Virus record (IMG/VR): IMGVR_UViG_2870495154_000003
Reading direction: 5' to 3' (one strand)
Length of the DNA: 60,319 bases
From: a virus
Lineage: Duplodnaviria; Heunggongvirae; Uroviricota; Caudoviricetes
In this document: positions 1 through 60,319 of the stretch, piece after piece
Layout: every line of letters starts with the position of its first letter
Position numbering within the stretch: position 1 is the first letter of the stretch
The notes under the pieces: generated by a model
Seen by the model: the letters and a program-made list of their open reading frames with translations, nothing else
Told to the model about the DNA's origin: nothing
Databases searched by the model: none
Made by a program: the position numbers and the translations under genes

Positions 1-90
1 GGTCATGGCCTCCATAGTGATGGCGGGTCCTCCTTGTGGGGTGCCCTGCCACGGGGCGGGAGCATCGCGGAAAAAGGCTAGTTTTTGCAT
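1..90 (-). CDS. Hypothetical protein, 5' fragment (start codon at 88..90; remainder lies before the window)
   Basis: Identical to the 5' end of ORF 10203..10577 (MQKLAFFRDAPAPW...). Confidence 0.4.
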   Translation of the reverse strand, partial: MQKLAFFRDAPAPWQGTPQGGPAITMEAMT

Positions 91-251
91 TTTTATTCGT
101 CATCACCACCAATGCAATATATTGATATGACTTGATGTTTTATTTTTCGGTGTCGATTTCGATTGTTTTTTGTTCATCACTGACGCATAACGCCCACCAG
201 CGCAACGCTGAAAGCCAGTCAGTAAACTGGCTTAGGTCATTGTGCACTACG

Positions 252-794
252 TTACTTGTCTTTATCCGACTGAAACTTATCAGGCACATTTCCGGTAGTT
301 TCCATCAGATAATCGGACAGCATTCGCGGGATGTTTTCATCAAGTTTTGTGCATGCGTTACAGGCTCTGACAACTTCTTTTTTCAGGCCATCCAGCATGG
401 CGGGGGTCATCTGTGGGAAGCTCCTTTGCATAGTAAGCGGCAGGCTGCCCATGATTGAAGAAATCTGACTCGCCAGTTTTGAAAGCGCATATATACAAAA
501 TTCCGTACTAATCACATCGCCGCGTTCGCGCTCGTTTTTAAGCTCCTGCGCCTCCGCCTGCGCTGTCAGCAATCTGATCCTGACTCGCAAAAGCTCATCA
601 TTATCAATCTCGCCTTTGTCGTCTGTAATCTGGTTAATTGCATTGCTAACCCGATTGTCTATTACGCTGGCAACATCATAAAACGCCTCGCGGCCTTTAC
701 GTTCAACGGGAGTCACTCCCCACTTGTCGAACGCTGTCGCACTTACACGGCAGCTTTGCGCCATGTTTTTTTTGTTCATCAGGTGCGATTTCAT
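252..794 (-). CDS. Terminase small subunit, lambda Nu1-like
   Basis: ORF 252..806 trimmed to the ATG at 792..794, which has a GGGGA SD 5 nt upstream (an ATG at 777..779 is an alternative). C-terminal half matches recalled lambda Nu1 (RLTxAQAxAQELKN..., FC, LPLxxQRxFP); the N-terminal DNA-binding region is diverged. Sits immediately downstream of a lambda-type cos. Confidence 0.8.
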   Translation of the reverse strand: MKSHLMNKKNMAQSCRVSATAFDKWGVTPVERKGREAFYDVASVIDNRVSNAINQITDDKGEIDNDELLRVRIRLLTAQAEAQELKNERERGDVISTEFCIYALSKLASQISSIMGSLPLTMQRSFPQMTPAMLDGLKKEVVRACNACTKLDENIPRMLSDYLMETTGNVPDKFQSDKDK

Positions 795-879
795 CAATAT
801 CCCCACTTAAGTAATGTTTCAGGTTGGTGTATTGGCTTTATCTTTTCCTTTTTATTCATAGAGATAGAGCGAACAACAA

Positions 880-995
880 AACCACCACCAGCACCCGAAA
901 AAGGCTCATAAATAGCGAAAACCCGCGAGGTCGCCGCCCCGTAACCTACCGGATCGCCGGAAAGGACCCGCCAGCCAGAACGGGCCCTAATTTCA
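880..995 (-). other. cos site region; cosN 12-nt cohesive-end sequence at 928..939
   Basis: Minus strand reads CGGGTCCTTTCCGGCGATCCGGTAGGTTACG-GGGCGGCGACCT-CGCGGGTTTTCGCTATTTATGA, matching recalled lambda cos (right end, cohesive end, left end) with a few substitutions in the cosQ-proximal part; sequence diverges beyond ~35 bp on the TerS side. Recurs in every copy (cosN at 11415, 21898, 32385, 42872, 53359). Confidence 0.8.
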
Positions 996-1379
996 TCAAC
1001 CAATCAACTTATAGCGACCATCCCGTGCATTGCGACGTACACGCTCAATCTTGAGGCATAGCGCCGCATCTGGCTTTTTTGGGACAGGTACGCGGCAATA
1101 TTCAGAAGCTCGAGGAATATTGTTTATCCAGTCGATCACTTCACTTAAATACCAGGCCTTACGCCCTTTCGTAACCTGTACGCGTTCGGGGAACTCTCCG
1201 CGAGCCTCAAGGTTTAGCAATGTGCGACGGCTAAGGGTAGTAAGTTCCATCACCTGATTCATATCAACAAGGCGTTCACTTAAACGCATTTTGTCAGCAA
1301 TAGCCTTTAATTCCTCTACTGCTGGATCCGGATACATCATTTCGGCAATTGGCTTAAGGTCATTGTAATGATTCTGCAT
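996..1379 (-). CDS. AlpA/Xis-like helix-turn-helix DNA-binding protein (127 aa)
   Basis: ORF with GGGGGA SD 5 nt upstream; central motif LTTLSRRTLLNLEARGEFPERVQVTKGRKAWYLSEVIDWI resembles AlpA-family HTH. Lies between the decoration gene and cos/TerS. Confidence 0.6.
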   Translation of the reverse strand: MQNHYNDLKPIAEMMYPDPAVEELKAIADKMRLSERLVDMNQVMELTTLSRRTLLNLEARGEFPERVQVTKGRKAWYLSEVIDWINNIPRASEYCRVPVPKKPDAALCLKIERVRRNARDGRYKLIG

Positions 1380-1390
1380 TGTATCCCCCT

Positions 1391-1732
1391 TTACACACGA
1401 GCCAGCGGCTGAACAGAAATACCTGAGCCAACAAACGCGGCAACCTTTGCCGACAGTTCTTTTACAGACTCAGGCCAGTTCAGAGCATCAACATTTAAAA
1501 CACCTGTCTTATAAACCTGTGCCTGTGTTTTTTTCGCTGTGTCGATTTGTACAGCGGAAACATAAACCGCTTTACCTACGCTCGAACCATCCCATACCAC
1601 CAGTGCACCTGTTGCATCTTCCTGCATCAGTGGCGTAAATGCAGGAATTACCCCTTTATTAGCTGAAAATATCCCCAGCGTAGTCACCAGTGCTTCAGTG
1701 CCAGCCATGAGTTCAGTGTAATGAGTAGCCAT
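1391..1732 (-). CDS. Head decoration protein, lambda gpD-like (113 aa)
   Basis: Collinear similarity to recalled lambda gpD (PAFTPLM / PAMTPLM, LVVWDG / LVAWDG, YKTG / YKSG, NWPE / LWPE, AFVGSGIS / AFAGTAIS). Starts 10 nt after the capsid gene stop. Confidence 0.75.
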   Translation of the reverse strand: MATHYTELMAGTEALVTTLGIFSANKGVIPAFTPLMQEDATGALVVWDGSSVGKAVYVSAVQIDTAKKTQAQVYKTGVLNVDALNWPESVKELSAKVAAFVGSGISVQPLARV

Positions 1733-1741
1733 TGCTCCCCC

Positions 1742-2788
1742 TTAGCCAATGCGAACGGTAACAAAACGATTGATGCGGGCCGGTATTGGCTGTGGTGCTG
1801 AATGTGTCTGCACATATTCAATAGCCGGATCACCAGGCACAATATAGTTTTTCGGTGCAAGTTCGGCTTTAGTCAGCCCCATTCGGATTAGCTCCGGATC
1901 CTGAATACCGCCATAGGCGACAATCCCCTGAAGAGCCGTATTGCCAAGCACCATCAAATCAGGATCAAGGAAATGTTTTTCTGTTCCGTCCTCGTCGGTA
2001 TAACGCCCGCTGTAAACAACAATCGCAACATCGCCCATATACCCTTTAAAACTCACCGAATCACCAAGGTCTTTAAGGGCCGTTTCCAGTTCGGAATTAG
2101 AACCACGACGGGTATCCAAAGCCTCTTTTATCGCTCTGAATGAACGGTATTTCTTCCATACATTACCACCCATAATGATGATATTAGTGACGCCCTCACT
2201 AAATTCTGCGTAGCTCTCAATATCATCATTTGGATCAAAAGTTTCTTTATCCTTACCTGACCACTCAGTACCGCCAGACTGAGTGATGATATTTTGTGGT
2301 TTTATATTCCAGTCCAGCTCATAACGTTCAATACCATCGCCCTCAATGATATTTTTCCCCGTTGTGATTGCCTGAACAGCAAGCCATTCAATACGTGCAC
2401 GAATAGCTTTAGCCTGATTTACAATCGCCTGTTTAACTTTAATATTACGCGCCCCAAAAGCATTGTATTGCTCAGGTGACACACCAGCAGGGCGCACAGC
2501 TAACTTATTTGGATCAATGCTGCTTTTCGGCTTCATATAACCTGGACGAATTGTTTTTGATTCGTATCCCTCATCTCGTGAAACTTTACTGCCCACCATA
2601 GGAGAGCAAAACGCCGCGATCGGGATATTTGGATCGTCGATCGTATCAAGAATAATGTCTCTCGATTCAAACATTACCGAGCGAGTGAAAAACAAACTGG
2701 TAAACAACGCATTTAATTTTTTTTGCACATCTTCAGCATTAGCCACCTGCACAAGCTGTGTAGGCGAATATAAATCAACCATACTCAT
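1742..2788 (-). CDS. Major capsid protein, lambda gpE-like (348 aa)
   Basis: ORF 1742..2869 trimmed to the ATG at 2786..2788 (MSMVDLY..., AAAGAGG SD adjacent; lambda E begins MSM). Motifs NIITQSGGTEWSGKDKETFDPNDDIESYA, DTRRGSNSELETALKDLG, GDVAIVVYSG, MVLGNT, QSAP match recalled lambda gpE. Confidence 0.85.
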   Translation of the reverse strand: MSMVDLYSPTQLVQVANAEDVQKKLNALFTSLFFTRSVMFESRDIILDTIDDPNIPIAAFCSPMVGSKVSRDEGYESKTIRPGYMKPKSSIDPNKLAVRPAGVSPEQYNAFGARNIKVKQAIVNQAKAIRARIEWLAVQAITTGKNIIEGDGIERYELDWNIKPQNIITQSGGTEWSGKDKETFDPNDDIESYAEFSEGVTNIIIMGGNVWKKYRSFRAIKEALDTRRGSNSELETALKDLGDSVSFKGYMGDVAIVVYSGRYTDEDGTEKHFLDPDLMVLGNTALQGIVAYGGIQDPELIRMGLTKAELAPKNYIVPGDPAIEYVQTHSAPQPIPARINRFVTVRIG

Positions 2789-2953
2789 CCTCTTTACATT
2801 CATTACAAATAATTGTGAATATATTCTATTACCGATGTCTGCTATGCGAATACATGCAACCAAGTGCAATGTTGTATAAAATATGCCGTAACAACTTCAG
2901 TGCTGATAATTCGTGTTAATGTATTTACTTCCTTTGGTCGGGATTTATGTAGC

Positions 2954-2995
2954 ATGCCGGAAAATCTATTTTTTTCCGGCATCTTTTTGTTTGCA
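2954..2995 (+). terminator. Intrinsic-terminator-like hairpin (11-bp stem ATGCCGGAAAA / TTTTCCGGCAT, 7-nt loop) followed by CTTTTTGTTTG
   Basis: Read directly from the sequence. The T-tract follows the stem only on the plus strand; on the minus (gene) strand the hairpin sits 17 nt after the ssb stop with no U-tract. Confidence 0.5.
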
Positions 2996-2999
2996 GAAT

Positions 3000-3422
3000 T
3001 TAAAACGGTATATTATCGCCGTACGGATCATCATTCCCCGACTGTTGTTTTGCCCTGTTCAGTGCGTCAGTGGCCTGCCCCTGCTGGCCTTTTTTGCCGC
3101 CCGGTCGCGCCGTTCGCGCACTGATTACACTGTCTGCGATAACCTGCCAGCCCTGCCGCGTTTCGCCGTTCTGGCCTGTCCACTGGCTTACCTGCATGTT
3201 ACCCGCCACGCTCACCAATTCGCCTTTGTGGTGTTTTGCCAGTGCGTCGGCCTGTCTGCCAAACGCCAGGACGGATAACCACATCGTCGCCGTTCCGTCA
3301 TCTGCCTGGCTGCACGGCAGGGGAACCGCCATACTCGCCATCGCCATTTGTGTCCCTTTGCTGGTGGTCTTTAACTGCGGGTCAGCCACCAGCCGCCCGT
3401 AAGCCGCTATCTGTGCTGTCAT
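3000..3422 (-). CDS. ssb: Single-stranded DNA-binding protein (140 aa)
   Basis: OB-fold-like core (WLSVLAFGRQADALAKHHKGELVSVAGNMQVSQWTGQNGETRQGWQVIADSV), Gly/Gln-rich linker and acidic C-terminal tip DDPYGDNIPF, comparable to E. coli SSB ...DFDDDIPF. ATGA overlap with the upstream ORF. Confidence 0.8.
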   Translation of the reverse strand: MTAQIAAYGRLVADPQLKTTSKGTQMAMASMAVPLPCSQADDGTATMWLSVLAFGRQADALAKHHKGELVSVAGNMQVSQWTGQNGETRQGWQVIADSVISARTARPGGKKGQQGQATDALNRAKQQSGNDDPYGDNIPF

Positions 3423-3664
3423 GCTGTCTGCTCTCCGGTTTTAACGTTGATGGTTGTCACCTGTTCCGCTTCGGCAATCTCCCGTTCTGTCAGCGTGGCA
3501 AAGTTTGCAGCTGCCGTTGTCATGAATGAGCTAATCAGTTCGGGATGTGCTTTCGCATATCCTTCCCCGGCGTTGCGGTCGATGATTTTTATCGACACCC
3601 TTAACCAGTGTTCCGTCAAATCAAGGGCGTGCGATTGTGATTTTTTTGTGTGCTTCGCTGTCAT
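3419..3664 (-). CDS. Hypothetical protein (81 aa), translationally coupled to ssb
   Basis: ORF in track; its stop overlaps the ssb start (ATGA). No recognisable motif. Confidence 0.45.
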   Translation of the reverse strand: MTAKHTKKSQSHALDLTEHWLRVSIKIIDRNAGEGYAKAHPELISSFMTTAAANFATLTEREIAEAEQVTTINVKTGEQTA

Positions 3665-3712
3665 AGGCTTTATCTCACAGCAGTAAATTAAAATTTTTGC
3701 GTTTTAACCCTT

Positions 3713-3937
3713 CACCTGTTCACCTTTTGATATTTTATCTTTTAATTCATAATGTTAAGGGGTGAACAGTTTCACAAAAACTATTCACCAACTGTTCACC
3801 ACTGTTCACCCTTGAAGCTCAATAAACAATCAAAAAGGTGAACAGTGAATAGTTTGGTGAACAGTTCATAAATAACTGTTCACCCTATAACATACTGATA
3901 CAAAAGATATTTATGACAGGGTGAACAGTGGTGAACA
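3713..3937. repeat. Iteron cluster / putative replication origin: about 9 copies of GGTGAACAG in both orientations in AT-rich DNA
   Basis: GGTGAACAG or CTGTTCACC at roughly 3716, 3762, 3793, 3803, 3838, 3859, 3877, 3919 and 3929, directly 3' of the primase-helicase gene. Recurs in every copy. Confidence 0.7.
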
Positions 3938-3951
3938 GTTATTCCATAAGT

Positions 3952-5769
3952 TTAATTTTTGCTATCGTCATTAGTGACCGATACACATGATGGCATCCAG
4001 TCTTCTGATTCCTCCGTCAGTGTCACGTTTGAACGCAAACCGTGCTTCGTTTTCCGTTTCATATACTCCCTGCCATATTCCGCCATTGCCCCCGGCATAT
4101 CTTTACCGAAGCGCGTCAGTGTTACAGGTTTACCAAACCCATGTGCCTTCATATAAGCCAGATAGGCATGATAGAGATACCTGCGCGGGCTGAATGGCAC
4201 AATTTCAGCATTACCCACTAACAGGCCATCACACATTACCGACGCCATGAGATAGCCGCAGAAGTCCACCAGCGAATCACCTTCACGCTTTATCGCGAGT
4301 GCTTCTTCTGATTTCTGCTGCTCATATAAAAGGCGTCTGGCTTCGTCCTGGTCAGCAAACCGTGTAAGCAGATGACGAATCACTACCGCCAGCTCACCTT
4401 CTATTTTTTCCGCCAGCATTGAATCGCGTTCGTTCTCCGGTACAACTTCCGAAAAATTGAATATCACCCGACGGCGCGAGATCCCCCCACTGCGGTCACT
4501 GAATGACATAGCGTTATTGTTAACCGCCAGCACTACTGCCGGGATACGCGTTGAATATGGGGCTTTATGTTTTGGGTCGATTGCCACCTTGTCACCGCCT
4601 GTAATAGCCTTAATTCCCGCCCCATCACCAGCGTAGCGGGTCATATCCGGCATGATAATCAGCGAAAAGCCAACCACTAACGCGCGTTCCCTTGCATCTT
4701 CCAGCGCCTTCATGCTCGCTGATACTGTATTAGCCTTACCCGCCAGCATGGTGCAAATCTCCGCCATCACGCTTTTACCACTTCCCCCTGGACCTGTTAC
4801 CTCAATGAATAACTGCCAGTCGTACCGGTTCGCCAGCACCATGAATAATGCAGCCAGTACGCGATCCGCCTTGCGGTCATTCTCAGCCACCGAACGGCGT
4901 AACCACTTCCAGAAATTCGGCGCATGTGTTGCCAGCGTTTCCCCCTCTGCTGGTGGGCTGAAAGGTAATTCACTGGCAATTAACAACCAGTCGTTTTTGT
5001 TATGCTCCCGAAAATTACCTGTTCTGGTATCAAATACCCCGTTACTGAATCCAATCAGGTTACGGGCTGTATTCCCCATTACAGGCAAACTTAACTTCAT
5101 GGTATCGACCGCCGATTTAATGGCGTTCTGCGAATAGCTGATCTCCGCATCAATGAAAATCTGTGCCATAGCTCGCTGTAATTCTTTATCCTGTACTGGC
5201 TCCCATACAACGCCGTTGTAATGGTGAACAGTGTCAGAGTCAGCATGAATCGCCAGTTCACCGCCATAATGTGCCAGGAGAACTTCGCCGCGTTGACTTG
5301 CTCCCATCTGGTTAAGCGCCAGTGATGAAGCGTTATCGTCTTTTACCCGCTCTTTTTTCTTTACAGGCAGTTCAACTACCTTTTTCTTTTCCGCCAGCTC
5401 TCCCCGCTCACGTTCCAGATATTCGCGCCAGTTCTCCCGTTTCTGGCTGTGCATTCCTTCAGGGTAATAATCAGCATCCCTGACACCTGCCGCTGCCAGT
5501 TTCTGCCCGATGGTATTAACAAGCCCCGGACGCAATAACCCCGCCTGGTAGAGACGCACGCGATAGCGTCCGTCCGGTACGATTTGCAGGTTGTCCAGTT
5601 CGGCAAGTTGTTGCTCTCCAAGCCAGACAGGTGGCACGTTATCGCCAGCCAGTCGCCCGTCCTGTTCCTGCCACTGCGTCGCATGTGCCCACGCATCACT
5701 ACCCGCAAAAATGATGACTTCCGTCATTTTGTCACGCGGCTGGTGTTTTAAATTTGGCGCTTTTTTCAT
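3952..5769 (-). CDS. Primase-helicase, P4-alpha / D5-type (605 aa)
   Basis: ORF 3952..5784 trimmed to the ATG at 5767..5769 (GGAGAGAG SD; ATGA overlap with upstream ORF). Walker A GPGGSGKS in the C-terminal NTPase region; overall layout typical of satellite/PICI primase-helicases. Confidence 0.85.
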   Translation of the reverse strand: MKKAPNLKHQPRDKMTEVIIFAGSDAWAHATQWQEQDGRLAGDNVPPVWLGEQQLAELDNLQIVPDGRYRVRLYQAGLLRPGLVNTIGQKLAAAGVRDADYYPEGMHSQKRENWREYLERERGELAEKKKVVELPVKKKERVKDDNASSLALNQMGASQRGEVLLAHYGGELAIHADSDTVHHYNGVVWEPVQDKELQRAMAQIFIDAEISYSQNAIKSAVDTMKLSLPVMGNTARNLIGFSNGVFDTRTGNFREHNKNDWLLIASELPFSPPAEGETLATHAPNFWKWLRRSVAENDRKADRVLAALFMVLANRYDWQLFIEVTGPGGSGKSVMAEICTMLAGKANTVSASMKALEDARERALVVGFSLIIMPDMTRYAGDGAGIKAITGGDKVAIDPKHKAPYSTRIPAVVLAVNNNAMSFSDRSGGISRRRVIFNFSEVVPENERDSMLAEKIEGELAVVIRHLLTRFADQDEARRLLYEQQKSEEALAIKREGDSLVDFCGYLMASVMCDGLLVGNAEIVPFSPRRYLYHAYLAYMKAHGFGKPVTLTRFGKDMPGAMAEYGREYMKRKTKHGLRSNVTLTEESEDWMPSCVSVTNDDSKN

Positions 5770-6059
5770 TTCTGCTCTCTCCACGCGGCAATCATGTTTT
5801 TCAGTTCCTGTAGTTTTTTATCCACACGTGACACATGGTTATTTCTGGAAAGCGGGATTTCCCGCCTGAATCTGCTAATAAAGATCTCCACGTTCAGCGA
5901 ACTATGAAATGAATAGCCATCACGAATAAAATAAACACGGTCAAACATCAGTTCTTTTACCGTTACTCTGTTACCGTTCTTATCCAGATAAATAGCGCCG
6001 GGGATAATTTTTGGGTGTGCATAACCGCTGGCAGTCAAGCCAGATAAATATGTTCTCAT
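5766..6059 (-). CDS. Hypothetical protein (97 aa), translationally coupled to primase
   Basis: ORF in track; stop overlaps the primase ATG; GGGGA SD upstream. Confidence 0.5.
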   Translation of the reverse strand: MRTYLSGLTASGYAHPKIIPGAIYLDKNGNRVTVKELMFDRVYFIRDGYSFHSSLNVEIFISRFRREIPLSRNNHVSRVDKKLQELKNMIAAWREQK

Positions 6060-6065
6060 GATTAT

Positions 6066-6386
6066 TTATCCCCGATTTGAATCAGTATTCGCTTTCTTTA
6101 TGGCATTTAATGCATCTGTGGCATTTTCAATGGTGCACCGTAACGAAATATCAAACTGCCCAAGCATTGCCAGTAACAAGCCAATATTCCCCATGTCAAT
6201 GCGCATAGCCTTTTCGTCATATTCCTCATTTTCTGACGCATGCCACATCAGGCTACCAATTGACGCAACAGCCATTGATATATTGTCAGTAGCCCCATCC
6301 GCAGCGGAATAAACCTTTTTAGCAATATCATGCTCACAGTTAAAATGCGGATTAATCAGGTACTGGTAATTTGACATATCAGGCAT
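6066..6386 (-). CDS. Hypothetical protein (106 aa, [15 protein letters not shown]...)
   Basis: C-terminal part of ORF 6066..6821; the upstream part of that ORF is Pro/Arg/Leu-rich and looks off-frame. ATG at 6384..6386 overlaps the stop of the upstream ORF (ATGCCTGA). Confidence 0.45.
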
Positions 6387-6918
6387 GGCACACCCCCTGG
6401 CGAATACGGGCGGCGAATACAGCAACACAACCGGACGGGCAGCGGTTACGCGCTTCACGTTCCGTCCAGGCGGTGACGTGGATGATTTGATGGTCTGACG
6501 CGCCAAAGATGATAAAGCGCCAGAGAAAGGCGGTTTGAGAATGTACAAGGGTAGGGATAGTAGCCATGTTGGCAGCCTCCTTTGACAGTGAAGAATTTCC
6601 ACCGCAGGAAACGCCAATTTCGCTGGCGGTGGACTGAACGGGGTTGGCGTAACCGGCGTCAAAGGGAACCGGCGCTTCCGAAGAAGCCCCCGCCCAGCCC
6701 ACCATAACTTTGATGTGAGCGAATGCGGACGATAAAAAAGACGCTGGCGCGTCATATATCGCCTTTGACATTTCCAGGACGCCAATCCCGGCACCAGATT
6801 TTGCTGGTGCGGATAAATCATAGCCCTGGCTTGCAGTGGCGATCAACTGGTTTTTTACACCCGCTTTATTCAGGTTGTGCGAGTCCCGCCCTTGCGGGTG
6901 TGTGGTATGATTTCTCAT
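6379..6918 (-). CDS. Hypothetical Ala/Gly/Ser-rich protein (179 aa; alternative 62-aa start at 6567 with AGGAGG SD)
   Basis: 3' part of the 429-aa ORF 6379..7668; in-frame ATG at 6916..6918 with GAGG SD, just beyond the divergent operator region. Confidence 0.3.
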
Positions 6919-7015
6919 AGCGACCTCGATACTATCGTTATCGTTGGTGGTTAGAAGCCCCGTTACTGCTCCAACAGTGCGGGGTTTCGTCGTTTCTGCA
7001 CCTTGCATCAACAAG

Positions 7016-7067
7016 GTGTTGAACACCAATGTAAACTCAGGTGTTGAACACGTCAAGTGTTGAACAC
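7016..7067. promoter_or_regulatory. Operator-like array: three copies of the 11-bp palindrome GTGTTGAACAC
   Basis: Sites at 7016..7026, 7041..7051 and 7057..7067, in the ~200-bp divergent intergenic region between minus-strand ORF start 6918 and plus-strand ORF start 7118. Recurs in every copy. Confidence 0.6.
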
Positions 7068-7117
7068 TTGTTTTTTTTCCTGCATACTGCATTTGTTTTT
7101 TGTGAGGGGTACACAAC

Positions 7118-7297
7118 ATGGCGACAAAAGCAGTAAACGCAAAATCACAAACAGTTGCGGCAAGGGTTCCGCATGAAGTTATGAACAATGTTGAGGCGGT
7201 AAAAATGCCTGGTGAAAGTACAGGGCAATTTGTAACAGCAGCATTAAAGCGAGAAGTTGAATACCGCCAGCGACGCAAGGCTAAAGAGCAAGAATAA
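7118..7297 (+). CDS. Small ribbon-helix-helix-like DNA-binding protein (59 aa), putative regulator
   Basis: Not in the ORF track (below 60 aa). ATG at 7118 with GAGGGG SD 7 nt upstream; translation [59 protein letters not shown]; directly downstream of the palindromic operators. Confidence 0.55.
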
Positions 7298-7354
7298 TCA
7301 CTATCAGCGCTGTGGTGTGAGGTACTCCGGCGCATTGCTTTACAGGTCGGCACT

Positions 7355-7564
7355 ATGAGCAAAAAATACCTATCCACTGAAGAGATTTTCGCAGAACAAC
7401 GAAGATTGCTTTTACAGAGCATTGTTGCACGCCAGAAAGAAAAGGCACACGCTAAACAAATGCCACCAAATACAGAACCAGCGCCTACAAAATTTGCGCT
7501 TGATGAGTTTCTCAATAAACAGCCCCGGGTAATGAAAGCTAACAGGAACCGCCCACCAGGCTGA
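7355..7564 (+). CDS. Hypothetical protein (69 aa)
   Basis: ORF in track, co-oriented with the RHH gene and followed by a plus-strand terminator. Confidence 0.4.
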
Positions 7565-7628
7565 TCACATTGCCCACCAGCCAGCAAATCGCTATGATGG
7601 CTGGGCTTATGTTTAGTGTATTCCCACT

Positions 7629-7660
7629 GGCGACCTCTGATCCGGGTCGCCTTTGTTTTA
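7629..7660 (+). terminator. Rho-independent terminator (GGCGACC-tctgatccg-GGTCGCC followed by TTTGTTTTATG)
   Basis: Read directly from the sequence; sits between the convergent plus-strand ORFs and alpA. Confidence 0.6.
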
Positions 7661-7678
7661 TGTGTCATATGCCCCCCT

Positions 7679-7888
7679 TTACGCTGCCTTGCCTGAATTA
7701 ATGCGATCCCGGCTTTTAACCCATTCCATAACCTCGGACAGCAGCCAACCTACAGAACGACCGCCCAGATTACGGCGTGACGGGAAATTCCCTTTTTTCT
7801 CCAGTTCATAGCGTGTAGTGCGACACACTCCAGTTAACTTACGACATTCATCCTCACGGATTACGCGATCTTCATTTATTTCACGCAT
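7679..7888 (-). CDS. alpA: AlpA-family prophage regulatory protein (69 aa)
   Basis: Motif [43 protein letters not shown] is typical of AlpA-family HTH regulators; lies downstream of int. Confidence 0.8.
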
Positions 7889-8307
7889 ACAAAAACCTAC
7901 ATAAAAAATTACGTATATAAACTTTTCTCTTAGCTGTAGATATATGAGATCGGATATTACTTAGATTCTTTTTTCACCTCTTAAATTAAAAACACAACCT
8001 TGCTAAAGGCTTTGTTCGCTAAGGTTCGTAGAAGCTCGTTAGTGTTTAAAATCGTGTCACGAGTTTTTAAGCGATGCAACAAAAAATGTCGTTATTTGGC
8101 ATTACGCTTGAATTATCTCATTAAAAACAAATAGATAAACCATCAAGTGTTGGAACAATCAAGAAACAGAGAATAAAAGTTCAGAAGAAGACATTCCAAT
8201 TTTTTGATGGTTGACATATATAAAGCGAAGATATTTGCAGATATTTTCCGATATTCTACGATTTATTCACGGCTGTAATCTCTTAAAGAAAAAACAGCCG
8301 TAATTTG

Positions 8308-9546
8308 TCAAGAATTTTGGGTGTAAATTCGCGGGGTCATAACAACGATTTTTTCATCATTGTTCTGGAGAAGCTCGAGACGGTCTACCCATAGATTAAG
8401 AGCATCACGTTTTGCATCAAGATAACGGGAGTGGTTATAGACTCGTTGCATCCCCGGCATCTGGTGGGCGGTAAGCTGCTCGACAATATGCGGATCCACG
8501 CCTAAATCGTTCAGCATGGTTGTAAATGTGTGCCGGATGTCATGCAACGACCAGGGGGCTTGATTAATGCGTCTGTGTGCCGTTCTTCCGTACTCTGCTA
8601 CGGATGATTGCCCTTTCAGTTCTCCAAGCAATAAGCCCGTGTGCCTGTTCTTCTCCACCAGCTTCATGACAAACGGCAAGATCGCTTCCGGTATTGGCCT
8701 GAATATTGCTACCTTCGTTTTGCTGTGTTCTTTCGGCACAGTCCAGAGCATTTCTTTAAAATCCCATTCCTGAACCTCGGAGCGTCTTAGCTCAGTGGTA
8801 CGGCATCCAAAGACAATCAGAAGGCGAATTAAGGCGCTGTAGTACGGCGGGAAAATTTTTTCATCCAGTGCGCGGAGTAGCTCGCCAAGCTCCTTGTTTG
8901 TTAGCACTCGCTCGCTTATTTCTGCTTTTTTTCCCACATCACCTACGACCATATCATCAAGAACGTTACTGACGGCGTAGCGACGTTTACGGCAGTACTT
9001 AAGCGCCTGCTTGCATACCTGCAACAAAAAGCCGGCTGATACCGGATTACGCTTAGCAAGCTGGTCAAAACAGGCCAGCCAGTGGCGTAGCTCGCATTTA
9101 TCCAGCGGCATAGCACCAATCTGGCTGATTATGTGCTTATTGATACGGCTTTTCAGTGATTCGTGGTCAGTGCGCTTTTCCTTCGCATACGACTCAAGCC
9201 AGTAAGTGAGCGCGTCCTTAACCGTCACAGGGGCTAACGCTTCCTGCACTGTGTGATTAAGCTCATGGCGTGGATTTTTCCCCTCCGCCAGCCAGGCGCG
9301 ACACTGTGCCGCTTTTTCCCTGGCTGCTTTCAGGCTCAGATCGGGATAGTTGCCCAGTCTCAGGCGTTCCGGTGATACCTGCCTGCCAGTTCCGGCCCTG
9401 TAAGTGAAATACCAGGTTAACAGGCCGCTGGTGGAATGTCTTACGCTAAGATTGCCACCGTCATTAAAAAAGGCGTTTTTTGTGGTTGGTGATCCGCTTA
9501 ATTTTCGTAAAAGAGTGTCGCTAAGTCTATGAATTGCGCTGCTCAT
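8308..9546 (-). CDS. int: Tyrosine recombinase / integrase (412 aa)
   Basis: C-terminal catalytic region with R...HxxR...Y signature (RTAHRR..., HDIRHTFTTML..., MQRVYNHSRYL); P4-like length and layout. Confidence 0.9.
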   Translation of the reverse strand: MSSAIHRLSDTLLRKLSGSPTTKNAFFNDGGNLSVRHSTSGLLTWYFTYRAGTGRQVSPERLRLGNYPDLSLKAAREKAAQCRAWLAEGKNPRHELNHTVQEALAPVTVKDALTYWLESYAKEKRTDHESLKSRINKHIISQIGAMPLDKCELRHWLACFDQLAKRNPVSAGFLLQVCKQALKYCRKRRYAVSNVLDDMVVGDVGKKAEISERVLTNKELGELLRALDEKIFPPYYSALIRLLIVFGCRTTELRRSEVQEWDFKEMLWTVPKEHSKTKVAIFRPIPEAILPFVMKLVEKNRHTGLLLGELKGQSSVAEYGRTAHRRINQAPWSLHDIRHTFTTMLNDLGVDPHIVEQLTAHQMPGMQRVYNHSRYLDAKRDALNLWVDRLELLQNNDEKIVVMTPRIYTQNS

Positions 9547-9573
9547 GTTTCGCGTTTCCGGTCATCAAAATTA

Positions 9574-9645
9574 ACTACACCATTGACTACACCGTGCATC
9601 GTACAAGGGCAAACCGTGACGAACAATATCGAACAACCGCGAACA
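9574..9645. promoter_or_regulatory. Direct repeats upstream of int: ACTACACC x2 (9574, 9586) and CGAACAA x3 at 10-bp phasing (9619, 9629, 9639)
   Basis: Read directly from the sequence, 30-100 bp upstream of the int start codon. Confidence 0.4.
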
Positions 9646-9987
9646 AAGATCAACACGCTTTAATCATTATCATTTTCCGGCTATCCGTCATGAAGCTGGT
9701 GGATGATCTGCGTGGTGATTTCCACCATTCAGAGCAGGGGCGGTCATCATGACCATGCCATAACAAAAACCCCATATTCGTGGTTTTTCTGTGTCGGGGC
9801 TATTCTGCTGTTGCCGTGCTGGTGGATATTCTCCGGTATGCGGCTCCCCATATCGGCATCAGGCCCACCAGCGTGAAGCGTTTTTCATTTTTCGCGGGTA
9901 TAAAAAATCGATGGGGCTGGCAGTCCTGAAGACGTCAGGGTACAGAGATTTGACCCGCCCCTCCCTGTGCATGAGCACAATAAGTAA

Positions 9988-10011
9988 CCGAAGGCGGAAT
10001 TCCGCCCTCGG
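9988..10011. other. Perfect 14-bp palindrome GGCGGAATTCCGCC within an imperfect 24-bp inverted repeat
   Basis: Read directly from the sequence, in the non-coding region between the 124-aa ORF and int. Confidence 0.5.
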
Positions 10012-10073
10012 TACTTACATATGAGAAACGATATTTCTTCCACCGATACCCTTTATTTGGGTATTGCGAGTAA

Positions 10074-10152
10074 GCCCCAAAATCTGGGTGTTACTCTTAC
10101 TACCCAAACTACGGGTAGTTTCCGTAGTTTCATGGTCGAGTTGCAAATCTGC
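10074..10152. other. Cluster of three consecutive stem-loops (9-bp stem AAACTACGG / CCGTAGTTT; 6-bp GTTGCA / TGCAAC; 7-bp AACGCAA / TTGCGTT)
   Basis: Read directly from the sequence; 50-130 nt beyond the stop of the minus-strand ORF 10203..10577. Confidence 0.45.
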
Positions 10153-10202
10153 AACTCACCCACCAGCCAACGCAATTTTGCGTTATCGGGAATATCAGCA
10201 AG

Positions 10203-10577
10203 TTACCGCCGCAGTCGTTCCGGCTTCTTCCACTGGTAAGTATTTTTCGCGCTCTCCCTCCGTTGTTGAGAACGGCGACGGTATGCCAGCAACTCAAGGA
10301 CTCTGGTTCGTATGTTGCGCATATCCACGCCGTTAAGCTCAATACCATCACGGCGCATCACCTCAGCAACAACACGCGCGTAATTTTCGGCTATCACGCT
10401 GTCCGGCTGCGTGGCCTCCTGTTCGCCAGCCTGCTGGCTGATTCCGGTAATACTGCGGATTATCCCGAGCGCTTCGGTCTCGGTCATGGTCATGGCCTCC
10501 ATAGTGATGGCGGGTCCTCCTTGTGGGGTGCCCTGCCACGGGGCGGGAGCATCGCGGAAAAAGGCTAGTTTTTGCAT
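10203..10577 (-). CDS. Hypothetical protein (124 aa; probable true start at 10485..10487 giving 94 aa)
   Basis: ORF in track, last gene downstream of TerS on the minus strand. GGAGG SD is best spaced (8 nt) for the third in-frame ATG (MTETEALGIIR...). Confidence 0.4.
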   Translation of the reverse strand: MQKLAFFRDAPAPWQGTPQGGPAITMEAMTMTETEALGIIRSITGISQQAGEQEATQPDSVIAENYARVVAEVMRRDGIELNGVDMRNIRTRVLELLAYRRRSQQRRESAKNTYQWKKPERLRR

Positions 10578-10738
10578 TTTTATTCGTCATCACCACCAAT
10601 GCAATATATTGATATGACTTGATGTTTTATTTTTCGGTGTCGATTTCGATTGTTTTTTGTTCATCACTGACGCATAACGCCCACCAGCGCAACGCTGAAA
10701 GCCAGTCAGTAAACTGGCTTAGGTCATTGTGCACTACG

Positions 10739-11281
10739 TTACTTGTCTTTATCCGACTGAAACTTATCAGGCACATTTCCGGTAGTTTCCATCAGATAAT
10801 CGGACAGCATTCGCGGGATGTTTTCATCAAGTTTTGTGCATGCGTTACAGGCTCTGACAACTTCTTTTTTCAGGCCATCCAGCATGGCGGGGGTCATCTG
10901 TGGGAAGCTCCTTTGCATAGTAAGCGGCAGGCTGCCCATGATTGAAGAAATCTGACTCGCCAGTTTTGAAAGCGCATATATACAAAATTCCGTACTAATC
11001 ACATCGCCGCGTTCGCGCTCGTTTTTAAGCTCCTGCGCCTCCGCCTGCGCTGTCAGCAATCTGATCCTGACTCGCAAAAGCTCATCATTATCAATCTCGC
11101 CTTTGTCGTCTGTAATCTGGTTAATTGCATTGCTAACCCGATTGTCTATTACGCTGGCAACATCATAAAACGCCTCGCGGCCTTTACGTTCAACGGGAGT
11201 CACTCCCCACTTGTCGAACGCTGTCGCACTTACACGGCAGCTTTGCGCCATGTTTTTTTTGTTCATCAGGTGCGATTTCAT
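10739..11281 (-). CDS. Terminase small subunit, Nu1-like (copy B)
   Basis: Identical translation to 252..794. Confidence 0.8.
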   Translation of the reverse strand: MKSHLMNKKNMAQSCRVSATAFDKWGVTPVERKGREAFYDVASVIDNRVSNAINQITDDKGEIDNDELLRVRIRLLTAQAEAQELKNERERGDVISTEFCIYALSKLASQISSIMGSLPLTMQRSFPQMTPAMLDGLKKEVVRACNACTKLDENIPRMLSDYLMETTGNVPDKFQSDKDK

Positions 11282-11482
11282 CAATATCCCCACTTAAGTA
11301 ATGTTTCAGGTTGGTGTATTGGCTTTATCTTTTCCTTTTTATTCATAGAGATAGAGCGAACAACAAAACCACCACCAGCACCCGAAAAAGGCTCATAAAT
11401 AGCGAAAACCCGCGAGGTCGCCGCCCCGTAACCTACCGGATCGCCGGAAAGGACCCGCCAGCCAGAACGGGCCCTAATTTCA

Positions 11483-11866
11483 TCAACCAATCAACTTATA
11501 GCGACCATCCCGTGCATTGCGACGTACACGCTCAATCTTGAGGCATAGCGCCGCATCTGGCTTTTTTGGGACAGGTACGCGGCAATATTCAGAAGCTCGA
11601 GGAATATTGTTTATCCAGTCGATCACTTCACTTAAATACCAGGCCTTACGCCCTTTCGTAACCTGTACGCGTTCGGGGAACTCTCCGCGAGCCTCAAGGT
11701 TTAGCAATGTGCGACGGCTAAGGGTAGTAAGTTCCATCACCTGATTCATATCAACAAGGCGTTCACTTAAACGCATTTTGTCAGCAATAGCCTTTAATTC
11801 CTCTACTGCTGGATCCGGATACATCATTTCGGCAATTGGCTTAAGGTCATTGTAATGATTCTGCAT
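11483..11866 (-). CDS. AlpA/Xis-like HTH protein (copy B)
   Basis: Identical translation to 996..1379. Confidence 0.6.
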   Translation of the reverse strand: MQNHYNDLKPIAEMMYPDPAVEELKAIADKMRLSERLVDMNQVMELTTLSRRTLLNLEARGEFPERVQVTKGRKAWYLSEVIDWINNIPRASEYCRVPVPKKPDAALCLKIERVRRNARDGRYKLIG

Positions 11867-11877
11867 TGTATCCCCCT

Positions 11878-12217
11878 TTACACACGAGCCAGCGGCTGAA
11901 CAGAAATACCTGAGCCAACAAACGCGGCAACCTTTGCCGACAGTTCTTTTACAGACTCAGGCCAGTTCAGAGCATCAACATTTAAAACACCTGTCTTATA
12001 AACCTGTGCCTGTGTTTTTTTCGCTGTGTCGATTTGTACAGCGGAAACATAAACCGCTTTACCTACGCTCGAACCATCCCATACCACCAGTGCACCTGTT
12101 GCATCTTCCTGCATCAGTGGCGTAAATGCAGGAATTACCCTTTATTAGCTGAAAATATCCCAGCGTAGTCACCAGTGCTTCAGTGCCAGCCATGAGTTCA
12201 GTGTAATGAGTAGCCAT
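11878..12217 (-). pseudogene. gpD-like decoration gene, frameshifted in copy B
   Basis: Two 1-bp deletions in C-runs (near 12139 and 12160) relative to other copies; the track shows only a 78-aa ORF 11878..12114. Confidence 0.6.
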
Positions 12218-12225
12218 TGCTCCCC

Positions 12226-13271
12226 TTAGCCAATGCGAACGGTAACAAAACGATTGATGCGGGCCGGTATTGGCTGTGGTGCTGAATGTGTCTGCACATA
12301 TTCAATAGCCGGATCACCAGGCACAATATAGTTTTTCGGTGCAAGTTCGGCTTTAGTCAGCCCCATTCGGATTAGCTCCGGATCCTGAATACCGCCATAG
12401 GCGACAATCCCTGAAGAGCCGTATTGCCAAGCACCATCAAATCAGGATCAAGGAAATGTTTTTCTGTTCCGTCCTCGTCGGTATAACGCCCGCTGTAAAC
12501 AACAATCGCAACATCGCCCATATACCCTTTAAAACTCACCGAATCACCAAGGTCTTTAAGGGCCGTTTCCAGTTCGGAATTAGAACCACGACGGGTATCC
12601 AAAGCCTCTTTTATCGCTCTGAATGAACGGTATTTCTTCCATACATTACCACCCATAATGATGATATTAGTGACGCCCTCACTAAATTCTGCGTAGCTCT
12701 CAATATCATCATTTGGATCAAAAGTTTCTTTATCCTTACCTGACCACTCAGTACCGCCAGACTGAGTGATGATATTTTGTGGTTTTATATTCCAGTCCAG
12801 CTCATAACGTTCAATACCATCGCCCTCAATGATATTTTTCCCCGTTGTGATTGCCTGAACAGCAAGCCATTCAATACGTGCACGAATAGCTTTAGCCTGA
12901 TTTACAATCGCCTGTTTAACTTTAATATTACGCGCCCCAAAAGCATTGTATTGCTCAGGTGACACACCAGCAGGGCGCACAGCTAACTTATTTGGATCAA
13001 TGCTGCTTTTCGGCTTCATATAACCTGGACGAATTGTTTTTGATTCGTATCCCTCATCTCGTGAAACTTTACTGCCCACCATAGGAGAGCAAAACGCCGC
13101 GATCGGGATATTTGGATCGTCGATCGTATCAAGAATAATGTCTCTCGATTCAAACATTACCGAGCGAGTGAAAAACAAACTGGTAAACAACGCATTTAAT
13201 TTTTTTTGCACATCTTCAGCATTAGCCACCTGCACAAGCTGTGTAGGCGAATATAAATCAACCATACTCAT
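12226..13271 (-). pseudogene. gpE-like major capsid gene, frameshifted near its 3' end in copy B
   Basis: 1-bp deletion in a C-run near 12419; ORF 12372..13352 has an altered C-terminus (...ALQGLSPMAVFRIRS) versus other copies. Confidence 0.6.
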
Positions 13272-13482
13272 CCTCTTTACATTCATTACAAATAATTGTG
13301 AATATATTCTATTACCGATGTCTGCTATGCGAATACATGCAACCAAGTGCAATGTTGTATAAAATATGCCGTAACAACTTCAGTGCTGATAATTCGTGTT
13401 AATGTATTTACTTCCTTTGGTCGGGATTTATGTAGCATGCCGGAAAATCTATTTTTTTCCGGCATCTTTTTGTTTGCAGAAT

Positions 13483-13905
13483 TTAAAACGGTATATTATC
13501 GCCGTACGGATCATCATTCCCCGACTGTTGTTTTGCCCTGTTCAGTGCGTCAGTGGCCTGCCCCTGCTGGCCTTTTTTGCCGCCCGGTCGCGCCGTTCGC
13601 GCACTGATTACACTGTCTGCGATAACCTGCCAGCCCTGCCGCGTTTCGCCGTTCTGGCCTGTCCACTGGCTTACCTGCATGTTACCCGCCACGCTCACCA
13701 ATTCGCCTTTGTGGTGTTTTGCCAGTGCGTCGGCCTGTCTGCCAAACGCCAGGACGGATAACCACATCGTCGCCGTTCCGTCATCTGCCTGGCTGCACGG
13801 CAGGGGAACCGCCATACTCGCCATCGCCATTTGTGTCCCTTTGCTGGTGGTCTTTAACTGCGGGTCAGCCACCAGCCGCCCGTAAGCCGCTATCTGTGCT
13901 GTCAT
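13483..13905 (-). CDS. ssb: Single-stranded DNA-binding protein (copy B)
   Basis: Identical translation to 3000..3422. Confidence 0.8.
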   Translation of the reverse strand: MTAQIAAYGRLVADPQLKTTSKGTQMAMASMAVPLPCSQADDGTATMWLSVLAFGRQADALAKHHKGELVSVAGNMQVSQWTGQNGETRQGWQVIADSVISARTARPGGKKGQQGQATDALNRAKQQSGNDDPYGDNIPF

Positions 13906-14147
13906 GCTGTCTGCTCTCCGGTTTTAACGTTGATGGTTGTCACCTGTTCCGCTTCGGCAATCTCCCGTTCTGTCAGCGTGGCAAAGTTTGCAGCTGCCGT
14001 TGTCATGAATGAGCTAATCAGTTCGGGATGTGCTTTCGCATATCCTTCCCCGGCGTTGCGGTCGATGATTTTTATCGACACCCTTAACCAGTGTTCCGTC
14101 AAATCAAGGGCGTGCGATTGTGATTTTTTTGTGTGCTTCGCTGTCAT
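13902..14147 (-). CDS. Hypothetical protein 81 aa (copy B)
   Basis: Identical translation to 3419..3664. Confidence 0.45.
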   Translation of the reverse strand: MTAKHTKKSQSHALDLTEHWLRVSIKIIDRNAGEGYAKAHPELISSFMTTAAANFATLTEREIAEAEQVTTINVKTGEQTA

Positions 14148-14434
14148 AGGCTTTATCTCACAGCAGTAAATTAAAATTTTTGCGTTTTAACCCTTCACCT
14201 GTTCACCTTTTGATATTTTATCTTTTAATTCATAATGTTAAGGGGTGAACAGTTTCACAAAAACTATTCACCAACTGTTCACCACTGTTCACCCTTGAAG
14301 CTCAATAAACAATCAAAAAGGTGAACAGTGAATAGTTTGGTGAACAGTTCATAAATAACTGTTCACCCTATAACATACTGATACAAAAGATATTTATGAC
14401 AGGGTGAACAGTGGTGAACAGTTATTCCATAAGT

Positions 14435-16252
14435 TTAATTTTTGCTATCGTCATTAGTGACCGATACACATGATGGCATCCAGTCTTCTGATTCCTCCGT
14501 CAGTGTCACGTTTGAACGCAAACCGTGCTTCGTTTTCCGTTTCATATACTCCCTGCCATATTCCGCCATTGCCCCCGGCATATCTTTACCGAAGCGCGTC
14601 AGTGTTACAGGTTTACCAAACCCATGTGCCTTCATATAAGCCAGATAGGCATGATAGAGATACCTGCGCGGGCTGAATGGCACAATTTCAGCATTACCCA
14701 CTAACAGGCCATCACACATTACCGACGCCATGAGATAGCCGCAGAAGTCCACCAGCGAATCACCTTCACGCTTTATCGCGAGTGCTTCTTCTGATTTCTG
14801 CTGCTCATATAAAAGGCGTCTGGCTTCGTCCTGGTCAGCAAACCGTGTAAGCAGATGACGAATCACTACCGCCAGCTCACCTTCTATTTTTTCCGCCAGC
14901 ATTGAATCGCGTTCGTTCTCCGGTACAACTTCCGAAAAATTGAATATCACCCGACGGCGCGAGATCCCCCCACTGCGGTCACTGAATGACATAGCGTTAT
15001 TGTTAACCGCCAGCACTACTGCCGGGATACGCGTTGAATATGGGGCTTTATGTTTTGGGTCGATTGCCACCTTGTCACCGCCTGTAATAGCCTTAATTCC
15101 CGCCCCATCACCAGCGTAGCGGGTCATATCCGGCATGATAATCAGCGAAAAGCCAACCACTAACGCGCGTTCCCTTGCATCTTCCAGCGCCTTCATGCTC
15201 GCTGATACTGTATTAGCCTTACCCGCCAGCATGGTGCAAATCTCCGCCATCACGCTTTTACCACTTCCCCCTGGACCTGTTACCTCAATGAATAACTGCC
15301 AGTCGTACCGGTTCGCCAGCACCATGAATAATGCAGCCAGTACGCGATCCGCCTTGCGGTCATTCTCAGCCACCGAACGGCGTAACCACTTCCAGAAATT
15401 CGGCGCATGTGTTGCCAGCGTTTCCCCCTCTGCTGGTGGGCTGAAAGGTAATTCACTGGCAATTAACAACCAGTCGTTTTTGTTATGCTCCCGAAAATTA
15501 CCTGTTCTGGTATCAAATACCCCGTTACTGAATCCAATCAGGTTACGGGCTGTATTCCCCATTACAGGCAAACTTAACTTCATGGTATCGACCGCCGATT
15601 TAATGGCGTTCTGCGAATAGCTGATCTCCGCATCAATGAAAATCTGTGCCATAGCTCGCTGTAATTCTTTATCCTGTACTGGCTCCCATACAACGCCGTT
15701 GTAATGGTGAACAGTGTCAGAGTCAGCATGAATCGCCAGTTCACCGCCATAATGTGCCAGGAGAACTTCGCCGCGTTGACTTGCTCCCATCTGGTTAAGC
15801 GCCAGTGATGAAGCGTTATCGTCTTTTACCCGCTCTTTTTTCTTTACAGGCAGTTCAACTACCTTTTTCTTTTCCGCCAGCTCTCCCCGCTCACGTTCCA
15901 GATATTCGCGCCAGTTCTCCCGTTTCTGGCTGTGCATTCCTTCAGGGTAATAATCAGCATCCCTGACACCTGCCGCTGCCAGTTTCTGCCCGATGGTATT
16001 AACAAGCCCCGGACGCAATAACCCCGCCTGGTAGAGACGCACGCGATAGCGTCCGTCCGGTACGATTTGCAGGTTGTCCAGTTCGGCAAGTTGTTGCTCT
16101 CCAAGCCAGACAGGTGGCACGTTATCGCCAGCCAGTCGCCCGTCCTGTTCCTGCCACTGCGTCGCATGTGCCCACGCATCACTACCCGCAAAAATGATGA
16201 CTTCCGTCATTTTGTCACGCGGCTGGTGTTTTAAATTTGGCGCTTTTTTCAT
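14435..16252 (-). CDS. Primase-helicase (copy B)
   Basis: Identical translation to 3952..5769. Confidence 0.85.
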   Translation of the reverse strand: MKKAPNLKHQPRDKMTEVIIFAGSDAWAHATQWQEQDGRLAGDNVPPVWLGEQQLAELDNLQIVPDGRYRVRLYQAGLLRPGLVNTIGQKLAAAGVRDADYYPEGMHSQKRENWREYLERERGELAEKKKVVELPVKKKERVKDDNASSLALNQMGASQRGEVLLAHYGGELAIHADSDTVHHYNGVVWEPVQDKELQRAMAQIFIDAEISYSQNAIKSAVDTMKLSLPVMGNTARNLIGFSNGVFDTRTGNFREHNKNDWLLIASELPFSPPAEGETLATHAPNFWKWLRRSVAENDRKADRVLAALFMVLANRYDWQLFIEVTGPGGSGKSVMAEICTMLAGKANTVSASMKALEDARERALVVGFSLIIMPDMTRYAGDGAGIKAITGGDKVAIDPKHKAPYSTRIPAVVLAVNNNAMSFSDRSGGISRRRVIFNFSEVVPENERDSMLAEKIEGELAVVIRHLLTRFADQDEARRLLYEQQKSEEALAIKREGDSLVDFCGYLMASVMCDGLLVGNAEIVPFSPRRYLYHAYLAYMKAHGFGKPVTLTRFGKDMPGAMAEYGREYMKRKTKHGLRSNVTLTEESEDWMPSCVSVTNDDSKN

Positions 16253-16542
16253 TTCTGCTCTCTCCACGCGGCAATCATGTTTTTCAGTTCCTGTAGTTTT
16301 TTATCCACACGTGACACATGGTTATTTCTGGAAAGCGGGATTTCCCGCCTGAATCTGCTAATAAAGATCTCCACGTTCAGCGAACTATGAAATGAATAGC
16401 CATCACGAATAAAATAAACACGGTCAAACATCAGTTCTTTTACCGTTACTCTGTTACCGTTCTTATCCAGATAAATAGCGCCGGGGATAATTTTTGGGTG
16501 TGCATAACCGCTGGCAGTCAAGCCAGATAAATATGTTCTCAT
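16249..16542 (-). CDS. Hypothetical protein 97 aa (copy B)
   Basis: Identical translation to 5766..6059. Confidence 0.5.
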   Translation of the reverse strand: MRTYLSGLTASGYAHPKIIPGAIYLDKNGNRVTVKELMFDRVYFIRDGYSFHSSLNVEIFISRFRREIPLSRNNHVSRVDKKLQELKNMIAAWREQK

Positions 16543-16548
16543 GATTAT

Positions 16549-16869
16549 TTATCCCCGATTTGAATCAGTATTCGCTTTCTTTATGGCATTTAATGCATCT
16601 GTGGCATTTTCAATGGTGCACCGTAACGAAATATCAAACTGCCCAAGCATTGCCAGTAACAAGCCAATATTCCCCATGTCAATGCGCATAGCCTTTTCGT
16701 CATATTCCTCATTTTCTGACGCATGCCACATCAGGCTACCAATTGACGCAACAGCCATTGATATATTGTCAGTAGCCCCATCCGCAGCGGAATAAACCTT
16801 TTTAGCAATATCATGCTCACAGTTAAAATGCGGATTAATCAGGTACTGGTAATTTGACATATCAGGCAT
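16549..16869 (-). CDS. Hypothetical protein 106 aa (copy B)
   Basis: Identical to 6066..6386. Confidence 0.45.
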
Positions 16870-17401
16870 GGCACACCCCCTGGCGAATACGGGCGGCGAA
16901 TACAGCAACACAACCGGACGGGCAGCGGTTACGCGCTTCACGTTCCGTCCAGGCGGTGACGTGGATGATTTGATGGTCTGACGCGCCAAAGATGATAAAG
17001 CGCCAGAGAAAGGCGGTTTGAGAATGTACAAGGGTAGGGATAGTAGCCATGTTGGCAGCCTCCTTTGACAGTGAAGAATTTCCACCGCAGGAAACGCCAA
17101 TTTCGCTGGCGGTGGACTGAACGGGGTTGGCGTAACCGGCGTCAAAGGGAACCGGCGCTTCCGAAGAAGCCCCCGCCCAGCCCACCATAACTTTGATGTG
17201 AGCGAATGCGGACGATAAAAAAGACGCTGGCGCGTCATATATCGCCTTTGACATTTCCAGGACGCCAATCCCGGCACCAGATTTTGCTGGTGCGGATAAA
17301 TCATAGCCCTGGCTTGCAGTGGCGATCAACTGGTTTTTTACACCCGCTTTATTCAGGTTGTGCGAGTCCCGCCCTTGCGGGTGTGTGGTATGATTTCTCA
17401 T
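16862..17401 (-). CDS. Hypothetical Ala/Gly/Ser-rich protein (copy B)
   Basis: Identical to 6379..6918. Confidence 0.3.
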
Positions 17402-17600
17402 AGCGACCTCGATACTATCGTTATCGTTGGTGGTTAGAAGCCCCGTTACTGCTCCAACAGTGCGGGGTTTCGTCGTTTCTGCACCTTGCATCAACAAGGT
17501 GTTGAACACCAATGTAAACTCAGGTGTTGAACACGTCAAGTGTTGAACACTTGTTTTTTTTCCTGCATACTGCATTTGTTTTTTGTGAGGGGTACACAAC

Positions 17601-17780
17601 ATGGCGACAAAAGCAGTAAACGCAAAATCACAAACAGTTGCGGCAAGGGTTCCGCATGAAGTTATGAACAATGTTGAGGCGGTAAAAATGCCTGGTGAAA
17701 GTACAGGGCAATTTGTAACAGCAGCATTAAAGCGAGAAGTTGAATACCGCCAGCGACGCAAGGCTAAAGAGCAAGAATAA
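17601..17780 (+). CDS. RHH-like small regulator (copy B)
   Basis: Identical to 7118..7297. Confidence 0.55.
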
Positions 17781-17837
17781 TCACTATCAGCGCTGTGGTG
17801 TGAGGTACTCCGGCGCATTGCTTTACAGGTCGGCACT

Positions 17838-18047
17838 ATGAGCAAAAAATACCTATCCACTGAAGAGATTTTCGCAGAACAACGAAGATTGCTTTTACAG
17901 AGCATTGTTGCACGCCAGAAAGAAAAGGCACACGCTAAACAAATGCCACCAAATACAGAACCAGCGCCTACAAAATTTGCGCTTGATGAGTTTCTCAATA
18001 AACAGCCCCGGGTAATGAAAGCTAACAGGAACCGCCCACCAGGCTGA
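17838..18047 (+). CDS. Hypothetical protein 69 aa (copy B)
   Basis: Identical to 7355..7564. Confidence 0.4.
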
Positions 18048-18161
18048 TCACATTGCCCACCAGCCAGCAAATCGCTATGATGGCTGGGCTTATGTTTAGT
18101 GTATTCCCACTGGCGACCTCTGATCCGGGTCGCCTTTGTTTTATGTGTCATATGCCCCCCT

Positions 18162-18371
18162 TTACGCTGCCTTGCCTGAATTAATGCGATCCCGGCTTTT
18201 AACCCATTCCATAACCTCGGACAGCAGCCAACCTACAGAACGACCGCCCAGATTACGGCGTGACGGGAAATTCCCTTTTTTCTCCAGTTCATAGCGTGTA
18301 GTGCGACACACTCCAGTTAACTTACGACATTCATCCTCACGGATTACGCGATCTTCATTTATTTCACGCAT
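18162..18371 (-). CDS. alpA: AlpA-family regulator (copy B)
   Basis: Identical to 7679..7888. Confidence 0.8.
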
Positions 18372-18790
18372 ACAAAAACCTACATAAAAAATTACGTATA
18401 TAAACTTTTCTCTTAGCTGTAGATATATGAGATCGGATATTACTTAGATTCTTTTTTCACCTCTTAAATTAAAAACACAACCTTGCTAAAGGCTTTGTTC
18501 GCTAAGGTTCGTAGAAGCTCGTTAGTGTTTAAAATCGTGTCACGAGTTTTTAAGCGATGCAACAAAAAATGTCGTTATTTGGCATTACGCTTGAATTATC
18601 TCATTAAAAACAAATAGATAAACCATCAAGTGTTGGAACAATCAAGAAACAGAGAATAAAAGTTCAGAAGAAGACATTCCAATTTTTTGATGGTTGACAT
18701 ATATAAAGCGAAGATATTTGCAGATATTTTCCGATATTCTACGATTTATTCACGGCTGTAATCTCTTAAAGAAAAAACAGCCGTAATTTG

Positions 18791-20029
18791 TCAAGAATTT
18801 TGGGTGTAAATTCGCGGGGTCATAACAACGATTTTTTCATCATTGTTCTGGAGAAGCTCGAGACGGTCTACCCATAGATTAAGAGCATCACGTTTTGCAT
18901 CAAGATAACGGGAGTGGTTATAGACTCGTTGCATCCCCGGCATCTGGTGGGCGGTAAGCTGCTCGACAATATGCGGATCCACGCCTAAATCGTTCAGCAT
19001 GGTTGTAAATGTGTGCCGGATGTCATGCAACGACCAGGGGGCTTGATTAATGCGTCTGTGTGCCGTTCTTCCGTACTCTGCTACGGATGATTGCCCTTTC
19101 AGTTCTCCAAGCAATAAGCCCGTGTGCCTGTTCTTCTCCACCAGCTTCATGACAAACGGCAAGATCGCTTCCGGTATTGGCCTGAATATTGCTACCTTCG
19201 TTTTGCTGTGTTCTTTCGGCACAGTCCAGAGCATTTCTTTAAAATCCCATTCCTGAACCTCGGAGCGTCTTAGCTCAGTGGTACGGCATCCAAAGACAAT
19301 CAGAAGGCGAATTAAGGCGCTGTAGTACGGCGGGAAAATTTTTTCATCCAGTGCGCGGAGTAGCTCGCCAAGCTCCTTGTTTGTTAGCACTCGCTCGCTT
19401 ATTTCTGCTTTTTTTCCCACATCACCTACGACCATATCATCAAGAACGTTACTGACGGCGTAGCGACGTTTACGGCAGTACTTAAGCGCCTGCTTGCATA
19501 CCTGCAACAAAAAGCCGGCTGATACCGGATTACGCTTAGCAAGCTGGTCAAAACAGGCCAGCCAGTGGCGTAGCTCGCATTTATCCAGCGGCATAGCACC
19601 AATCTGGCTGATTATGTGCTTATTGATACGGCTTTTCAGTGATTCGTGGTCAGTGCGCTTTTCCTTCGCATACGACTCAAGCCAGTAAGTGAGCGCGTCC
19701 TTAACCGTCACAGGGGCTAACGCTTCCTGCACTGTGTGATTAAGCTCATGGCGTGGATTTTTCCCCTCCGCCAGCCAGGCGCGACACTGTGCCGCTTTTT
19801 CCCTGGCTGCTTTCAGGCTCAGATCGGGATAGTTGCCCAGTCTCAGGCGTTCCGGTGATACCTGCCTGCCAGTTCCGGCCCTGTAAGTGAAATACCAGGT
19901 TAACAGGCCGCTGGTGGAATGTCTTACGCTAAGATTGCCACCGTCATTAAAAAAGGCGTTTTTTGTGGTTGGTGATCCGCTTAATTTTCGTAAAAGAGTG
20001 TCGCTAAGTCTATGAATTGCGCTGCTCAT
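18791..20029 (-). CDS. int: Tyrosine integrase (copy B)
   Basis: Identical to 8308..9546. Confidence 0.9.
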   Translation of the reverse strand: MSSAIHRLSDTLLRKLSGSPTTKNAFFNDGGNLSVRHSTSGLLTWYFTYRAGTGRQVSPERLRLGNYPDLSLKAAREKAAQCRAWLAEGKNPRHELNHTVQEALAPVTVKDALTYWLESYAKEKRTDHESLKSRINKHIISQIGAMPLDKCELRHWLACFDQLAKRNPVSAGFLLQVCKQALKYCRKRRYAVSNVLDDMVVGDVGKKAEISERVLTNKELGELLRALDEKIFPPYYSALIRLLIVFGCRTTELRRSEVQEWDFKEMLWTVPKEHSKTKVAIFRPIPEAILPFVMKLVEKNRHTGLLLGELKGQSSVAEYGRTAHRRINQAPWSLHDIRHTFTTMLNDLGVDPHIVEQLTAHQMPGMQRVYNHSRYLDAKRDALNLWVDRLELLQNNDEKIVVMTPRIYTQNS

Positions 20030-20685
20030 GTTTCGCGTTTCCGGTCATCAAAATTAACTACACCATTGACTACACCGTGCATCGTACAAGGGCAAACCGT
20101 GACGAACAATATCGAACAACCGCGAACAAAGATCAACACGCTTTAATCATTATCATTTTCCGGCTATCCGTCATGAAGCTGGTGGATGATCTGCGTGGTG
20201 ATTTCCACCATTCAGAGCAGGGGCGGTCATCATGACCATGCCATAACAAAAACCCCATATTCGTGGTTTTTCTGTGTCGGGGCTATTCTGCTGTTGCCGT
20301 GCTGGTGGATATTCTCCGGTATGCGGCTCCCCATATCGGCATCAGGCCCACCAGCGTGAAGCGTTTTTCATTTTTCGCGGGTATAAAAAATCGATGGGGC
20401 TGGCAGTCCTGAAGACGTCAGGGTACAGAGATTTGACCCGCCCCTCCCTGTGCATGAGCACAATAAGTAACCGAAGGCGGAATTCCGCCCTCGGTACTTA
20501 CATATGAGAAACGATATTTCTTCCACCGATACCCTTTATTTGGGTATTGCGAGTAAGCCCCAAAATCTGGGTGTTACTCTTACTACCCAAACTACGGGTA
20601 GTTTCCGTAGTTTCATGGTCGAGTTGCAAATCTGCAACTCACCCACCAGCCAACGCAATTTTGCGTTATCGGGAATATCAGCAAG

Positions 20686-21060
20686 TTACCGCCGCAGTCG
20701 TTCCGGCTTCTTCCACTGGTAAGTATTTTTCGCGCTCTCCCTCCGTTGTTGAGAACGGCGACGGTATGCCAGCAACTCAAGGACTCTGGTTCGTATGTTG
20801 CGCATATCCACGCCGTTAAGCTCAATACCATCACGGCGCATCACCTCAGCAACAACACGCGCGTAATTTTCGGCTATCACGCTGTCCGGCTGCGTGGCCT
20901 CCTGTTCGCCAGCCTGCTGGCTGATTCCGGTAATACTGCGGATTATCCCGAGCGCTTCGGTCTCGGTCATGGTCATGGCCTCCATAGTGATGGCGGGTCC
21001 TCCTTGTGGGGTGCCCTGCCACGGGGCGGGAGCATCGCGGAAAAAGGCTAGTTTTTGCAT
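20686..21060 (-). CDS. Hypothetical protein 124 aa (copy B/C junction)
   Basis: Identical to 10203..10577. Confidence 0.4.
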   Translation of the reverse strand: MQKLAFFRDAPAPWQGTPQGGPAITMEAMTMTETEALGIIRSITGISQQAGEQEATQPDSVIAENYARVVAEVMRRDGIELNGVDMRNIRTRVLELLAYRRRSQQRRESAKNTYQWKKPERLRR

Positions 21061-21221
21061 TTTTATTCGTCATCACCACCAATGCAATATATTGATATGA
21101 CTTGATGTTTTATTTTTCGGTGTCGATTTCGATTGTTTTTTGTTCATCACTGACGCATAACGCCCACCAGCGCAACGCTGAAAGCCAGTCAGTAAACTGG
21201 CTTAGGTCATTGTGCACTACG

Positions 21222-21764
21222 TTACTTGTCTTTATCCGACTGAAACTTATCAGGCACATTTCCGGTAGTTTCCATCAGATAATCGGACAGCATTCGCGGG
21301 ATGTTTTCATCAAGTTTTGTGCATGCGTTACAGGCTCTGACAACTTCTTTTTTCAGGCCATCCAGCATGGCGGGGGTCATCTGTGGGAAGCTCCTTTGCA
21401 TAGTAAGCGGCAGGCTGCCCATGATTGAAGAAATCTGACTCGCCAGTTTTGAAAGCGCATATATACAAAATTCCGTACTAATCACATCGCCGCGTTCGCG
21501 CTCGTTTTTAAGCTCCTGCGCCTCCGCCTGCGCTGTCAGCAATCTGATCCTGACTCGCAAAAGCTCATCATTATCAATCTCGCCTTTGTCGTCTGTAATC
21601 TGGTTAATTGCATTGCTAACCCGATTGTCTATTACGCTGGCAACATCATAAAACGCCTCGCGGCCTTTACGTTCAACGGGAGTCACTCCCCACTTGTCGA
21701 ACGCTGTCGCACTTACACGGCAGCTTTGCGCCATGTTTTTTTTGTTCATCAGGTGCGATTTCAT
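21222..21764 (-). CDS. Terminase small subunit, Nu1-like (copy C)
   Basis: Identical to 252..794. Confidence 0.8.
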   Translation of the reverse strand: MKSHLMNKKNMAQSCRVSATAFDKWGVTPVERKGREAFYDVASVIDNRVSNAINQITDDKGEIDNDELLRVRIRLLTAQAEAQELKNERERGDVISTEFCIYALSKLASQISSIMGSLPLTMQRSFPQMTPAMLDGLKKEVVRACNACTKLDENIPRMLSDYLMETTGNVPDKFQSDKDK

Positions 21765-21965
21765 CAATATCCCCACTTAAGTAATGTTTCAGGTTGGTGT
21801 ATTGGCTTTATCTTTTCCTTTTTATTCATAGAGATAGAGCGAACAACAAAACCACCACCAGCACCCGAAAAAGGCTCATAAATAGCGAAAACCCGCGAGG
21901 TCGCCGCCCCGTAACCTACCGGATCGCCGGAAAGGACCCGCCAGCCAGAACGGGCCCTAATTTCA

Positions 21966-22349
21966 TCAACCAATCAACTTATAGCGACCATCCCGTGCAT
22001 TGCGACGTACACGCTCAATCTTGAGGCATAGCGCCGCATCTGGCTTTTTTGGGACAGGTACGCGGCAATATTCAGAAGCTCGAGGAATATTGTTTATCCA
22101 GTCGATCACTTCACTTAAATACCAGGCCTTACGCCCTTTCGTAACCTGTACGCGTTCGGGGAACTCTCCGCGAGCCTCAAGGTTTAGCAATGTGCGACGG
22201 CTAAGGGTAGTAAGTTCCATCACCTGATTCATATCAACAAGGCGTTCACTTAAACGCATTTTGTCAGCAATAGCCTTTAATTCCTCTACTGCTGGATCCG
22301 GATACATCATTTCGGCAATTGGCTTAAGGTCATTGTAATGATTCTGCAT
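21966..22349 (-). CDS. AlpA/Xis-like HTH protein (copy C)
   Basis: Identical to 996..1379. Confidence 0.6.
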   Translation of the reverse strand: MQNHYNDLKPIAEMMYPDPAVEELKAIADKMRLSERLVDMNQVMELTTLSRRTLLNLEARGEFPERVQVTKGRKAWYLSEVIDWINNIPRASEYCRVPVPKKPDAALCLKIERVRRNARDGRYKLIG

Positions 22350-22360
22350 TGTATCCCCCT

Positions 22361-22702
22361 TTACACACGAGCCAGCGGCTGAACAGAAATACCTGAGCCA
22401 ACAAACGCGGCAACCTTTGCCGACAGTTCTTTTACAGACTCAGGCCAGTTCAGAGCATCAACATTTAAAACACCTGTCTTATAAACCTGTGCCTGTGTTT
22501 TTTTCGCTGTGTCGATTTGTACAGCGGAAACATAAACCGCTTTACCTACGCTCGAACCATCCCATACCACCAGTGCACCTGTTGCATCTTCCTGCATCAG
22601 TGGCGTAAATGCAGGAATTACCCCTTTATTAGCTGAAAATATCCCCAGCGTAGTCACCAGTGCTTCAGTGCCAGCCATGAGTTCAGTGTAATGAGTAGCC
22701 AT
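22361..22702 (-). CDS. gpD-like head decoration protein (copy C)
   Basis: Identical to 1391..1732. Confidence 0.75.
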   Translation of the reverse strand: MATHYTELMAGTEALVTTLGIFSANKGVIPAFTPLMQEDATGALVVWDGSSVGKAVYVSAVQIDTAKKTQAQVYKTGVLNVDALNWPESVKELSAKVAAFVGSGISVQPLARV

Positions 22703-22711
22703 TGCTCCCCC

Positions 22712-23758
22712 TTAGCCAATGCGAACGGTAACAAAACGATTGATGCGGGCCGGTATTGGCTGTGGTGCTGAATGTGTCTGCACATATTCAATAGCCGGAT
22801 CACCAGGCACAATATAGTTTTTCGGTGCAAGTTCGGCTTTAGTCAGCCCCATTCGGATTAGCTCCGGATCCTGAATACCGCCATAGGCGACAATCCCCTG
22901 AAGAGCCGTATTGCCAAGCACCATCAAATCAGGATCAAGGAAATGTTTTTCTGTTCCGTCCTCGTCGGTATAACGCCCGCTGTAAACAACAATCGCAACA
23001 TCGCCCATATACCCTTTAAAACTCACCGAATCACCAAGGTCTTTAAGGGCCGTTTCCAGTTCGGAATTAGAACCACGACGGGTATCCAAAGCCTCTTTTA
23101 TCGCTCTGAATGAACGGTATTTCTTCCATACATTACCACCCATAATGATGATATTAGTGACGCCCTCACTAAATTCTGCGTAGCTCTCAATATCATCATT
23201 TGGATCAAAAGTTTCTTTATCCTTACCTGACCACTCAGTACCGCCAGACTGAGTGATGATATTTTGTGGTTTTATATTCCAGTCCAGCTCATAACGTTCA
23301 ATACCATCGCCCTCAATGATATTTTTCCCCGTTGTGATTGCCTGAACAGCAAGCCATTCAATACGTGCACGAATAGCTTTAGCCTGATTTACAATCGCCT
23401 GTTTAACTTTAATATTACGCGCCCCAAAAGCATTGTATTGCTCAGGTGACACACCAGCAGGGCGCACAGCTAACTTATTTGGATCAATGCTGCTTTTCGG
23501 CTTCATATAACCTGGACGAATTGTTTTTGATTCGTATCCCTCATCTCGTGAAACTTTACTGCCCACCATAGGAGAGCAAAACGCCGCGATCGGGATATTT
23601 GGATCGTCGATCGTATCAAGAATAATGTCTCTCGATTCAAACATTACCGAGCGAGTGAAAAACAAACTGGTAAACAACGCATTTAATTTTTTTTGCACAT
23701 CTTCAGCATTAGCCACCTGCACAAGCTGTGTAGGCGAATATAAATCAACCATACTCAT
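22712..23758 (-). CDS. gpE-like major capsid protein (copy C)
   Basis: Identical to 1742..2788. Confidence 0.85.
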   Translation of the reverse strand: MSMVDLYSPTQLVQVANAEDVQKKLNALFTSLFFTRSVMFESRDIILDTIDDPNIPIAAFCSPMVGSKVSRDEGYESKTIRPGYMKPKSSIDPNKLAVRPAGVSPEQYNAFGARNIKVKQAIVNQAKAIRARIEWLAVQAITTGKNIIEGDGIERYELDWNIKPQNIITQSGGTEWSGKDKETFDPNDDIESYAEFSEGVTNIIIMGGNVWKKYRSFRAIKEALDTRRGSNSELETALKDLGDSVSFKGYMGDVAIVVYSGRYTDEDGTEKHFLDPDLMVLGNTALQGIVAYGGIQDPELIRMGLTKAELAPKNYIVPGDPAIEYVQTHSAPQPIPARINRFVTVRIG

Positions 23759-23969
23759 CCTCTTTACATTCATTACAAATAATTGTGAATATATTCTATT
23801 ACCGATGTCTGCTATGCGAATACATGCAACCAAGTGCAATGTTGTATAAAATATGCCGTAACAACTTCAGTGCTGATAATTCGTGTTAATGTATTTACTT
23901 CCTTTGGTCGGGATTTATGTAGCATGCCGGAAAATCTATTTTTTTCCGGCATCTTTTTGTTTGCAGAAT

Positions 23970-24392
23970 TTAAAACGGTATATTATCGCCGTACGGATCA
24001 TCATTCCCCGACTGTTGTTTTGCCCTGTTCAGTGCGTCAGTGGCCTGCCCCTGCTGGCCTTTTTTGCCGCCCGGTCGCGCCGTTCGCGCACTGATTACAC
24101 TGTCTGCGATAACCTGCCAGCCCTGCCGCGTTTCGCCGTTCTGGCCTGTCCACTGGCTTACCTGCATGTTACCCGCCACGCTCACCAATTCGCCTTTGTG
24201 GTGTTTTGCCAGTGCGTCGGCCTGTCTGCCAAACGCCAGGACGGATAACCACATCGTCGCCGTTCCGTCATCTGCCTGGCTGCACGGCAGGGGAACCGCC
24301 ATACTCGCCATCGCCATTTGTGTCCCTTTGCTGGTGGTCTTTAACTGCGGGTCAGCCACCAGCCGCCCGTAAGCCGCTATCTGTGCTGTCAT
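23970..24392 (-). CDS. ssb: Single-stranded DNA-binding protein (copy C)
   Basis: Identical to 3000..3422. Confidence 0.8.
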   Translation of the reverse strand: MTAQIAAYGRLVADPQLKTTSKGTQMAMASMAVPLPCSQADDGTATMWLSVLAFGRQADALAKHHKGELVSVAGNMQVSQWTGQNGETRQGWQVIADSVISARTARPGGKKGQQGQATDALNRAKQQSGNDDPYGDNIPF

Positions 24393-24634
24393 GCTGTCTG
24401 CTCTCCGGTTTTAACGTTGATGGTTGTCACCTGTTCCGCTTCGGCAATCTCCCGTTCTGTCAGCGTGGCAAAGTTTGCAGCTGCCGTTGTCATGAATGAG
24501 CTAATCAGTTCGGGATGTGCTTTCGCATATCCTTCCCCGGCGTTGCGGTCGATGATTTTTATCGACACCCTTAACCAGTGTTCCGTCAAATCAAGGGCGT
24601 GCGATTGTGATTTTTTTGTGTGCTTCGCTGTCAT
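24389..24634 (-). CDS. Hypothetical protein 81 aa (copy C)
   Basis: Identical to 3419..3664. Confidence 0.45.
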   Translation of the reverse strand: MTAKHTKKSQSHALDLTEHWLRVSIKIIDRNAGEGYAKAHPELISSFMTTAAANFATLTEREIAEAEQVTTINVKTGEQTA

Positions 24635-24921
24635 AGGCTTTATCTCACAGCAGTAAATTAAAATTTTTGCGTTTTAACCCTTCACCTGTTCACCTTTTGA
24701 TATTTTATCTTTTAATTCATAATGTTAAGGGGTGAACAGTTTCACAAAAACTATTCACCAACTGTTCACCACTGTTCACCCTTGAAGCTCAATAAACAAT
24801 CAAAAAGGTGAACAGTGAATAGTTTGGTGAACAGTTCATAAATAACTGTTCACCCTATAACATACTGATACAAAAGATATTTATGACAGGGTGAACAGTG
24901 GTGAACAGTTATTCCATAAGT

Positions 24922-26739
24922 TTAATTTTTGCTATCGTCATTAGTGACCGATACACATGATGGCATCCAGTCTTCTGATTCCTCCGTCAGTGTCACGTTT
25001 GAACGCAAACCGTGCTTCGTTTTCCGTTTCATATACTCCCTGCCATATTCCGCCATTGCCCCCGGCATATCTTTACCGAAGCGCGTCAGTGTTACAGGTT
25101 TACCAAACCCATGTGCCTTCATATAAGCCAGATAGGCATGATAGAGATACCTGCGCGGGCTGAATGGCACAATTTCAGCATTACCCACTAACAGGCCATC
25201 ACACATTACCGACGCCATGAGATAGCCGCAGAAGTCCACCAGCGAATCACCTTCACGCTTTATCGCGAGTGCTTCTTCTGATTTCTGCTGCTCATATAAA
25301 AGGCGTCTGGCTTCGTCCTGGTCAGCAAACCGTGTAAGCAGATGACGAATCACTACCGCCAGCTCACCTTCTATTTTTTCCGCCAGCATTGAATCGCGTT
25401 CGTTCTCCGGTACAACTTCCGAAAAATTGAATATCACCCGACGGCGCGAGATCCCCCCACTGCGGTCACTGAATGACATAGCGTTATTGTTAACCGCCAG
25501 CACTACTGCCGGGATACGCGTTGAATATGGGGCTTTATGTTTTGGGTCGATTGCCACCTTGTCACCGCCTGTAATAGCCTTAATTCCCGCCCCATCACCA
25601 GCGTAGCGGGTCATATCCGGCATGATAATCAGCGAAAAGCCAACCACTAACGCGCGTTCCCTTGCATCTTCCAGCGCCTTCATGCTCGCTGATACTGTAT
25701 TAGCCTTACCCGCCAGCATGGTGCAAATCTCCGCCATCACGCTTTTACCACTTCCCCCTGGACCTGTTACCTCAATGAATAACTGCCAGTCGTACCGGTT
25801 CGCCAGCACCATGAATAATGCAGCCAGTACGCGATCCGCCTTGCGGTCATTCTCAGCCACCGAACGGCGTAACCACTTCCAGAAATTCGGCGCATGTGTT
25901 GCCAGCGTTTCCCCCTCTGCTGGTGGGCTGAAAGGTAATTCACTGGCAATTAACAACCAGTCGTTTTTGTTATGCTCCCGAAAATTACCTGTTCTGGTAT
26001 CAAATACCCCGTTACTGAATCCAATCAGGTTACGGGCTGTATTCCCCATTACAGGCAAACTTAACTTCATGGTATCGACCGCCGATTTAATGGCGTTCTG
26101 CGAATAGCTGATCTCCGCATCAATGAAAATCTGTGCCATAGCTCGCTGTAATTCTTTATCCTGTACTGGCTCCCATACAACGCCGTTGTAATGGTGAACA
26201 GTGTCAGAGTCAGCATGAATCGCCAGTTCACCGCCATAATGTGCCAGGAGAACTTCGCCGCGTTGACTTGCTCCCATCTGGTTAAGCGCCAGTGATGAAG
26301 CGTTATCGTCTTTTACCCGCTCTTTTTTCTTTACAGGCAGTTCAACTACCTTTTTCTTTTCCGCCAGCTCTCCCCGCTCACGTTCCAGATATTCGCGCCA
26401 GTTCTCCCGTTTCTGGCTGTGCATTCCTTCAGGGTAATAATCAGCATCCCTGACACCTGCCGCTGCCAGTTTCTGCCCGATGGTATTAACAAGCCCCGGA
26501 CGCAATAACCCCGCCTGGTAGAGACGCACGCGATAGCGTCCGTCCGGTACGATTTGCAGGTTGTCCAGTTCGGCAAGTTGTTGCTCTCCAAGCCAGACAG
26601 GTGGCACGTTATCGCCAGCCAGTCGCCCGTCCTGTTCCTGCCACTGCGTCGCATGTGCCCACGCATCACTACCCGCAAAAATGATGACTTCCGTCATTTT
26701 GTCACGCGGCTGGTGTTTTAAATTTGGCGCTTTTTTCAT
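24922..26739 (-). CDS. Primase-helicase (copy C)
   Basis: Identical to 3952..5769. Confidence 0.85.
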   Translation of the reverse strand: MKKAPNLKHQPRDKMTEVIIFAGSDAWAHATQWQEQDGRLAGDNVPPVWLGEQQLAELDNLQIVPDGRYRVRLYQAGLLRPGLVNTIGQKLAAAGVRDADYYPEGMHSQKRENWREYLERERGELAEKKKVVELPVKKKERVKDDNASSLALNQMGASQRGEVLLAHYGGELAIHADSDTVHHYNGVVWEPVQDKELQRAMAQIFIDAEISYSQNAIKSAVDTMKLSLPVMGNTARNLIGFSNGVFDTRTGNFREHNKNDWLLIASELPFSPPAEGETLATHAPNFWKWLRRSVAENDRKADRVLAALFMVLANRYDWQLFIEVTGPGGSGKSVMAEICTMLAGKANTVSASMKALEDARERALVVGFSLIIMPDMTRYAGDGAGIKAITGGDKVAIDPKHKAPYSTRIPAVVLAVNNNAMSFSDRSGGISRRRVIFNFSEVVPENERDSMLAEKIEGELAVVIRHLLTRFADQDEARRLLYEQQKSEEALAIKREGDSLVDFCGYLMASVMCDGLLVGNAEIVPFSPRRYLYHAYLAYMKAHGFGKPVTLTRFGKDMPGAMAEYGREYMKRKTKHGLRSNVTLTEESEDWMPSCVSVTNDDSKN

Positions 26740-27029
26740 TTCTGCTCTCTCCACGCGGCAATCATGTTTTTCAGTTCCTGTAGTTTTTTATCCACACGTG
26801 ACACATGGTTATTTCTGGAAAGCGGGATTTCCCGCCTGAATCTGCTAATAAAGATCTCCACGTTCAGCGAACTATGAAATGAATAGCCATCACGAATAAA
26901 ATAAACACGGTCAAACATCAGTTCTTTTACCGTTACTCTGTTACCGTTCTTATCCAGATAAATAGCGCCGGGGATAATTTTTGGGTGTGCATAACCGCTG
27001 GCAGTCAAGCCAGATAAATATGTTCTCAT
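26736..27029 (-). CDS. Hypothetical protein 97 aa (copy C)
   Basis: Identical to 5766..6059. Confidence 0.5.
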   Translation of the reverse strand: MRTYLSGLTASGYAHPKIIPGAIYLDKNGNRVTVKELMFDRVYFIRDGYSFHSSLNVEIFISRFRREIPLSRNNHVSRVDKKLQELKNMIAAWREQK

Positions 27030-27035
27030 GATTAT

Positions 27036-27356
27036 TTATCCCCGATTTGAATCAGTATTCGCTTTCTTTATGGCATTTAATGCATCTGTGGCATTTTCAA
27101 TGGTGCACCGTAACGAAATATCAAACTGCCCAAGCATTGCCAGTAACAAGCCAATATTCCCCATGTCAATGCGCATAGCCTTTTCGTCATATTCCTCATT
27201 TTCTGACGCATGCCACATCAGGCTACCAATTGACGCAACAGCCATTGATATATTGTCAGTAGCCCCATCCGCAGCGGAATAAACCTTTTTAGCAATATCA
27301 TGCTCACAGTTAAAATGCGGATTAATCAGGTACTGGTAATTTGACATATCAGGCAT
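27036..27356 (-). CDS. Hypothetical protein 106 aa (copy C)
   Basis: Identical to 6066..6386. Confidence 0.45.
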
Positions 27357-27888
27357 GGCACACCCCCTGGCGAATACGGGCGGCGAATACAGCAACACAA
27401 CCGGACGGGCAGCGGTTACGCGCTTCACGTTCCGTCCAGGCGGTGACGTGGATGATTTGATGGTCTGACGCGCCAAAGATGATAAAGCGCCAGAGAAAGG
27501 CGGTTTGAGAATGTACAAGGGTAGGGATAGTAGCCATGTTGGCAGCCTCCTTTGACAGTGAAGAATTTCCACCGCAGGAAACGCCAATTTCGCTGGCGGT
27601 GGACTGAACGGGGTTGGCGTAACCGGCGTCAAAGGGAACCGGCGCTTCCGAAGAAGCCCCCGCCCAGCCCACCATAACTTTGATGTGAGCGAATGCGGAC
27701 GATAAAAAAGACGCTGGCGCGTCATATATCGCCTTTGACATTTCCAGGACGCCAATCCCGGCACCAGATTTTGCTGGTGCGGATAAATCATAGCCCTGGC
27801 TTGCAGTGGCGATCAACTGGTTTTTTACACCCGCTTTATTCAGGTTGTGCGAGTCCCGCCCTTGCGGGTGTGTGGTATGATTTCTCAT
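27349..27888 (-). CDS. Hypothetical Ala/Gly/Ser-rich protein (copy C)
   Basis: Identical to 6379..6918. Confidence 0.3.
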
Positions 27889-28087
27889 AGCGACCTCGAT
27901 ACTATCGTTATCGTTGGTGGTTAGAAGCCCCGTTACTGCTCCAACAGTGCGGGGTTTCGTCGTTTCTGCACCTTGCATCAACAAGGTGTTGAACACCAAT
28001 GTAAACTCAGGTGTTGAACACGTCAAGTGTTGAACACTTGTTTTTTTTCCTGCATACTGCATTTGTTTTTTGTGAGGGGTACACAAC

Positions 28088-28267
28088 ATGGCGACAAAAG
28101 CAGTAAACGCAAAATCACAAACAGTTGCGGCAAGGGTTCCGCATGAAGTTATGAACAATGTTGAGGCGGTAAAAATGCCTGGTGAAAGTACAGGGCAATT
28201 TGTAACAGCAGCATTAAAGCGAGAAGTTGAATACCGCCAGCGACGCAAGGCTAAAGAGCAAGAATAA
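28088..28267 (+). CDS. RHH-like small regulator (copy C)
   Basis: Identical to 7118..7297. Confidence 0.55.
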
Positions 28268-28324
28268 TCACTATCAGCGCTGTGGTGTGAGGTACTCCGG
28301 CGCATTGCTTTACAGGTCGGCACT

Positions 28325-28534
28325 ATGAGCAAAAAATACCTATCCACTGAAGAGATTTTCGCAGAACAACGAAGATTGCTTTTACAGAGCATTGTTGCAC
28401 GCCAGAAAGAAAAGGCACACGCTAAACAAATGCCACCAAATACAGAACCAGCGCCTACAAAATTTGCGCTTGATGAGTTTCTCAATAAACAGCCCCGGGT
28501 AATGAAAGCTAACAGGAACCGCCCACCAGGCTGA
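28325..28534 (+). CDS. Hypothetical protein 69 aa (copy C)
   Basis: Identical to 7355..7564. Confidence 0.4.
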
Positions 28535-28648
28535 TCACATTGCCCACCAGCCAGCAAATCGCTATGATGGCTGGGCTTATGTTTAGTGTATTCCCACTGG
28601 CGACCTCTGATCCGGGTCGCCTTTGTTTTATGTGTCATATGCCCCCCT

Positions 28649-28858
28649 TTACGCTGCCTTGCCTGAATTAATGCGATCCCGGCTTTTAACCCATTCCATA
28701 ACCTCGGACAGCAGCCAACCTACAGAACGACCGCCCAGATTACGGCGTGACGGGAAATTCCCTTTTTTCTCCAGTTCATAGCGTGTAGTGCGACACACTC
28801 CAGTTAACTTACGACATTCATCCTCACGGATTACGCGATCTTCATTTATTTCACGCAT
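28649..28858 (-). CDS. alpA: AlpA-family regulator (copy C)
   Basis: Identical to 7679..7888. Confidence 0.8.
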
Positions 28859-29277
28859 ACAAAAACCTACATAAAAAATTACGTATATAAACTTTTCTCT
28901 TAGCTGTAGATATATGAGATCGGATATTACTTAGATTCTTTTTTCACCTCTTAAATTAAAAACACAACCTTGCTAAAGGCTTTGTTCGCTAAGGTTCGTA
29001 GAAGCTCGTTAGTGTTTAAAATCGTGTCACGAGTTTTTAAGCGATGCAACAAAAAATGTCGTTATTTGGCATTACGCTTGAATTATCTCATTAAAAACAA
29101 ATAGATAAACCATCAAGTGTTGGAACAATCAAGAAACAGAGAATAAAAGTTCAGAAGAAGACATTCCAATTTTTTGATGGTTGACATATATAAAGCGAAG
29201 ATATTTGCAGATATTTTCCGATATTCTACGATTTATTCACGGCTGTAATCTCTTAAAGAAAAAACAGCCGTAATTTG

Positions 29278-30516
29278 TCAAGAATTTTGGGTGTAAATTC
29301 GCGGGGTCATAACAACGATTTTTTCATCATTGTTCTGGAGAAGCTCGAGACGGTCTACCCATAGATTAAGAGCATCACGTTTTGCATCAAGATAACGGGA
29401 GTGGTTATAGACTCGTTGCATCCCCGGCATCTGGTGGGCGGTAAGCTGCTCGACAATATGCGGATCCACGCCTAAATCGTTCAGCATGGTTGTAAATGTG
29501 TGCCGGATGTCATGCAACGACCAGGGGGCTTGATTAATGCGTCTGTGTGCCGTTCTTCCGTACTCTGCTACGGATGATTGCCCTTTCAGTTCTCCAAGCA
29601 ATAAGCCCGTGTGCCTGTTCTTCTCCACCAGCTTCATGACAAACGGCAAGATCGCTTCCGGTATTGGCCTGAATATTGCTACCTTCGTTTTGCTGTGTTC
29701 TTTCGGCACAGTCCAGAGCATTTCTTTAAAATCCCATTCCTGAACCTCGGAGCGTCTTAGCTCAGTGGTACGGCATCCAAAGACAATCAGAAGGCGAATT
29801 AAGGCGCTGTAGTACGGCGGGAAAATTTTTTCATCCAGTGCGCGGAGTAGCTCGCCAAGCTCCTTGTTTGTTAGCACTCGCTCGCTTATTTCTGCTTTTT
29901 TTCCCACATCACCTACGACCATATCATCAAGAACGTTACTGACGGCGTAGCGACGTTTACGGCAGTACTTAAGCGCCTGCTTGCATACCTGCAACAAAAA
30001 GCCGGCTGATACCGGATTACGCTTAGCAAGCTGGTCAAAACAGGCCAGCCAGTGGCGTAGCTCGCATTTATCCAGCGGCATAGCACCAATCTGGCTGATT
30101 ATGTGCTTATTGATACGGCTTTTCAGTGATTCGTGGTCAGTGCGCTTTTCCTTCGCATACGACTCAAGCCAGTAAGTGAGCGCGTCCTTAACCGTCACAG
30201 GGGCTAACGCTTCCTGCACTGTGTGATTAAGCTCATGGCGTGGATTTTTCCCCTCCGCCAGCCAGGCGCGACACTGTGCCGCTTTTTCCCTGGCTGCTTT
30301 CAGGCTCAGATCGGGATAGTTGCCCAGTCTCAGGCGTTCCGGTGATACCTGCCTGCCAGTTCCGGCCCTGTAAGTGAAATACCAGGTTAACAGGCCGCTG
30401 GTGGAATGTCTTACGCTAAGATTGCCACCGTCATTAAAAAAGGCGTTTTTTGTGGTTGGTGATCCGCTTAATTTTCGTAAAAGAGTGTCGCTAAGTCTAT
30501 GAATTGCGCTGCTCAT
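29278..30516 (-). CDS. int: Tyrosine integrase (copy C)
   Basis: Identical to 8308..9546. Confidence 0.9.
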   Translation of the reverse strand: MSSAIHRLSDTLLRKLSGSPTTKNAFFNDGGNLSVRHSTSGLLTWYFTYRAGTGRQVSPERLRLGNYPDLSLKAAREKAAQCRAWLAEGKNPRHELNHTVQEALAPVTVKDALTYWLESYAKEKRTDHESLKSRINKHIISQIGAMPLDKCELRHWLACFDQLAKRNPVSAGFLLQVCKQALKYCRKRRYAVSNVLDDMVVGDVGKKAEISERVLTNKELGELLRALDEKIFPPYYSALIRLLIVFGCRTTELRRSEVQEWDFKEMLWTVPKEHSKTKVAIFRPIPEAILPFVMKLVEKNRHTGLLLGELKGQSSVAEYGRTAHRRINQAPWSLHDIRHTFTTMLNDLGVDPHIVEQLTAHQMPGMQRVYNHSRYLDAKRDALNLWVDRLELLQNNDEKIVVMTPRIYTQNS

Positions 30517-31172
30517 GTTTCGCGTTTCCGGTCATCAAAATTAACTACACCATTGACTACACCGTGCATCGTACAAGGGCAAACCGTGACGAACAATATC
30601 GAACAACCGCGAACAAAGATCAACACGCTTTAATCATTATCATTTTCCGGCTATCCGTCATGAAGCTGGTGGATGATCTGCGTGGTGATTTCCACCATTC
30701 AGAGCAGGGGCGGTCATCATGACCATGCCATAACAAAAACCCCATATTCGTGGTTTTTCTGTGTCGGGGCTATTCTGCTGTTGCCGTGCTGGTGGATATT
30801 CTCCGGTATGCGGCTCCCCATATCGGCATCAGGCCCACCAGCGTGAAGCGTTTTTCATTTTTCGCGGGTATAAAAAATCGATGGGGCTGGCAGTCCTGAA
30901 GACGTCAGGGTACAGAGATTTGACCCGCCCCTCCCTGTGCATGAGCACAATAAGTAACCGAAGGCGGAATTCCGCCCTCGGTACTTACATATGAGAAACG
31001 ATATTTCTTCCACCGATACCCTTTATTTGGGTATTGCGAGTAAGCCCCAAAATCTGGGTGTTACTCTTACTACCCAAACTACGGGTAGTTTCCGTAGTTT
31101 CATGGTCGAGTTGCAAATCTGCAACTCACCCACCAGCCAACGCAATTTTGCGTTATCGGGAATATCAGCAAG

Positions 31173-31547
31173 TTACCGCCGCAGTCGTTCCGGCTTCTTC
31201 CACTGGTAAGTATTTTTCGCGCTCTCCCTCCGTTGTTGAGAACGGCGACGGTATGCCAGCAACTCAAGGACTCTGGTTCGTATGTTGCGCATATCCACGC
31301 CGTTAAGCTCAATACCATCACGGCGCATCACCTCAGCAACAACACGCGCGTAATTTTCGGCTATCACGCTGTCCGGCTGCGTGGCCTCCTGTTCGCCAGC
31401 CTGCTGGCTGATTCCGGTAATACTGCGGATTATCCCGAGCGCTTCGGTCTCGGTCATGGTCATGGCCTCCATAGTGATGGCGGGTCCTCCTTGTGGGGTG
31501 CCCTGCCACGGGGCGGGAGCATCGCGGAAAAAGGCTAGTTTTTGCAT
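31173..31547 (-). CDS. Hypothetical protein 124 aa (copy C/D junction)
   Basis: Identical to 10203..10577. Confidence 0.4.
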   Translation of the reverse strand: MQKLAFFRDAPAPWQGTPQGGPAITMEAMTMTETEALGIIRSITGISQQAGEQEATQPDSVIAENYARVVAEVMRRDGIELNGVDMRNIRTRVLELLAYRRRSQQRRESAKNTYQWKKPERLRR

Positions 31548-31708
31548 TTTTATTCGTCATCACCACCAATGCAATATATTGATATGACTTGATGTTTTAT
31601 TTTTCGGTGTCGATTTCGATTGTTTTTTGTTCATCACTGACGCATAACGCCCACCAGCGCAACGCTGAAAGCCAGTCAGTAAACTGGCTTAGGTCATTGT
31701 GCACTACG

Positions 31709-32251
31709 TTACTTGTCTTTATCCGACTGAAACTTATCAGGCACATTTCCGGTAGTTTCCATCAGATAATCGGACAGCATTCGCGGGATGTTTTCATCAA
31801 GTTTTGTGCATGCGTTACAGGCTCTGACAACTTCTTTTTTCAGGCCATCCAGCATGGCGGGGGTCATCTGTGGGAAGCTCCTTTGCATAGTAAGCGGCAG
31901 GCTGCCCATGATTGAAGAAATCTGACTCGCCAGTTTTGAAAGCGCATATATACAAAATTCCGTACTAATCACATCGCCGCGTTCGCGCTCGTTTTTAAGC
32001 TCCTGCGCCTCCGCCTGCGCTGTCAGCAATCTGATCCTGACTCGCAAAAGCTCATCATTATCAATCTCGCCTTTGTCGTCTGTAATCTGGTTAATTGCAT
32101 TGCTAACCCGATTGTCTATTACGCTGGCAACATCATAAAACGCCTCGCGGCCTTTACGTTCAACGGGAGTCACTCCCCACTTGTCGAACGCTGTCGCACT
32201 TACACGGCAGCTTTGCGCCATGTTTTTTTTGTTCATCAGGTGCGATTTCAT
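31709..32251 (-). CDS. Terminase small subunit, Nu1-like (copy D)
   Basis: Identical to 252..794. Confidence 0.8.
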   Translation of the reverse strand: MKSHLMNKKNMAQSCRVSATAFDKWGVTPVERKGREAFYDVASVIDNRVSNAINQITDDKGEIDNDELLRVRIRLLTAQAEAQELKNERERGDVISTEFCIYALSKLASQISSIMGSLPLTMQRSFPQMTPAMLDGLKKEVVRACNACTKLDENIPRMLSDYLMETTGNVPDKFQSDKDK

Positions 32252-32452
32252 CAATATCCCCACTTAAGTAATGTTTCAGGTTGGTGTATTGGCTTTATCT
32301 TTTCCTTTTTATTCATAGAGATAGAGCGAACAACAAAACCACCACCAGCACCCGAAAAAGGCTCATAAATAGCGAAAACCCGCGAGGTCGCCGCCCCGTA
32401 ACCTACCGGATCGCCGGAAAGGACCCGCCAGCCAGAACGGGCCCTAATTTCA

Positions 32453-32836
32453 TCAACCAATCAACTTATAGCGACCATCCCGTGCATTGCGACGTACACG
32501 CTCAATCTTGAGGCATAGCGCCGCATCTGGCTTTTTTGGGACAGGTACGCGGCAATATTCAGAAGCTCGAGGAATATTGTTTATCCAGTCGATCACTTCA
32601 CTTAAATACCAGGCCTTACGCCCTTTCGTAACCTGTACGCGTTCGGGGAACTCTCCGCGAGCCTCAAGGTTTAGCAATGTGCGACGGCTAAGGGTAGTAA
32701 GTTCCATCACCTGATTCATATCAACAAGGCGTTCACTTAAACGCATTTTGTCAGCAATAGCCTTTAATTCCTCTACTGCTGGATCCGGATACATCATTTC
32801 GGCAATTGGCTTAAGGTCATTGTAATGATTCTGCAT
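32453..32836 (-). CDS. AlpA/Xis-like HTH protein (copy D)
   Basis: Identical to 996..1379. Confidence 0.6.
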   Translation of the reverse strand: MQNHYNDLKPIAEMMYPDPAVEELKAIADKMRLSERLVDMNQVMELTTLSRRTLLNLEARGEFPERVQVTKGRKAWYLSEVIDWINNIPRASEYCRVPVPKKPDAALCLKIERVRRNARDGRYKLIG

Positions 32837-32847
32837 TGTATCCCCCT

Positions 32848-33189
32848 TTACACACGAGCCAGCGGCTGAACAGAAATACCTGAGCCAACAAACGCGGCAA
32901 CCTTTGCCGACAGTTCTTTTACAGACTCAGGCCAGTTCAGAGCATCAACATTTAAAACACCTGTCTTATAAACCTGTGCCTGTGTTTTTTTCGCTGTGTC
33001 GATTTGTACAGCGGAAACATAAACCGCTTTACCTACGCTCGAACCATCCCATACCACCAGTGCACCTGTTGCATCTTCCTGCATCAGTGGCGTAAATGCA
33101 GGAATTACCCCTTTATTAGCTGAAAATATCCCCAGCGTAGTCACCAGTGCTTCAGTGCCAGCCATGAGTTCAGTGTAATGAGTAGCCAT
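32848..33189 (-). CDS. gpD-like head decoration protein (copy D)
   Basis: Identical to 1391..1732. Confidence 0.75.
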   Translation of the reverse strand: MATHYTELMAGTEALVTTLGIFSANKGVIPAFTPLMQEDATGALVVWDGSSVGKAVYVSAVQIDTAKKTQAQVYKTGVLNVDALNWPESVKELSAKVAAFVGSGISVQPLARV

Positions 33190-33198
33190 TGCTCCCCC

Positions 33199-34245
33199 TT
33201 AGCCAATGCGAACGGTAACAAAACGATTGATGCGGGCCGGTATTGGCTGTGGTGCTGAATGTGTCTGCACATATTCAATAGCCGGATCACCAGGCACAAT
33301 ATAGTTTTTCGGTGCAAGTTCGGCTTTAGTCAGCCCCATTCGGATTAGCTCCGGATCCTGAATACCGCCATAGGCGACAATCCCCTGAAGAGCCGTATTG
33401 CCAAGCACCATCAAATCAGGATCAAGGAAATGTTTTTCTGTTCCGTCCTCGTCGGTATAACGCCCGCTGTAAACAACAATCGCAACATCGCCCATATACC
33501 CTTTAAAACTCACCGAATCACCAAGGTCTTTAAGGGCCGTTTCCAGTTCGGAATTAGAACCACGACGGGTATCCAAAGCCTCTTTTATCGCTCTGAATGA
33601 ACGGTATTTCTTCCATACATTACCACCCATAATGATGATATTAGTGACGCCCTCACTAAATTCTGCGTAGCTCTCAATATCATCATTTGGATCAAAAGTT
33701 TCTTTATCCTTACCTGACCACTCAGTACCGCCAGACTGAGTGATGATATTTTGTGGTTTTATATTCCAGTCCAGCTCATAACGTTCAATACCATCGCCCT
33801 CAATGATATTTTTCCCCGTTGTGATTGCCTGAACAGCAAGCCATTCAATACGTGCACGAATAGCTTTAGCCTGATTTACAATCGCCTGTTTAACTTTAAT
33901 ATTACGCGCCCCAAAAGCATTGTATTGCTCAGGTGACACACCAGCAGGGCGCACAGCTAACTTATTTGGATCAATGCTGCTTTTCGGCTTCATATAACCT
34001 GGACGAATTGTTTTTGATTCGTATCCCTCATCTCGTGAAACTTTACTGCCCACCATAGGAGAGCAAAACGCCGCGATCGGGATATTTGGATCGTCGATCG
34101 TATCAAGAATAATGTCTCTCGATTCAAACATTACCGAGCGAGTGAAAAACAAACTGGTAAACAACGCATTTAATTTTTTTTGCACATCTTCAGCATTAGC
34201 CACCTGCACAAGCTGTGTAGGCGAATATAAATCAACCATACTCAT
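33199..34245 (-). CDS. gpE-like major capsid protein (copy D)
   Basis: Identical to 1742..2788. Confidence 0.85.
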   Translation of the reverse strand: MSMVDLYSPTQLVQVANAEDVQKKLNALFTSLFFTRSVMFESRDIILDTIDDPNIPIAAFCSPMVGSKVSRDEGYESKTIRPGYMKPKSSIDPNKLAVRPAGVSPEQYNAFGARNIKVKQAIVNQAKAIRARIEWLAVQAITTGKNIIEGDGIERYELDWNIKPQNIITQSGGTEWSGKDKETFDPNDDIESYAEFSEGVTNIIIMGGNVWKKYRSFRAIKEALDTRRGSNSELETALKDLGDSVSFKGYMGDVAIVVYSGRYTDEDGTEKHFLDPDLMVLGNTALQGIVAYGGIQDPELIRMGLTKAELAPKNYIVPGDPAIEYVQTHSAPQPIPARINRFVTVRIG

Positions 34246-34456
34246 CCTCTTTACATTCATTACAAATAATTGTGAATATATTCTATTACCGATGTCTGCT
34301 ATGCGAATACATGCAACCAAGTGCAATGTTGTATAAAATATGCCGTAACAACTTCAGTGCTGATAATTCGTGTTAATGTATTTACTTCCTTTGGTCGGGA
34401 TTTATGTAGCATGCCGGAAAATCTATTTTTTTCCGGCATCTTTTTGTTTGCAGAAT

Positions 34457-34879
34457 TTAAAACGGTATATTATCGCCGTACGGATCATCATTCCCCGACT
34501 GTTGTTTTGCCCTGTTCAGTGCGTCAGTGGCCTGCCCCTGCTGGCCTTTTTTGCCGCCCGGTCGCGCCGTTCGCGCACTGATTACACTGTCTGCGATAAC
34601 CTGCCAGCCCTGCCGCGTTTCGCCGTTCTGGCCTGTCCACTGGCTTACCTGCATGTTACCCGCCACGCTCACCAATTCGCCTTTGTGGTGTTTTGCCAGT
34701 GCGTCGGCCTGTCTGCCAAACGCCAGGACGGATAACCACATCGTCGCCGTTCCGTCATCTGCCTGGCTGCACGGCAGGGGAACCGCCATACTCGCCATCG
34801 CCATTTGTGTCCCTTTGCTGGTGGTCTTTAACTGCGGGTCAGCCACCAGCCGCCCGTAAGCCGCTATCTGTGCTGTCAT
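34457..34879 (-). CDS. ssb: Single-stranded DNA-binding protein (copy D)
   Basis: Identical to 3000..3422. Confidence 0.8.
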   Translation of the reverse strand: MTAQIAAYGRLVADPQLKTTSKGTQMAMASMAVPLPCSQADDGTATMWLSVLAFGRQADALAKHHKGELVSVAGNMQVSQWTGQNGETRQGWQVIADSVISARTARPGGKKGQQGQATDALNRAKQQSGNDDPYGDNIPF

Positions 34880-35121
34880 GCTGTCTGCTCTCCGGTTTTA
34901 ACGTTGATGGTTGTCACCTGTTCCGCTTCGGCAATCTCCCGTTCTGTCAGCGTGGCAAAGTTTGCAGCTGCCGTTGTCATGAATGAGCTAATCAGTTCGG
35001 GATGTGCTTTCGCATATCCTTCCCCGGCGTTGCGGTCGATGATTTTTATCGACACCCTTAACCAGTGTTCCGTCAAATCAAGGGCGTGCGATTGTGATTT
35101 TTTTGTGTGCTTCGCTGTCAT
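34876..35121 (-). CDS. Hypothetical protein 81 aa (copy D)
   Basis: Identical to 3419..3664. Confidence 0.45.
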   Translation of the reverse strand: MTAKHTKKSQSHALDLTEHWLRVSIKIIDRNAGEGYAKAHPELISSFMTTAAANFATLTEREIAEAEQVTTINVKTGEQTA

Positions 35122-35409
35122 AGGCTTTATCTCACAGCAGTAAATTAAAATTTTTGCGTTTTAACCCTTCACCTGTTCACCTTTTGATATTTTATCTTTT
35201 AATTCATAATGTTAAGGGGTGAACAGTTTCACAAAAAACTATTCACCAACTGTTCACCACTGTTCACCCTTGAAGCTCAATAAACAATCAAAAAGGTGAA
35301 CAGTGAATAGTTTGGTGAACAGTTCATAAATAACTGTTCACCCTATAACATACTGATACAAAAGATATTTATGACAGGGTGAACAGTGGTGAACAGTTAT
35401 TCCATAAGT

Positions 35410-37227
35410 TTAATTTTTGCTATCGTCATTAGTGACCGATACACATGATGGCATCCAGTCTTCTGATTCCTCCGTCAGTGTCACGTTTGAACGCAAACCG
35501 TGCTTCGTTTTCCGTTTCATATACTCCCTGCCATATTCCGCCATTGCCCCCGGCATATCTTTACCGAAGCGCGTCAGTGTTACAGGTTTACCAAACCCAT
35601 GTGCCTTCATATAAGCCAGATAGGCATGATAGAGATACCTGCGCGGGCTGAATGGCACAATTTCAGCATTACCCACTAACAGGCCATCACACATTACCGA
35701 CGCCATGAGATAGCCGCAGAAGTCCACCAGCGAATCACCTTCACGCTTTATCGCGAGTGCTTCTTCTGATTTCTGCTGCTCATATAAAAGGCGTCTGGCT
35801 TCGTCCTGGTCAGCAAACCGTGTAAGCAGATGACGAATCACTACCGCCAGCTCACCTTCTATTTTTTCCGCCAGCATTGAATCGCGTTCGTTCTCCGGTA
35901 CAACTTCCGAAAAATTGAATATCACCCGACGGCGCGAGATCCCCCCACTGCGGTCACTGAATGACATAGCGTTATTGTTAACCGCCAGCACTACTGCCGG
36001 GATACGCGTTGAATATGGGGCTTTATGTTTTGGGTCGATTGCCACCTTGTCACCGCCTGTAATAGCCTTAATTCCCGCCCCATCACCAGCGTAGCGGGTC
36101 ATATCCGGCATGATAATCAGCGAAAAGCCAACCACTAACGCGCGTTCCCTTGCATCTTCCAGCGCCTTCATGCTCGCTGATACTGTATTAGCCTTACCCG
36201 CCAGCATGGTGCAAATCTCCGCCATCACGCTTTTACCACTTCCCCCTGGACCTGTTACCTCAATGAATAACTGCCAGTCGTACCGGTTCGCCAGCACCAT
36301 GAATAATGCAGCCAGTACGCGATCCGCCTTGCGGTCATTCTCAGCCACCGAACGGCGTAACCACTTCCAGAAATTCGGCGCATGTGTTGCCAGCGTTTCC
36401 CCCTCTGCTGGTGGGCTGAAAGGTAATTCACTGGCAATTAACAACCAGTCGTTTTTGTTATGCTCCCGAAAATTACCTGTTCTGGTATCAAATACCCCGT
36501 TACTGAATCCAATCAGGTTACGGGCTGTATTCCCCATTACAGGCAAACTTAACTTCATGGTATCGACCGCCGATTTAATGGCGTTCTGCGAATAGCTGAT
36601 CTCCGCATCAATGAAAATCTGTGCCATAGCTCGCTGTAATTCTTTATCCTGTACTGGCTCCCATACAACGCCGTTGTAATGGTGAACAGTGTCAGAGTCA
36701 GCATGAATCGCCAGTTCACCGCCATAATGTGCCAGGAGAACTTCGCCGCGTTGACTTGCTCCCATCTGGTTAAGCGCCAGTGATGAAGCGTTATCGTCTT
36801 TTACCCGCTCTTTTTTCTTTACAGGCAGTTCAACTACCTTTTTCTTTTCCGCCAGCTCTCCCCGCTCACGTTCCAGATATTCGCGCCAGTTCTCCCGTTT
36901 CTGGCTGTGCATTCCTTCAGGGTAATAATCAGCATCCCTGACACCTGCCGCTGCCAGTTTCTGCCCGATGGTATTAACAAGCCCCGGACGCAATAACCCC
37001 GCCTGGTAGAGACGCACGCGATAGCGTCCGTCCGGTACGATTTGCAGGTTGTCCAGTTCGGCAAGTTGTTGCTCTCCAAGCCAGACAGGTGGCACGTTAT
37101 CGCCAGCCAGTCGCCCGTCCTGTTCCTGCCACTGCGTCGCATGTGCCCACGCATCACTACCCGCAAAAATGATGACTTCCGTCATTTTGTCACGCGGCTG
37201 GTGTTTTAAATTTGGCGCTTTTTTCAT
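35410..37227 (-). CDS. Primase-helicase (copy D)
   Basis: Identical to 3952..5769. Confidence 0.85.
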   Translation of the reverse strand: MKKAPNLKHQPRDKMTEVIIFAGSDAWAHATQWQEQDGRLAGDNVPPVWLGEQQLAELDNLQIVPDGRYRVRLYQAGLLRPGLVNTIGQKLAAAGVRDADYYPEGMHSQKRENWREYLERERGELAEKKKVVELPVKKKERVKDDNASSLALNQMGASQRGEVLLAHYGGELAIHADSDTVHHYNGVVWEPVQDKELQRAMAQIFIDAEISYSQNAIKSAVDTMKLSLPVMGNTARNLIGFSNGVFDTRTGNFREHNKNDWLLIASELPFSPPAEGETLATHAPNFWKWLRRSVAENDRKADRVLAALFMVLANRYDWQLFIEVTGPGGSGKSVMAEICTMLAGKANTVSASMKALEDARERALVVGFSLIIMPDMTRYAGDGAGIKAITGGDKVAIDPKHKAPYSTRIPAVVLAVNNNAMSFSDRSGGISRRRVIFNFSEVVPENERDSMLAEKIEGELAVVIRHLLTRFADQDEARRLLYEQQKSEEALAIKREGDSLVDFCGYLMASVMCDGLLVGNAEIVPFSPRRYLYHAYLAYMKAHGFGKPVTLTRFGKDMPGAMAEYGREYMKRKTKHGLRSNVTLTEESEDWMPSCVSVTNDDSKN

Positions 37228-37517
37228 TTCTGCTCTCTCCACGCGGCAATCATGTTTTTCAGTTCCTGTAGTTTTTTATCCACACGTGACACATGGTTAT
37301 TTCTGGAAAGCGGGATTTCCCGCCTGAATCTGCTAATAAAGATCTCCACGTTCAGCGAACTATGAAATGAATAGCCATCACGAATAAAATAAACACGGTC
37401 AAACATCAGTTCTTTTACCGTTACTCTGTTACCGTTCTTATCCAGATAAATAGCGCCGGGGATAATTTTTGGGTGTGCATAACCGCTGGCAGTCAAGCCA
37501 GATAAATATGTTCTCAT
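37224..37517 (-). CDS. Hypothetical protein 97 aa (copy D)
   Basis: Identical to 5766..6059. Confidence 0.5.
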   Translation of the reverse strand: MRTYLSGLTASGYAHPKIIPGAIYLDKNGNRVTVKELMFDRVYFIRDGYSFHSSLNVEIFISRFRREIPLSRNNHVSRVDKKLQELKNMIAAWREQK

Positions 37518-37523
37518 GATTAT

Positions 37524-37844
37524 TTATCCCCGATTTGAATCAGTATTCGCTTTCTTTATGGCATTTAATGCATCTGTGGCATTTTCAATGGTGCACCGTA
37601 ACGAAATATCAAACTGCCCAAGCATTGCCAGTAACAAGCCAATATTCCCCATGTCAATGCGCATAGCCTTTTCGTCATATTCCTCATTTTCTGACGCATG
37701 CCACATCAGGCTACCAATTGACGCAACAGCCATTGATATATTGTCAGTAGCCCCATCCGCAGCGGAATAAACCTTTTTAGCAATATCATGCTCACAGTTA
37801 AAATGCGGATTAATCAGGTACTGGTAATTTGACATATCAGGCAT
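37524..37844 (-). CDS. Hypothetical protein 106 aa (copy D)
   Basis: Identical to 6066..6386. Confidence 0.45.
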
Positions 37845-38376
37845 GGCACACCCCCTGGCGAATACGGGCGGCGAATACAGCAACACAACCGGACGGGCAG
37901 CGGTTACGCGCTTCACGTTCCGTCCAGGCGGTGACGTGGATGATTTGATGGTCTGACGCGCCAAAGATGATAAAGCGCCAGAGAAAGGCGGTTTGAGAAT
38001 GTACAAGGGTAGGGATAGTAGCCATGTTGGCAGCCTCCTTTGACAGTGAAGAATTTCCACCGCAGGAAACGCCAATTTCGCTGGCGGTGGACTGAACGGG
38101 GTTGGCGTAACCGGCGTCAAAGGGAACCGGCGCTTCCGAAGAAGCCCCCGCCCAGCCCACCATAACTTTGATGTGAGCGAATGCGGACGATAAAAAAGAC
38201 GCTGGCGCGTCATATATCGCCTTTGACATTTCCAGGACGCCAATCCCGGCACCAGATTTTGCTGGTGCGGATAAATCATAGCCCTGGCTTGCAGTGGCGA
38301 TCAACTGGTTTTTTACACCCGCTTTATTCAGGTTGTGCGAGTCCCGCCCTTGCGGGTGTGTGGTATGATTTCTCAT
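37837..38376 (-). CDS. Hypothetical Ala/Gly/Ser-rich protein (copy D)
   Basis: Identical to 6379..6918. Confidence 0.3.
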
Positions 38377-38575
38377 AGCGACCTCGATACTATCGTTATC
38401 GTTGGTGGTTAGAAGCCCCGTTACTGCTCCAACAGTGCGGGGTTTCGTCGTTTCTGCACCTTGCATCAACAAGGTGTTGAACACCAATGTAAACTCAGGT
38501 GTTGAACACGTCAAGTGTTGAACACTTGTTTTTTTTCCTGCATACTGCATTTGTTTTTTGTGAGGGGTACACAAC

Positions 38576-38755
38576 ATGGCGACAAAAGCAGTAAACGCAA
38601 AATCACAAACAGTTGCGGCAAGGGTTCCGCATGAAGTTATGAACAATGTTGAGGCGGTAAAAATGCCTGGTGAAAGTACAGGGCAATTTGTAACAGCAGC
38701 ATTAAAGCGAGAAGTTGAATACCGCCAGCGACGCAAGGCTAAAGAGCAAGAATAA
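38576..38755 (+). CDS. RHH-like small regulator (copy D)
   Basis: Identical to 7118..7297. Confidence 0.55.
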
Positions 38756-38812
38756 TCACTATCAGCGCTGTGGTGTGAGGTACTCCGGCGCATTGCTTTA
38801 CAGGTCGGCACT

Positions 38813-39022
38813 ATGAGCAAAAAATACCTATCCACTGAAGAGATTTTCGCAGAACAACGAAGATTGCTTTTACAGAGCATTGTTGCACGCCAGAAAGAAA
38901 AGGCACACGCTAAACAAATGCCACCAAATACAGAACCAGCGCCTACAAAATTTGCGCTTGATGAGTTTCTCAATAAACAGCCCCGGGTAATGAAAGCTAA
39001 CAGGAACCGCCCACCAGGCTGA
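38813..39022 (+). CDS. Hypothetical protein 69 aa (copy D)
   Basis: Identical to 7355..7564. Confidence 0.4.
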
Positions 39023-39135
39023 TCACATTGCCCACCAGCCAGCAAATCGCTATGATGGCTGGGCTTATGTTTAGTGTATTCCCACTGGCGACCTCTGATC
39101 CGGGTCGCCTTTGTTTTATGTGTCATATGCCCCCT

Positions 39136-39345
39136 TTACGCTGCCTTGCCTGAATTAATGCGATCCCGGCTTTTAACCCATTCCATAACCTCGGACAGCA
39201 GCCAACCTACAGAACGACCGCCCAGATTACGGCGTGACGGGAAATTCCCTTTTTTCTCCAGTTCATAGCGTGTAGTGCGACACACTCCAGTTAACTTACG
39301 ACATTCATCCTCACGGATTACGCGATCTTCATTTATTTCACGCAT
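39136..39345 (-). CDS. alpA: AlpA-family regulator (copy D)
   Basis: Identical to 7679..7888. Confidence 0.8.
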   Translation of the reverse strand: MREINEDRVIREDECRKLTGVCRTTRYELEKKGNFPSRRNLGGRSVGWLLSEVMEWVKSRDRINSGKAA

Positions 39346-39764
39346 ACAAAAACCTACATAAAAAATTACGTATATAAACTTTTCTCTTAGCTGTAGATAT
39401 ATGAGATCGGATATTACTTAGATTCTTTTTTCACCTCTTAAATTAAAAACACAACCTTGCTAAAGGCTTTGTTCGCTAAGGTTCGTAGAAGCTCGTTAGT
39501 GTTTAAAATCGTGTCACGAGTTTTTAAGCGATGCAACAAAAAATGTCGTTATTTGGCATTACGCTTGAATTATCTCATTAAAAACAAATAGATAAACCAT
39601 CAAGTGTTGGAACAATCAAGAAACAGAGAATAAAAGTTCAGAAGAAGACATTCCAATTTTTTGATGGTTGACATATATAAAGCGAAGATATTTGCAGATA
39701 TTTTCCGATATTCTACGATTTATTCACGGCTGTAATCTCTTAAAGAAAAAACAGCCGTAATTTG

Positions 39765-41003
39765 TCAAGAATTTTGGGTGTAAATTCGCGGGGTCATAAC
39801 AACGATTTTTTCATCATTGTTCTGGAGAAGCTCGAGACGGTCTACCCATAGATTAAGAGCATCACGTTTTGCATCAAGATAACGGGAGTGGTTATAGACT
39901 CGTTGCATCCCCGGCATCTGGTGGGCGGTAAGCTGCTCGACAATATGCGGATCCACGCCTAAATCGTTCAGCATGGTTGTAAATGTGTGCCGGATGTCAT
40001 GCAACGACCAGGGGGCTTGATTAATGCGTCTGTGTGCCGTTCTTCCGTACTCTGCTACGGATGATTGCCCTTTCAGTTCTCCAAGCAATAAGCCCGTGTG
40101 CCTGTTCTTCTCCACCAGCTTCATGACAAACGGCAAGATCGCTTCCGGTATTGGCCTGAATATTGCTACCTTCGTTTTGCTGTGTTCTTTCGGCACAGTC
40201 CAGAGCATTTCTTTAAAATCCCATTCCTGAACCTCGGAGCGTCTTAGCTCAGTGGTACGGCATCCAAAGACAATCAGAAGGCGAATTAAGGCGCTGTAGT
40301 ACGGCGGGAAAATTTTTTCATCCAGTGCGCGGAGTAGCTCGCCAAGCTCCTTGTTTGTTAGCACTCGCTCGCTTATTTCTGCTTTTTTTCCCACATCACC
40401 TACGACCATATCATCAAGAACGTTACTGACGGCGTAGCGACGTTTACGGCAGTACTTAAGCGCCTGCTTGCATACCTGCAACAAAAAGCCGGCTGATACC
40501 GGATTACGCTTAGCAAGCTGGTCAAAACAGGCCAGCCAGTGGCGTAGCTCGCATTTATCCAGCGGCATAGCACCAATCTGGCTGATTATGTGCTTATTGA
40601 TACGGCTTTTCAGTGATTCGTGGTCAGTGCGCTTTTCCTTCGCATACGACTCAAGCCAGTAAGTGAGCGCGTCCTTAACCGTCACAGGGGCTAACGCTTC
40701 CTGCACTGTGTGATTAAGCTCATGGCGTGGATTTTTCCCCTCCGCCAGCCAGGCGCGACACTGTGCCGCTTTTTCCCTGGCTGCTTTCAGGCTCAGATCG
40801 GGATAGTTGCCCAGTCTCAGGCGTTCCGGTGATACCTGCCTGCCAGTTCCGGCCCTGTAAGTGAAATACCAGGTTAACAGGCCGCTGGTGGAATGTCTTA
40901 CGCTAAGATTGCCACCGTCATTAAAAAAGGCGTTTTTTGTGGTTGGTGATCCGCTTAATTTTCGTAAAAGAGTGTCGCTAAGTCTATGAATTGCGCTGCT
41001 CAT
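39765..41003 (-). CDS. int: Tyrosine integrase (copy D)
   Basis: Identical to 8308..9546. Confidence 0.9.
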   Translation of the reverse strand: MSSAIHRLSDTLLRKLSGSPTTKNAFFNDGGNLSVRHSTSGLLTWYFTYRAGTGRQVSPERLRLGNYPDLSLKAAREKAAQCRAWLAEGKNPRHELNHTVQEALAPVTVKDALTYWLESYAKEKRTDHESLKSRINKHIISQIGAMPLDKCELRHWLACFDQLAKRNPVSAGFLLQVCKQALKYCRKRRYAVSNVLDDMVVGDVGKKAEISERVLTNKELGELLRALDEKIFPPYYSALIRLLIVFGCRTTELRRSEVQEWDFKEMLWTVPKEHSKTKVAIFRPIPEAILPFVMKLVEKNRHTGLLLGELKGQSSVAEYGRTAHRRINQAPWSLHDIRHTFTTMLNDLGVDPHIVEQLTAHQMPGMQRVYNHSRYLDAKRDALNLWVDRLELLQNNDEKIVVMTPRIYTQNS

Positions 41004-41659
41004 GTTTCGCGTTTCCGGTCATCAAAATTAACTACACCATTGACTACACCGTGCATCGTACAAGGGCAAACCGTGACGAACAATATCGAACAACCGCGAA
41101 CAAAGATCAACACGCTTTAATCATTATCATTTTCCGGCTATCCGTCATGAAGCTGGTGGATGATCTGCGTGGTGATTTCCACCATTCAGAGCAGGGGCGG
41201 TCATCATGACCATGCCATAACAAAAACCCCATATTCGTGGTTTTTCTGTGTCGGGGCTATTCTGCTGTTGCCGTGCTGGTGGATATTCTCCGGTATGCGG
41301 CTCCCCATATCGGCATCAGGCCCACCAGCGTGAAGCGTTTTTCATTTTTCGCGGGTATAAAAAATCGATGGGGCTGGCAGTCCTGAAGACGTCAGGGTAC
41401 AGAGATTTGACCCGCCCCTCCCTGTGCATGAGCACAATAAGTAACCGAAGGCGGAATTCCGCCCTCGGTACTTACATATGAGAAACGATATTTCTTCCAC
41501 CGATACCCTTTATTTGGGTATTGCGAGTAAGCCCCAAAATCTGGGTGTTACTCTTACTACCCAAACTACGGGTAGTTTCCGTAGTTTCATGGTCGAGTTG
41601 CAAATCTGCAACTCACCCACCAGCCAACGCAATTTTGCGTTATCGGGAATATCAGCAAG

Positions 41660-42034
41660 TTACCGCCGCAGTCGTTCCGGCTTCTTCCACTGGTAAGTAT
41701 TTTTCGCGCTCTCCCTCCGTTGTTGAGAACGGCGACGGTATGCCAGCAACTCAAGGACTCTGGTTCGTATGTTGCGCATATCCACGCCGTTAAGCTCAAT
41801 ACCATCACGGCGCATCACCTCAGCAACAACACGCGCGTAATTTTCGGCTATCACGCTGTCCGGCTGCGTGGCCTCCTGTTCGCCAGCCTGCTGGCTGATT
41901 CCGGTAATACTGCGGATTATCCCGAGCGCTTCGGTCTCGGTCATGGTCATGGCCTCCATAGTGATGGCGGGTCCTCCTTGTGGGGTGCCCTGCCACGGGG
42001 CGGGAGCATCGCGGAAAAAGGCTAGTTTTTGCAT
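41660..42034 (-). CDS. Hypothetical protein 124 aa (copy D/E junction)
   Basis: Identical to 10203..10577. Confidence 0.4.
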   Translation of the reverse strand: MQKLAFFRDAPAPWQGTPQGGPAITMEAMTMTETEALGIIRSITGISQQAGEQEATQPDSVIAENYARVVAEVMRRDGIELNGVDMRNIRTRVLELLAYRRRSQQRRESAKNTYQWKKPERLRR

Positions 42035-42195
42035 TTTTATTCGTCATCACCACCAATGCAATATATTGATATGACTTGATGTTTTATTTTTCGGTGTCGA
42101 TTTCGATTGTTTTTTGTTCATCACTGACGCATAACGCCCACCAGCGCAACGCTGAAAGCCAGTCAGTAAACTGGCTTAGGTCATTGTGCACTACG

Positions 42196-42738
42196 TTACT
42201 TGTCTTTATCCGACTGAAACTTATCAGGCACATTTCCGGTAGTTTCCATCAGATAATCGGACAGCATTCGCGGGATGTTTTCATCAAGTTTTGTGCATGC
42301 GTTACAGGCTCTGACAACTTCTTTTTTCAGGCCATCCAGCATGGCGGGGGTCATCTGTGGGAAGCTCCTTTGCATAGTAAGCGGCAGGCTGCCCATGATT
42401 GAAGAAATCTGACTCGCCAGTTTTGAAAGCGCATATATACAAAATTCCGTACTAATCACATCGCCGCGTTCGCGCTCGTTTTTAAGCTCCTGCGCCTCCG
42501 CCTGCGCTGTCAGCAATCTGATCCTGACTCGCAAAAGCTCATCATTATCAATCTCGCCTTTGTCGTCTGTAATCTGGTTAATTGCATTGCTAACCCGATT
42601 GTCTATTACGCTGGCAACATCATAAAACGCCTCGCGGCCTTTACGTTCAACGGGAGTCACTCCCCACTTGTCGAACGCTGTCGCACTTACACGGCAGCTT
42701 TGCGCCATGTTTTTTTTGTTCATCAGGTGCGATTTCAT
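42196..42738 (-). CDS. Terminase small subunit, Nu1-like (copy E)
   Basis: Identical to 252..794. Confidence 0.8.
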   Translation of the reverse strand: MKSHLMNKKNMAQSCRVSATAFDKWGVTPVERKGREAFYDVASVIDNRVSNAINQITDDKGEIDNDELLRVRIRLLTAQAEAQELKNERERGDVISTEFCIYALSKLASQISSIMGSLPLTMQRSFPQMTPAMLDGLKKEVVRACNACTKLDENIPRMLSDYLMETTGNVPDKFQSDKDK

Positions 42739-42939
42739 CAATATCCCCACTTAAGTAATGTTTCAGGTTGGTGTATTGGCTTTATCTTTTCCTTTTTATT
42801 CATAGAGATAGAGCGAACAACAAAACCACCACCAGCACCCGAAAAAGGCTCATAAATAGCGAAAACCCGCGAGGTCGCCGCCCCGTAACCTACCGGATCG
42901 CCGGAAAGGACCCGCCAGCCAGAACGGGCCCTAATTTCA

Positions 42940-43323
42940 TCAACCAATCAACTTATAGCGACCATCCCGTGCATTGCGACGTACACGCTCAATCTTGAGG
43001 CATAGCGCCGCATCTGGCTTTTTTGGGACAGGTACGCGGCAATATTCAGAAGCTCGAGGAATATTGTTTATCCAGTCGATCACTTCACTTAAATACCAGG
43101 CCTTACGCCCTTTCGTAACCTGTACGCGTTCGGGGAACTCTCCGCGAGCCTCAAGGTTTAGCAATGTGCGACGGCTAAGGGTAGTAAGTTCCATCACCTG
43201 ATTCATATCAACAAGGCGTTCACTTAAACGCATTTTGTCAGCAATAGCCTTTAATTCCTCTACTGCTGGATCCGGATACATCATTTCGGCAATTGGCTTA
43301 AGGTCATTGTAATGATTCTGCAT
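42940..43323 (-). CDS. AlpA/Xis-like HTH protein (copy E)
   Basis: Identical to 996..1379. Confidence 0.6.
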   Translation of the reverse strand: MQNHYNDLKPIAEMMYPDPAVEELKAIADKMRLSERLVDMNQVMELTTLSRRTLLNLEARGEFPERVQVTKGRKAWYLSEVIDWINNIPRASEYCRVPVPKKPDAALCLKIERVRRNARDGRYKLIG

Positions 43324-43334
43324 TGTATCCCCCT

Positions 43335-43676
43335 TTACACACGAGCCAGCGGCTGAACAGAAATACCTGAGCCAACAAACGCGGCAACCTTTGCCGACAG
43401 TTCTTTTACAGACTCAGGCCAGTTCAGAGCATCAACATTTAAAACACCTGTCTTATAAACCTGTGCCTGTGTTTTTTTCGCTGTGTCGATTTGTACAGCG
43501 GAAACATAAACCGCTTTACCTACGCTCGAACCATCCCATACCACCAGTGCACCTGTTGCATCTTCCTGCATCAGTGGCGTAAATGCAGGAATTACCCCTT
43601 TATTAGCTGAAAATATCCCCAGCGTAGTCACCAGTGCTTCAGTGCCAGCCATGAGTTCAGTGTAATGAGTAGCCAT
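43335..43676 (-). CDS. gpD-like head decoration protein (copy E)
   Basis: Identical to 1391..1732. Confidence 0.75.
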   Translation of the reverse strand: MATHYTELMAGTEALVTTLGIFSANKGVIPAFTPLMQEDATGALVVWDGSSVGKAVYVSAVQIDTAKKTQAQVYKTGVLNVDALNWPESVKELSAKVAAFVGSGISVQPLARV

Positions 43677-43685
43677 TGCTCCCCC

Positions 43686-44732
43686 TTAGCCAATGCGAAC
43701 GGTAACAAAACGATTGATGCGGGCCGGTATTGGCTGTGGTGCTGAATGTGTCTGCACATATTCAATAGCCGGATCACCAGGCACAATATAGTTTTTCGGT
43801 GCAAGTTCGGCTTTAGTCAGCCCCATTCGGATTAGCTCCGGATCCTGAATACCGCCATAGGCGACAATCCCCTGAAGAGCCGTATTGCCAAGCACCATCA
43901 AATCAGGATCAAGGAAATGTTTTTCTGTTCCGTCCTCGTCGGTATAACGCCCGCTGTAAACAACAATCGCAACATCGCCCATATACCCTTTAAAACTCAC
44001 CGAATCACCAAGGTCTTTAAGGGCCGTTTCCAGTTCGGAATTAGAACCACGACGGGTATCCAAAGCCTCTTTTATCGCTCTGAATGAACGGTATTTCTTC
44101 CATACATTACCACCCATAATGATGATATTAGTGACGCCCTCACTAAATTCTGCGTAGCTCTCAATATCATCATTTGGATCAAAAGTTTCTTTATCCTTAC
44201 CTGACCACTCAGTACCGCCAGACTGAGTGATGATATTTTGTGGTTTTATATTCCAGTCCAGCTCATAACGTTCAATACCATCGCCCTCAATGATATTTTT
44301 CCCCGTTGTGATTGCCTGAACAGCAAGCCATTCAATACGTGCACGAATAGCTTTAGCCTGATTTACAATCGCCTGTTTAACTTTAATATTACGCGCCCCA
44401 AAAGCATTGTATTGCTCAGGTGACACACCAGCAGGGCGCACAGCTAACTTATTTGGATCAATGCTGCTTTTCGGCTTCATATAACCTGGACGAATTGTTT
44501 TTGATTCGTATCCCTCATCTCGTGAAACTTTACTGCCCACCATAGGAGAGCAAAACGCCGCGATCGGGATATTTGGATCGTCGATCGTATCAAGAATAAT
44601 GTCTCTCGATTCAAACATTACCGAGCGAGTGAAAAACAAACTGGTAAACAACGCATTTAATTTTTTTTGCACATCTTCAGCATTAGCCACCTGCACAAGC
44701 TGTGTAGGCGAATATAAATCAACCATACTCAT
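43686..44732 (-). CDS. gpE-like major capsid protein (copy E)
   Basis: Identical to 1742..2788. Confidence 0.85.
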   Translation of the reverse strand: MSMVDLYSPTQLVQVANAEDVQKKLNALFTSLFFTRSVMFESRDIILDTIDDPNIPIAAFCSPMVGSKVSRDEGYESKTIRPGYMKPKSSIDPNKLAVRPAGVSPEQYNAFGARNIKVKQAIVNQAKAIRARIEWLAVQAITTGKNIIEGDGIERYELDWNIKPQNIITQSGGTEWSGKDKETFDPNDDIESYAEFSEGVTNIIIMGGNVWKKYRSFRAIKEALDTRRGSNSELETALKDLGDSVSFKGYMGDVAIVVYSGRYTDEDGTEKHFLDPDLMVLGNTALQGIVAYGGIQDPELIRMGLTKAELAPKNYIVPGDPAIEYVQTHSAPQPIPARINRFVTVRIG

Positions 44733-44943
44733 CCTCTTTACATTCATTACAAATAATTGTGAATATATTCTATTACCGATGTCTGCTATGCGAATACATG
44801 CAACCAAGTGCAATGTTGTATAAAATATGCCGTAACAACTTCAGTGCTGATAATTCGTGTTAATGTATTTACTTCCTTTGGTCGGGATTTATGTAGCATG
44901 CCGGAAAATCTATTTTTTTCCGGCATCTTTTTGTTTGCAGAAT

Positions 44944-45366
44944 TTAAAACGGTATATTATCGCCGTACGGATCATCATTCCCCGACTGTTGTTTTGCCCT
45001 GTTCAGTGCGTCAGTGGCCTGCCCCTGCTGGCCTTTTTTGCCGCCCGGTCGCGCCGTTCGCGCACTGATTACACTGTCTGCGATAACCTGCCAGCCCTGC
45101 CGCGTTTCGCCGTTCTGGCCTGTCCACTGGCTTACCTGCATGTTACCCGCCACGCTCACCAATTCGCCTTTGTGGTGTTTTGCCAGTGCGTCGGCCTGTC
45201 TGCCAAACGCCAGGACGGATAACCACATCGTCGCCGTTCCGTCATCTGCCTGGCTGCACGGCAGGGGAACCGCCATACTCGCCATCGCCATTTGTGTCCC
45301 TTTGCTGGTGGTCTTTAACTGCGGGTCAGCCACCAGCCGCCCGTAAGCCGCTATCTGTGCTGTCAT
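44944..45366 (-). CDS. ssb: Single-stranded DNA-binding protein (copy E)
   Basis: Identical to 3000..3422. Confidence 0.8.
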   Translation of the reverse strand: MTAQIAAYGRLVADPQLKTTSKGTQMAMASMAVPLPCSQADDGTATMWLSVLAFGRQADALAKHHKGELVSVAGNMQVSQWTGQNGETRQGWQVIADSVISARTARPGGKKGQQGQATDALNRAKQQSGNDDPYGDNIPF

Positions 45367-45608
45367 GCTGTCTGCTCTCCGGTTTTAACGTTGATGGTTG
45401 TCACCTGTTCCGCTTCGGCAATCTCCCGTTCTGTCAGCGTGGCAAAGTTTGCAGCTGCCGTTGTCATGAATGAGCTAATCAGTTCGGGATGTGCTTTCGC
45501 ATATCCTTCCCCGGCGTTGCGGTCGATGATTTTTATCGACACCCTTAACCAGTGTTCCGTCAAATCAAGGGCGTGCGATTGTGATTTTTTTGTGTGCTTC
45601 GCTGTCAT
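45363..45608 (-). CDS. Hypothetical protein 81 aa (copy E)
   Basis: Identical to 3419..3664. Confidence 0.45.
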   Translation of the reverse strand: MTAKHTKKSQSHALDLTEHWLRVSIKIIDRNAGEGYAKAHPELISSFMTTAAANFATLTEREIAEAEQVTTINVKTGEQTA

Positions 45609-45895
45609 AGGCTTTATCTCACAGCAGTAAATTAAAATTTTTGCGTTTTAACCCTTCACCTGTTCACCTTTTGATATTTTATCTTTTAATTCATAATGTT
45701 AAGGGGTGAACAGTTTCACAAAAACTATTCACCAACTGTTCACCACTGTTCACCCTTGAAGCTCAATAAACAATCAAAAAGGTGAACAGTGAATAGTTTG
45801 GTGAACAGTTCATAAATAACTGTTCACCCTATAACATACTGATACAAAAGATATTTATGACAGGGTGAACAGTGGTGAACAGTTATTCCATAAGT

Positions 45896-47713
45896 TTAAT
45901 TTTTGCTATCGTCATTAGTGACCGATACACATGATGGCATCCAGTCTTCTGATTCCTCCGTCAGTGTCACGTTTGAACGCAAACCGTGCTTCGTTTTCCG
46001 TTTCATATACTCCCTGCCATATTCCGCCATTGCCCCCGGCATATCTTTACCGAAGCGCGTCAGTGTTACAGGTTTACCAAACCCATGTGCCTTCATATAA
46101 GCCAGATAGGCATGATAGAGATACCTGCGCGGGCTGAATGGCACAATTTCAGCATTACCCACTAACAGGCCATCACACATTACCGACGCCATGAGATAGC
46201 CGCAGAAGTCCACCAGCGAATCACCTTCACGCTTTATCGCGAGTGCTTCTTCTGATTTCTGCTGCTCATATAAAAGGCGTCTGGCTTCGTCCTGGTCAGC
46301 AAACCGTGTAAGCAGATGACGAATCACTACCGCCAGCTCACCTTCTATTTTTTCCGCCAGCATTGAATCGCGTTCGTTCTCCGGTACAACTTCCGAAAAA
46401 TTGAATATCACCCGACGGCGCGAGATCCCCCCACTGCGGTCACTGAATGACATAGCGTTATTGTTAACCGCCAGCACTACTGCCGGGATACGCGTTGAAT
46501 ATGGGGCTTTATGTTTTGGGTCGATTGCCACCTTGTCACCGCCTGTAATAGCCTTAATTCCCGCCCCATCACCAGCGTAGCGGGTCATATCCGGCATGAT
46601 AATCAGCGAAAAGCCAACCACTAACGCGCGTTCCCTTGCATCTTCCAGCGCCTTCATGCTCGCTGATACTGTATTAGCCTTACCCGCCAGCATGGTGCAA
46701 ATCTCCGCCATCACGCTTTTACCACTTCCCCCTGGACCTGTTACCTCAATGAATAACTGCCAGTCGTACCGGTTCGCCAGCACCATGAATAATGCAGCCA
46801 GTACGCGATCCGCCTTGCGGTCATTCTCAGCCACCGAACGGCGTAACCACTTCCAGAAATTCGGCGCATGTGTTGCCAGCGTTTCCCCCTCTGCTGGTGG
46901 GCTGAAAGGTAATTCACTGGCAATTAACAACCAGTCGTTTTTGTTATGCTCCCGAAAATTACCTGTTCTGGTATCAAATACCCCGTTACTGAATCCAATC
47001 AGGTTACGGGCTGTATTCCCCATTACAGGCAAACTTAACTTCATGGTATCGACCGCCGATTTAATGGCGTTCTGCGAATAGCTGATCTCCGCATCAATGA
47101 AAATCTGTGCCATAGCTCGCTGTAATTCTTTATCCTGTACTGGCTCCCATACAACGCCGTTGTAATGGTGAACAGTGTCAGAGTCAGCATGAATCGCCAG
47201 TTCACCGCCATAATGTGCCAGGAGAACTTCGCCGCGTTGACTTGCTCCCATCTGGTTAAGCGCCAGTGATGAAGCGTTATCGTCTTTTACCCGCTCTTTT
47301 TTCTTTACAGGCAGTTCAACTACCTTTTTCTTTTCCGCCAGCTCTCCCCGCTCACGTTCCAGATATTCGCGCCAGTTCTCCCGTTTCTGGCTGTGCATTC
47401 CTTCAGGGTAATAATCAGCATCCCTGACACCTGCCGCTGCCAGTTTCTGCCCGATGGTATTAACAAGCCCCGGACGCAATAACCCCGCCTGGTAGAGACG
47501 CACGCGATAGCGTCCGTCCGGTACGATTTGCAGGTTGTCCAGTTCGGCAAGTTGTTGCTCTCCAAGCCAGACAGGTGGCACGTTATCGCCAGCCAGTCGC
47601 CCGTCCTGTTCCTGCCACTGCGTCGCATGTGCCCACGCATCACTACCCGCAAAAATGATGACTTCCGTCATTTTGTCACGCGGCTGGTGTTTTAAATTTG
47701 GCGCTTTTTTCAT
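45896..47713 (-). CDS. Primase-helicase (copy E)
   Basis: Identical to 3952..5769. Confidence 0.85.
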   Translation of the reverse strand: MKKAPNLKHQPRDKMTEVIIFAGSDAWAHATQWQEQDGRLAGDNVPPVWLGEQQLAELDNLQIVPDGRYRVRLYQAGLLRPGLVNTIGQKLAAAGVRDADYYPEGMHSQKRENWREYLERERGELAEKKKVVELPVKKKERVKDDNASSLALNQMGASQRGEVLLAHYGGELAIHADSDTVHHYNGVVWEPVQDKELQRAMAQIFIDAEISYSQNAIKSAVDTMKLSLPVMGNTARNLIGFSNGVFDTRTGNFREHNKNDWLLIASELPFSPPAEGETLATHAPNFWKWLRRSVAENDRKADRVLAALFMVLANRYDWQLFIEVTGPGGSGKSVMAEICTMLAGKANTVSASMKALEDARERALVVGFSLIIMPDMTRYAGDGAGIKAITGGDKVAIDPKHKAPYSTRIPAVVLAVNNNAMSFSDRSGGISRRRVIFNFSEVVPENERDSMLAEKIEGELAVVIRHLLTRFADQDEARRLLYEQQKSEEALAIKREGDSLVDFCGYLMASVMCDGLLVGNAEIVPFSPRRYLYHAYLAYMKAHGFGKPVTLTRFGKDMPGAMAEYGREYMKRKTKHGLRSNVTLTEESEDWMPSCVSVTNDDSKN

Positions 47714-48003
47714 TTCTGCTCTCTCCACGCGGCAATCATGTTTTTCAGTTCCTGTAGTTTTTTATCCACACGTGACACATGGTTATTTCTGGAAAGCGGG
47801 ATTTCCCGCCTGAATCTGCTAATAAAGATCTCCACGTTCAGCGAACTATGAAATGAATAGCCATCACGAATAAAATAAACACGGTCAAACATCAGTTCTT
47901 TTACCGTTACTCTGTTACCGTTCTTATCCAGATAAATAGCGCCGGGGATAATTTTTGGGTGTGCATAACCGCTGGCAGTCAAGCCAGATAAATATGTTCT
48001 CAT
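47710..48003 (-). CDS. Hypothetical protein 97 aa (copy E)
   Basis: Identical to 5766..6059. Confidence 0.5.
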   Translation of the reverse strand: MRTYLSGLTASGYAHPKIIPGAIYLDKNGNRVTVKELMFDRVYFIRDGYSFHSSLNVEIFISRFRREIPLSRNNHVSRVDKKLQELKNMIAAWREQK

Positions 48004-48009
48004 GATTAT

Positions 48010-48330
48010 TTATCCCCGATTTGAATCAGTATTCGCTTTCTTTATGGCATTTAATGCATCTGTGGCATTTTCAATGGTGCACCGTAACGAAATATCAAAC
48101 TGCCCAAGCATTGCCAGTAACAAGCCAATATTCCCCATGTCAATGCGCATAGCCTTTTCGTCATATTCCTCATTTTCTGACGCATGCCACATCAGGCTAC
48201 CAATTGACGCAACAGCCATTGATATATTGTCAGTAGCCCCATCCGCAGCGGAATAAACCTTTTTAGCAATATCATGCTCACAGTTAAAATGCGGATTAAT
48301 CAGGTACTGGTAATTTGACATATCAGGCAT
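48010..48330 (-). CDS. Hypothetical protein 106 aa (copy E)
   Basis: Identical to 6066..6386. Confidence 0.45.
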
Positions 48331-48862
48331 GGCACACCCCCTGGCGAATACGGGCGGCGAATACAGCAACACAACCGGACGGGCAGCGGTTACGCGCTTC
48401 ACGTTCCGTCCAGGCGGTGACGTGGATGATTTGATGGTCTGACGCGCCAAAGATGATAAAGCGCCAGAGAAAGGCGGTTTGAGAATGTACAAGGGTAGGG
48501 ATAGTAGCCATGTTGGCAGCCTCCTTTGACAGTGAAGAATTTCCACCGCAGGAAACGCCAATTTCGCTGGCGGTGGACTGAACGGGGTTGGCGTAACCGG
48601 CGTCAAAGGGAACCGGCGCTTCCGAAGAAGCCCCCGCCCAGCCCACCATAACTTTGATGTGAGCGAATGCGGACGATAAAAAAGACGCTGGCGCGTCATA
48701 TATCGCCTTTGACATTTCCAGGACGCCAATCCCGGCACCAGATTTTGCTGGTGCGGATAAATCATAGCCCTGGCTTGCAGTGGCGATCAACTGGTTTTTT
48801 ACACCCGCTTTATTCAGGTTGTGCGAGTCCCGCCCTTGCGGGTGTGTGGTATGATTTCTCAT
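48323..48862 (-). CDS. Hypothetical Ala/Gly/Ser-rich protein (copy E)
   Basis: Identical to 6379..6918. Confidence 0.3.
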
Positions 48863-49061
48863 AGCGACCTCGATACTATCGTTATCGTTGGTGGTTAGAA
48901 GCCCCGTTACTGCTCCAACAGTGCGGGGTTTCGTCGTTTCTGCACCTTGCATCAACAAGGTGTTGAACACCAATGTAAACTCAGGTGTTGAACACGTCAA
49001 GTGTTGAACACTTGTTTTTTTTCCTGCATACTGCATTTGTTTTTTGTGAGGGGTACACAAC

Positions 49062-49241
49062 ATGGCGACAAAAGCAGTAAACGCAAAATCACAAACAGTT
49101 GCGGCAAGGGTTCCGCATGAAGTTATGAACAATGTTGAGGCGGTAAAAATGCCTGGTGAAAGTACAGGGCAATTTGTAACAGCAGCATTAAAGCGAGAAG
49201 TTGAATACCGCCAGCGACGCAAGGCTAAAGAGCAAGAATAA
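49062..49241 (+). CDS. RHH-like small regulator (copy E)
   Basis: Identical to 7118..7297. Confidence 0.55.
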
Positions 49242-49298
49242 TCACTATCAGCGCTGTGGTGTGAGGTACTCCGGCGCATTGCTTTACAGGTCGGCACT

Positions 49299-49508
49299 AT
49301 GAGCAAAAAATACCTATCCACTGAAGAGATTTTCGCAGAACAACGAAGATTGCTTTTACAGAGCATTGTTGCACGCCAGAAAGAAAAGGCACACGCTAAA
49401 CAAATGCCACCAAATACAGAACCAGCGCCTACAAAATTTGCGCTTGATGAGTTTCTCAATAAACAGCCCCGGGTAATGAAAGCTAACAGGAACCGCCCAC
49501 CAGGCTGA
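49299..49508 (+). CDS. Hypothetical protein 69 aa (copy E)
   Basis: Identical to 7355..7564. Confidence 0.4.
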
Positions 49509-49622
49509 TCACATTGCCCACCAGCCAGCAAATCGCTATGATGGCTGGGCTTATGTTTAGTGTATTCCCACTGGCGACCTCTGATCCGGGTCGCCTTTGT
49601 TTTATGTGTCATATGCCCCCCT

Positions 49623-49832
49623 TTACGCTGCCTTGCCTGAATTAATGCGATCCCGGCTTTTAACCCATTCCATAACCTCGGACAGCAGCCAACCTACAGA
49701 ACGACCGCCCAGATTACGGCGTGACGGGAAATTCCCTTTTTTCTCCAGTTCATAGCGTGTAGTGCGACACACTCCAGTTAACTTACGACATTCATCCTCA
49801 CGGATTACGCGATCTTCATTTATTTCACGCAT
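49623..49832 (-). CDS. alpA: AlpA-family regulator (copy E)
   Basis: Identical to 7679..7888. Confidence 0.8.
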
Positions 49833-50251
49833 ACAAAAACCTACATAAAAAATTACGTATATAAACTTTTCTCTTAGCTGTAGATATATGAGATCGGATA
49901 TTACTTAGATTCTTTTTTCACCTCTTAAATTAAAAACACAACCTTGCTAAAGGCTTTGTTCGCTAAGGTTCGTAGAAGCTCGTTAGTGTTTAAAATCGTG
50001 TCACGAGTTTTTAAGCGATGCAACAAAAAATGTCGTTATTTGGCATTACGCTTGAATTATCTCATTAAAAACAAATAGATAAACCATCAAGTGTTGGAAC
50101 AATCAAGAAACAGAGAATAAAAGTTCAGAAGAAGACATTCCAATTTTTTGATGGTTGACATATATAAAGCGAAGATATTTGCAGATATTTTCCGATATTC
50201 TACGATTTATTCACGGCTGTAATCTCTTAAAGAAAAAACAGCCGTAATTTG

Positions 50252-51490
50252 TCAAGAATTTTGGGTGTAAATTCGCGGGGTCATAACAACGATTTTTTCA
50301 TCATTGTTCTGGAGAAGCTCGAGACGGTCTACCCATAGATTAAGAGCATCACGTTTTGCATCAAGATAACGGGAGTGGTTATAGACTCGTTGCATCCCCG
50401 GCATCTGGTGGGCGGTAAGCTGCTCGACAATATGCGGATCCACGCCTAAATCGTTCAGCATGGTTGTAAATGTGTGCCGGATGTCATGCAACGACCAGGG
50501 GGCTTGATTAATGCGTCTGTGTGCCGTTCTTCCGTACTCTGCTACGGATGATTGCCCTTTCAGTTCTCCAAGCAATAAGCCCGTGTGCCTGTTCTTCTCC
50601 ACCAGCTTCATGACAAACGGCAAGATCGCTTCCGGTATTGGCCTGAATATTGCTACCTTCGTTTTGCTGTGTTCTTTCGGCACAGTCCAGAGCATTTCTT
50701 TAAAATCCCATTCCTGAACCTCGGAGCGTCTTAGCTCAGTGGTACGGCATCCAAAGACAATCAGAAGGCGAATTAAGGCGCTGTAGTACGGCGGGAAAAT
50801 TTTTTCATCCAGTGCGCGGAGTAGCTCGCCAAGCTCCTTGTTTGTTAGCACTCGCTCGCTTATTTCTGCTTTTTTTCCCACATCACCTACGACCATATCA
50901 TCAAGAACGTTACTGACGGCGTAGCGACGTTTACGGCAGTACTTAAGCGCCTGCTTGCATACCTGCAACAAAAAGCCGGCTGATACCGGATTACGCTTAG
51001 CAAGCTGGTCAAAACAGGCCAGCCAGTGGCGTAGCTCGCATTTATCCAGCGGCATAGCACCAATCTGGCTGATTATGTGCTTATTGATACGGCTTTTCAG
51101 TGATTCGTGGTCAGTGCGCTTTTCCTTCGCATACGACTCAAGCCAGTAAGTGAGCGCGTCCTTAACCGTCACAGGGGCTAACGCTTCCTGCACTGTGTGA
51201 TTAAGCTCATGGCGTGGATTTTTCCCCTCCGCCAGCCAGGCGCGACACTGTGCCGCTTTTTCCCTGGCTGCTTTCAGGCTCAGATCGGGATAGTTGCCCA
51301 GTCTCAGGCGTTCCGGTGATACCTGCCTGCCAGTTCCGGCCCTGTAAGTGAAATACCAGGTTAACAGGCCGCTGGTGGAATGTCTTACGCTAAGATTGCC
51401 ACCGTCATTAAAAAAGGCGTTTTTTGTGGTTGGTGATCCGCTTAATTTTCGTAAAAGAGTGTCGCTAAGTCTATGAATTGCGCTGCTCAT
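50252..51490 (-). CDS. int: Tyrosine integrase (copy E)
   Basis: Identical to 8308..9546. Confidence 0.9.
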   Translation of the reverse strand: MSSAIHRLSDTLLRKLSGSPTTKNAFFNDGGNLSVRHSTSGLLTWYFTYRAGTGRQVSPERLRLGNYPDLSLKAAREKAAQCRAWLAEGKNPRHELNHTVQEALAPVTVKDALTYWLESYAKEKRTDHESLKSRINKHIISQIGAMPLDKCELRHWLACFDQLAKRNPVSAGFLLQVCKQALKYCRKRRYAVSNVLDDMVVGDVGKKAEISERVLTNKELGELLRALDEKIFPPYYSALIRLLIVFGCRTTELRRSEVQEWDFKEMLWTVPKEHSKTKVAIFRPIPEAILPFVMKLVEKNRHTGLLLGELKGQSSVAEYGRTAHRRINQAPWSLHDIRHTFTTMLNDLGVDPHIVEQLTAHQMPGMQRVYNHSRYLDAKRDALNLWVDRLELLQNNDEKIVVMTPRIYTQNS

Positions 51491-52146
51491 GTTTCGCGTT
51501 TCCGGTCATCAAAATTAACTACACCATTGACTACACCGTGCATCGTACAAGGGCAAACCGTGACGAACAATATCGAACAACCGCGAACAAAGATCAACAC
51601 GCTTTAATCATTATCATTTTCCGGCTATCCGTCATGAAGCTGGTGGATGATCTGCGTGGTGATTTCCACCATTCAGAGCAGGGGCGGTCATCATGACCAT
51701 GCCATAACAAAAACCCCATATTCGTGGTTTTTCTGTGTCGGGGCTATTCTGCTGTTGCCGTGCTGGTGGATATTCTCCGGTATGCGGCTCCCCATATCGG
51801 CATCAGGCCCACCAGCGTGAAGCGTTTTTCATTTTTCGCGGGTATAAAAAATCGATGGGGCTGGCAGTCCTGAAGACGTCAGGGTACAGAGATTTGACCC
51901 GCCCCTCCCTGTGCATGAGCACAATAAGTAACCGAAGGCGGAATTCCGCCCTCGGTACTTACATATGAGAAACGATATTTCTTCCACCGATACCCTTTAT
52001 TTGGGTATTGCGAGTAAGCCCCAAAATCTGGGTGTTACTCTTACTACCCAAACTACGGGTAGTTTCCGTAGTTTCATGGTCGAGTTGCAAATCTGCAACT
52101 CACCCACCAGCCAACGCAATTTTGCGTTATCGGGAATATCAGCAAG

Positions 52147-52521
52147 TTACCGCCGCAGTCGTTCCGGCTTCTTCCACTGGTAAGTATTTTTCGCGCTCTC
52201 CCTCCGTTGTTGAGAACGGCGACGGTATGCCAGCAACTCAAGGACTCTGGTTCGTATGTTGCGCATATCCACGCCGTTAAGCTCAATACCATCACGGCGC
52301 ATCACCTCAGCAACAACACGCGCGTAATTTTCGGCTATCACGCTGTCCGGCTGCGTGGCCTCCTGTTCGCCAGCCTGCTGGCTGATTCCGGTAATACTGC
52401 GGATTATCCCGAGCGCTTCGGTCTCGGTCATGGTCATGGCCTCCATAGTGATGGCGGGTCCTCCTTGTGGGGTGCCCTGCCACGGGGCGGGAGCATCGCG
52501 GAAAAAGGCTAGTTTTTGCAT
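52147..52521 (-). CDS. Hypothetical protein 124 aa (copy E/F junction)
   Basis: Identical to 10203..10577. Confidence 0.4.
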   Translation of the reverse strand: MQKLAFFRDAPAPWQGTPQGGPAITMEAMTMTETEALGIIRSITGISQQAGEQEATQPDSVIAENYARVVAEVMRRDGIELNGVDMRNIRTRVLELLAYRRRSQQRRESAKNTYQWKKPERLRR

Positions 52522-52682
52522 TTTTATTCGTCATCACCACCAATGCAATATATTGATATGACTTGATGTTTTATTTTTCGGTGTCGATTTCGATTGTTTT
52601 TTGTTCATCACTGACGCATAACGCCCACCAGCGCAACGCTGAAAGCCAGTCAGTAAACTGGCTTAGGTCATTGTGCACTACG

Positions 52683-53225
52683 TTACTTGTCTTTATCCGA
52701 CTGAAACTTATCAGGCACATTTCCGGTAGTTTCCATCAGATAATCGGACAGCATTCGCGGGATGTTTTCATCAAGTTTTGTGCATGCGTTACAGGCTCTG
52801 ACAACTTCTTTTTTCAGGCCATCCAGCATGGCGGGGGTCATCTGTGGGAAGCTCCTTTGCATAGTAAGCGGCAGGCTGCCCATGATTGAAGAAATCTGAC
52901 TCGCCAGTTTTGAAAGCGCATATATACAAAATTCCGTACTAATCACATCGCCGCGTTCGCGCTCGTTTTTAAGCTCCTGCGCCTCCGCCTGCGCTGTCAG
53001 CAATCTGATCCTGACTCGCAAAAGCTCATCATTATCAATCTCGCCTTTGTCGTCTGTAATCTGGTTAATTGCATTGCTAACCCGATTGTCTATTACGCTG
53101 GCAACATCATAAAACGCCTCGCGGCCTTTACGTTCAACGGGAGTCACTCCCCACTTGTCGAACGCTGTCGCACTTACACGGCAGCTTTGCGCCATGTTTT
53201 TTTTGTTCATCAGGTGCGATTTCAT
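52683..53225 (-). CDS. Terminase small subunit, Nu1-like (copy F)
   Basis: Identical to 252..794. Confidence 0.8.
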   Translation of the reverse strand: MKSHLMNKKNMAQSCRVSATAFDKWGVTPVERKGREAFYDVASVIDNRVSNAINQITDDKGEIDNDELLRVRIRLLTAQAEAQELKNERERGDVISTEFCIYALSKLASQISSIMGSLPLTMQRSFPQMTPAMLDGLKKEVVRACNACTKLDENIPRMLSDYLMETTGNVPDKFQSDKDK

Positions 53226-53426
53226 CAATATCCCCACTTAAGTAATGTTTCAGGTTGGTGTATTGGCTTTATCTTTTCCTTTTTATTCATAGAGATAGAG
53301 CGAACAACAAAACCACCACCAGCACCCGAAAAAGGCTCATAAATAGCGAAAACCCGCGAGGTCGCCGCCCCGTAACCTACCGGATCGCCGGAAAGGACCC
53401 GCCAGCCAGAACGGGCCCTAATTTCA

Positions 53427-53810
53427 TCAACCAATCAACTTATAGCGACCATCCCGTGCATTGCGACGTACACGCTCAATCTTGAGGCATAGCGCCGCAT
53501 CTGGCTTTTTTGGGACAGGTACGCGGCAATATTCAGAAGCTCGAGGAATATTGTTTATCCAGTCGATCACTTCACTTAAATACCAGGCCTTACGCCCTTT
53601 CGTAACCTGTACGCGTTCGGGGAACTCTCCGCGAGCCTCAAGGTTTAGCAATGTGCGACGGCTAAGGGTAGTAAGTTCCATCACCTGATTCATATCAACA
53701 AGGCGTTCACTTAAACGCATTTTGTCAGCAATAGCCTTTAATTCCTCTACTGCTGGATCCGGATACATCATTTCGGCAATTGGCTTAAGGTCATTGTAAT
53801 GATTCTGCAT
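53427..53810 (-). CDS. AlpA/Xis-like HTH protein (copy F)
   Basis: Identical to 996..1379. Confidence 0.6.
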   Translation of the reverse strand: MQNHYNDLKPIAEMMYPDPAVEELKAIADKMRLSERLVDMNQVMELTTLSRRTLLNLEARGEFPERVQVTKGRKAWYLSEVIDWINNIPRASEYCRVPVPKKPDAALCLKIERVRRNARDGRYKLIG

Positions 53811-53821
53811 TGTATCCCCCT

Positions 53822-54163
53822 TTACACACGAGCCAGCGGCTGAACAGAAATACCTGAGCCAACAAACGCGGCAACCTTTGCCGACAGTTCTTTTACAGAC
53901 TCAGGCCAGTTCAGAGCATCAACATTTAAAACACCTGTCTTATAAACCTGTGCCTGTGTTTTTTTCGCTGTGTCGATTTGTACAGCGGAAACATAAACCG
54001 CTTTACCTACGCTCGAACCATCCCATACCACCAGTGCACCTGTTGCATCTTCCTGCATCAGTGGCGTAAATGCAGGAATTACCCCTTTATTAGCTGAAAA
54101 TATCCCCAGCGTAGTCACCAGTGCTTCAGTGCCAGCCATGAGTTCAGTGTAATGAGTAGCCAT
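53822..54163 (-). CDS. gpD-like head decoration protein (copy F)
   Basis: Identical to 1391..1732. Confidence 0.75.
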   Translation of the reverse strand: MATHYTELMAGTEALVTTLGIFSANKGVIPAFTPLMQEDATGALVVWDGSSVGKAVYVSAVQIDTAKKTQAQVYKTGVLNVDALNWPESVKELSAKVAAFVGSGISVQPLARV

Positions 54164-54172
54164 TGCTCCCCC

Positions 54173-55219
54173 TTAGCCAATGCGAACGGTAACAAAACGA
54201 TTGATGCGGGCCGGTATTGGCTGTGGTGCTGAATGTGTCTGCACATATTCAATAGCCGGATCACCAGGCACAATATAGTTTTTCGGTGCAAGTTCGGCTT
54301 TAGTCAGCCCCATTCGGATTAGCTCCGGATCCTGAATACCGCCATAGGCGACAATCCCCTGAAGAGCCGTATTGCCAAGCACCATCAAATCAGGATCAAG
54401 GAAATGTTTTTCTGTTCCGTCCTCGTCGGTATAACGCCCGCTGTAAACAACAATCGCAACATCGCCCATATACCCTTTAAAACTCACCGAATCACCAAGG
54501 TCTTTAAGGGCCGTTTCCAGTTCGGAATTAGAACCACGACGGGTATCCAAAGCCTCTTTTATCGCTCTGAATGAACGGTATTTCTTCCATACATTACCAC
54601 CCATAATGATGATATTAGTGACGCCCTCACTAAATTCTGCGTAGCTCTCAATATCATCATTTGGATCAAAAGTTTCTTTATCCTTACCTGACCACTCAGT
54701 ACCGCCAGACTGAGTGATGATATTTTGTGGTTTTATATTCCAGTCCAGCTCATAACGTTCAATACCATCGCCCTCAATGATATTTTTCCCCGTTGTGATT
54801 GCCTGAACAGCAAGCCATTCAATACGTGCACGAATAGCTTTAGCCTGATTTACAATCGCCTGTTTAACTTTAATATTACGCGCCCCAAAAGCATTGTATT
54901 GCTCAGGTGACACACCAGCAGGGCGCACAGCTAACTTATTTGGATCAATGCTGCTTTTCGGCTTCATATAACCTGGACGAATTGTTTTTGATTCGTATCC
55001 CTCATCTCGTGAAACTTTACTGCCCACCATAGGAGAGCAAAACGCCGCGATCGGGATATTTGGATCGTCGATCGTATCAAGAATAATGTCTCTCGATTCA
55101 AACATTACCGAGCGAGTGAAAAACAAACTGGTAAACAACGCATTTAATTTTTTTTGCACATCTTCAGCATTAGCCACCTGCACAAGCTGTGTAGGCGAAT
55201 ATAAATCAACCATACTCAT
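54173..55219 (-). CDS. gpE-like major capsid protein (copy F)
   Basis: Identical to 1742..2788. Confidence 0.85.
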   Translation of the reverse strand: MSMVDLYSPTQLVQVANAEDVQKKLNALFTSLFFTRSVMFESRDIILDTIDDPNIPIAAFCSPMVGSKVSRDEGYESKTIRPGYMKPKSSIDPNKLAVRPAGVSPEQYNAFGARNIKVKQAIVNQAKAIRARIEWLAVQAITTGKNIIEGDGIERYELDWNIKPQNIITQSGGTEWSGKDKETFDPNDDIESYAEFSEGVTNIIIMGGNVWKKYRSFRAIKEALDTRRGSNSELETALKDLGDSVSFKGYMGDVAIVVYSGRYTDEDGTEKHFLDPDLMVLGNTALQGIVAYGGIQDPELIRMGLTKAELAPKNYIVPGDPAIEYVQTHSAPQPIPARINRFVTVRIG

Positions 55220-55430
55220 CCTCTTTACATTCATTACAAATAATTGTGAATATATTCTATTACCGATGTCTGCTATGCGAATACATGCAACCAAGTGCAA
55301 TGTTGTATAAAATATGCCGTAACAACTTCAGTGCTGATAATTCGTGTTAATGTATTTACTTCCTTTGGTCGGGATTTATGTAGCATGCCGGAAAATCTAT
55401 TTTTTTCCGGCATCTTTTTGTTTGCAGAAT

Positions 55431-55853
55431 TTAAAACGGTATATTATCGCCGTACGGATCATCATTCCCCGACTGTTGTTTTGCCCTGTTCAGTGCGTCA
55501 GTGGCCTGCCCCTGCTGGCCTTTTTTGCCGCCCGGTCGCGCCGTTCGCGCACTGATTACACTGTCTGCGATAACCTGCCAGCCCTGCCGCGTTTCGCCGT
55601 TCTGGCCTGTCCACTGGCTTACCTGCATGTTACCCGCCACGCTCACCAATTCGCCTTTGTGGTGTTTTGCCAGTGCGTCGGCCTGTCTGCCAAACGCCAG
55701 GACGGATAACCACATCGTCGCCGTTCCGTCATCTGCCTGGCTGCACGGCAGGGGAACCGCCATACTCGCCATCGCCATTTGTGTCCCTTTGCTGGTGGTC
55801 TTTAACTGCGGGTCAGCCACCAGCCGCCCGTAAGCCGCTATCTGTGCTGTCAT
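55431..55853 (-). CDS. ssb: Single-stranded DNA-binding protein (copy F)
   Basis: Identical to 3000..3422. Confidence 0.8.
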   Translation of the reverse strand: MTAQIAAYGRLVADPQLKTTSKGTQMAMASMAVPLPCSQADDGTATMWLSVLAFGRQADALAKHHKGELVSVAGNMQVSQWTGQNGETRQGWQVIADSVISARTARPGGKKGQQGQATDALNRAKQQSGNDDPYGDNIPF

Positions 55854-56095
55854 GCTGTCTGCTCTCCGGTTTTAACGTTGATGGTTGTCACCTGTTCCGC
55901 TTCGGCAATCTCCCGTTCTGTCAGCGTGGCAAAGTTTGCAGCTGCCGTTGTCATGAATGAGCTAATCAGTTCGGGATGTGCTTTCGCATATCCTTCCCCG
56001 GCGTTGCGGTCGATGATTTTTATCGACACCCTTAACCAGTGTTCCGTCAAATCAAGGGCGTGCGATTGTGATTTTTTTGTGTGCTTCGCTGTCAT
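55850..56095 (-). CDS. Hypothetical protein 81 aa (copy F)
   Basis: Identical to 3419..3664. Confidence 0.45.
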   Translation of the reverse strand: MTAKHTKKSQSHALDLTEHWLRVSIKIIDRNAGEGYAKAHPELISSFMTTAAANFATLTEREIAEAEQVTTINVKTGEQTA

Positions 56096-56382
56096 AGGCT
56101 TTATCTCACAGCAGTAAATTAAAATTTTTGCGTTTTAACCCTTCACCTGTTCACCTTTTGATATTTTATCTTTTAATTCATAATGTTAAGGGGTGAACAG
56201 TTTCACAAAAACTATTCACCAACTGTTCACCACTGTTCACCCTTGAAGCTCAATAAACAATCAAAAAGGTGAACAGTGAATAGTTTGGTGAACAGTTCAT
56301 AAATAACTGTTCACCCTATAACATACTGATACAAAAGATATTTATGACAGGGTGAACAGTGGTGAACAGTTATTCCATAAGT

Positions 56383-58200
56383 TTAATTTTTGCTATCGTC
56401 ATTAGTGACCGATACACATGATGGCATCCAGTCTTCTGATTCCTCCGTCAGTGTCACGTTTGAACGCAAACCGTGCTTCGTTTTCCGTTTCATATACTCC
56501 CTGCCATATTCCGCCATTGCCCCCGGCATATCTTTACCGAAGCGCGTCAGTGTTACAGGTTTACCAAACCCATGTGCCTTCATATAAGCCAGATAGGCAT
56601 GATAGAGATACCTGCGCGGGCTGAATGGCACAATTTCAGCATTACCCACTAACAGGCCATCACACATTACCGACGCCATGAGATAGCCGCAGAAGTCCAC
56701 CAGCGAATCACCTTCACGCTTTATCGCGAGTGCTTCTTCTGATTTCTGCTGCTCATATAAAAGGCGTCTGGCTTCGTCCTGGTCAGCAAACCGTGTAAGC
56801 AGATGACGAATCACTACCGCCAGCTCACCTTCTATTTTTTCCGCCAGCATTGAATCGCGTTCGTTCTCCGGTACAACTTCCGAAAAATTGAATATCACCC
56901 GACGGCGCGAGATCCCCCCACTGCGGTCACTGAATGACATAGCGTTATTGTTAACCGCCAGCACTACTGCCGGGATACGCGTTGAATATGGGGCTTTATG
57001 TTTTGGGTCGATTGCCACCTTGTCACCGCCTGTAATAGCCTTAATTCCCGCCCCATCACCAGCGTAGCGGGTCATATCCGGCATGATAATCAGCGAAAAG
57101 CCAACCACTAACGCGCGTTCCCTTGCATCTTCCAGCGCCTTCATGCTCGCTGATACTGTATTAGCCTTACCCGCCAGCATGGTGCAAATCTCCGCCATCA
57201 CGCTTTTACCACTTCCCCCTGGACCTGTTACCTCAATGAATAACTGCCAGTCGTACCGGTTCGCCAGCACCATGAATAATGCAGCCAGTACGCGATCCGC
57301 CTTGCGGTCATTCTCAGCCACCGAACGGCGTAACCACTTCCAGAAATTCGGCGCATGTGTTGCCAGCGTTTCCCCCTCTGCTGGTGGGCTGAAAGGTAAT
57401 TCACTGGCAATTAACAACCAGTCGTTTTTGTTATGCTCCCGAAAATTACCTGTTCTGGTATCAAATACCCCGTTACTGAATCCAATCAGGTTACGGGCTG
57501 TATTCCCCATTACAGGCAAACTTAACTTCATGGTATCGACCGCCGATTTAATGGCGTTCTGCGAATAGCTGATCTCCGCATCAATGAAAATCTGTGCCAT
57601 AGCTCGCTGTAATTCTTTATCCTGTACTGGCTCCCATACAACGCCGTTGTAATGGTGAACAGTGTCAGAGTCAGCATGAATCGCCAGTTCACCGCCATAA
57701 TGTGCCAGGAGAACTTCGCCGCGTTGACTTGCTCCCATCTGGTTAAGCGCCAGTGATGAAGCGTTATCGTCTTTTACCCGCTCTTTTTTCTTTACAGGCA
57801 GTTCAACTACCTTTTTCTTTTCCGCCAGCTCTCCCCGCTCACGTTCCAGATATTCGCGCCAGTTCTCCCGTTTCTGGCTGTGCATTCCTTCAGGGTAATA
57901 ATCAGCATCCCTGACACCTGCCGCTGCCAGTTTCTGCCCGATGGTATTAACAAGCCCCGGACGCAATAACCCCGCCTGGTAGAGACGCACGCGATAGCGT
58001 CCGTCCGGTACGATTTGCAGGTTGTCCAGTTCGGCAAGTTGTTGCTCTCCAAGCCAGACAGGTGGCACGTTATCGCCAGCCAGTCGCCCGTCCTGTTCCT
58101 GCCACTGCGTCGCATGTGCCCACGCATCACTACCCGCAAAAATGATGACTTCCGTCATTTTGTCACGCGGCTGGTGTTTTAAATTTGGCGCTTTTTTCAT
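56383..58200 (-). CDS. Primase-helicase (copy F)
   Basis: Identical to 3952..5769. Confidence 0.85.
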   Translation of the reverse strand: MKKAPNLKHQPRDKMTEVIIFAGSDAWAHATQWQEQDGRLAGDNVPPVWLGEQQLAELDNLQIVPDGRYRVRLYQAGLLRPGLVNTIGQKLAAAGVRDADYYPEGMHSQKRENWREYLERERGELAEKKKVVELPVKKKERVKDDNASSLALNQMGASQRGEVLLAHYGGELAIHADSDTVHHYNGVVWEPVQDKELQRAMAQIFIDAEISYSQNAIKSAVDTMKLSLPVMGNTARNLIGFSNGVFDTRTGNFREHNKNDWLLIASELPFSPPAEGETLATHAPNFWKWLRRSVAENDRKADRVLAALFMVLANRYDWQLFIEVTGPGGSGKSVMAEICTMLAGKANTVSASMKALEDARERALVVGFSLIIMPDMTRYAGDGAGIKAITGGDKVAIDPKHKAPYSTRIPAVVLAVNNNAMSFSDRSGGISRRRVIFNFSEVVPENERDSMLAEKIEGELAVVIRHLLTRFADQDEARRLLYEQQKSEEALAIKREGDSLVDFCGYLMASVMCDGLLVGNAEIVPFSPRRYLYHAYLAYMKAHGFGKPVTLTRFGKDMPGAMAEYGREYMKRKTKHGLRSNVTLTEESEDWMPSCVSVTNDDSKN

Positions 58201-58490
58201 TTCTGCTCTCTCCACGCGGCAATCATGTTTTTCAGTTCCTGTAGTTTTTTATCCACACGTGACACATGGTTATTTCTGGAAAGCGGGATTTCCCGCCTGA
58301 ATCTGCTAATAAAGATCTCCACGTTCAGCGAACTATGAAATGAATAGCCATCACGAATAAAATAAACACGGTCAAACATCAGTTCTTTTACCGTTACTCT
58401 GTTACCGTTCTTATCCAGATAAATAGCGCCGGGGATAATTTTTGGGTGTGCATAACCGCTGGCAGTCAAGCCAGATAAATATGTTCTCAT
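58197..58490 (-). CDS. Hypothetical protein 97 aa (copy F)
   Basis: Identical to 5766..6059. Confidence 0.5.
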   Translation of the reverse strand: MRTYLSGLTASGYAHPKIIPGAIYLDKNGNRVTVKELMFDRVYFIRDGYSFHSSLNVEIFISRFRREIPLSRNNHVSRVDKKLQELKNMIAAWREQK

Positions 58491-58496
58491 GATTAT

Positions 58497-58817
58497 TTAT
58501 CCCCGATTTGAATCAGTATTCGCTTTCTTTATGGCATTTAATGCATCTGTGGCATTTTCAATGGTGCACCGTAACGAAATATCAAACTGCCCAAGCATTG
58601 CCAGTAACAAGCCAATATTCCCCATGTCAATGCGCATAGCCTTTTCGTCATATTCCTCATTTTCTGACGCATGCCACATCAGGCTACCAATTGACGCAAC
58701 AGCCATTGATATATTGTCAGTAGCCCCATCCGCAGCGGAATAAACCTTTTTAGCAATATCATGCTCACAGTTAAAATGCGGATTAATCAGGTACTGGTAA
58801 TTTGACATATCAGGCAT
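58497..58817 (-). CDS. Hypothetical protein 106 aa (copy F)
   Basis: Identical to 6066..6386. Confidence 0.45.
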
Positions 58818-59349
58818 GGCACACCCCCTGGCGAATACGGGCGGCGAATACAGCAACACAACCGGACGGGCAGCGGTTACGCGCTTCACGTTCCGTCCAG
58901 GCGGTGACGTGGATGATTTGATGGTCTGACGCGCCAAAGATGATAAAGCGCCAGAGAAAGGCGGTTTGAGAATGTACAAGGGTAGGGATAGTAGCCATGT
59001 TGGCAGCCTCCTTTGACAGTGAAGAATTTCCACCGCAGGAAACGCCAATTTCGCTGGCGGTGGACTGAACGGGGTTGGCGTAACCGGCGTCAAAGGGAAC
59101 CGGCGCTTCCGAAGAAGCCCCCGCCCAGCCCACCATAACTTTGATGTGAGCGAATGCGGACGATAAAAAAGACGCTGGCGCGTCATATATCGCCTTTGAC
59201 ATTTCCAGGACGCCAATCCCGGCACCAGATTTTGCTGGTGCGGATAAATCATAGCCCTGGCTTGCAGTGGCGATCAACTGGTTTTTTACACCCGCTTTAT
59301 TCAGGTTGTGCGAGTCCCGCCCTTGCGGGTGTGTGGTATGATTTCTCAT
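58810..59349 (-). CDS. Hypothetical Ala/Gly/Ser-rich protein (copy F)
   Basis: Identical to 6379..6918. Confidence 0.3.
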
Positions 59350-59548
59350 AGCGACCTCGATACTATCGTTATCGTTGGTGGTTAGAAGCCCCGTTACTGC
59401 TCCAACAGTGCGGGGTTTCGTCGTTTCTGCACCTTGCATCAACAAGGTGTTGAACACCAATGTAAACTCAGGTGTTGAACACGTCAAGTGTTGAACACTT
59501 GTTTTTTTTCCTGCATACTGCATTTGTTTTTTGTGAGGGGTACACAAC

Positions 59549-59728
59549 ATGGCGACAAAAGCAGTAAACGCAAAATCACAAACAGTTGCGGCAAGGGTTC
59601 CGCATGAAGTTATGAACAATGTTGAGGCGGTAAAAATGCCTGGTGAAAGTACAGGGCAATTTGTAACAGCAGCATTAAAGCGAGAAGTTGAATACCGCCA
59701 GCGACGCAAGGCTAAAGAGCAAGAATAA
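59549..59728 (+). CDS. RHH-like small regulator (copy F)
   Basis: Identical to 7118..7297. Confidence 0.55.
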
Positions 59729-59785
59729 TCACTATCAGCGCTGTGGTGTGAGGTACTCCGGCGCATTGCTTTACAGGTCGGCACT

Positions 59786-59995
59786 ATGAGCAAAAAATAC
59801 CTATCCACTGAAGAGATTTTCGCAGAACAACGAAGATTGCTTTTACAGAGCATTGTTGCACGCCAGAAAGAAAAGGCACACGCTAAACAAATGCCACCAA
59901 ATACAGAACCAGCGCCTACAAAATTTGCGCTTGATGAGTTTCTCAATAAACAGCCCCGGGTAATGAAAGCTAACAGGAACCGCCCACCAGGCTGA
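59786..59995 (+). CDS. Hypothetical protein 69 aa (copy F)
   Basis: Identical to 7355..7564. Confidence 0.4.
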
Positions 59996-60109
59996 TCACA
60001 TTGCCCACCAGCCAGCAAATCGCTATGATGGCTGGGCTTATGTTTAGTGTATTCCCACTGGCGACCTCTGATCCGGGTCGCCTTTGTTTTATGTGTCATA
60101 TGCCCCCCT

Positions 60110-60319
60110 TTACGCTGCCTTGCCTGAATTAATGCGATCCCGGCTTTTAACCCATTCCATAACCTCGGACAGCAGCCAACCTACAGAACGACCGCCCAGA
60201 TTACGGCGTGACGGGAAATTCCCTTTTTTCTCCAGTTCATAGCGTGTAGTGCGACACACTCCAGTTAACTTACGACATTCATCCTCACGGATTACGCGAT
60301 CTTCATTTATTTCACGCAT
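60110..60319 (-). CDS. alpA: AlpA-family regulator (copy F; window ends at its start codon)
   Basis: Identical to 7679..7888. Confidence 0.8.

Follow-up and report, generated by a model that had tools for sequence, protein, structure and literature searches.

Phage satellites are known to carry small terminase subunits of their own. SaPI TerS is the established example, and terS is a core component of PICIs (PMC6092414; bioRxiv 10.1101/2022.09.14.508007), among whose core components it is also counted by SatelliteFinder. Fillol-Salom et al. (2018) reported that some Gram-negative PICIs carry terS, and described EcCIIHE3034, a 10.5-kb island at cspD-clpS. For Gram-negative PICIs of the cos type, only the action of Rpp has been worked out, a protein of 144-153 aa which is without the last 30-40 residues of TerS (PMC6739421) and which works with TerS of the lambda, phi80 and 21 types (PMC9026076); the heads that package the island EcCICFT073 are of phage size (PMC6739421). 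Our literature search found no experiment on TerS-carrying cos PICIs and no study of their packaging. The type of element analyzed here, and the presence of terS in it, are already catalogued. Apparently undescribed in the literature searched are the chimeric build of the protein, its PICI-specific C-terminal half, the coupling between cosB and the type of DNA-binding domain, and the occurrence of one allele in helpers of different terminase classes.

In the window, i.e. the whole stretch of DNA that was analyzed (60,319 bases), a unit of 10,487 bp is present in 5.75 copies arranged head to tail. Its six cosN sites lie one unit apart, one interval measuring 10,483 bp, and the unit copies differ by six single-base indels only. 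The presence of an attP junction together with 5.75 tandem units fits excision and concatemer formation; an assembly artefact is also possible. Complete E. coli genomes carry an island with 100% identity to the unit, inserted between clpS and yljB/cspD. Besides cos and TerS, the unit has alpA, Ash/Icd-like genes and genes for an integrase, a D5-type primase, SSB, an AlpA-like regulator and homologues of the lambda capsid proteins E and D. This is the content of a Gram-negative PICI of the EcCI type (about 10 kb, integrase, alpA, primase-replicase, late zone and a dedicated att site); tail or lysis genes are absent from the unit as judged by Pfam, RefSeq annotation and tblastn. The element appears to be the excised form of an E. 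coli PICI belonging to the cspD-clpS group, which is already catalogued. The 94-aa ORF that follows TerS directly when the map is closed to a circle has a conserved counterpart at the same position in related PICIs.

Features of the repeated unit in the window (positions in the window unless marked aa, which are residues of TerS; bp are counted from the cohesive end)
Feature	Position	Strand	Evidence or remarks
TerS, Nu1 family, 180 aa	252..794	-	Pfam, PHROG, BLASTP, RefSeq annotation
Further TerS copies	10739-11281, 21222-21764, 31709-32251, 42196-42738, 52683-53225		identical to 252..794
TerS: N15-type winged helix	aa 1-50		
TerS: linker	aa 51-72		
TerS: conserved core	aa 73-125		
TerS: C-terminal region	aa 126-165		
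TerS: PICI-specific tail	aa 166-180		
cosB-equivalent DNA	795..905	-	bp 35-145
Candidate R2-like site ACACCAACCTGAA	818..830	-	bp 110-122; inverted partner of R3-like region
Candidate R3-like TerS site TGGTGGTGGTTTTGTTGTT	872..890	-	bp 50-68; conservation and position
cosN right flank	906..927	-	bp 13-34; identical to lambda
cosN cohesive end GGGCGGCGACCT	928..939	-	12 nt, identical to lambda; one per unit
cosN copies (start)	928, 11415, 21898, 32385, 42872, 53359		
cosN left flank with cosQ	940..970	-	28/31 vs lambda right end
AlpA-like helix-turn-helix protein, 127 aa, directly upstream of cos	996..1379	-	Pfam PF05930, PHROG 2790
Lambda gpD head decoration homologue, 113 aa	1391..1732	-	Pfam HDPD; 38% to helper D
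Lambda gpE major capsid homologue, 346 aa (RefSeq)	1742..2782	-	Pfam Phage_cap_E, E=3.8e-41; 42% to helper E
Replication module	3000..5769	-	SSB 3000-3422; small ORF 3419-3664; D5-type primase-helicase 3952-5769
P4-type C4 and isrK RNAs	6622-6810		
Integration module	7679..9546	-	alpA 7679-7888; tyrosine integrase 8308-9546
attP junction of excised element	9619..9636		window 1-9636 to locus L001 15870-25505; 9619-12000 to L001 15001-17382; 18-bp overlap
Small ORF, 94 aa, just downstream of TerS on circular map	10203..10487	-	no family match

A class of islands known as cf-PICIs carries a full head and packaging set, comprising capsid, portal, protease, adaptors, TerS and TerL. Membership of this class was rejected for the present element, which has homologues of E, D and Nu1 alone and lacks portal, protease and TerL. 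The lack of a TerL in the unit had been noted in a sequence-only reading of this DNA and is borne out here: none is detected by Pfam, and tblastn of the unit with the complete lambda-type late protein set returned homologues of Nu1, D and E only, with nothing for TerL, W, portal, protease, FI or FII. Nor was a TerL ever found beside a PICI TerS in the 80 IMG/VR loci and the genome contexts examined.

The terS ORF (794..252) lies on the minus strand and encodes 180 aa from an ATG that is preceded, about 6 bases to its 5' side, by a GGGGA Shine-Dalgarno-like motif. The start codon (position 794) is 145 bp from the cos end, placing the gene directly downstream of cosN-cosB (cosN at 939..928). The identical gene is annotated in RefSeq as 'terminase small subunit' (WP_047634587.1). 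The protein matches the Pfam family PF07471 (Phage_Nu1) with 77.6 bits (E=1.1e-21), above the curated cut-off of 30 bits, over residues 64-147 only (profile positions 78-161 of 164), and the broader terminase small subunit family PHROG 57 over residues 1-174 (E=2.3e-50); its BLASTP alignment with lambda Nu1 has 35% identity (E=1e-33). A sequence search of the PDB with TerS retrieved neither Nu1 nor Rpp. By its family and pairwise matches, TerS is a genuine Nu1-family protein.

Identity to lambda Nu1 is distributed unevenly along the chain, as the sequence-only reading had proposed. It amounts to 23% in the DNA-binding domain (residues 1-50), 3% in the linker (51-72), 51% in the core (73-125) and 38% at the C-terminus (126-165), and residues 166-180 form a tail without counterpart in Nu1, some 13-14 extra residues (about 15 alignment columns) beyond the Nu1 end. 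The difference between the C-terminal two-thirds and the domain is well beyond chance. The statement that the C-terminal half aligns well to Nu1 holds in the sense that it does so better than the N-terminus, but at an identity of roughly 40-50% this is no close match. Moreover, lambda Nu1 and N15 gp1 compared with each other show the same asymmetry (22% in the domain, 77% in the C-terminal half), so that uneven divergence is a property of the family and is not peculiar to the PICI TerS. Across 41 PICI TerS alleles dN/dS is 0.04 in the domain, 0.13 in the core, 0.18 at the C-terminus and 0.27 in the tail, and purifying selection thus acts on every segment. The values for the C-terminus and the tail indicate that both are functional.

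The closest phage protein is N15 gp1, with 46% identity overall (E=2e-53) and 58% in the DNA-binding domain. The AFDKWGV segment, which aligns to the lambda recognition helix, is the same in TerS and N15 gp1, and the wing is nearly identical. A fold search with a full-length TerS model (pLDDT 70) gave insignificant matches only, and the N-terminal domain was therefore modelled alone. The AF2 model of residues 1-64 (pLDDT 80.7) has the beta-alpha-alpha-beta-beta-alpha order of a winged helix-turn-helix, in line with the winged-helix region named in the sequence-only reading, and its best structural matches in Foldseek are TerS DNA-binding domains: 7lwr_A (probability 1.00, TM 0.62/0.71), 6hn7_B (lambda TerS) and 1j9i (TM about 0.6), with E-values that are weak (0.04-0.2). 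Compared with lambda TerS, the N15-type domain is shorter by approximately 11-16 residues in the helix/linker region. From these alignments and the model, the N-terminal domain is a short N15-type winged helix and no orphan. Its description as diverged is correct with respect to lambda, but it is of N15 type and is the most conserved part of TerS among the PICI alleles, with the lowest dN/dS of the four segments.

The DNA upstream of terS shows a sharp boundary, in agreement with the earlier suggestion that the cosB side is divergent. The first 34 bp from the cohesive end match lambda at 34/34 positions and the 31 bases to the left of cosN at 28/31, giving 62/65 for cosQ and cosN in total; divergence from lambda begins at bp 35, the cosN/cosB boundary, from which identity falls to about 31% (23-31% against lambda or 21-like cosB). 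The cosB of the window is instead 85-86% identical to those of two other PICIs (L005 and L007) whose TerS has the same type of domain. When the upstream regions of 82 loci (58 distinct sequences) were aligned, TGGTGGTGGTTTTGTTGTT and ACACCAACCTGAA stood out as two nearly invariant blocks, of which the ACACCAACCTGAA block is invariant in the 58-sequence alignment; they are separated by a spacer rich in A-tracts. The position of the TGGTGGTGGTTTTGTTGTT block coincides with that of R3 in lambda (bp 50-65) and in N15 (bp 48-60) (PMC9026076). It also has an 8-mer, TTGTTGTT, in common with N15 R3, which is not significant alone (rough chance expectation about 0.15 in regions of this size). In L005 and L007 the ACACCAACCTGAA block is repeated in inverted orientation relative to the R3 region and to a third copy beside the start codon. 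A repeat search in the window's own cosB at seed 6 found none, and the proposed R sites therefore rest on the related islands and on conservation. The inverted blocks recall the R3/R2/R1 layout of lambda, and may be regarded as candidate binding sites. A search for phages with the variant cohesive end GGGCGGCAGACG found none.

The type of domain and the type of cosB are inherited together. An N15-type TerS is always found behind a TGGTGGTGGTTTTGTTGTT/ACACCAACCTGAA cosB (82 loci, 58 distinct sequences), and PICI TerS proteins with N-terminal halves of the 21 or PhiR5 type have cosB of the 21 or PhiR5 type upstream. At a finer scale the pairing is imperfect, since one island (L008) combines a 21-type domain with a PhiR5-type cosB. 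The co-inheritance suggests that the N-terminal domain binds the PICI cosB. N15 terminase has been reported to package lambda DNA (PMC9026076), and the power of an N15-type domain to exclude a lambda helper may therefore be limited.

The TerS homologues of PICIs form chimeric classes. In one PICI allele (P0101) the N-terminal half shares 97% identity with the 21-like TerS of CFT073 prophage 4, while the C-terminal half is 92% identical to the window TerS, reaching 100% in residues 126-165. In another (P0120) a PhiR5-like N-terminal half is joined to the other C-terminal allele, the latter being 100% common to P0054. Each of the four pairings of an N-half type with a C-terminal allele is represented among PICI TerS proteins. 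In a collection of 50,697 phage records, identity is at most 51% for the C-terminal half and 48% for the N-terminal half. The C-terminal half is 38% identical to lambda and 30% to 21-like TerS (both in the C-terminal 40 residues), approximately 45-51% to proteins of the PhiR5/R12 type and 39% to N15. These comparisons mark it as a module of the PICI lineage, to which N-terminal halves of different types are joined interchangeably. Such chimeras could have arisen by double crossing-over, with cosN and the AQAxAQELKN-coding part of the core, both conserved, as the two anchors.

These observations bear on how TerS would contact a large subunit. The C-termini of lambda and 21-like TerS are 30% identical, and the difference between them changes TerL specificity (PMC9026076); the identity of the PICI C-terminus to lambda is of a similar order, and a C-terminus fitted to lambda gpA is accordingly not supported. 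The sequence-only reading had taken this region for the part that contacts gpA. An interface matched to lambda is not what the data indicate, given the low identity, the PICI-lineage character of the module and the association of one allele with dissimilar helper terminases.

The association is seen in PICIs embedded in helpers, as described by Tommasini et al.; many TerS copies belong to such PICIs, which are inserted in the portal or capsid genes of lambdoid prophages. The late module of the window (SSB to TerS) and that of one portal-embedded island are 90-100% identical, in contrast to the integrase, alpA and primase, which are only 38-48% identical; the prophage hosting this island has a Nu1 identical to lambda at 179/181 positions and a gpA identical at 636/641. 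Four intact helper-PICI composites were compared (L098, L100, L102 and L103), the O121 composite (L099) having been replaced by that of EC28 as it is riddled with IS1 and its helper terminase genes are lost. The PICI TerS WP_000835282.1 is present both in L098, where the prophage has the same match to lambda (Nu1 179/181, gpA 636/641), and in L100 (EC28), where the prophage is 21-like and its TerS (WP_000867568.1) is the CFT073 prophage 4 protein. The PICI TerS WP_044190367.1 is present in two composites of strain 48, with a lambda-type prophage in L102 and a PhiR12-type prophage in L103. The cosN is common to 8/8 cos sites and the cosB boundary is the same, with each helper having its own cosB and each PICI the PICI cosB. 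Among the helpers, mutual identity is 31-42% for the TerS C-termini and 38-53% for the TerL N-termini, and in the four composites no match was found between the C-terminal TerS allele and the helper terminase type. With single alleles accompanied by three terminase types whose interfaces are 31-53% identical, a simple matched TerS-TerL contact is doubtful. The embedding reflects a preference of the integrase for the portal gene, and the surrounding prophage is not proven to be the helper. Three readings remain: the C-terminal half may bind a conserved part of TerL, TerS may enter mixed assemblies with helper TerS in the manner of Rpp, or the embedding may misidentify the helper.

Since the unit is without a large subunit, TerS most likely steers the packaging motor of a helper onto PICI DNA by directing the helper terminase to the PICI cos. 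The data support a PICI TerS that would read its own cosB and rely on a lambda-family terminase to cut the common cosN. We consider it probable that TerS is the small terminase of a cos-packaging PICI, coupled to the helper terminase either directly through TerL or via the helper TerS. In this scheme the island would excise and replicate to head-to-tail concatemers with one cos per unit. Those parts of cos which the large terminase reads, namely cosQ and cosN with its flanks, are taken to be lambda-family copies, so that a helper TerL of the gpA type could nick there, whereas the island's own cosB would be read by the island TerS through its N15-type winged helix-turn-helix. The oligomerisation core and the C-terminal region of TerS would couple DNA recognition to the helper terminase, and island DNA would be cut from cos to cos and would enter heads made by the helper, probably in multimers of some four units. 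The proposal in the sequence-only reading of a specificity-swapped TerS working with a helper TerL is in this way retained as regards the co-inheritance of domain and cosB and the missing TerL, and given up as regards a lambda-matched interface; recruitment of TerL by the PICI TerS is a prediction, by direct contact or by way of the helper TerS. As a tentative extension, on the doubtful side, the C-terminal half could be a PICI-lineage 'universal adaptor' to the TerLs of the lambda, 21 and PhiR12 classes, each of which is otherwise tied to its cognate TerS, with the cosB-domain cassette being exchanged among satellites and phages by recombination at cosN and the AQAxAQELKN-coding core. If so, PICIs would separate the two specificity halves of the terminase in a manner undescribed for phages.

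The main rival explanation is a Rpp-like route, in which the PICI TerS would co-assemble with helper TerS through the core or dimer interface, the mixed complex would read the PICI cosB, the helper TerS would contact TerL, and packaging of the helper would be poisoned. Position speaks for it, since in islands at the phoQ site, which are of the EcCICFT073 type, a TerS homologue occupies exactly the slot downstream of cos that rppA has in EcCICFT073 (cos1 at L004 2559, rppA at 2660). So do the conservation of the core, which is the part of TerS best conserved with the lambda, 21-like and N15 proteins (49-51%), and the association of a single PICI allele with helpers of three terminase types, as Rpp too works with several types of TerS. 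For the PICI proteins with 21-type N-terminal halves, 97% identical to a helper TerS, heterodimers seem likely. However, unlike Rpp, the window TerS retains the full C-terminal region under purifying selection, including the LDExIPxxLSxY motif as in lambda. It has no detectable similarity to RppA, with no alignment in BLASTP and a hhalign probability of 5% that covers the helix-turn-helix only; RppA itself retrieves RppC (6hlk) at 5e-31 in the PDB search, which the window TerS does not. The residues that its domain is short of are, furthermore, those of the region where Rpp-escape mutations of lambda TerS map (residues 50-70; PMC6739421). Identification of TerS as an Rpp protein was thus rejected, given the lack of similarity and the full length, and we judge a Rpp-like route to be unlikely. 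As the profile comparison with RppA is not significant, a descent of Rpp from a PICI TerS is not claimed.

Two further explanations dispense with packaging by TerS. It could be a defensive decoy that blocks phage packaging by tying up the TerL or TerS of the helper, with the PICI cos being read by helper TerS. PICIs characteristically interfere with their helper, Rpp itself combining interference with redirection (PMC6739421), and a PICI-specific C-terminal half could act as a competitive binder; but helper TerS should read a PICI cosB without helper R sites poorly, and a pure decoy would not need a DNA-binding domain that is the most constrained segment of the protein and is inherited with cosB, which makes the idea improbable. 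Still harder to accept is that TerS is a relic of a decayed lambdoid packaging module with no present function. It is true that TerS is accompanied in the element by homologues of the capsid and decoration genes, which are dispensable in EcCICFT073 (PMC6092414), and that some related island copies (L036, L099) are clearly decaying. Against this, dN/dS is far below 1 in each segment of the 41 alleles, the gene is intact across hundreds of contigs with its position behind a conserved cos fixed, and the TerS genes of the window are intact and identical in 6/6 cases; we regard a relic as very improbable indeed.

In E. coli, islands with TerS are no rarer than those that use Rpp, single alleles occurring on hundreds of contigs. 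The natural chimeras and the helper-embedded copies make the specificity of TerS for cosB and for TerL, a long-standing question in lambda biology, experimentally addressable. PICIs are also being engineered for DNA delivery, for which a self-contained cos-TerS cassette serving multiple helpers would be a useful part.

Comparison with EcCIIHE3034 shows that the element has a close described relative. The two agree in integration locus, size (10.5 kb), gene order and cosB type, and both have a 180-aa TerS, the two proteins being 82% identical. They differ in the C-terminal allele of TerS, which reads VADNLP in EcCIIHE3034 and KLDENIP in the window, and EcCIIHE3034 has two small ORFs in place of the AlpA-like gene of the window. 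The window does not contain ATGATAGTTAT, which was published as the att core of EcCIIHE3034.

Among phage proteins, N15 gp1 is the nearest relative, with the identical AFDKWGV segment and the T/G-rich TTGTTGTT at about 50-68 bp from the cos end. It differs in being followed by its own TerL, in a C-terminal half that is 77% identical to lambda, and in a cosB with a single R3, whereas the PICI system has a C-terminal half only 39% identical to N15, a lambda-type cohesive end and a longer cosB with an inverted second block. The three-part organization of lambda Nu1, i.e. a cosB-binding N-terminal domain, a central assembly region and a C-terminal region of TerL specificity, is also that of the PICI protein. 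The natural PICI alleles are chimeras of different N-terminal halves with one C-terminal half, and in this they resemble the classic laboratory hybrid of lambda and 21 TerS; the PICI protein differs in having an extra tail and a C-terminal half that matches no known phage specificity class.

SaPI TerS (SaPI1/SaPIbov1, Staphylococcus aureus) resembles the PICI protein in being a satellite homologue of the helper TerS family encoded by an element without TerL, and in the proposed pairing with helper TerL and redirection to the satellite's own recognition site. SaPIs differ in using headful (pac) packaging, a TerS of another family and a separate inhibitor, Ppi, of which no counterpart partnering TerS was identified in the element; the PICI system is of cos type with a 12-nt cohesive end, its TerS belongs to the Nu1 family, and the parts of its cos that are read by TerL are helper-like. 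Rpp (RppA/RppC; PDB 6HLK, 6HN7) has the same slot, downstream of a lambda-like cosQ/cosN and an island-specific cosB, in islands with the same order of capsid, decoration protein, small ORF, cos and then rpp or TerS. It likewise has a TerS-like winged-helix domain and works with lambda-family helpers, as is predicted for the PICI TerS. It differs in having no C-terminal region and in needing helper TerS, whereas the PICI TerS, at 180 aa, aligns up to the Nu1 end and continues into a tail. In function the PICI TerS is closest to SaPI TerS, and in its position and the logic of its cos it is closest to Rpp.

The late module of the island in the window (996-3422) was compared with that of a PICI embedded in the portal gene of a prophage (L098, 15474-18644). 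The genes for the single-stranded DNA-binding protein SSB, capsid, decoration protein and AlpA-like regulator are 98-100% identical between the chromosomal and portal-embedded islands, while the integrase, alpA and primase share only 38-48% identity. Within TerS, the N-terminal half is nearly identical and the C-terminal half about 80% identical. The island backbones thus exchange whole modules. The capsid and decoration genes (window 1391-2782) are constantly present just upstream of cos, and their products are only 42% and 38% identical to the helper E and D proteins, respectively. In EcCICFT073, the homologues of both are dispensable for transfer and for interference (PMC6092414).

Within the cos region, the cohesive end varies among islands that share this cosB and TerS: in some it is GGGCGGCAGACG, GGGCGGCTGACG or GGGCGTCGACCT in place of GGGCGGCGACCT. 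These variants suggest that the part of cos read by the large terminase is exchanged independently of cosB. No phage bearing the variant ends was found in the phage collection searched.

Positions of the features discussed, by locus
Feature	Locus	Position	Strand	Remark
attP junction	window	9619-9636		repeated in each unit
429-codon ORF	window	6379-7668		encloses the C4 and isrK RNAs
C4 antisense RNA	window	6622-6709	minus	Rfam, 82 bits
isrK RNA	window	6734-6810	minus	Rfam, 75 bits
Variant cohesive ends	L022, L024, L032	~145 bp upstream of TerS
Variant cohesive ends	L008, L030
Convergent cos pair	L004 (EcCICFT073)	2559 / 3309	+ / -
Convergent cos pair	L005, L007, L011, L013
Convergent cos pair	L012	7815 / 8776

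In the window (1-60319), the excised island is repeated head to tail 5.75 times, and neither end of the window coincides with a cos site. The copies differ solely in six single-base indels, which look like long-read errors: unit 2 lacks four Cs, and unit 4 has gained an A and lost a C. One of the six truncates the decoration-protein ORF of unit 2. At 6622-6810, the C4 and isrK matches form a P4-type immunity RNA pair. The match of the surrounding ORF to Phage_ASH is limited to the C-terminal part, and RefSeq places an 'ash family' pseudogene at this position.

Escherichia coli strain 48 (NZ_CP166879.1) carries the same helper-embedded island twice (L102 and L103, at 1.71 and 2.78 Mb), with identical integrase and TerS, each in the portal gene of a different prophage. 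The terminase of the first prophage is of the lambda type and that of the second of the PhiR12 type; in the latter prophage, a Mu-like element additionally interrupts the tail region. Two further loci are decaying island copies. In one, from IMG/VR (L036), only the capsid-to-TerS portion is left, within the helper portal gene. In the other, from E. coli O121 (L099, NZ_CP119441.1), the region read contains four IS1 copies, three inside the island and one in a helper head-tail joining gene; the integrase is truncated and the helper terminase genes are lost.

The proposed Rpp-binding element of EcCICFT073, R3-PICI (CACCACCACCAC), is located in cos1 (L004 2612-2623, bp 54-65). The window carries the same triplet repeat in the opposite orientation, as TGGTGGTGGT (bp 50-59; within 878-890), at an almost equal distance from cosN. 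In the phoQ-adjacent PICIs, EcCICFT073 among them, the TerS or Rpp gene is situated between two convergent cos sites. The inter-cos segment of one island (L012) is inverted relative to the remainder, with the cosQ flanks swapped, as expected from recombination between inverted cos sites. In contrast to these phoQ-adjacent PICIs, the island of the window has a single cos.

Follow-up and report, generated by a model that had tools for sequence, protein, structure and literature searches.

That PICIs exchange cosB but retain cosN and cosQ is an already published principle (2018 to 2022), which our analysis leaves unchanged. In EcCICFT073, cosQ and cosN are lambda-like, while the unrelated cosB is read by a heterodimer of Rpp and the small terminase (TerS) of the helper phage (PMC6092414, PMC6739421, PMC9026076). 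Rpp proteins are 135 to 153 aa long and lack the C-terminal region that binds the large terminase (TerL); the reported packaging length of EcCICFT073 is that of the phage. Islands that encode TerS have been described as well, among them EcCIIHE3034, which measures 10.5 kb, resides at cspD-clpS, and encodes a 412-aa integrase (PMC6092414, Fillol-Salom et al. 2018), but neither EcCIIHE3034 nor EcCI18098, a second TerS-encoding island, was transferred after mitomycin induction of the resident prophages (PMC6092414). Our literature search found no description of the cos site or packaging mechanism of these two islands and no paper on packaging by TerS-type lambda-cos E. coli PICIs.

The locus analyzed here belongs to this second kind of island. 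Its combination of a self-encoded, mosaic, full-length TerS with a cosB of the N15/Monarch class, in the slot taken by Rpp in the studied islands, appears to be undescribed. If our interpretation is true, E. coli cos-type satellites have two interchangeable routes for stealing a lambda-type terminase, namely Rpp, which needs the helper TerS, and a self-sufficient mosaic TerS.

The satellite and its tandem array

The stretch of DNA under study (the window; 60,319 bp, IMG/VR record IMGVR_UViG_2870495154_000003) consists of 5.75 head-to-tail copies of a 10,487-bp unit, as read from the period of its open reading frame (ORF) table. The copies are identical save for six single-base indels. Four of these, at 12137-12408, shift the reading frame of the decoration and capsid genes in copy 2; the other two lie at 35233 and 39129. 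The window matches the chromosome of E. coli CREC-629 (NZ_CP024815) at 100%, and six copies fill the clpS-cspD interval there; this array may be real or may have been assembled from replicating concatemers.

All genes of the unit share one orientation. Their products comprise a tyrosine integrase of 412 aa, two regulators of the AlpA family, Ash/Icd-like proteins, a DUF4222 protein, a primase-helicase of the D5 type, an SSB, a major capsid protein resembling gpE, and a decoration protein resembling gpD; the cos site comes next, and then the gene for a 180-aa TerS. On the minus strand, an AlpA-family HTH gene (996..1379; PF05930, phrog_2790) lies directly upstream of cos, and the genes for the gpD-like head decoration protein (1391..1732) and the gpE-like major capsid protein (1742..2782) belong to the same module as c1500/c1499 of EcCICFT073 (PMC6092414). 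Since large terminase, portal, and tail genes are absent from the ORFs of the 10.5-kb unit, the element is a phage satellite (PICI) of the EcCIIHE3034 type and not a prophage. Its integrase, AlpA regulators, primase, and size of about 10 kb are those of a PICI, and, as in SaPIs, a TerS homolog is encoded without a TerL. The cos of an ordinary lambdoid prophage, which we also considered, is ruled out by a 10.5-kb repeat unit of this content.

The gpE-like capsid protein has 346 aa in the RefSeq annotation, and portal, protease, and scaffold genes are absent from the satellite. Deletions of the EcCICFT073 homologs c1499 and c1500 have been built and assayed for lambda interference, and PICI capsid genes are reported to be dispensable for helper-assisted transfer (PMC10111431). 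At 6066..7668, the window contains two long overlapping minus-strand ORFs of 251 aa and 429 aa, where RefSeq instead has several short genes, for an Icd-like and a hypothetical protein and, on the opposite strand, for YlcI/YnfO; the Ash-family match is limited to the C-terminal part of the 429-aa ORF, and the two long ORFs are probably not genes.

Compared with EcCICFT073, as characterized with its cos1 and RppA (Fillol-Salom 2018/2019; Murialdo & Feiss 2022), the element has the same gene order (capsid, decoration, small gene, cos, packaging-specificity gene, small ORF, att end), a similar size (~10 kb), a lambda-type cosQ and cosN, and, by prediction, a cosB unlike that of its helper and a reliance on a lambda-like helper. 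It differs in having TerS in the slot where EcCICFT073 has rppA, and in carrying one cos per satellite unit, whereas EcCICFT073 has two inverted cos sites; a second, inverted cos was not found within the unit. The resemblance to EcCIIHE3034 and EcCI18098 extends to the cspD-clpS site, the length of 10.5 kb, the 412-aa integrase, and the R3 and R2-like elements discussed below. However, the relation of these islands to our element is mosaic, with only parts aligning, at 81 to 96%. Between the IHE3034 island and the window, the cos-terS module is 86.6% identical in nucleotide sequence, and TerS is identical at 147 of 180 aa.

A blastn search with cos plus terS found the module at a coverage of at least 80% in 762 of 5,426 complete E. 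coli genomes (~14%), among them O157:H7 strains and ExPEC strains such as IHE3034. Hundreds of genomes retain an intact terS beside cos, and some loci in the same search match through +121 (counted from the first cohesive-end base) without a terS match. With this frequency, the module could influence island mobility and interference with lambdoid phages, including Stx phages.

The cos site: lambda-like core and cosB side

In an ungapped comparison with the ends of NC_001416, anchored on the cohesive end, the minus-strand segment 906..969 shares 61 of 64 positions with the lambda cos junction. Identity is 27/30 from -30 to -1, with all three substitutions between cosQ and cosN, and 34/34 from +1 to +34; divergence starts at +35. 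The cosQ heptamer GGGTCCT (963..969, minus strand; -30..-24 from the first cohesive-end base) is the same as in lambda and lies, as expected of a lambda-type site, about 30 bp upstream of cosN; this 7-bp element is highly conserved across lambda-like phages (PMC4669245). The partly symmetric cosN (923..944, minus strand; -5..+17) is also the same as in lambda and holds the lambda-type 12-nt 5' cohesive-end sequence GGGCGGCGACCT at 939..928. The last lambda-identical stretch is the I2-equivalent segment (906..922, minus strand; +18..+34), which agrees with lambda at 17/17 positions; I2 is conserved among lambda, 21, and N15 (PMC4669245).

There is one cos per 10,487-bp unit, the cohesive-end sequence recurring on the minus strand at 11415..11426 in copy 2 and at 21898-21909, 32385-32396, 42872-42883, and 53359-53370 in the remaining ones. 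The 24-mer CTCGCGGGTTTTCGCTATTTATGA, taken from the lambda-like core, occurs 6 times in the window and 0 times in 100 shuffles, so the match to lambda is not due to chance. In a blastn comparison with 50,697 phage records, only window positions 894..971 aligned, at 90 to 92% identity, to lambdoid phages. With its lambda cosQ and cosN, the site is a cos and not a pac site for headful packaging, and a scan for promoters and terminators near cos gave nothing over shuffle expectation.

These results bear out the first-pass annotation, which had recognized the 12-nt lambda cohesive end at 928..939 on the minus strand and the lambda-like sequence on both of its flanks, with a few substitutions on the cosQ-proximal side; the alignment to lambda cos that it called for revealed a cosN match that is neither short nor mismatched. 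It was also right that the distance from cos to the start codon is shorter than in lambda, the TerS ATG being located at +146 (window 794) and that of lambda Nu1 at +191. Its statement that the sequence diverges completely about 35 bp into the TerS-proximal side holds for lambda, as only scattered lambda matches occur past +34 and neither the lambda I1 nor the lambda R3, R2, and R1 sequences were found in the satellite cosB. Beyond lambda the statement fails, since the satellite cosB is ~80% identical through +121 to that of a Monarch-type lambdoid prophage in strain 357900. This locus is a complete lambdoid prophage with the "Monarch" architecture of Feiss et al. 2015, and the N-terminal domain of its TerS is common to the satellite TerS.

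Four cos regions were aligned and then scanned for the R3 motif. In the satellite, a candidate TerS binding site equivalent to R3 (874..892, minus strand; +48..+66) occupies the position of R3 in lambda and N15, with its core GGTGGTGGTTT at 889..879 (minus strand; +51..+61). It is followed by an A/T-rich spacer (837..873, minus strand), a candidate bend or IHF region that matches I1 of the lambda/Monarch cosB in position (PMC4669245) and in which we found, by eye, no convincing IHF consensus. An inverted R2-like element, CAATACACCAACCTGA, is placed beyond the spacer at 821..836 (minus strand; +104..+119). For comparison, the cosB of N15 has R3 GGTTGTTGTTT at +50, a remote copy of the inverted R2 at +248, and no R1, and that of the strain 357900 prophage has GGTTGTTGTTT at +51, an exact copy of the inverted R2 at +108, and R1 at +176. 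The satellite cosB lacks R1 because the ATG falls at +146. The positional counterpart of its R2-like element is the exact inverted R2 ACACAACAACC, located at +108 in the Monarch-type prophage L003, and it is on this positional homology and on conservation that the assignment is based: the candidate element agrees with the window's own R3 at only 10/15 positions. It also went undetected in the search for short repeats as TerS sites that the first-pass annotation had suggested, which returned zero direct or inverted repeats in 790..945.

From this comparison, the satellite cosB (~821..892) is best described as a shortened variant of the N15/Monarch class and not as a sequence without relatives. 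The distance of R3 from cosN, the period-3 GGT motif, and the TerS recognition region xxAFDKWGV are as in N15/Monarch, and the inverted R2-like element ~57 bp downstream of R3 is as in Monarch. Of the Monarch (R3-I1-R2-R1) and N15 (a single R3 plus a remote rR2) architectures, the satellite has R3 and the conserved inverted R2-like element, without R1. While the N15/Monarch R3 is GGTTGTTGTT at about bp 48-60, the satellite has the same position and period but reads GGTGGTGGTT, with two T-to-G changes, that is, GGTGGTGGT versus GGTTGTTGT. The TerS proteins also differ, with AT/VT in the recognition helix of the satellite protein versus VQ and a C-terminal half that is not phage-type.

By the same motif comparison, a cosB of this class is not unique to the satellite, since phage-type contigs have the same R3. 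Two loci combine the GGTGGTGGT R3 class with a phage-type TerS C terminus, one of them on a 55-kb contig (L089), and the specificity thus exists in phages too. EcCICFT073 is different, its cos1 having the R3 core ACCACCACC at +55..+63 versus GGTGGTGGT at +51..+59 in the satellite. This proposed Rpp-type core (L015 2613..2621) is the reverse complement of GGTGGTGGT (window 881..889) with a 4-bp offset; the recognition proteins of the two sites are only ~16% identical, and the match may be a coincidence.

The satellite TerS and its co-variation with cosB

The gene next to cos (252..794, minus strand) encodes a full-length, 180-aa small terminase of the Nu1 family (Pfam Phage_Nu1; phrog_57 over the full length), which aligns over its full length with lambda Nu1 at 35% identity (E = 1e-33); in the phage collection its best match is N15 gp1, at 45.7%. 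Satellite and phage TerS proteins were aligned, and identities were scored segment by segment. The DNA-binding domain is 53% identical to those of N15 gp1 and the Monarch-type prophage TerS and 33% identical to that of lambda Nu1, and its recognition helix reads SATAFDKWGV versus SVQAFDKWGV in N15. The C-terminal half, in contrast to the phage-like N terminus, is at most 52% identical to any of the 50,697 phage records and 93 to 100% identical to that of another satellite TerS, P0101, which comes from an island adjoining phoQ and is paired with a 21-like cosB. The N-terminal 112 aa of P0101 (L010 6001-6585) are 92% identical to the phage-21-type TerS of CFT073 prophage 4 (L015 39933-40481). 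As far as these alignments tell, the satellite TerS is a mosaic of an N15-like DNA-binding domain at its N terminus and a satellite-specific C-terminal half. Because this half is common to the window TerS and P0101, while their N termini are of different phage types, satellites seem to swap DNA-binding domains together with the cognate cosB. CFT073 prophage 4 is the known helper of EcCICFT073. The cohesive end of the P0101 locus has one substitution, GGGCGTCGACCT, and the P0101 C-terminal half is 97% identical to that of the window TerS.

The satellite protein ends in the tail LDENIPRMLSDYLMETTG followed by a 13-aa extension; the tail is ~41% identical to the lambda/N15 tail and 22% identical to 21-type and Monarch-type tails. 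In lambda-like phages the C-terminal region of TerS binds the TerL N terminus, and the TerL N termini of the phages compared here differ in exactly the TerS-binding stretch. Like the lambda-N15 hy4 and lambda-21 hybrids (PMC4669245, PMC9026076), the satellite TerS would join a DNA-binding domain of one specificity to a C terminus working with lambda-type TerL. Those hybrids are laboratory constructs, however, whereas the satellite swaps are natural and satellite-borne, and the constant part in the satellites is their own C-terminal half with its 13-aa extension.

Neither RppC nor the DNA-binding domain of lambda Nu1 came up, at E <= 10, in a sequence search of the PDB with the satellite TerS. 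The AlphaFold model, of moderate confidence (pLDDT 73), has the N-terminal order strand-helix-helix-strand-helix, and a Foldseek search of the PDB with this model gave no significant match. As the fold search was uninformative, the winged-helix prediction is based on the succession of secondary-structure elements and on the homology with Nu1 and N15 gp1. Membership of the satellite TerS in the Rpp family was considered and ruled out, as it is a full-length Nu1 homolog of 180 aa, compared with 135 to 153 aa for Rpp, and is only 14 to 19% identical to RppA in every segment; an adjacent rpp gene (135 to 153 aa, winged HTH, no TerL-binding C terminus) is not what the satellite carries.

With the satellite TerS alignment as query, IMG/VR yielded 80 loci. 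Of these, ~70 have the same R3 core, R2-like element, and ATG position (+146), while the cohesive-end sequence varies in its right half, at +6..+12, with GGGCGGCGACCT, GGGCGTCGACCT, GGGCGGCTGACG, GGGCGTCAGGCG, GGGCGGAAGGCG, and GGGCGGAGACCT all present. In fourteen of the IMG/VR loci L017-L096, the cosQ heptamer GGGTCCT is replaced by GGGGCCT. Averaged over the pairs among 50 distinct satellite cos regions, identity is 99.4% in cosQ, 89.7% in cosN, 96.2% in I2 (16/17 columns invariant), 94.7% in R3, and 90.9% in the R2-like element, compared with 87% in the spacer from R3 to the R2-like element, 67.6% between cosQ and cosN, and 46.7% upstream of cosQ. Hence there is hardly any variation in cosQ, in the left half of cosN, or in I2 while the flanks drift, a conservation footprint that coincides with the predicted functional sub-sites.

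The type of cosB co-varies with the DNA-binding domain of the neighboring satellite TerS. The helix xTAFDKW is found with R3 GGTGGTGGT at 79 loci, VQAFDKW with GGTTGTTGT at 4 loci, and the 21-type helix PRTIERW with a 21-like site at 3 loci. The helix motif tracks the R3 type with zero exceptions, in locus counts that are not phylogenetically independent. This natural variation, in which helix Q versus T is paired with GGTTGTTGT versus GGTGGTGGT, should be useful for dissecting TerS-R3 recognition.

A packaging model, likely helpers, and competing explanations

We consider it likely that the cosB of the satellite is a binding site for its own TerS and that this TerS recruits the helper TerL to the shared cosN. 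In this model, the retention of a lambda-like cosQ, cosN, and I2 (906..969) would allow a lambda-type gpA supplied by the helper to nick 12 bp apart at 928/939 and to terminate at the next cos on a satellite concatemer. The satellite TerS would read the N15/Monarch-class cosB through its N15-like winged-helix N-terminal domain, and its satellite-specific C-terminal half would recruit the helper TerL by means of a tail, LDENIPRMLSDYLMETTG, that resembles the lambda/N15 tail. From sequence comparison we infer that the satellite TerS binds DNA and recruits TerL, that this cos is cleaved, and that satellite DNA is packaged; published phage genetics provides precedents. DNA with the N15 cosB is not packaged by the lambda or 21 terminases, a laboratory TerS chimera with N15 specificity functions with lambda TerL, and termination is independent of cosB (PMC4669245). 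As lambda-type TerS does not use an N15-type cosB, initiation of packaging on satellite DNA would depend on the satellite TerS. The terminase with N15 specificity packages DNA of lambda as well (PMC4669245), and for this reason the satellite TerS may fail to discriminate against DNA of the helper.

Packaging would probably proceed as four-unit multimers of 41.9 kb (41,948 bp) in full-size heads, unless the gpE/gpD homologs alter head size. The capacity of the lambda head is about 38 to 51 kb, and four units would fill it. In pairing its own small terminase with a helper large terminase and directing it to the satellite's packaging site, the element would be analogous to the pac-type staphylococcal PICIs; SaPIs, however, use pac sites and headful packaging, whereas our element has a cos site with defined cohesive ends and a nicking site in common with the helper.

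Satellites embedded in prophages, a configuration of helper and PICI that is on record in the literature, indicate what the helper might be. In E. coli Ch1, the portal gene of a prophage harbors an inserted satellite with exactly the cosB of the window (L016 10225-22723). The prophage cos has the lambda R3, R2, and R1 elements, its TerS, NohD, is ~99% identical to lambda Nu1, and its TerL N terminus matches lambda gpA. The same pairing occurs on a 50.6-kb IMG/VR prophage contig, where Nu1 is identical to that of lambda at 179/181 positions and where, in a direct alignment, the satellite and prophage cos have only a 66-bp core in common. A cosQ and cosN like the helper's are thus combined with a cosB unlike the helper's in two natural satellite-in-prophage pairs, and since both embedded copies reside in phages with a lambda-type cosB and Nu1, the satellite cosB differs from that of the likely helper. 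A close relative in a Scandinavium genome is inserted in the major capsid gene of a lambdoid prophage (L014 6753-7517); its cosN is different, but R3 is again GGTGGTGGT. Its insertion in a prophage late gene, like that in the Ch1 portal gene, fits the published helper-embedded configuration.

The first-pass annotation had proposed that the element keeps a nicking site cut by a lambdoid TerL and exchanges the TerS recognition elements. The conservation of sub-sites, the co-variation of cosB with TerS, and the two natural pairs all favor this reading, to which we add a point that was absent from it, namely that the recognition protein would be the satellite's own full-length TerS. It could instead be the helper TerS that reads the satellite cos, with Monarch/N15-class helpers recognizing GGTGGTGGT/GGTTGTTGT-type R3 sites, the satellite mimicking a whole helper cos, and the satellite TerS mainly interfering through TerL titration or competition with the phage cos. 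Such a role for the helper would agree with the ~80% identity through +121 to the Monarch-type prophage cosB, the similar DNA-binding domain of the TerS encoded there, the phage-type TerS with the same R3 class on the 55-kb contig, and the view that some PICIs (11capE) have the helper's cos outright (PMC10111431). We nevertheless regard it as unlikely, because the helper has a lambda-type cosB and Nu1, not Monarch-type ones, in both embedded pairs, because the satellite R3 departs from the Monarch/N15 R3 at two positions that track the change in the recognition helix, and because an intact satellite terS is retained at a fixed spacing from cos in ~70 loci.

The position of the gene in the rppA slot of EcCICFT073, together with the Nu1-like winged-helix domain that Rpp likewise has (PMC6739421, PMC9026076), raises the question of whether the satellite TerS works as Rpp does, by heterodimerizing with the helper TerS through the DNA-binding domains, retargeting the complex to the satellite cosB, and blocking recognition of the phage cosB, while the helper TerS brings TerL. 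The low identity to RppA in every segment and the full length of the satellite TerS make this quite improbable: its Nu1-like C-terminal region and tail, which Rpp lacks, suggest that a heterodimer partner is not needed to reach TerL. That the site is a functionless, decaying remnant of a lambdoid prophage cos seems very improbable to us, even though related TerS-type islands were not mobilized in the sole published test (PMC6092414), for conservation falls exactly on the functional sub-sites, with flanks at 47 to 68%, the adjacent terS stays intact across hundreds of genomes, and the element is a compact 10.5-kb PICI and not a degraded prophage. For the model in which the satellite TerS acts on its own cosB, the same published negative result is a counter-argument, as are the phage-type contigs with the same R3 class (L089), since some helpers could read the satellite cosB themselves.

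A more general and more tentative proposal, which we rate as somewhat short of an even chance, is that of a plug-and-play TerS. In this scenario, a constant satellite C-terminal half would serve oligomerization and TerL capture, and phage-derived DNA-binding domains would be swapped together with their cognate cosB, either N15/Monarch-like or 21-like. The resulting specificity would be orthogonal to that of a lambda-type helper and independent of the helper TerS, providing a second solution, different from Rpp, for the same genomic slot. Tandem chromosomal arrays, in which cos recurs every 10.5 kb, could also be packaged in situ as four-unit lengths. Such cos/TerS pairs would offer orthogonal parts for engineered transducing particles.

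In satellites adjoining phoQ, about 1 kb comprising cos1-terS-cos2 lies between inverted cos repeats of ~80 bp, and this segment is found in either orientation with respect to the remainder of the island (L012 5784-6807 versus L013 5784-6807). EcCICFT073 likewise has inverted cos1 and cos2 around rppA. The inverted cos repeats and the occurrence of both orientations suggest an invertible packaging cassette.

Follow-up and report, generated by a model that had tools for sequence, protein, structure and literature searches.

AlpA-family proteins and possible late-gene control in phage satellites

[quoted passage not shown] Typical E. coli PICIs encode one AlpA, according to the study of EcCIMP1 (PMC11773190). 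EcCIMP1 itself carries a second AlpA gene, alpA_1, which lies away from int, is dispensable for excision and transfer, and is of unknown function (PMC11773190). PICIs of the EcCICFT073 type also encode the small winged-HTH proteins RppA and RppC beside a lambda-type cos (PMC6739421, PMC9026076). PrtN activates pyocin structural genes through P boxes (PMC12066065).

The gene described here, alpL, encodes a 127-aa protein of a Gram-negative PICI. AlpL is clearly a member of the AlpA-fold family, and it departs from the usual size and genomic position of that family. Canonical members (EcCICFT073, CP4-57; 8c3t) are single domains of ~60 to 75 aa encoded beside int. AlpL, in contrast, is about twice that size, with helical extensions and a WINNIP motif, and its gene is 6.9 kb away from int, at the end of the capsid operon by cos. 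The canonical AlpA alleles have recognition helices different from that of AlpL. A literature search on PICIs, AlpA, excisionases, and packaging modules found no published description of alpL.

Several described proteins share some of these features. Like alpA_1 of EcCIMP1, alpL is a second PICI gene of the AlpA family that is located away from int. Unlike alpL, alpA_1 is encoded on the other strand, and the island at whose far end it lies has no capsid or terminase genes. Like RppA and RppC, AlpL is a small, PICI-encoded winged-HTH protein adjoining a lambda-type cos. The Rpp genes lie downstream of cos in the terS position, whereas alpL lies upstream, and the terS position here holds a Nu1-like TerS. 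AlpL has no similarity to RppA or RppC beyond the generic winged HTH (sequence comparison with RppA gave no alignment). It does not match the Nu1 profile at E values up to 10, whereas the neighboring product of 252-794 does. AlpL does not covary with the type of cosB or TerS.

PrtN resembles AlpL in its small size, its AlpA-like fold, and the repeated boxes upstream of a structural cluster, the AlpL boxes being candidates. The fold matches of AlpL include viral proteins that are annotated as PrtN. The resemblance is at the level of the fold, with no match of AlpL to the PrtN Pfam family at E values up to 10. The host group and the regulatory circuit also differ. A further parallel is delta of the satellite P4. 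Delta is a transcription factor encoded inside the satellite operon sid-delta-psu, together with capsid-modifying and decoration genes. It is an Ogr-type zinc finger that binds TGT-N12-ACA. AlpL shares with delta only the layout and the logic; the two are unrelated in fold and sequence, and the activator role of AlpL is putative.

The island that carries alpL

The window, by which we mean the whole stretch of DNA that was analyzed (60,319 bp), contains 5.75 head-to-tail copies of one 10,487-bp unit. There are six differences between copies. Every one is a homopolymer-length indel, which is the signature of long-read sequencing error. One unit matches, at 100% identity, an island that is integrated between clpS and cspD in E. 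coli CREC-532 and further complete genomes, and matches spanning 80% or more of the unit occur in 77 genomes. The junction between units in the window has the attP form.

The element is a Gram-negative PICI, a phage satellite. The following are all encoded on the minus strand: int, a 69-aa AlpA, an Ash-family ORF, a DUF4222 protein, a D5-type primase, SSB, an E-like capsid protein, a D-like decoration protein, the 127-aa protein, cos, and a Nu1-like TerS (Table 1). The island contains the int-alpA-primase backbone together with a replication origin (iterons at 3736-3953) and a lambda-type cos, and its concatemer is joined at attP. Tail and lysis genes are absent from it. Its architecture is the same as that of EcCICFT073 (PMC6092414) and of the helper-embedded PICIs (PMC10111431). 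C4 and isrK RNAs lie inside the Ash-family ORF.

Table 1. Positions in the window of alpL and of the features discussed with it
Feature	Position	Strand	Details
TerS, Nu1-like, 180 aa	252..794	-	35% identical to lambda Nu1 over the full length, C-terminal region included
Island-specific cosB	820..892	-	Element GCTGGTGGTGGTTTTGTTGTTCG at 870-892; inverted partner CCAATACACCAACCTG at 820-835; A/T-rich spacer between the two
cosQ and cosN	906..971	-	cosQ GGGTCCT at 963-969; cosN cohesive end GGGCGGCGACCT at 928-939
alpL, 127-aa AlpA-family paralogue	996..1379	-	ATG start
alpL, identical copies	11483-11866, 21966-22349, 32453-32836, 42940-43323, 53427-53810
Shine-Dalgarno sequence of alpL, overlapping the decoration-gene stop	1384..1393	-	AGGGGGA at 1384-1390; TAA stop; read from sequence
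Head decoration gene, lambda gpD-like	1391..1732	-	Pfam HDPD, 4.1e-15; directly upstream of alpL
Major capsid gene, lambda gpE-like	1742..2782	-	Phage_cap_E, 3.8e-41; first gene of the late operon
Promoter-like site	2823..2850	-	TTCGCA, 16-nt spacer, TAGAAT; promoter scan, consensus match only
Candidate operator	2844..2880	-	Four ~10-bp direct repeats: TTTATACAAC ATTGCACTTG GTTGCATGTA TTCGCAT
Iterons	3736-3953
Canonical AlpA, 69 aa	7679..7888	-	The first AlpA of the island; adjoins int
int	8308..9546	-
attP core	9619-9626		ACGAACAA

The AlpL protein and its relatives

The sequence-only reading had described a 127-aa AlpA-like HTH protein with an extra ~40 aa at the N terminus, and it had proposed an HMM search and a structure prediction as checks. 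Pfam Phage_AlpA (PF05930) matches AlpL residues 36 to 85 (E value, 1.8e-8; score of 34.6 bits, above the gathering cutoff of 21), which bears out the family assignment. The only other Pfam match at E values up to 10 is a weak one to HTH_17. More than 90 AlpL homologue clusters carry a precomputed PF05930 annotation. PHROG 2790 ("excisionase and transcriptional regulator") matches residues 11 to 109 (E value, 2.5e-48). NCBIfam gave no match for alpL, TerS, AlpA, or the decoration protein.

The AlphaFold model agrees with the profile match. It contains an HTH with a pLDDT of ~90 and helices on both sides, and the pLDDT of the extensions is 50 to 78, which is moderate confidence. AlpL consists of N-terminal helices (residues ~8 to 33), a winged HTH (36 to 90), and a basic C-terminal helix (105 to 119). 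The winged HTH is like that of the solved AlpA/Xis proteins, and the only sequence relative with a solved structure is the AlpA/excisionase 8c3t. The conserved N-terminal extension is present as described, at ~35 aa rather than ~40 aa. A conserved C-terminal extension of ~37 aa had gone unmentioned. The recognition helix, SRRTLLNLEARGEFP, is nearly invariant among homologues, as is the WINNIP motif that closes the winged HTH. AlpL is 32% identical to the 69-aa AlpA of the same island over the HTH.

alpL is a real gene under purifying selection. It is identical in all six copies in the concatemer. Its dN/dS is 0.02 in the HTH and 0.11 to 0.16 in both extensions. The gap between the decoration gene and alpL is 11 nt. 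The overlap of the Shine-Dalgarno sequence with the decoration-gene stop indicates an operon, with translational coupling possible.

The AlpL family contains 98 homologue clusters at 57 to 94% identity, spread over Enterobacterales (Escherichia, Enterobacter, Citrobacter, Salmonella, Klebsiella, Buttiauxella, and others). Remoter members are 47 to 50% identical. Among 5,426 complete E. coli genomes, 397 (~7%) contain alpL, and the annotation there is generic only. A scan of genome contigs for alpL loci retrieved 3 loci only, and a tblastn search against 50,697 GenBank phage records gave no match. The sole "plasmid" match lies in a 4.9-Mb chromosome that is recorded under plasmids.

Linkage of alpL to the capsid module

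We compared 174 loci, of which 94 contain alpL and 80 contain a capsid module of the EcCICFT073 type; they are mostly close E. coli relatives, and ~10 are truly diverse. alpL is the last gene of an operon that encodes the E-like capsid and D-like decoration proteins. The capsid protein of the island is 346 aa as annotated in RefSeq and shares 55% identity with its EcCICFT073 counterpart. In all 93 evaluable loci, alpL comes directly after the decoration and capsid genes. This linkage is kept at 47 to 50% AlpL identity and in unrelated island backbones. alpL belongs to the late module of one subfamily of Gram-negative PICIs, helper-prophage-embedded PICIs included. Of the unrelated backbones with alpL, one is integrated at fis and encodes a DUF927 primase, and another has an HTH_17 early regulator.

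None of the 80 EcCICFT073-type loci carries alpL. In EcCICFT073, the corresponding slot, after the decoration gene and before cos, encodes an acidic protein of 137 aa (phrog_1999) that is unrelated to AlpL; a terminator, cosQ/cosN, and rppA come next. We take this protein to be c1501 from the locus-tag numbering (c1500, decoration; c1503, rppA). A c1501-like gene is present in 75 of the 80 EcCICFT073-type modules, and it and alpL are mutually exclusive at the slot. The placement of alpL between the decoration gene and cos/TerS, away from int, had been read correctly from the sequence; it is the canonical alpA that adjoins int.

A repeat array upstream of the capsid gene

The candidate operator starts 97 bp ahead of the capsid start codon, and each unit contains one. 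In the alignment of capsid-upstream regions, the repeat array is the sole conserved patch amid unalignable DNA. Its fourth repeat unit is also the -35-like hexamer of the promoter-like site. The -10 region (GTGATAGCAT or GTAATAGAAT) also shows conservation across genera, and the placement of the array relative to the -10/-35 shifts by ~9 to 10 bp between clades.

A strict array was defined as at least three of four units matching TT[GA][CT]A[CT] at a spacing of 10±1 bp. In 85 of 91 alpL loci, it precedes the capsid start by 60 to 140 bp, and the six exceptions contain degenerate versions of the same array. Elsewhere in the alpL loci, there is one stray strict array in ~1.07 Mb. Seven of 10 diverse loci have the array between positions -85 and -110 relative to the capsid start, and it is nowhere else in them. 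The fis-type island has a homologous array with five units. The 80 EcCICFT073-type loci without alpL (0.48 Mb) contain no strict array. The background in shuffled sequence is 0.002 arrays per 10 kb. No array of the capsid type was found in the window at attP, at cos, or near or upstream of alpA.

Direct repeats at helical spacing are typical targets of head-to-tail binders with the excisionase, BldC, or AlpA fold. The array is kept despite four different int-adjacent early regulators, namely two ~50%-identical AlpA alleles, an HTH_17 protein, and a protein of no family. Across the array-bearing loci, these regulators are unrelated or 45 to 50% identical to each other. This variety speaks against binding by the canonical AlpA, because the array persists where the early regulator differs completely. 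The remaining candidate binders are the invariant AlpL and a host factor.

The array and the capsid, decoration, and alpL genes form one block of ~1.9 kb, and their co-occurrence may reflect linkage or shared ancestry. The association of the array with alpL is therefore not independent evidence of binding, given the physical linkage and the relatedness of the loci. The late promoter of the EcCICFT073-type loci, which lack alpL, contains TTGCAAC, TTGCAC, and ATGCAAT in that order, at spacings of 21 and 10 bp. These TTGCA-like elements precede a near-consensus extended -10, TGATTATAAT. Since they occur without alpL, the motif could be a site for another factor or a -35-like promoter sequence. 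Two other assignments of ATTGCAC..TTGCAT were considered and rejected by eye. As a sigma-54 promoter, it lacks the -24 GG and has a spacing of 10 rather than 11. As a marbox, its second half misfits.

Proposed role of AlpL

We propose that AlpL is a late-module transcription factor, by analogy with P4 delta or PrtN, and we put the probability of this reading at roughly 45%. The late operon would supply AlpL. Its winged HTH would bind the four ~10-bp repeats, (A/T)TT(G/A)(C/T)A(C/T), head to tail, and the bound repeats would abut and overlap the -35 region of the capsid promoter. AlpL would then control the capsid, decoration, and alpL genes, and positive autoregulation or late activation would be the simplest way. 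The helical extensions at both termini may serve for oligomerization or for contact with RNA polymerase. We infer the binding of AlpL to the array, the sign of the regulation, and the role of the extensions. The sequence-only reading had also offered late-gene activation, rather than excision, as a possible role, and circumstantial evidence (the linkage to the capsid operon, the upstream array, and the lack of an array at attP and cos) is consistent with that part of it.

AlpL may instead act on the helper or host. It would repress or retime helper genes, such as the capsid and late genes, and capsids made from the island's own E-like and D-like proteins would be favored. We consider this unlikely. 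PLE CapR, which represses a helper capsid gene, is a precedent for such a role. alpL always accompanies the island copies of the capsid and decoration genes, and its near-invariant recognition helix implies a target that is conserved across genera. Many relatives of the island sit inside the helper capsid gene E, so that capsid replacement is a recurring theme (PMC10111431). However, the island-type array is absent from lambda. It is also absent from the helper late-gene DNA that flanks the embedded islands, a weak test in which the single stray in ~1.07 Mb is all that was found. Moreover, the polymerase that transcribes lambdoid late genes is Q-antiterminated and hard to block.

The cos region and packaging

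The alpL stop codon is 27 bp upstream of cosQ. cosQ and cosN sit in a ~65-bp block that is almost identical to the lambda cos, and cosB diverges beyond it. The first element of the island cosB (Table 1) occupies the R3 position and includes a Chi sequence. The sequence-only reading had suggested a packaging role for AlpL, as a cos-binding accessory or redirection factor. AlpL would bind at or near cos, on the cosQ side or at cosB, and would help or redirect the terminase. It could be architectural like IHF or Xis, or it could act on the helper TerS in the manner of Rpp or Ppi. The short distance to cosQ, the presence of cos after alpL in nearly all loci, and extensions that could bind a partner protein are compatible with this. 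We nonetheless consider it unlikely.

At least three arrangements occur downstream of alpL: an own-type cosB with TerS, a tail-assembly gene, and a helper/lambda-like cosB that has no island TerS beside it. Only ~47 of 87 evaluable alpL loci combine the island TerS with the island-type cosB (xCTGGTGGTGGTTTTGTTGTT at R3, with its inverted partner). A helper/lambda-like cosB (CGTTTCCGTTCTTCTTC) without an island TerS is present in 32 of the 87, and a distant Nu1 is downstream in 8. In the fis-integrated island, which encodes a 47%-identical AlpL, cos is followed by the tail-assembly gene. The cosN cohesive ends at alpL loci are of at least three kinds (GGGCGGCGACCT, GGGCGGAAGGCG, and GGGCGTCAGGCG), whereas the recognition helix of AlpL is constant. 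The sequence from the stop codon to cosQ is not conserved between clades, and AlpL has no sequence similarity to RppA or Nu1.

The same packaging genes are also found without alpL. Members of the same TerS family are encoded in 33 of 56 evaluable EcCICFT073-type loci, 29 of them with the same island-type cosB. One further locus encodes a distant TerS (~40% identical), and 18 of the EcCICFT073-type loci encode RppA. EcCICFT073 with tetA inserted in c1501 remained transferable (Fillol-Salom et al., PMC6092414), which means that transfer was left intact by an insertion in the presumed slot gene.

By these comparisons, the island cosB goes with the island TerS and not with alpL, and alpL assorts with the capsid module independently of the TerS, Rpp, or cosB type. 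The cos adjacency of alpL is a property of the module layout, since an unrelated 137-aa protein fills the same slot before cos in EcCICFT073. A cosB-specificity role is rejected on the ground of this independent assortment. AlpL could conceivably bind at the constant cosQ side. The comparative data argue against alpL as a dedicated cos, TerS, or redirection accessory, and the suggested packaging role is unsupported, given that the downstream modules vary and that the same TerS and cosB occur without alpL. A late-gene regulator is likelier than a packaging factor because alpL travels with the capsid genes and not with the packaging genes.

Recombination and capsid assembly

It is very unlikely that AlpL is a second recombination directionality factor (excisionase) or otherwise takes part in site-specific recombination. 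The closest solved relatives of AlpL are the GIsul2 AlpA/Xis (8c3t), RdfS, and the Pukovnik Xis, and the PHROG 2790 annotation includes excisionase. However, a canonical AlpA is already present beside int, and alpL is distant from int in the island and adjacent to it in none of the 94 loci. The integrases use different sites (clpS/cspD intergenic, prophage gene E, and fis) and the early regulators are unrelated across loci, whereas the recognition helix of AlpL is constant. Matching repeats were not found near attP.

The least probable role is one in capsid assembly, with AlpL as a scaffold-like or DNA-condensing replacement of the 137-aa phrog_1999 protein: the mutual exclusion of alpL and the c1501-like gene at one position, the weak match of the c1501-like protein to the C-terminal part of a head-maturation-protease/scaffold family (phrog_53; E value, 1e-8), and the basic amphipathic C-terminal helix of AlpL would fit it, but AlpL did not align with the c1501 protein or with Nu3 or FI of lambda, a BLASTP comparison of c1501 with lambda Nu3 was negative, and the DNA-recognition HTH is the most constrained part of AlpL, which fits sequence-specific DNA binding.

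Implications for Gram-negative PICIs

As a putative late regulator, AlpL bears on how captured late genes are controlled. PICIs have been described with a single master regulator, AlpA, and alpL encodes a conserved second AlpA-type protein that is hard-wired to the capsid genes. Most Gram-negative PICIs carry capsid and decoration genes, and alpL and its candidate operator offer a testable entry into the control of these genes. The late module (capsid) and the packaging module (TerS/Rpp/cosB) are shuffled independently, which is useful for the engineering of PICI-based delivery vehicles.

AlpL may also be one tier of a two-tier AlpA cascade. The canonical AlpA would control excision and replication, and AlpL would be a dedicated late switch for the captured capsid and decoration genes, acting through the four-unit repeat operator in the manner of P4 delta and perhaps also on helper or host promoters. 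We regard this cascade as doubtful. If true, it would represent a new class of satellite late regulator and would offer a way to study when PICIs make capsid proteins of their own, and why.

Concatemeric form and integration sites

The window (1-60319) contains 5.75 head-to-tail copies of the excised island, with a unit of 1-10487 and junctions at attP. The copies differ at six positions, and every difference is a homopolymer-length indel. Four of the six are in copy 2, where they break the capsid and decoration reading frames, and two are in copy 4. The window looks like a long-read sequence of concatemeric satellite DNA, either replicating or packaged. Its 60-kb length is greater than the capacity of a lambda-sized head.

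Many close relatives of the island (L003-L009) are inserted within the major capsid gene E of lambdoid prophages. Split Phage_cap_E fragments flank them (e.g., L003 10726-11490; L008 1-29 and 11115-11879). These relatives belong to the helper-embedded class of PICIs described by Tommasini et al. The site of the window island is instead chromosomal, in the clpS/cspD intergenic region.

Features of the island and of EcCICFT073. Positions are in the window unless a locus is named.
Feature	Position	Strand	Description
Inverted partner of cosB element	820-835	minus	CCAATACACCAACCTG
Island-type cosB element	870-892	minus	GCTGGTGGTGGTTTTGTTGTTCG, R3 position
Strong hairpin	2954-2982		11-bp stem; T-tract on plus strand
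Iteron cluster	3736-3953		GGTGAACAG(T), direct and inverted copies
Ash-family ORF	6379-7668	minus	429 aa
C4 antisense RNA (Rfam)	6622-6709	minus	inside Ash-family ORF
isrK RNA (Rfam)	6734-6810	minus	inside Ash-family ORF
Direct repeats	~8229-8256	minus	AATATC x3, 10-bp spacing, just downstream of int
attP core	9619-9626
Direct repeats	9619-9648		CGAACAA x3, 10-bp spacing, at and beside attP core
phrog_3255 ORF	L010 5463-5669		68 aa, first ORF of EcCICFT073-type module
C_RS07020 (phrog_1999)	L010 7084-7497		EcCICFT073 protein in the alpL slot

Replication, repeats, and the Ash-family ORF

The iterons lie directly 3' of the primase gene, ahead of the small ORF that precedes SSB. The cluster is probably the island replication origin. 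Canonical AlpA or the arm domain of the integrase may bind the 10-bp-spaced repeats near int and attP. EcCICFT073 has analogous repeats, five copies of (G)AACAAC, 3' of its own int (L096 2680-2740).

The Ash-family ORF starts 11 nt past alpA and is preceded by a good Shine-Dalgarno sequence. The RNAs within it scored 82 bits (C4 antisense RNA) and 75 bits (isrK), and the arrangement resembles that of P4 immunity. RefSeq annotates only fragments here: "ash family protein, incomplete," an Icd-like protein, and small opposite-strand genes.

Late and packaging modules

The hairpin sits between SSB and the predicted capsid promoter. Because of the strand of its T-tract, this predicted terminator would stop transcription antisense to the island genes, not upstream read-through into the late operon.

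The cosB element contains the Chi sequence GCTGGTGG in the orientation of the genes. Its inverted partner lies ~50 bp further on, across an A/T-rich spacer. The pair accompanies the island TerS, even in islands without alpL, the AlpA-type gene before cos.

In EcCICFT073, C_RS07020 weakly matches the C-terminal part of phrog_53 (head maturation protease/scaffold proteins; E = 1e-8). BLASTP of this protein against lambda Nu3 gave no match. The phrog_3255 ORF is conserved and opens the EcCICFT073-type module in 80 of 80 cases.

Two late modules were found across loci L002-L176. One has the order capsid-decoration-alpL, and the alternative has the order small ORF-capsid-decoration-c1501-like gene. 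Both are freely combined with packaging modules of at least three types: the island TerS with its own cosB, the packaging-redirecting protein RppA, or a helper-like cosB alone. This free pairing points to shuffling of modules at the cos boundary in these loci.

Follow-up and report, generated by a model that had tools for sequence, protein, structure and literature searches.

The window, by which we mean the whole stretch of 60,319 nt analysed here, is very probably a classical Gram-negative PICI of the EcCICFT073 family, repeated in tandem, and its lambda gpE- and gpD-like genes are in all likelihood the capsid module usual for that family. Both in gene content and in architecture, the element matches an already published and widely catalogued satellite family. 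Thus, what the preliminary description of this DNA had observed, a satellite carrying its own capsid and decoration genes, is correct but not new.

The window contains head-to-tail copies of one unit (starting at positions 1, 10488, 20971, 31458, 41945 and 52432), which are identical except for homopolymer indels. It corresponds to the interior of an array of six copies in the chromosome assembly of E. coli CREC-629 (NZ_CP024815.1, GCF_002787545.1), with which it shares a frameshifted copy 2; because of this match, we rejected an origin as a virion-derived concatemer read, a plasmid or a metagenomic contig. In 78 complete E. coli genomes, the 10,487-bp element lies between clpS and yljB/cspD. 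Since these core chromosomal genes stand directly at both sides, the tandem unit is the whole element, as had been assumed. Among three genomes inspected, the occupants of the clpS/cspD site were PICIs only, and no tRNA or tmRNA gene was found in the 60,319-nt window. The six-copy CREC-629 array is compatible with PICI activity without being proof of it, and it could possibly be a record of the integration of a packaged multimer. The array and the features of its first unit are as follows:

1..60319, no strand: tandem array of the 10,487-bp element, 5.75 copies joined head to tail
252..806, minus strand: small terminase (TerS), Nu1-like (RefSeq start 794; Pfam PF07471, PHROG 57)
807..1000, minus strand: cos site, with about 75 bp of cosQ/cosN near-identical to lambda and the exact 12-nt cosN GGGCGGCGACCT at 928-939
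996..1379, minus strand: second AlpA-family HTH protein, 127 aa (Pfam PF05930, 1.8e-8; PHROG 2790; PDB 8C3T, AlpA, 1.5e-10)
1391..1732, minus strand: gpD/SHP-type head decoration protein (Dec) homologue, 113 aa, WP_000190771.1 (Pfam PF02924, PHROG 49, PDB)
1742..2788, minus strand: lambda gpE-type (HK97-fold) major capsid protein (MCP) homologue, 348 aa (Pfam PF03864, PHROG 29, PDB)
3000..3422, minus strand: single-strand DNA-binding protein (SSB; Pfam PF00436, 4e-16)
3419..3664, minus strand: conserved 81-aa hypothetical protein (PHROG 1231; 86% identity to its EcCICFT073 counterpart)
3716..3938, no strand: replication origin with an AT-rich core, flanked in both orientations by CTGTTCACC iterons (nine exact copies)
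3952..5784, minus strand: D5-type primase-helicase (pri-rep; Pfam D5_N, DUF5906 and Pox_D5; PHROG 864, 1e-191)
5766..6059, minus strand: DUF4222 protein (Pfam PF13973, 7e-17)
6379..7119, minus strand: Ash/Icd-like regulator, 246 aa (Pfam Phage_ASH, 8.5e-14; PHROG transcription regulators; RefSeq annotation)
7679..7888, minus strand: AlpA regulator/excisionase, next to int (Pfam PF05930, 2.9e-16)
8308..9546, minus strand: tyrosine integrase (Pfam Phage_integrase and Arm-DNA-bind_3; PHROG 1)
9619..9636, no strand: attP core ACGAACAATATCGAACAA; in the integrated copy, attL and attR carry it as an imperfect 18-bp repeat
10203..10487, minus strand: conserved 94-aa hypothetical protein, last gene of the late module (PHROG 1561; 71% identity to the last gene of EcCICFT073)

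The element is transcribed in one direction, in the order int, alpA, Ash/Icd, DUF4222, primase-helicase, ori, SSB, MCP, Dec, HTH, cos, TerS and the 94-aa ORF. The satellite layout of int, alpA and primase-ori that had been proposed is therefore borne out, with the integrase, AlpA, the D5-type primase-helicase and the iteron origin all identified. The integrase gene sits at one end, co-oriented with the rest and with the attP core 70 bp upstream. The origin lies directly 3' of the primase gene, and its CTGTTCACC iterons match 60 times in the window against 0.43 matches expected. The long ORFs at 6066-7668, odd at first sight, proved to belong to the Ash/Icd regulator region, with N-terminal extensions that are spurious.

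Both capsid genes proved to be what the preliminary description had taken them for. The E-like protein (RefSeq WP_000228106.1, called from a start at 2782 with 346 aa) matches Pfam Phage_cap_E (PF03864) with E=3.8e-41 over positions 4-327 of the 329 in the profile, and PHROG 29 'major head protein' with 4e-91. Its PDB matches include 3BQW (1e-121), which is c1499 of EcCICFT073, and the lambda gpE cryo-EM chain 7VI9 (9e-78), and it aligns with lambda gpE end to end at 42% identity with few gaps. Similarly, the D-like protein matches Pfam HDPD (PF02924; 4e-15), PHROG 49 'head decoration' (6e-26), phage 21 SHP (1TD0; 4e-16) and lambda gpD (8e-12), with which it aligns over its full length at 38% identity. 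Since solved structures of close homologues exist, the fold of both proteins is settled. The order E then D, opposite to that of lambda, was also confirmed and is common to all three relatives whose loci were read.

The Nu1-like TerS (252-806) and the lambda-type cos (cosN at 928-939) had not been mentioned in the preliminary description. It is the C-terminal half of TerS, the TerL-binding part in lambda, that is Nu1-like (Pfam PF07471, 1.2e-21, residues 68-151 only; PHROG 57, 1.5e-50), while the N-terminal DNA-binding part has diverged. TerS is 35% identical to lambda Nu1, has its best phage match in N15 gp1 (46%), and occupies the position that Rpp holds in EcCICFT073. When TerS was compared with PDB sequences, neither Rpp nor the DNA-binding domain of lambda Nu1 was among the matches, which fits a diverged N-terminal domain. 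The cosB of the element lies on the terS side of cosN and bears no resemblance to lambda cosB; a search allowing up to two mismatches found no second cos, leaving one site per unit. The gene for the 127-aa HTH protein is located between the decoration gene and cos; this protein was considered as an Rpp homologue and rejected because it is AlpA-like. Seven proteins (TerS, the 127-aa HTH protein, Dec, MCP and three hypothetical proteins) were also scanned against NCBIfam, and none gave a match.

All ORFs called in the unit were compared with Pfam and PHROG profiles, and none encodes a portal, TerL, protease, scaffold, tail or lysis protein, in agreement with the preliminary description. The same profiling revealed no HNH, head-tail adaptor or connector gene, and no match to Psu, Sid or Delta. 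ORFs of at least 250 aa are limited to MCP, the primase, the integrase and the Ash/Icd region, and no remnants of other lambdoid late genes were found, the only homologues being TerS, E and D, which are 35-42% identical to lambda. The element thus contains the sequence features of a classical Gram-negative PICI: int, alpA, a primase with an iteron ori, a capsid gene, terS with cos, and, at 10,487 bp, a size within the 10-20 kb of such islands without further structural or lysis genes. It does not carry the set that defines cf-PICIs (TerL, portal, protease and head-tail adaptor/connector) or the psu-delta-sid operon of P4-like satellites, with which it has only int, alpA, Ash and the primase in common. 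Nor does it resemble a defective lambdoid prophage, which would have a Nu1-A-W-B-C-Nu3-D-E block with tail, lysis and immunity genes, the order here being E, D, ..., cos, TerS.

The preliminary description had also presented the capsid genes as a departure from capsid-less PICIs, and this claim does not survive comparison with the literature. EcCICFT073, the prototype Gram-negative PICI, was reported in 2018 to encode the capsid protein c1499 and the head-decoration protein c1500 (PMC6092414), and 21 of the 29 GN-PICIs used as reference have a major capsid gene (PMC10111431). Moreover, SatelliteFinder counts 'capsid morphogenesis' among the five core components of a PICI, and E. coli harbours 97% of the 'Type A' elements, in which all core components are present (PMC10085698). 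Our search of the later functional literature on GN-PICI capsid genes found nothing beyond 'no phenotype'.

The capsid genes are, however, strongly conserved. Their dN/dS is 0.078 for MCP and 0.074 for Dec, versus 0.050 for the primase and 0.067 for the integrase, these being simple Nei-Gojobori pairwise estimates in which the MCP dS of 1.39 is near saturation and whose table does not include the O157 element. The E-D pair is found at query coverage of at least 80% in 395 of 5,426 complete E. coli genomes (~7%), counting this variant alone. With respect to the relative L005, amino acid identity is 84% for MCP versus 96% for Dec, which indicates that the two are not strictly co-inherited. Among 50,697 phage records, the nearest capsid protein is 42% identical. 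Purifying selection, together with the lack of any phage capsid protein above this identity, points to functional genes of a satellite lineage and not to a decaying lambdoid fragment. Both MCP and Dec are intact and under strong selection, and their lineage is specific to satellites. Thus, enterobacterial PICIs carry capsid and decoration homologues that are conserved as strongly as their integrase and primase, belong to a lineage not found in phage genomes and have no known phenotype.

How would such an element be transferred? By analogy with EcCICFT073 and lambda, a lambdoid helper would switch on alpA, and the island would excise and replicate from its own ori into concatemers. TerS would then bind the private cosB of the island via its diverged N-terminal domain and, through its Nu1-like C-terminal half, recruit the lambda-type TerL of the helper, which would cut the lambda-identical cosN. 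Heads built on the helper portal, protease and scaffold would finally take cos-to-cos multimers; four units amount to 41.9 kb, or 86% of lambda. We infer that MCP and Dec most likely enter or modify these helper-based heads, as a capsid subunit and a cement protein, respectively. In EcCICFT073, deletion of c1499 or c1500 left both transfer and interference with lambda unchanged (PMC6092414), so any structural role of the pair may be conditional. Judging from that system, MCP and Dec are probably not essential with every helper.

Other roles for the pair have to be weighed. One could speculate that the satellite proteins poison the head assembly of the helper, or that they stand in for the helper MCP as a spare copy. 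Interference with the helper is a general trait of PICIs (PMC6092414, PMC6739421), and a 'backup intact copy' has been proposed for helper-embedded PICIs inserted in the helper gene E (PMC10111431). We consider this unlikely, since interference in EcCICFT073 maps to Rpp and not to c1499/c1500 (PMC6739421, PMC6092414), and since the element described here is integrated in the chromosome and not in a helper gene.

It is also tempting to speculate, as the preliminary description did, that the satellite MCP co-assembles with the helper portal and scaffold into shells fitted to the satellite genome. These would be smaller shells, in which the MCP is stabilised by the Dec of the satellite. There are precedents for this: in SaPIbov5, capsid size is redirected by Ccm, an MCP homologue, and PmCI172 combines small capsids with an encoded MCP homologue (PMC6092414, PMC6893505). 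The authors of SatelliteFinder consider that Type A PICIs rely on capsid modification (PMC10085698), and both genes are under strong selection. In addition, a T=4 shell at lambda packing density would hold (4/7)^1.5 x 48.5 kb = 20.95 kb, and two units measure 2 x 10,487 = 20,974 bp. This match does not discriminate, however, because a normal lambda head would accommodate four units as well, and the end-to-end alignment with gpE, with its few gaps, reveals no obvious size-determining insertion or truncation. Moreover, EcCICFT073, which has homologous genes, packages its DNA at phage size (PMC6092414), and its MCP and Dec deletions were without effect. We therefore regard size redirection as decidedly unlikely. 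There is likewise only a slim chance that, with the natural helper, the gpE/gpD-type pair gives satellite-specific heads, either T=4 heads with exactly two 10.49-kb units or mixed shells. If true, such heads would make the island an intermediate between PICIs that use helper proteins only and cf-PICIs that supply the whole head, and mixed shells would imply altered stability.

The preliminary description had further allowed for a captured lambdoid fragment, and a decaying prophage remnant without function was considered along with it. Capture of late genes from helpers is known for PICIs (PMC10111431), and the prototype genes in EcCICFT073 have no phenotype (PMC6092414). Nevertheless, a recent or decaying capture is very improbable, as dN/dS, at ~0.08 in either gene, is as low as that of the integrase and primase, hundreds of genomes carry both genes intact, and the best phage match is just 42% identical. 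PICIs with an MCP identity of only 55% also share the gene order that is reversed with respect to lambda. Finally, there is next to no chance that the element is a cf-PICI, building its own heads and stealing only tails, for it does encode an MCP, a decoration protein and TerS, but all its ORFs have been profiled and its flanks are chromosomal, and it is without portal, protease/scaffold, TerL, HNH and adaptor/connector genes.

The classical PICI that we favour can be placed among the known satellites as follows. Satellite phage P4 is similar in size (~10-11 kb), in its integrase, AlpA-type regulator, Ash and primase-helicase, and in exploiting helper capsids and a cos site, which the element here also has. 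In contrast, P4 has no MCP or Dec, the element here has no Sid, Psu or Delta, and the helper would be lambda-like instead of P2-like. The cf-PICI EcCIEDL933 has the int/alpA/rep backbone of classical E. coli PICIs and, as here, MCP and TerS; cf-PICIs, however, also encode a portal, protease, TerL, HNH and head-tail adaptor/connector, none of which is encoded here, and build their own small capsids. SaPIbov5, with Ccm, and PmCI172 represent the same situation as here, a satellite homologue of the helper HK97-fold capsid protein without portal or protease, but Ccm demonstrably alters capsid shape and size, whereas work on the E. coli PICI homologues has revealed neither a change in size nor a phenotype. 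Lambda gpE and gpD and the SHP of phage 21 belong to the same protein families, Dec here being closest to SHP; lambda has the order D-E instead of E-D, and its Nu3, C, B, W and A neighbours are missing here.

Closer relatives are two PICIs with the same 10-11 kb int/alpA/replication backbone. The O157:H7 PICI next to phoQ (NZ_CP015842) has the order MCP, Dec, X, TerS, 93-aa ORF, as here, with an MCP roughly 55% identical and a RepA-type helicase in place of the D5 primase. The PICI of Res13-Lact-PEB17-18 (L005) has the same module order and also the same clpS/cspD att site, with an MCP 84% identical.

EcCICFT073 itself, a cos-type PICI of E. coli CFT073 (Fillol-Salom 2018, 2019), is syntenic with the element here: both have int, alpA, Icd/Ash, DUF4222, primase, ori, hyp, SSB, MCP, Dec, X and cos, followed by a packaging-specificity gene and then a 93-aa ORF. 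Identities are 55% for MCP (c1499), 54% for Dec (c1500), 70% for SSB, 86% for hyp81, 49% for the primase and 71% for the last ORF, and in both elements the cosN is identical to that of lambda, while the cosB, lying directly upstream of the specificity gene, differs. They differ in that EcCICFT073 has Rpp where a full Nu1-like TerS stands here, a 137-aa hypothetical protein instead of the AlpA-family HTH protein, two cos sites instead of one, a PerC gene that is absent here, and an att site adjoining phoQ instead of clpS/cspD. As a second model alongside EcCICFT073 for studying the role of MCP and Dec, this TerS-type member, present in carbapenem-resistant clinical strains, would be a reasonable choice.

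Both capsid genes claimed in the preliminary description are present on the minus strand, and their homology to lambda gpE and gpD is borne out by profile searches and by matches to solved structures. The major capsid protein (MCP) matches the full Pfam Phage_cap_E profile (3.8e-41), PHROG 29 'major head protein' (4e-91) and the lambda gpE cryo-EM chain 7VI9 (9e-78), is 42% identical to gpE end to end with ten gap positions, and has as its top solved-structure match PDB 3BQW, a 'putative capsid protein of prophage' (1e-121). For the decoration protein (Dec), the profile matches are Pfam HDPD (4e-15) and PHROG 49 'head decoration', and the nearest solved relative is phage 21 SHP (1TD0, 4e-16). 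Lambda gpD, to which Dec is 38% identical, comes next (8e-12). The features discussed here, in the first copy of the repeated unit, are:

252-806: small terminase (TerS), the Nu1 profile being matched only by residues 68-151 (profile positions 78-161)
807-1000: cos site, about 75 bp near-identical to lambda cosQ/cosN, then an unrelated, shorter cosB
928-939: cosN, the exact lambda cohesive end GGGCGGCGACCT, about 120 nt upstream of terS, one per unit
996-1379: second AlpA-family HTH protein, 127 aa, between the Dec gene and cos
1391-1732, minus strand: Dec, D-like decoration protein, 113 aa
1742-2788, minus strand: MCP, lambda gpE-type, 348 aa
3716-3938: probable ori directly 3' of the primase gene, with an AT-rich core surrounded by nine perfect copies of the iteron CTGTTCACC, some in each orientation
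9619-9636: att core ACGAACAAtatCGAACAA, imperfect, 18 bp, 70 bp upstream of the integrase gene, derived from the junctions

Self-comparison resolves the window into 5.75 head-to-tail copies of a 10,487-bp unit, starting at 1, 10488, 20971, 31458, 41945 and 52432. No substitution separates the copies; the sole differences are six one-base indels in homopolymers, of which copy 2 has four. Among complete E. coli genomes, 78 contain 100%-identity matches to the unit, usually as one integrated copy of 10,505 bp, and in strain NDM6 the element lies between clpS and yljB/cspD. The window itself corresponds to the chromosome of E. coli CREC-629 (NZ_CP024815.1, about 3766482-3829417), whose assembly has six tandem head-to-tail copies of the phage-inducible chromosomal island (PICI) between the same genes, with attP at the internal junctions; the other genomes inspected carry a single copy. 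The repeat unit is therefore the whole element, and nothing of it lies outside the repeat. The earlier satellite reading was correct. The six-copy array may reflect true integration of a multimer, or may be an artefact that arose in long-read assembly from an excised, replicating island; RefSeq marks the copy-2 capsid and decoration genes of CREC-629 as frameshifted, the same copy that has missing C's in the window.

Profiling of all ORFs also identified a Nu1-like small terminase, the second AlpA-family HTH protein, SSB, a D5-type primase-helicase, DUF4222, an Ash/Icd-like regulator, YlcI/YnfO, AlpA, a tyrosine integrase and three small conserved hypotheticals. Genes for portal, protease, scaffold, TerL, adaptor, tail and lysis are all absent from the unit, which, apart from the adaptor, had been noted from the sequence. 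TerS and a cos site are additions to the inventory. A capsid-forming PICI, a P4-like satellite and a defective lambdoid prophage were each rejected on gene content. The Ash/Icd-like ORF (6379-7119) is intact, with 246 aa, in the window and CREC-629; in NDM6, whose element differs by 3 substitutions, the annotation of this region lists a 62-aa Icd-like protein and a pseudogene of the 'ash family'.

It had also been suggested that the capsid genes could be a captured lambdoid fragment. Nei-Gojobori estimates of dN/dS against L005, a relative PICI at the same clpS/cspD site, were 0.074 for Dec, 0.050 for the primase, 0.067 for the integrase, 0.25 for TerS and 0.078 for MCP, this last ratio being approximate as dS (1.39) is near saturation, although its direction is clear. 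Among 50,697 phage records, the MCP closest to that of the window was lambda's, at 42% identity. Of 5,426 complete E. coli genomes, 395 contain the E-D pair at a query coverage of at least 80%, most of them with 95-100% identity, and PICIs that share only 55% MCP identity still have the E-then-D order. This low dN/dS, the distance from phage MCPs, the wide spread and the conserved order mark MCP and Dec as genes maintained in a satellite lineage rather than as a capture that is recent or in decay. Relative to L005 the element is a mosaic, with nucleotide identities of 92% (int-alpA), 95% (replication), 80% (MCP-Dec-HTH) and 88% (TerS). Between L005 9002-10393 and window 1391-2788, MCP is far more diverged than the adjacent Dec (84% amino acid identity against 96%, with a dS of 0.27 for Dec), so the MCP gene appears to be exchanged independently of its neighbour.

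The iteron region is a probable origin: CTGTTCACC occurs 60 times in the whole window against 0.43 expected, and the same arrangement has been described for PICIs (PMC6092414). From the cosQ/cosN block towards terS, comparison with lambda revealed no resemblance to cosB. The N-terminal, DNA-binding part of TerS is diverged and matched no solved Nu1 or Rpp domain in the PDB, whereas its C-terminal half is Nu1-like, the part that in lambda mediates self-assembly and gpA binding (PMC6739421). The nearest phage TerS is N15 gp1 (46% identity), with lambda Nu1 at 35%. The combination of a lambda-type cosN, its own cosB and this TerS supports a model in which the satellite TerS would read a private cosB and recruit a lambda-type helper TerL to cut cosN. 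The 127-aa HTH protein may act in late regulation or as an accessory that binds cos.

Direct observation covers the parts list, att, ori, cos, the domain pattern of TerS, synteny with the prototype and the selection acting on the genes, while the path from induction to packaging is extrapolated from published EcCICFT073, the prototype Gram-negative PICI, and from lambda terminase behaviour. A lambdoid helper would induce alpA, the island would excise and replicate into concatemers, and helper TerL, directed by the island TerS, would package these from cos to cos. Lambda heads accept roughly 78-105% of 48.5 kb; four units (41.9 kb) would be within this range and five (52.4 kb) too long. MCP and Dec are probably incorporated into the heads or alter them, but the prototype knock-outs argue against an essential role. 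It seems unlikely that MCP and Dec of a TerS-type member redirect size to yield smaller T=4 shells: by our own arithmetic the capacity of such a shell, packed as densely as lambda, would be about 20.95 kb, equal to two units, but this coincidence is uninformative because four units also fit a normal head.

We located EcCICFT073 in the CFT073 chromosome; its capsid gene gives a full-length match to 3BQW (6e-241). Its gene order is Icd, DUF4222, primase, hypothetical, SSB, PerC, hypothetical, MCP, Dec, and hypotheticals of 137, 144 and 93 aa, and its homologues of the window proteins show 49-86% identity (MCP 55%, Dec 54%). The 144-aa protein is an Rpp homologue (PDB 6HLK, 5e-31), at whose position the window has TerS, and the lambda cosN lies just upstream of rpp there and of terS here. 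The 127-aa HTH protein stands where EcCICFT073 has the unrelated 137-aa hypothetical. EcCICFT073 and L005 each carry an additional cos, inverted and lying downstream of rpp/terS, whereas the window unit has only one. The order MCP, Dec, an intervening ORF, TerS and 93-aa ORF recurs in L005 and in an O157:H7 PICI adjoining phoQ. About 36 kb downstream of EcCICFT073, adjoining icd (44744-50000 of the CFT073 locus), a prophage, presumably the known helper 'phage 4', carries a lambda-type cosN, TerS (33% identical to that of the window), TerL, portal and S49 protease. The preliminary description had set the element apart from capsid-less PICIs, a premise that is mistaken for the enterobacterial family, since a review describes the capsid homologue of EcCICFT073 and its packaging in normal-size capsids (PMC6893505), and SatelliteFinder counts capsid morphogenesis, with terS, among five core PICI components, 97% of its 375 all-core 'Type A' elements being in E. 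coli (PMC10085698). The element is an ordinary representative of a well-described satellite family, in which capsid and decoration genes without other head genes, published for the prototype in 2018, already serve as a family marker.

Follow-up and report, generated by a model that had tools for sequence, protein, structure and literature searches.

A P4-alpha-like initiator, an adjacent iteron cluster and ssb in the putative replication module of an EcCICFT073-type phage satellite of Escherichia coli

The question raised by this locus is what kind of element carries it and how replication of that element might begin. The window, by which we mean the whole 60,319-nucleotide stretch of DNA that was analyzed, is a head-to-tail concatemer in which an element of 10,487 bp is present in 5.75 copies; what the preliminary description called the unit is one repeat of this concatemer. 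Sequenced E. coli chromosomes carry islands that match this element at 100% identity. One of these, found in strain CREC-532 among others, sits between clpS and cspD, where the integrated copy is flanked by a duplication of ~18 bp. The window carries the joined att junction, in attP form, at about 9619-9636. It thus represents the excised, concatemeric form of an element that has a specific attachment site in the chromosome, as PICIs do.

The gene set of the element comprises int, AlpA, Ash, DUF4222, the initiator, SSB, lambda E-/D-like capsid genes and a Nu1-like TerS (Table 1). As in Gram-negative PICIs, int and alpA lie at one end and the genes are mostly unidirectional; PGAP annotation of an identical island (L001) agrees on these two genes. 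The length of the element falls in the PICI range (~10-15 kb, without most structural and lysis genes). Phage-like late genes were limited to a major capsid protein (PF03864), a decoration protein (PF02924) and the Nu1-like TerS. Portal, protease, TerL, tail and lysis genes were not found in the unit using Pfam, PHROG and PGAP annotation, nor was the psu-delta-sid capsid-size operon of P4-like satellites. Full cf-PICI head modules comprise capsid, protease, portal and head-tail connectors; the element has a capsid and a decoration gene only. A helper-type packaging site was identified: the lambda cosN 12-mer GGGCGGCGACCT has one exact match per unit, at 928-939 on the minus strand, upstream of the Nu1-like gene. 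Finally, the element has its own initiator gene with an iteron cluster, the putative origin, immediately 3' of it. The element belongs to the Gram-negative PICIs of the EcCICFT073 type, which are known phage satellites of E. coli. The preliminary description had proposed a satellite or PICI replication module with its repeats at the usual PICI origin site, and both proposals agree with the arrangement in EcCICFT073. Dozens of E. coli genome sequences already contain the element, and the prototype has served to test this type of replicon, so its occurrence here matters little in itself.

Table 1. Features of the replication module and of the integration and regulatory genes in the first unit of the window.
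Feature	Position	Strand	Remarks
ssb, 140 aa	3000-3422	-	PF00436 at 4e-16; divergent OB-fold, tip ...DDPYGDNIPF kept
orf81	3419-3664	-	phrog_1231 at 8e-49 (function-unknown family); conserved small protein
Putative origin of replication	3665-3951		287-bp non-coding gap, 67% A+T, 11-12 iterons in six groups
Distal iteron (3716-3724) and adjacent degenerate copy	3707-3724	-	Sequence, motif count
A+T-rich spacer 2	3725-3760		83% A+T
Iteron group	3761-3810		Minus-strand triplet 3802, 3792, 3781 (one mismatch); plus-strand single 3761-3769
Iteron group	3837-3884		Minus-strand copy 3876-3884; plus-strand triplet 3856, degenerate 3846, 3837, ~10 bp apart
A+T-rich spacer 1	3885-3919		74% A+T; candidate melting site
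Tandem iteron doublet (GGTGAACAG t GGTGAACAG)	3920-3938	+	Adjoins initiator stop codon
Initiator ('pri-rep'), 605 aa	3952-5769	-	ATG at 5769; P4-alpha-like SF3 helicase and C-terminal origin-binding domain
Last ~37 codons, putative iteron-specificity segment (KRKTKHGLRSNVTL...)	3955-4064	-	L008 homology break, co-variation
C-terminal winged-helix origin-binding domain, aa 497-595	3985-4281	-	PDB 1KA8 (P4 alpha), E = 1.4e-24
Tenth exact GGTGAACAG	5223-5231	+	Inside initiator gene, codons T-V-H-H; probably not functional
N-terminal domain, aa 1-125	5395-5769	-	alpha/beta fold, weakly TOPRIM-like; without catalytic Glu/DxD, without zinc ribbon
DUF4222 gene, 97 aa	5766-6059	-	PF13973 at 7e-17; stop overlaps initiator ATG (ATGA)
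alpA	7679-7888	-	PF05930; AlpA regulator
int	8308-9546	-	PF00589, PF13356; tyrosine integrase

The initiator gene, orf81 and ssb all lie on the minus strand, which corrects the preliminary description. The gap between the initiator gene and orf81 begins directly after the initiator stop codon (3952-3954) and contains no ORF of at least 40 aa. It holds nine exact copies of the 9-mer GGTGAACAG, all within 3716-3938 in the first unit. Five are on the plus strand (3761, 3837, 3856, 3920 and 3930) and four on the minus strand (3716, 3792, 3802 and 3876), so the earlier report of nine iterons in both orientations in A+T-rich DNA directly 3' of this gene was correct. Two or three degenerate copies accompany them in the gap: one with a single mismatch at 3781-3789, and others, read from the sequence, at 3846-3854 and about 3707-3715. 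The exact 9-mer was counted 60 times in the window, equivalent to 10 per unit, against a shuffle expectation of 0.33 per whole window; 0/100 shuffles reached 60. Per unit, 9/10 exact copies fall in 2% of the sequence.

Enrichment in the gap only had been expected, and the motif count bears this out for all but the tenth copy, which lies in the initiator gene. That copy and a one-mismatch copy at 5254 were considered as a second cis site and rejected. The exact copy encodes T-V-H-H, and in L006 and L007, two relatives with the iteron of the window, it is removed by synonymous changes; we take it to be a coding coincidence. A DnaA box, an IHF site and GATC were each absent from the gap at 3665-3951, so no host-factor site can be named there. 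The origin 36-mer was found in 74 IMG/VR contigs, one copy in each. Among 42 close origin variants drawn from these contigs, a set chosen by exact match to two iterons, iteron columns changed less than spacers, a difference that was not significant (p = 0.14). A literature search for the 9-mer string returned only primer lists.

Gene order is shared with the prototype EcCICFT073: DUF4222, initiator, an iteron gap of ~288 bp, a small ORF, ssb and lambda E-/D-like capsid genes. Iteron number, orientation pattern (groups of 2 / 1 / 3 / 2-3 / 1 / 2) and an A+T-rich spacer also match, and a counterpart of spacer 1 is present in EcCICFT073, L006 and L007. The two elements differ in the iteron itself, which is GGTAGACAG in EcCICFT073, and in the second spacer, where EcCICFT073 has a G+C-rich palindrome and the window element an A+T-rich sequence. 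They also differ in integration site (clpS/cspD here, roxA/phoQ for EcCICFT073) and in the Nu1-like terS of the window element. The pri-ori segment of EcCICFT073 drives plasmid replication, which is lost when either part is mutated (Fillol-Salom et al. 2018, PMC6092414).

The iteron is the same 9-mer as that of phage P4, whose record (NC_001609) annotates an 8-bp 'ori type 1 repeat', TGTTCACC. Within the annotated P4 ori the 9-mer has five exact copies, and within crr three exact copies and four with one mismatch. The tandem doublet at 3920-3938 in the window also occurs in P4 ori, at 9396-9414. Type-1 iterons (TGTTCACC) are thus common to P4 ori, P4 crr and the gap in the window, as putative binding sites for alpha-type proteins. 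P4 also resembles the window element in having an iteron cluster directly 3' of the alpha gene. In P4 this cluster is crr, the ori lies 4.5 kb away, and both are needed. Position alone is therefore no proof that replication begins at the cluster. Since alpha and the window protein are homologs with a common iteron, the cluster in the window might likewise be a cis-acting replication enhancer or copy-control site, with the initiator looping to, or regulating, a start elsewhere. We consider this very unlikely. No second cluster occurs in the unit, where the cis elements form a single cluster rather than two, and the sole other exact copy is the unconserved coding coincidence described above. The gap itself unites the features of P4 ori, with iteron doublets beside an A+T-rich stretch of ~35 bp. 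Moreover, in EcCICFT073 the initiator gene and the gap beside it are sufficient to replicate a plasmid (PMC6092414). The preferred reading is that the gap is the origin.

The initiator was compared with known proteins using profile and structure searches. Matches to D5_N (1.8e-13), DUF5906, an SF3 helicase family (1.3e-10), Pox_D5 (1.5e-12) and phrog_864 (1e-191) were obtained, and the D5_N, DUF5906 and Pox_D5 matches span the helicase and origin-binding domain only. The helicase motifs are intact: the Walker A sequence GPGGSGKS, D375, N417/N418 and R432-434 are invariant. The protein is 48% identical to residues 290-771 of P4 alpha, which comprise helicase and origin-binding domain. It is 49% identical to the EcCICFT073 protein, which has the same three-part architecture; identity is 70% over aa 1-125 and 27-35% in the origin-binding domain. 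SaPI Rep proteins are also SF3-type helicase initiators, and the helicase core of the window protein matches SaPI5 Rep (PDB 7OLA) at 2.4e-10. The similarity is distant and does not extend beyond the ATPase core, the origin-binding domain differs, and SaPIs, which are Gram-positive elements, have a separate Pri protein. In SaPIs, iterons lie on both sides of an A+T-rich region directly 3' of the rep gene (PMC6092414). The DUF4222 gene upstream of the initiator gene precedes both primase-type and RepA-type initiators in EcCICFT073, L008 and L009.

The C-terminal tail of the initiator appears to set iteron specificity. Relative L008 has the iteron GGTAGACAG, and its protein differs from the window protein in essentially only the last 37 residues; nucleotide homology to L008 ends at window position 4064. 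Across 38 Enterobacterales loci with iterons in the 400 bp directly 3' of the gene, the C-terminal ~37 residues show perfect co-variation with four types of iteron, and no mixed case was observed. In this set the tail KRKTKxG[ILM]RSN[VL] pairs with GTGAACA iterons, and ...GPDKGRxI[TS]NVLL, or the CFT073-like form, pairs with GTAGACA. IRKKSTKGN[MI]RSNI pairs with GGTGGAGA iterons and KKKATRGRIQSNITL with ACTGTCCG. P4 alpha and the window initiator have a common wing motif, KR(K/H)TKxG(L/I)(R/Q)(S/T)N(V/L)TL. The last ~37 residues of an initiator would thus reveal its iteron specificity, making origin compatibility groups predictable in PICIs, cf-PICIs and P4-like satellites.

Co-variation also bears on whether the repeats are mainly operators, serving autoregulation of the initiator or control of orf81-ssb, with a secondary origin role or none. 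Initiators that bind iterons in plasmids commonly autoregulate. The cluster stands between co-oriented genes, and neither a terminator-like site on the minus strand nor a strong promoter was predicted between the initiator gene and ssb, so read-through transcription must cross the cluster. A hairpin at 2954-2982 was examined as a terminator after ssb and rejected; its T-run is on the plus strand only, and no clear minus-strand terminator was found there. Against a mainly regulatory role, relatives without the downstream orf81-ssb pair keep the cluster in the same place, the co-variation tracks the origin-binding domain of the initiator, and the gap of the prototype is needed for replication (PMC6092414). 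An operator function as the main role is very improbable, and we retain the gap as the putative origin.

The preliminary description had named the protein a primase-helicase. The helicase part of that name stands, given the D5_N, DUF5906 and Pox_D5 matches, but the primase part is not supported. The N-terminal 125 residues stand in place of the primase domain of P4 alpha. P4 alpha is a 777-aa protein in which a zinc ribbon and TOPRIM primase (EGYATA) occupy ~290 aa, while the corresponding domain here is unrelated in sequence. Residues 1-112 did not align to the P4 alpha primase domain, homology of the N-terminus to the alpha primase region was sought with hhalign and none was found, and no primase profile from Pfam or NCBIfam matched the initiator. 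DnaG/TOPRIM-type primases have a Glu after beta1, a DxD after beta3 and a zinc-binding domain. Here the positions of the Glu and DxD are invariant Ala-Gly (residues 22-23 and 76-77), and no zinc ribbon is present. Foldseek of the domain against the PDB gave nothing significant, and a fold search against BFVD returned one uncharacterised phage protein. These proteins are probably misnamed as 'DNA primase', with the label taken over from the helicase portion of P4 alpha. The protein could still be a true primase-helicase, its N-terminal domain an unusual but active primase that makes host primase unnecessary. In view of the profile, alignment, residue and fold results we find this doubtful, though well short of negligible, and favor an initiator helicase that does not prime.

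A small ORF followed by ssb had been reported after the iterons, and both genes were confirmed. orf81 had no Pfam or NCBIfam match. Its homologs are confined to Escherichia, Shigella and Citrobacter, and an AF2 model gave a helical hairpin (pLDDT 70). The orf81 stop codon overlaps the ssb ATG by 4 bp (ATGA) on the same strand. The profile search proposed for SSB supports its assignment: together with the PF00436 domain and the acidic C-terminus of a bacterial-type SSB, the protein scored 61.4 bits against TIGR00621 (cut-off 53.95). Matches to E. coli SSB structures reached only 26-28 bits, while identity to the EcCICFT073 SSB is 70%.

The preliminary description had regarded an element-encoded SSB as less commonly described for satellites and as suggesting more autonomous replication. 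Greater autonomy is not supported, since E. coli PICIs routinely carry ssb: it is found in EcCICFT073 itself, and 528/5,426 complete E. coli genomes hold at least 80% of the 2.8-kb module. The 'Replication' genes named for Gram-negative PICIs already include ssb (PMC10111431). ssb also adjoins RepA-type initiators. Outside Escherichia it is rare beside this initiator family (3/80 loci), and being absent from most of these relatives it cannot be essential to the replicon type.

The following mechanism is proposed. The C-terminal winged helix of the initiator, a P4-alpha-type SF3 helicase, would recognise the 9-bp GGTGAACAG. The 11-12 iterons, in both orientations and ~10 bp apart within groups, flank the two A+T-rich spacers 3' of the gene. 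Initiators bound to them would come together as a hexamer, open one of the spacers and self-load to serve as the replicative helicase. Specificity would reside in the last ~37 residues, and this segment and the origin may be swapped jointly as a cassette. Priming, the least certain step, would probably be left to the host, since the N-terminal domain has neither the acidic residues of an active TOPRIM primase nor a zinc ribbon. The element SSB, presumably co-transcribed with orf81 downstream, would coat the unwound DNA. The SSB-tip partners in E. coli are PriA, DnaG and Pol III chi, and the conserved tail ...DNIPF could pass DNA to them. Replication would yield head-to-tail concatemers, to be cut at the lambda-type cos once per unit. 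Given the anatomy, homologies and comparative co-variation presented above, it is very probable that the minus-strand region 3000-6059 is a PICI replication module that works in this way.

P4 differs from the window element in having psu-delta-sid and in lacking ssb, lambda-type capsid genes and cos. Because one iteron specificity is common to both lineages, alpha and the PICI initiator could act on each other's origins. On this view the two proteins would cross-fire or titrate origins, and the PICI initiator would have lost primase catalysis and need host priming through the SSB tail or the N-terminal domain. We offer this combined proposal tentatively, as rather unlikely in its entirety. If it were true, there would be cross-activation or incompatibility between two families of satellites that are normally regarded as independent of each other, and the iterons in common with P4 suggest a cross-talk that could be tested. 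C4/isrK-type RNAs are a further feature common to P4 and the element, and initiators of this type occur in cf-PICI-like elements as well, e.g. LR881103.

Matches of the 9-mer GGTGAACAG along the window recur with a period of ~10,487 bp. Copies cut at the 10,487-bp period align and differ only by six single-base homopolymer indels, a pattern typical of long-read data, so the window is a head-to-tail array in which a single element of 10,487 bp is repeated 5.75 times. Coordinates refer to the first copy of this unit. Islands with 100% identity to the unit are present in E. coli chromosomes, such as that of CREC-532, where the island occupies the clpS/cspD interval. At about 9619-9636 the window joins what are the two ends of the integrated island, and it therefore represents the excised form, circular or concatemeric. 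This attP junction (~9619-9636) has an ~18-bp core and lies upstream of int; integrated copies sit between clpS and cspD. The window ends at unit positions 1 and 7888, neither at cos, and its 60.3 kb exceed the capacity of a lambda head, so it does not represent packaged DNA. It could be a concatemer formed in replication, a rolling-circle amplification product, or a circle unrolled by the assembler.

The gene content is that of a Gram-negative phage-inducible chromosomal island (PICI). The unit lacks portal, protease, large terminase, tail and lysis genes. An exact lambda cosN 12-mer, GGGCGGCGACCT, occurs once per unit (928-939, minus strand) upstream of the small terminase gene; next to it, at about unit position 944, the otherwise identical CREC-532 island has a single-base difference. 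Two Rfam families score above their gathering thresholds: C4 antisense RNA (6622-6709, minus strand, 82 bits) and isrK (6734-6810, minus strand, 75 bits). Both are P4 CI/seqA-type immunity RNAs. Since they lie inside a long ORF at 6379-7668, that ORF is largely spurious; the PGAP annotation of this stretch is limited to an Ash fragment and one Icd-like gene.

Features of the 10,487-bp unit
Feature	Position	Strand	Remarks
Integrase	8308-9546	-	
AlpA	7679-7888	-	
Ash remnant and Icd-like genes	upstream region	-	
DUF4222	5766-6059	-	
Initiator	3952-5769	-	605 aa
orf81	3419-3664	-	81 aa
SSB	3000-3422	-	
Lambda-E-like major capsid protein	1742-2869 (raw ORF); 1742-2782 (PGAP)	-	
Lambda-D-like decoration protein	1391-1732	-	
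Second AlpA-like HTH	996-1379	-	PF05930, 1.8e-8; PGAP: helix-turn-helix regulator
Nu1-like small terminase	252-806	-	

The gpE-like capsid and gpD-like decoration genes occur without portal or protease, as in the prototype island of E. coli CFT073, EcCICFT073, whose interference with lambda is not relieved by deleting them (PMC6092414). A promoter-like site lies within this region at 2850-2823 (minus strand). The second AlpA-family gene separates the decoration gene from the cos/terS region.

The motif GGTGAACAG is present in 10 copies per unit, with a chance expectation of 0.33 for the whole 60-kb window (shuffles). Nine copies, five on the plus and four on the minus strand, lie within 3716-3938 and are spaced 9-11 bp apart inside groups; there is also a copy with one mismatch (3781), and matches at 3846 and about 3707 are weaker. 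They fill an ORF-free gap of 287 bp (3665-3951; 67% A+T) that contains two spacers of 83% and 74% A+T. The gap adjoins the stop codon of the initiator gene, and beyond it lie orf81 and ssb, which overlap by ATGA. The preliminary description of nine iterons in both orientations, between the initiator gene and a small ORF plus ssb, is thus confirmed. The tenth copy is found at 5223, in initiator codons T-V-H-H. This copy is removed by synonymous changes in two relatives with the same iteron and was treated as a coincidence.

In EcCICFT073, DUF4222, the initiator, a gap of 288 bp, the small ORF and ssb follow one another in the same order, and the capsid and decoration genes come next. Its gap repeats are GGTAGACAG. 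In gene sense, both gaps begin with a tandem pair of repeats, followed by an A+T-rich spacer, a single inverted repeat, a tandem triplet, a further two or three inverted repeats, a single repeat, the second spacer, and finally one or two inverted repeats. Identity between the two initiators is only 49%. With the EcCICFT073 initiator gene plus gap, a temperature-sensitive plasmid survives at the restrictive temperature, and mutation of either part abolishes this (PMC6092414). From position, layout and homology, we infer that the gap in the window is the element's origin.

The annotation of phage P4 lists 'ori type 1 repeats' of 8 bp, which read out as the 9-mer of the window. Five exact copies are present in P4 ori (9310-9414), and three exact plus four one-mismatch copies in crr, a cluster just 3' of the alpha gene. 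Identity between the window initiator and P4 alpha is 48% over alpha residues 290-771; at residues 497-593 the initiator matches the P4 origin-binding domain of known structure (1KA8, E = 1.4e-24). It is improbable that the gap is a crr-like enhancer and not the start site: the unit has no second iteron cluster, and the minimal replicon of the prototype suffices. A role as operator for orf81-ssb is very improbable, as the cluster is kept where orf81-ssb is absent. The best explanation, with high probability, is an iteron origin of P4-alpha/PICI type that depends on the initiator.

Related loci link the initiator C-terminus to the repeat. Two with initiators 87% (L007) and 77% (L006) identical have GTGAACA-type repeats in the same layout. 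In a third, L008, the helicase is 96% identical, the last ~37 residues are replaced, nucleotide homology ends at window position 4064, and the gap repeats are GGTAGACAG. From a scan of one genome per species, 38 Enterobacterales loci were analysed; their repeats lie within the 400 bp that adjoin the gene on its 3' side. Each of four C-terminal motifs was paired with one repeat type, with 0/38 mixed cases.

Initiator C-terminal motifs and their repeats
C-terminal motif	Repeat	Occurrence
KRKTKxG[ILM]RSN[VL]	GTGAACA	13 PICI-sized proteins and 8 P4-like proteins of ~812 aa
...GPDKGRxI[TS]NVLL or CFT073-like	GTAGACA	6 loci
IRKKSTKGN[MI]RSNI	GGTGGAGA	7 loci
KKKATRGRIQSNITL	ACTGTCCG	4 loci

A RepA-type initiator of another E. 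coli island has a different repeat (GTGAG) at the same place. This comparison is strong evidence that the repeats are binding sites of the initiator, and suggests that the winged-helix wing sets iteron specificity. Many species of Xenorhabdus and Photorhabdus (L113-L160) carry several ~812-aa P4-alpha-like genes per genome with CTGTTCAC-type repeats downstream; P4 iteron specificity is therefore widespread well beyond E. coli.

The initiator had been described as a primase-helicase. Its D5_N, DUF5906, Pox_D5 and TIGR01613 matches span only residues 162-596, the helicase and origin-binding domain, and the Walker A motif, D375, N417/418 and R432-434 show no variation. The positions of the TOPRIM Glu and DxD, after strands 1 and 3, are occupied by invariant Ala-Gly, and the initiator has no zinc ribbon. 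A helicase with an origin-binding domain is therefore established while the primase label is unsupported; that the protein is a real, active primase, a question separate from that of the origin, seems doubtful. The 125-aa N-terminal domain is a mobile module in E. coli islands, joined to P4-type SF3, RepA/AAA_25 and a third type of helicase (fusions in proteins P0017, P0018, P0021, P0023 and P0086 and locus L009). DUF4222 is always encoded just upstream of genes with this domain.

This kind of replicon is already known and was tested in the prototype, and the exact element is annotated in RefSeq genomes. The additions made here are incremental: an iteron identical to that of P4, specificity mapped to the last ~37 residues, and a doubtful primase domain.

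The SSB has an OB-fold profile and the tail ...DDPYGDNIPF, and its similarity to E. coli SSB is remote (26-28 bits). The suggestion that it signals more autonomous replication found no support. EcCICFT073 also has ssb (SSBs 70% identical), at least 80% of the 2.8-kb module is present in 528/5,426 complete E. coli genomes, and orf81-ssb lies beside other initiators in many more. A 2023 survey files SSB under 'Replication' in Gram-negative PICIs (PMC10111431). Outside Escherichia, ssb is rare next to this initiator (3/80 loci), which makes it an accessory of one lineage rather than part of the core replicon. No known family was found for orf81 in Pfam or NCBIfam, and a helical-hairpin model was weak. 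Just past the ssb stop codon, at 2954-2982, is a hairpin with a perfect 11-bp stem (ATGCCGGAAAA...TTTTCCGGCAT); because its T-run is on the plus strand only, it would terminate an antisense transcript, not that of ssb.
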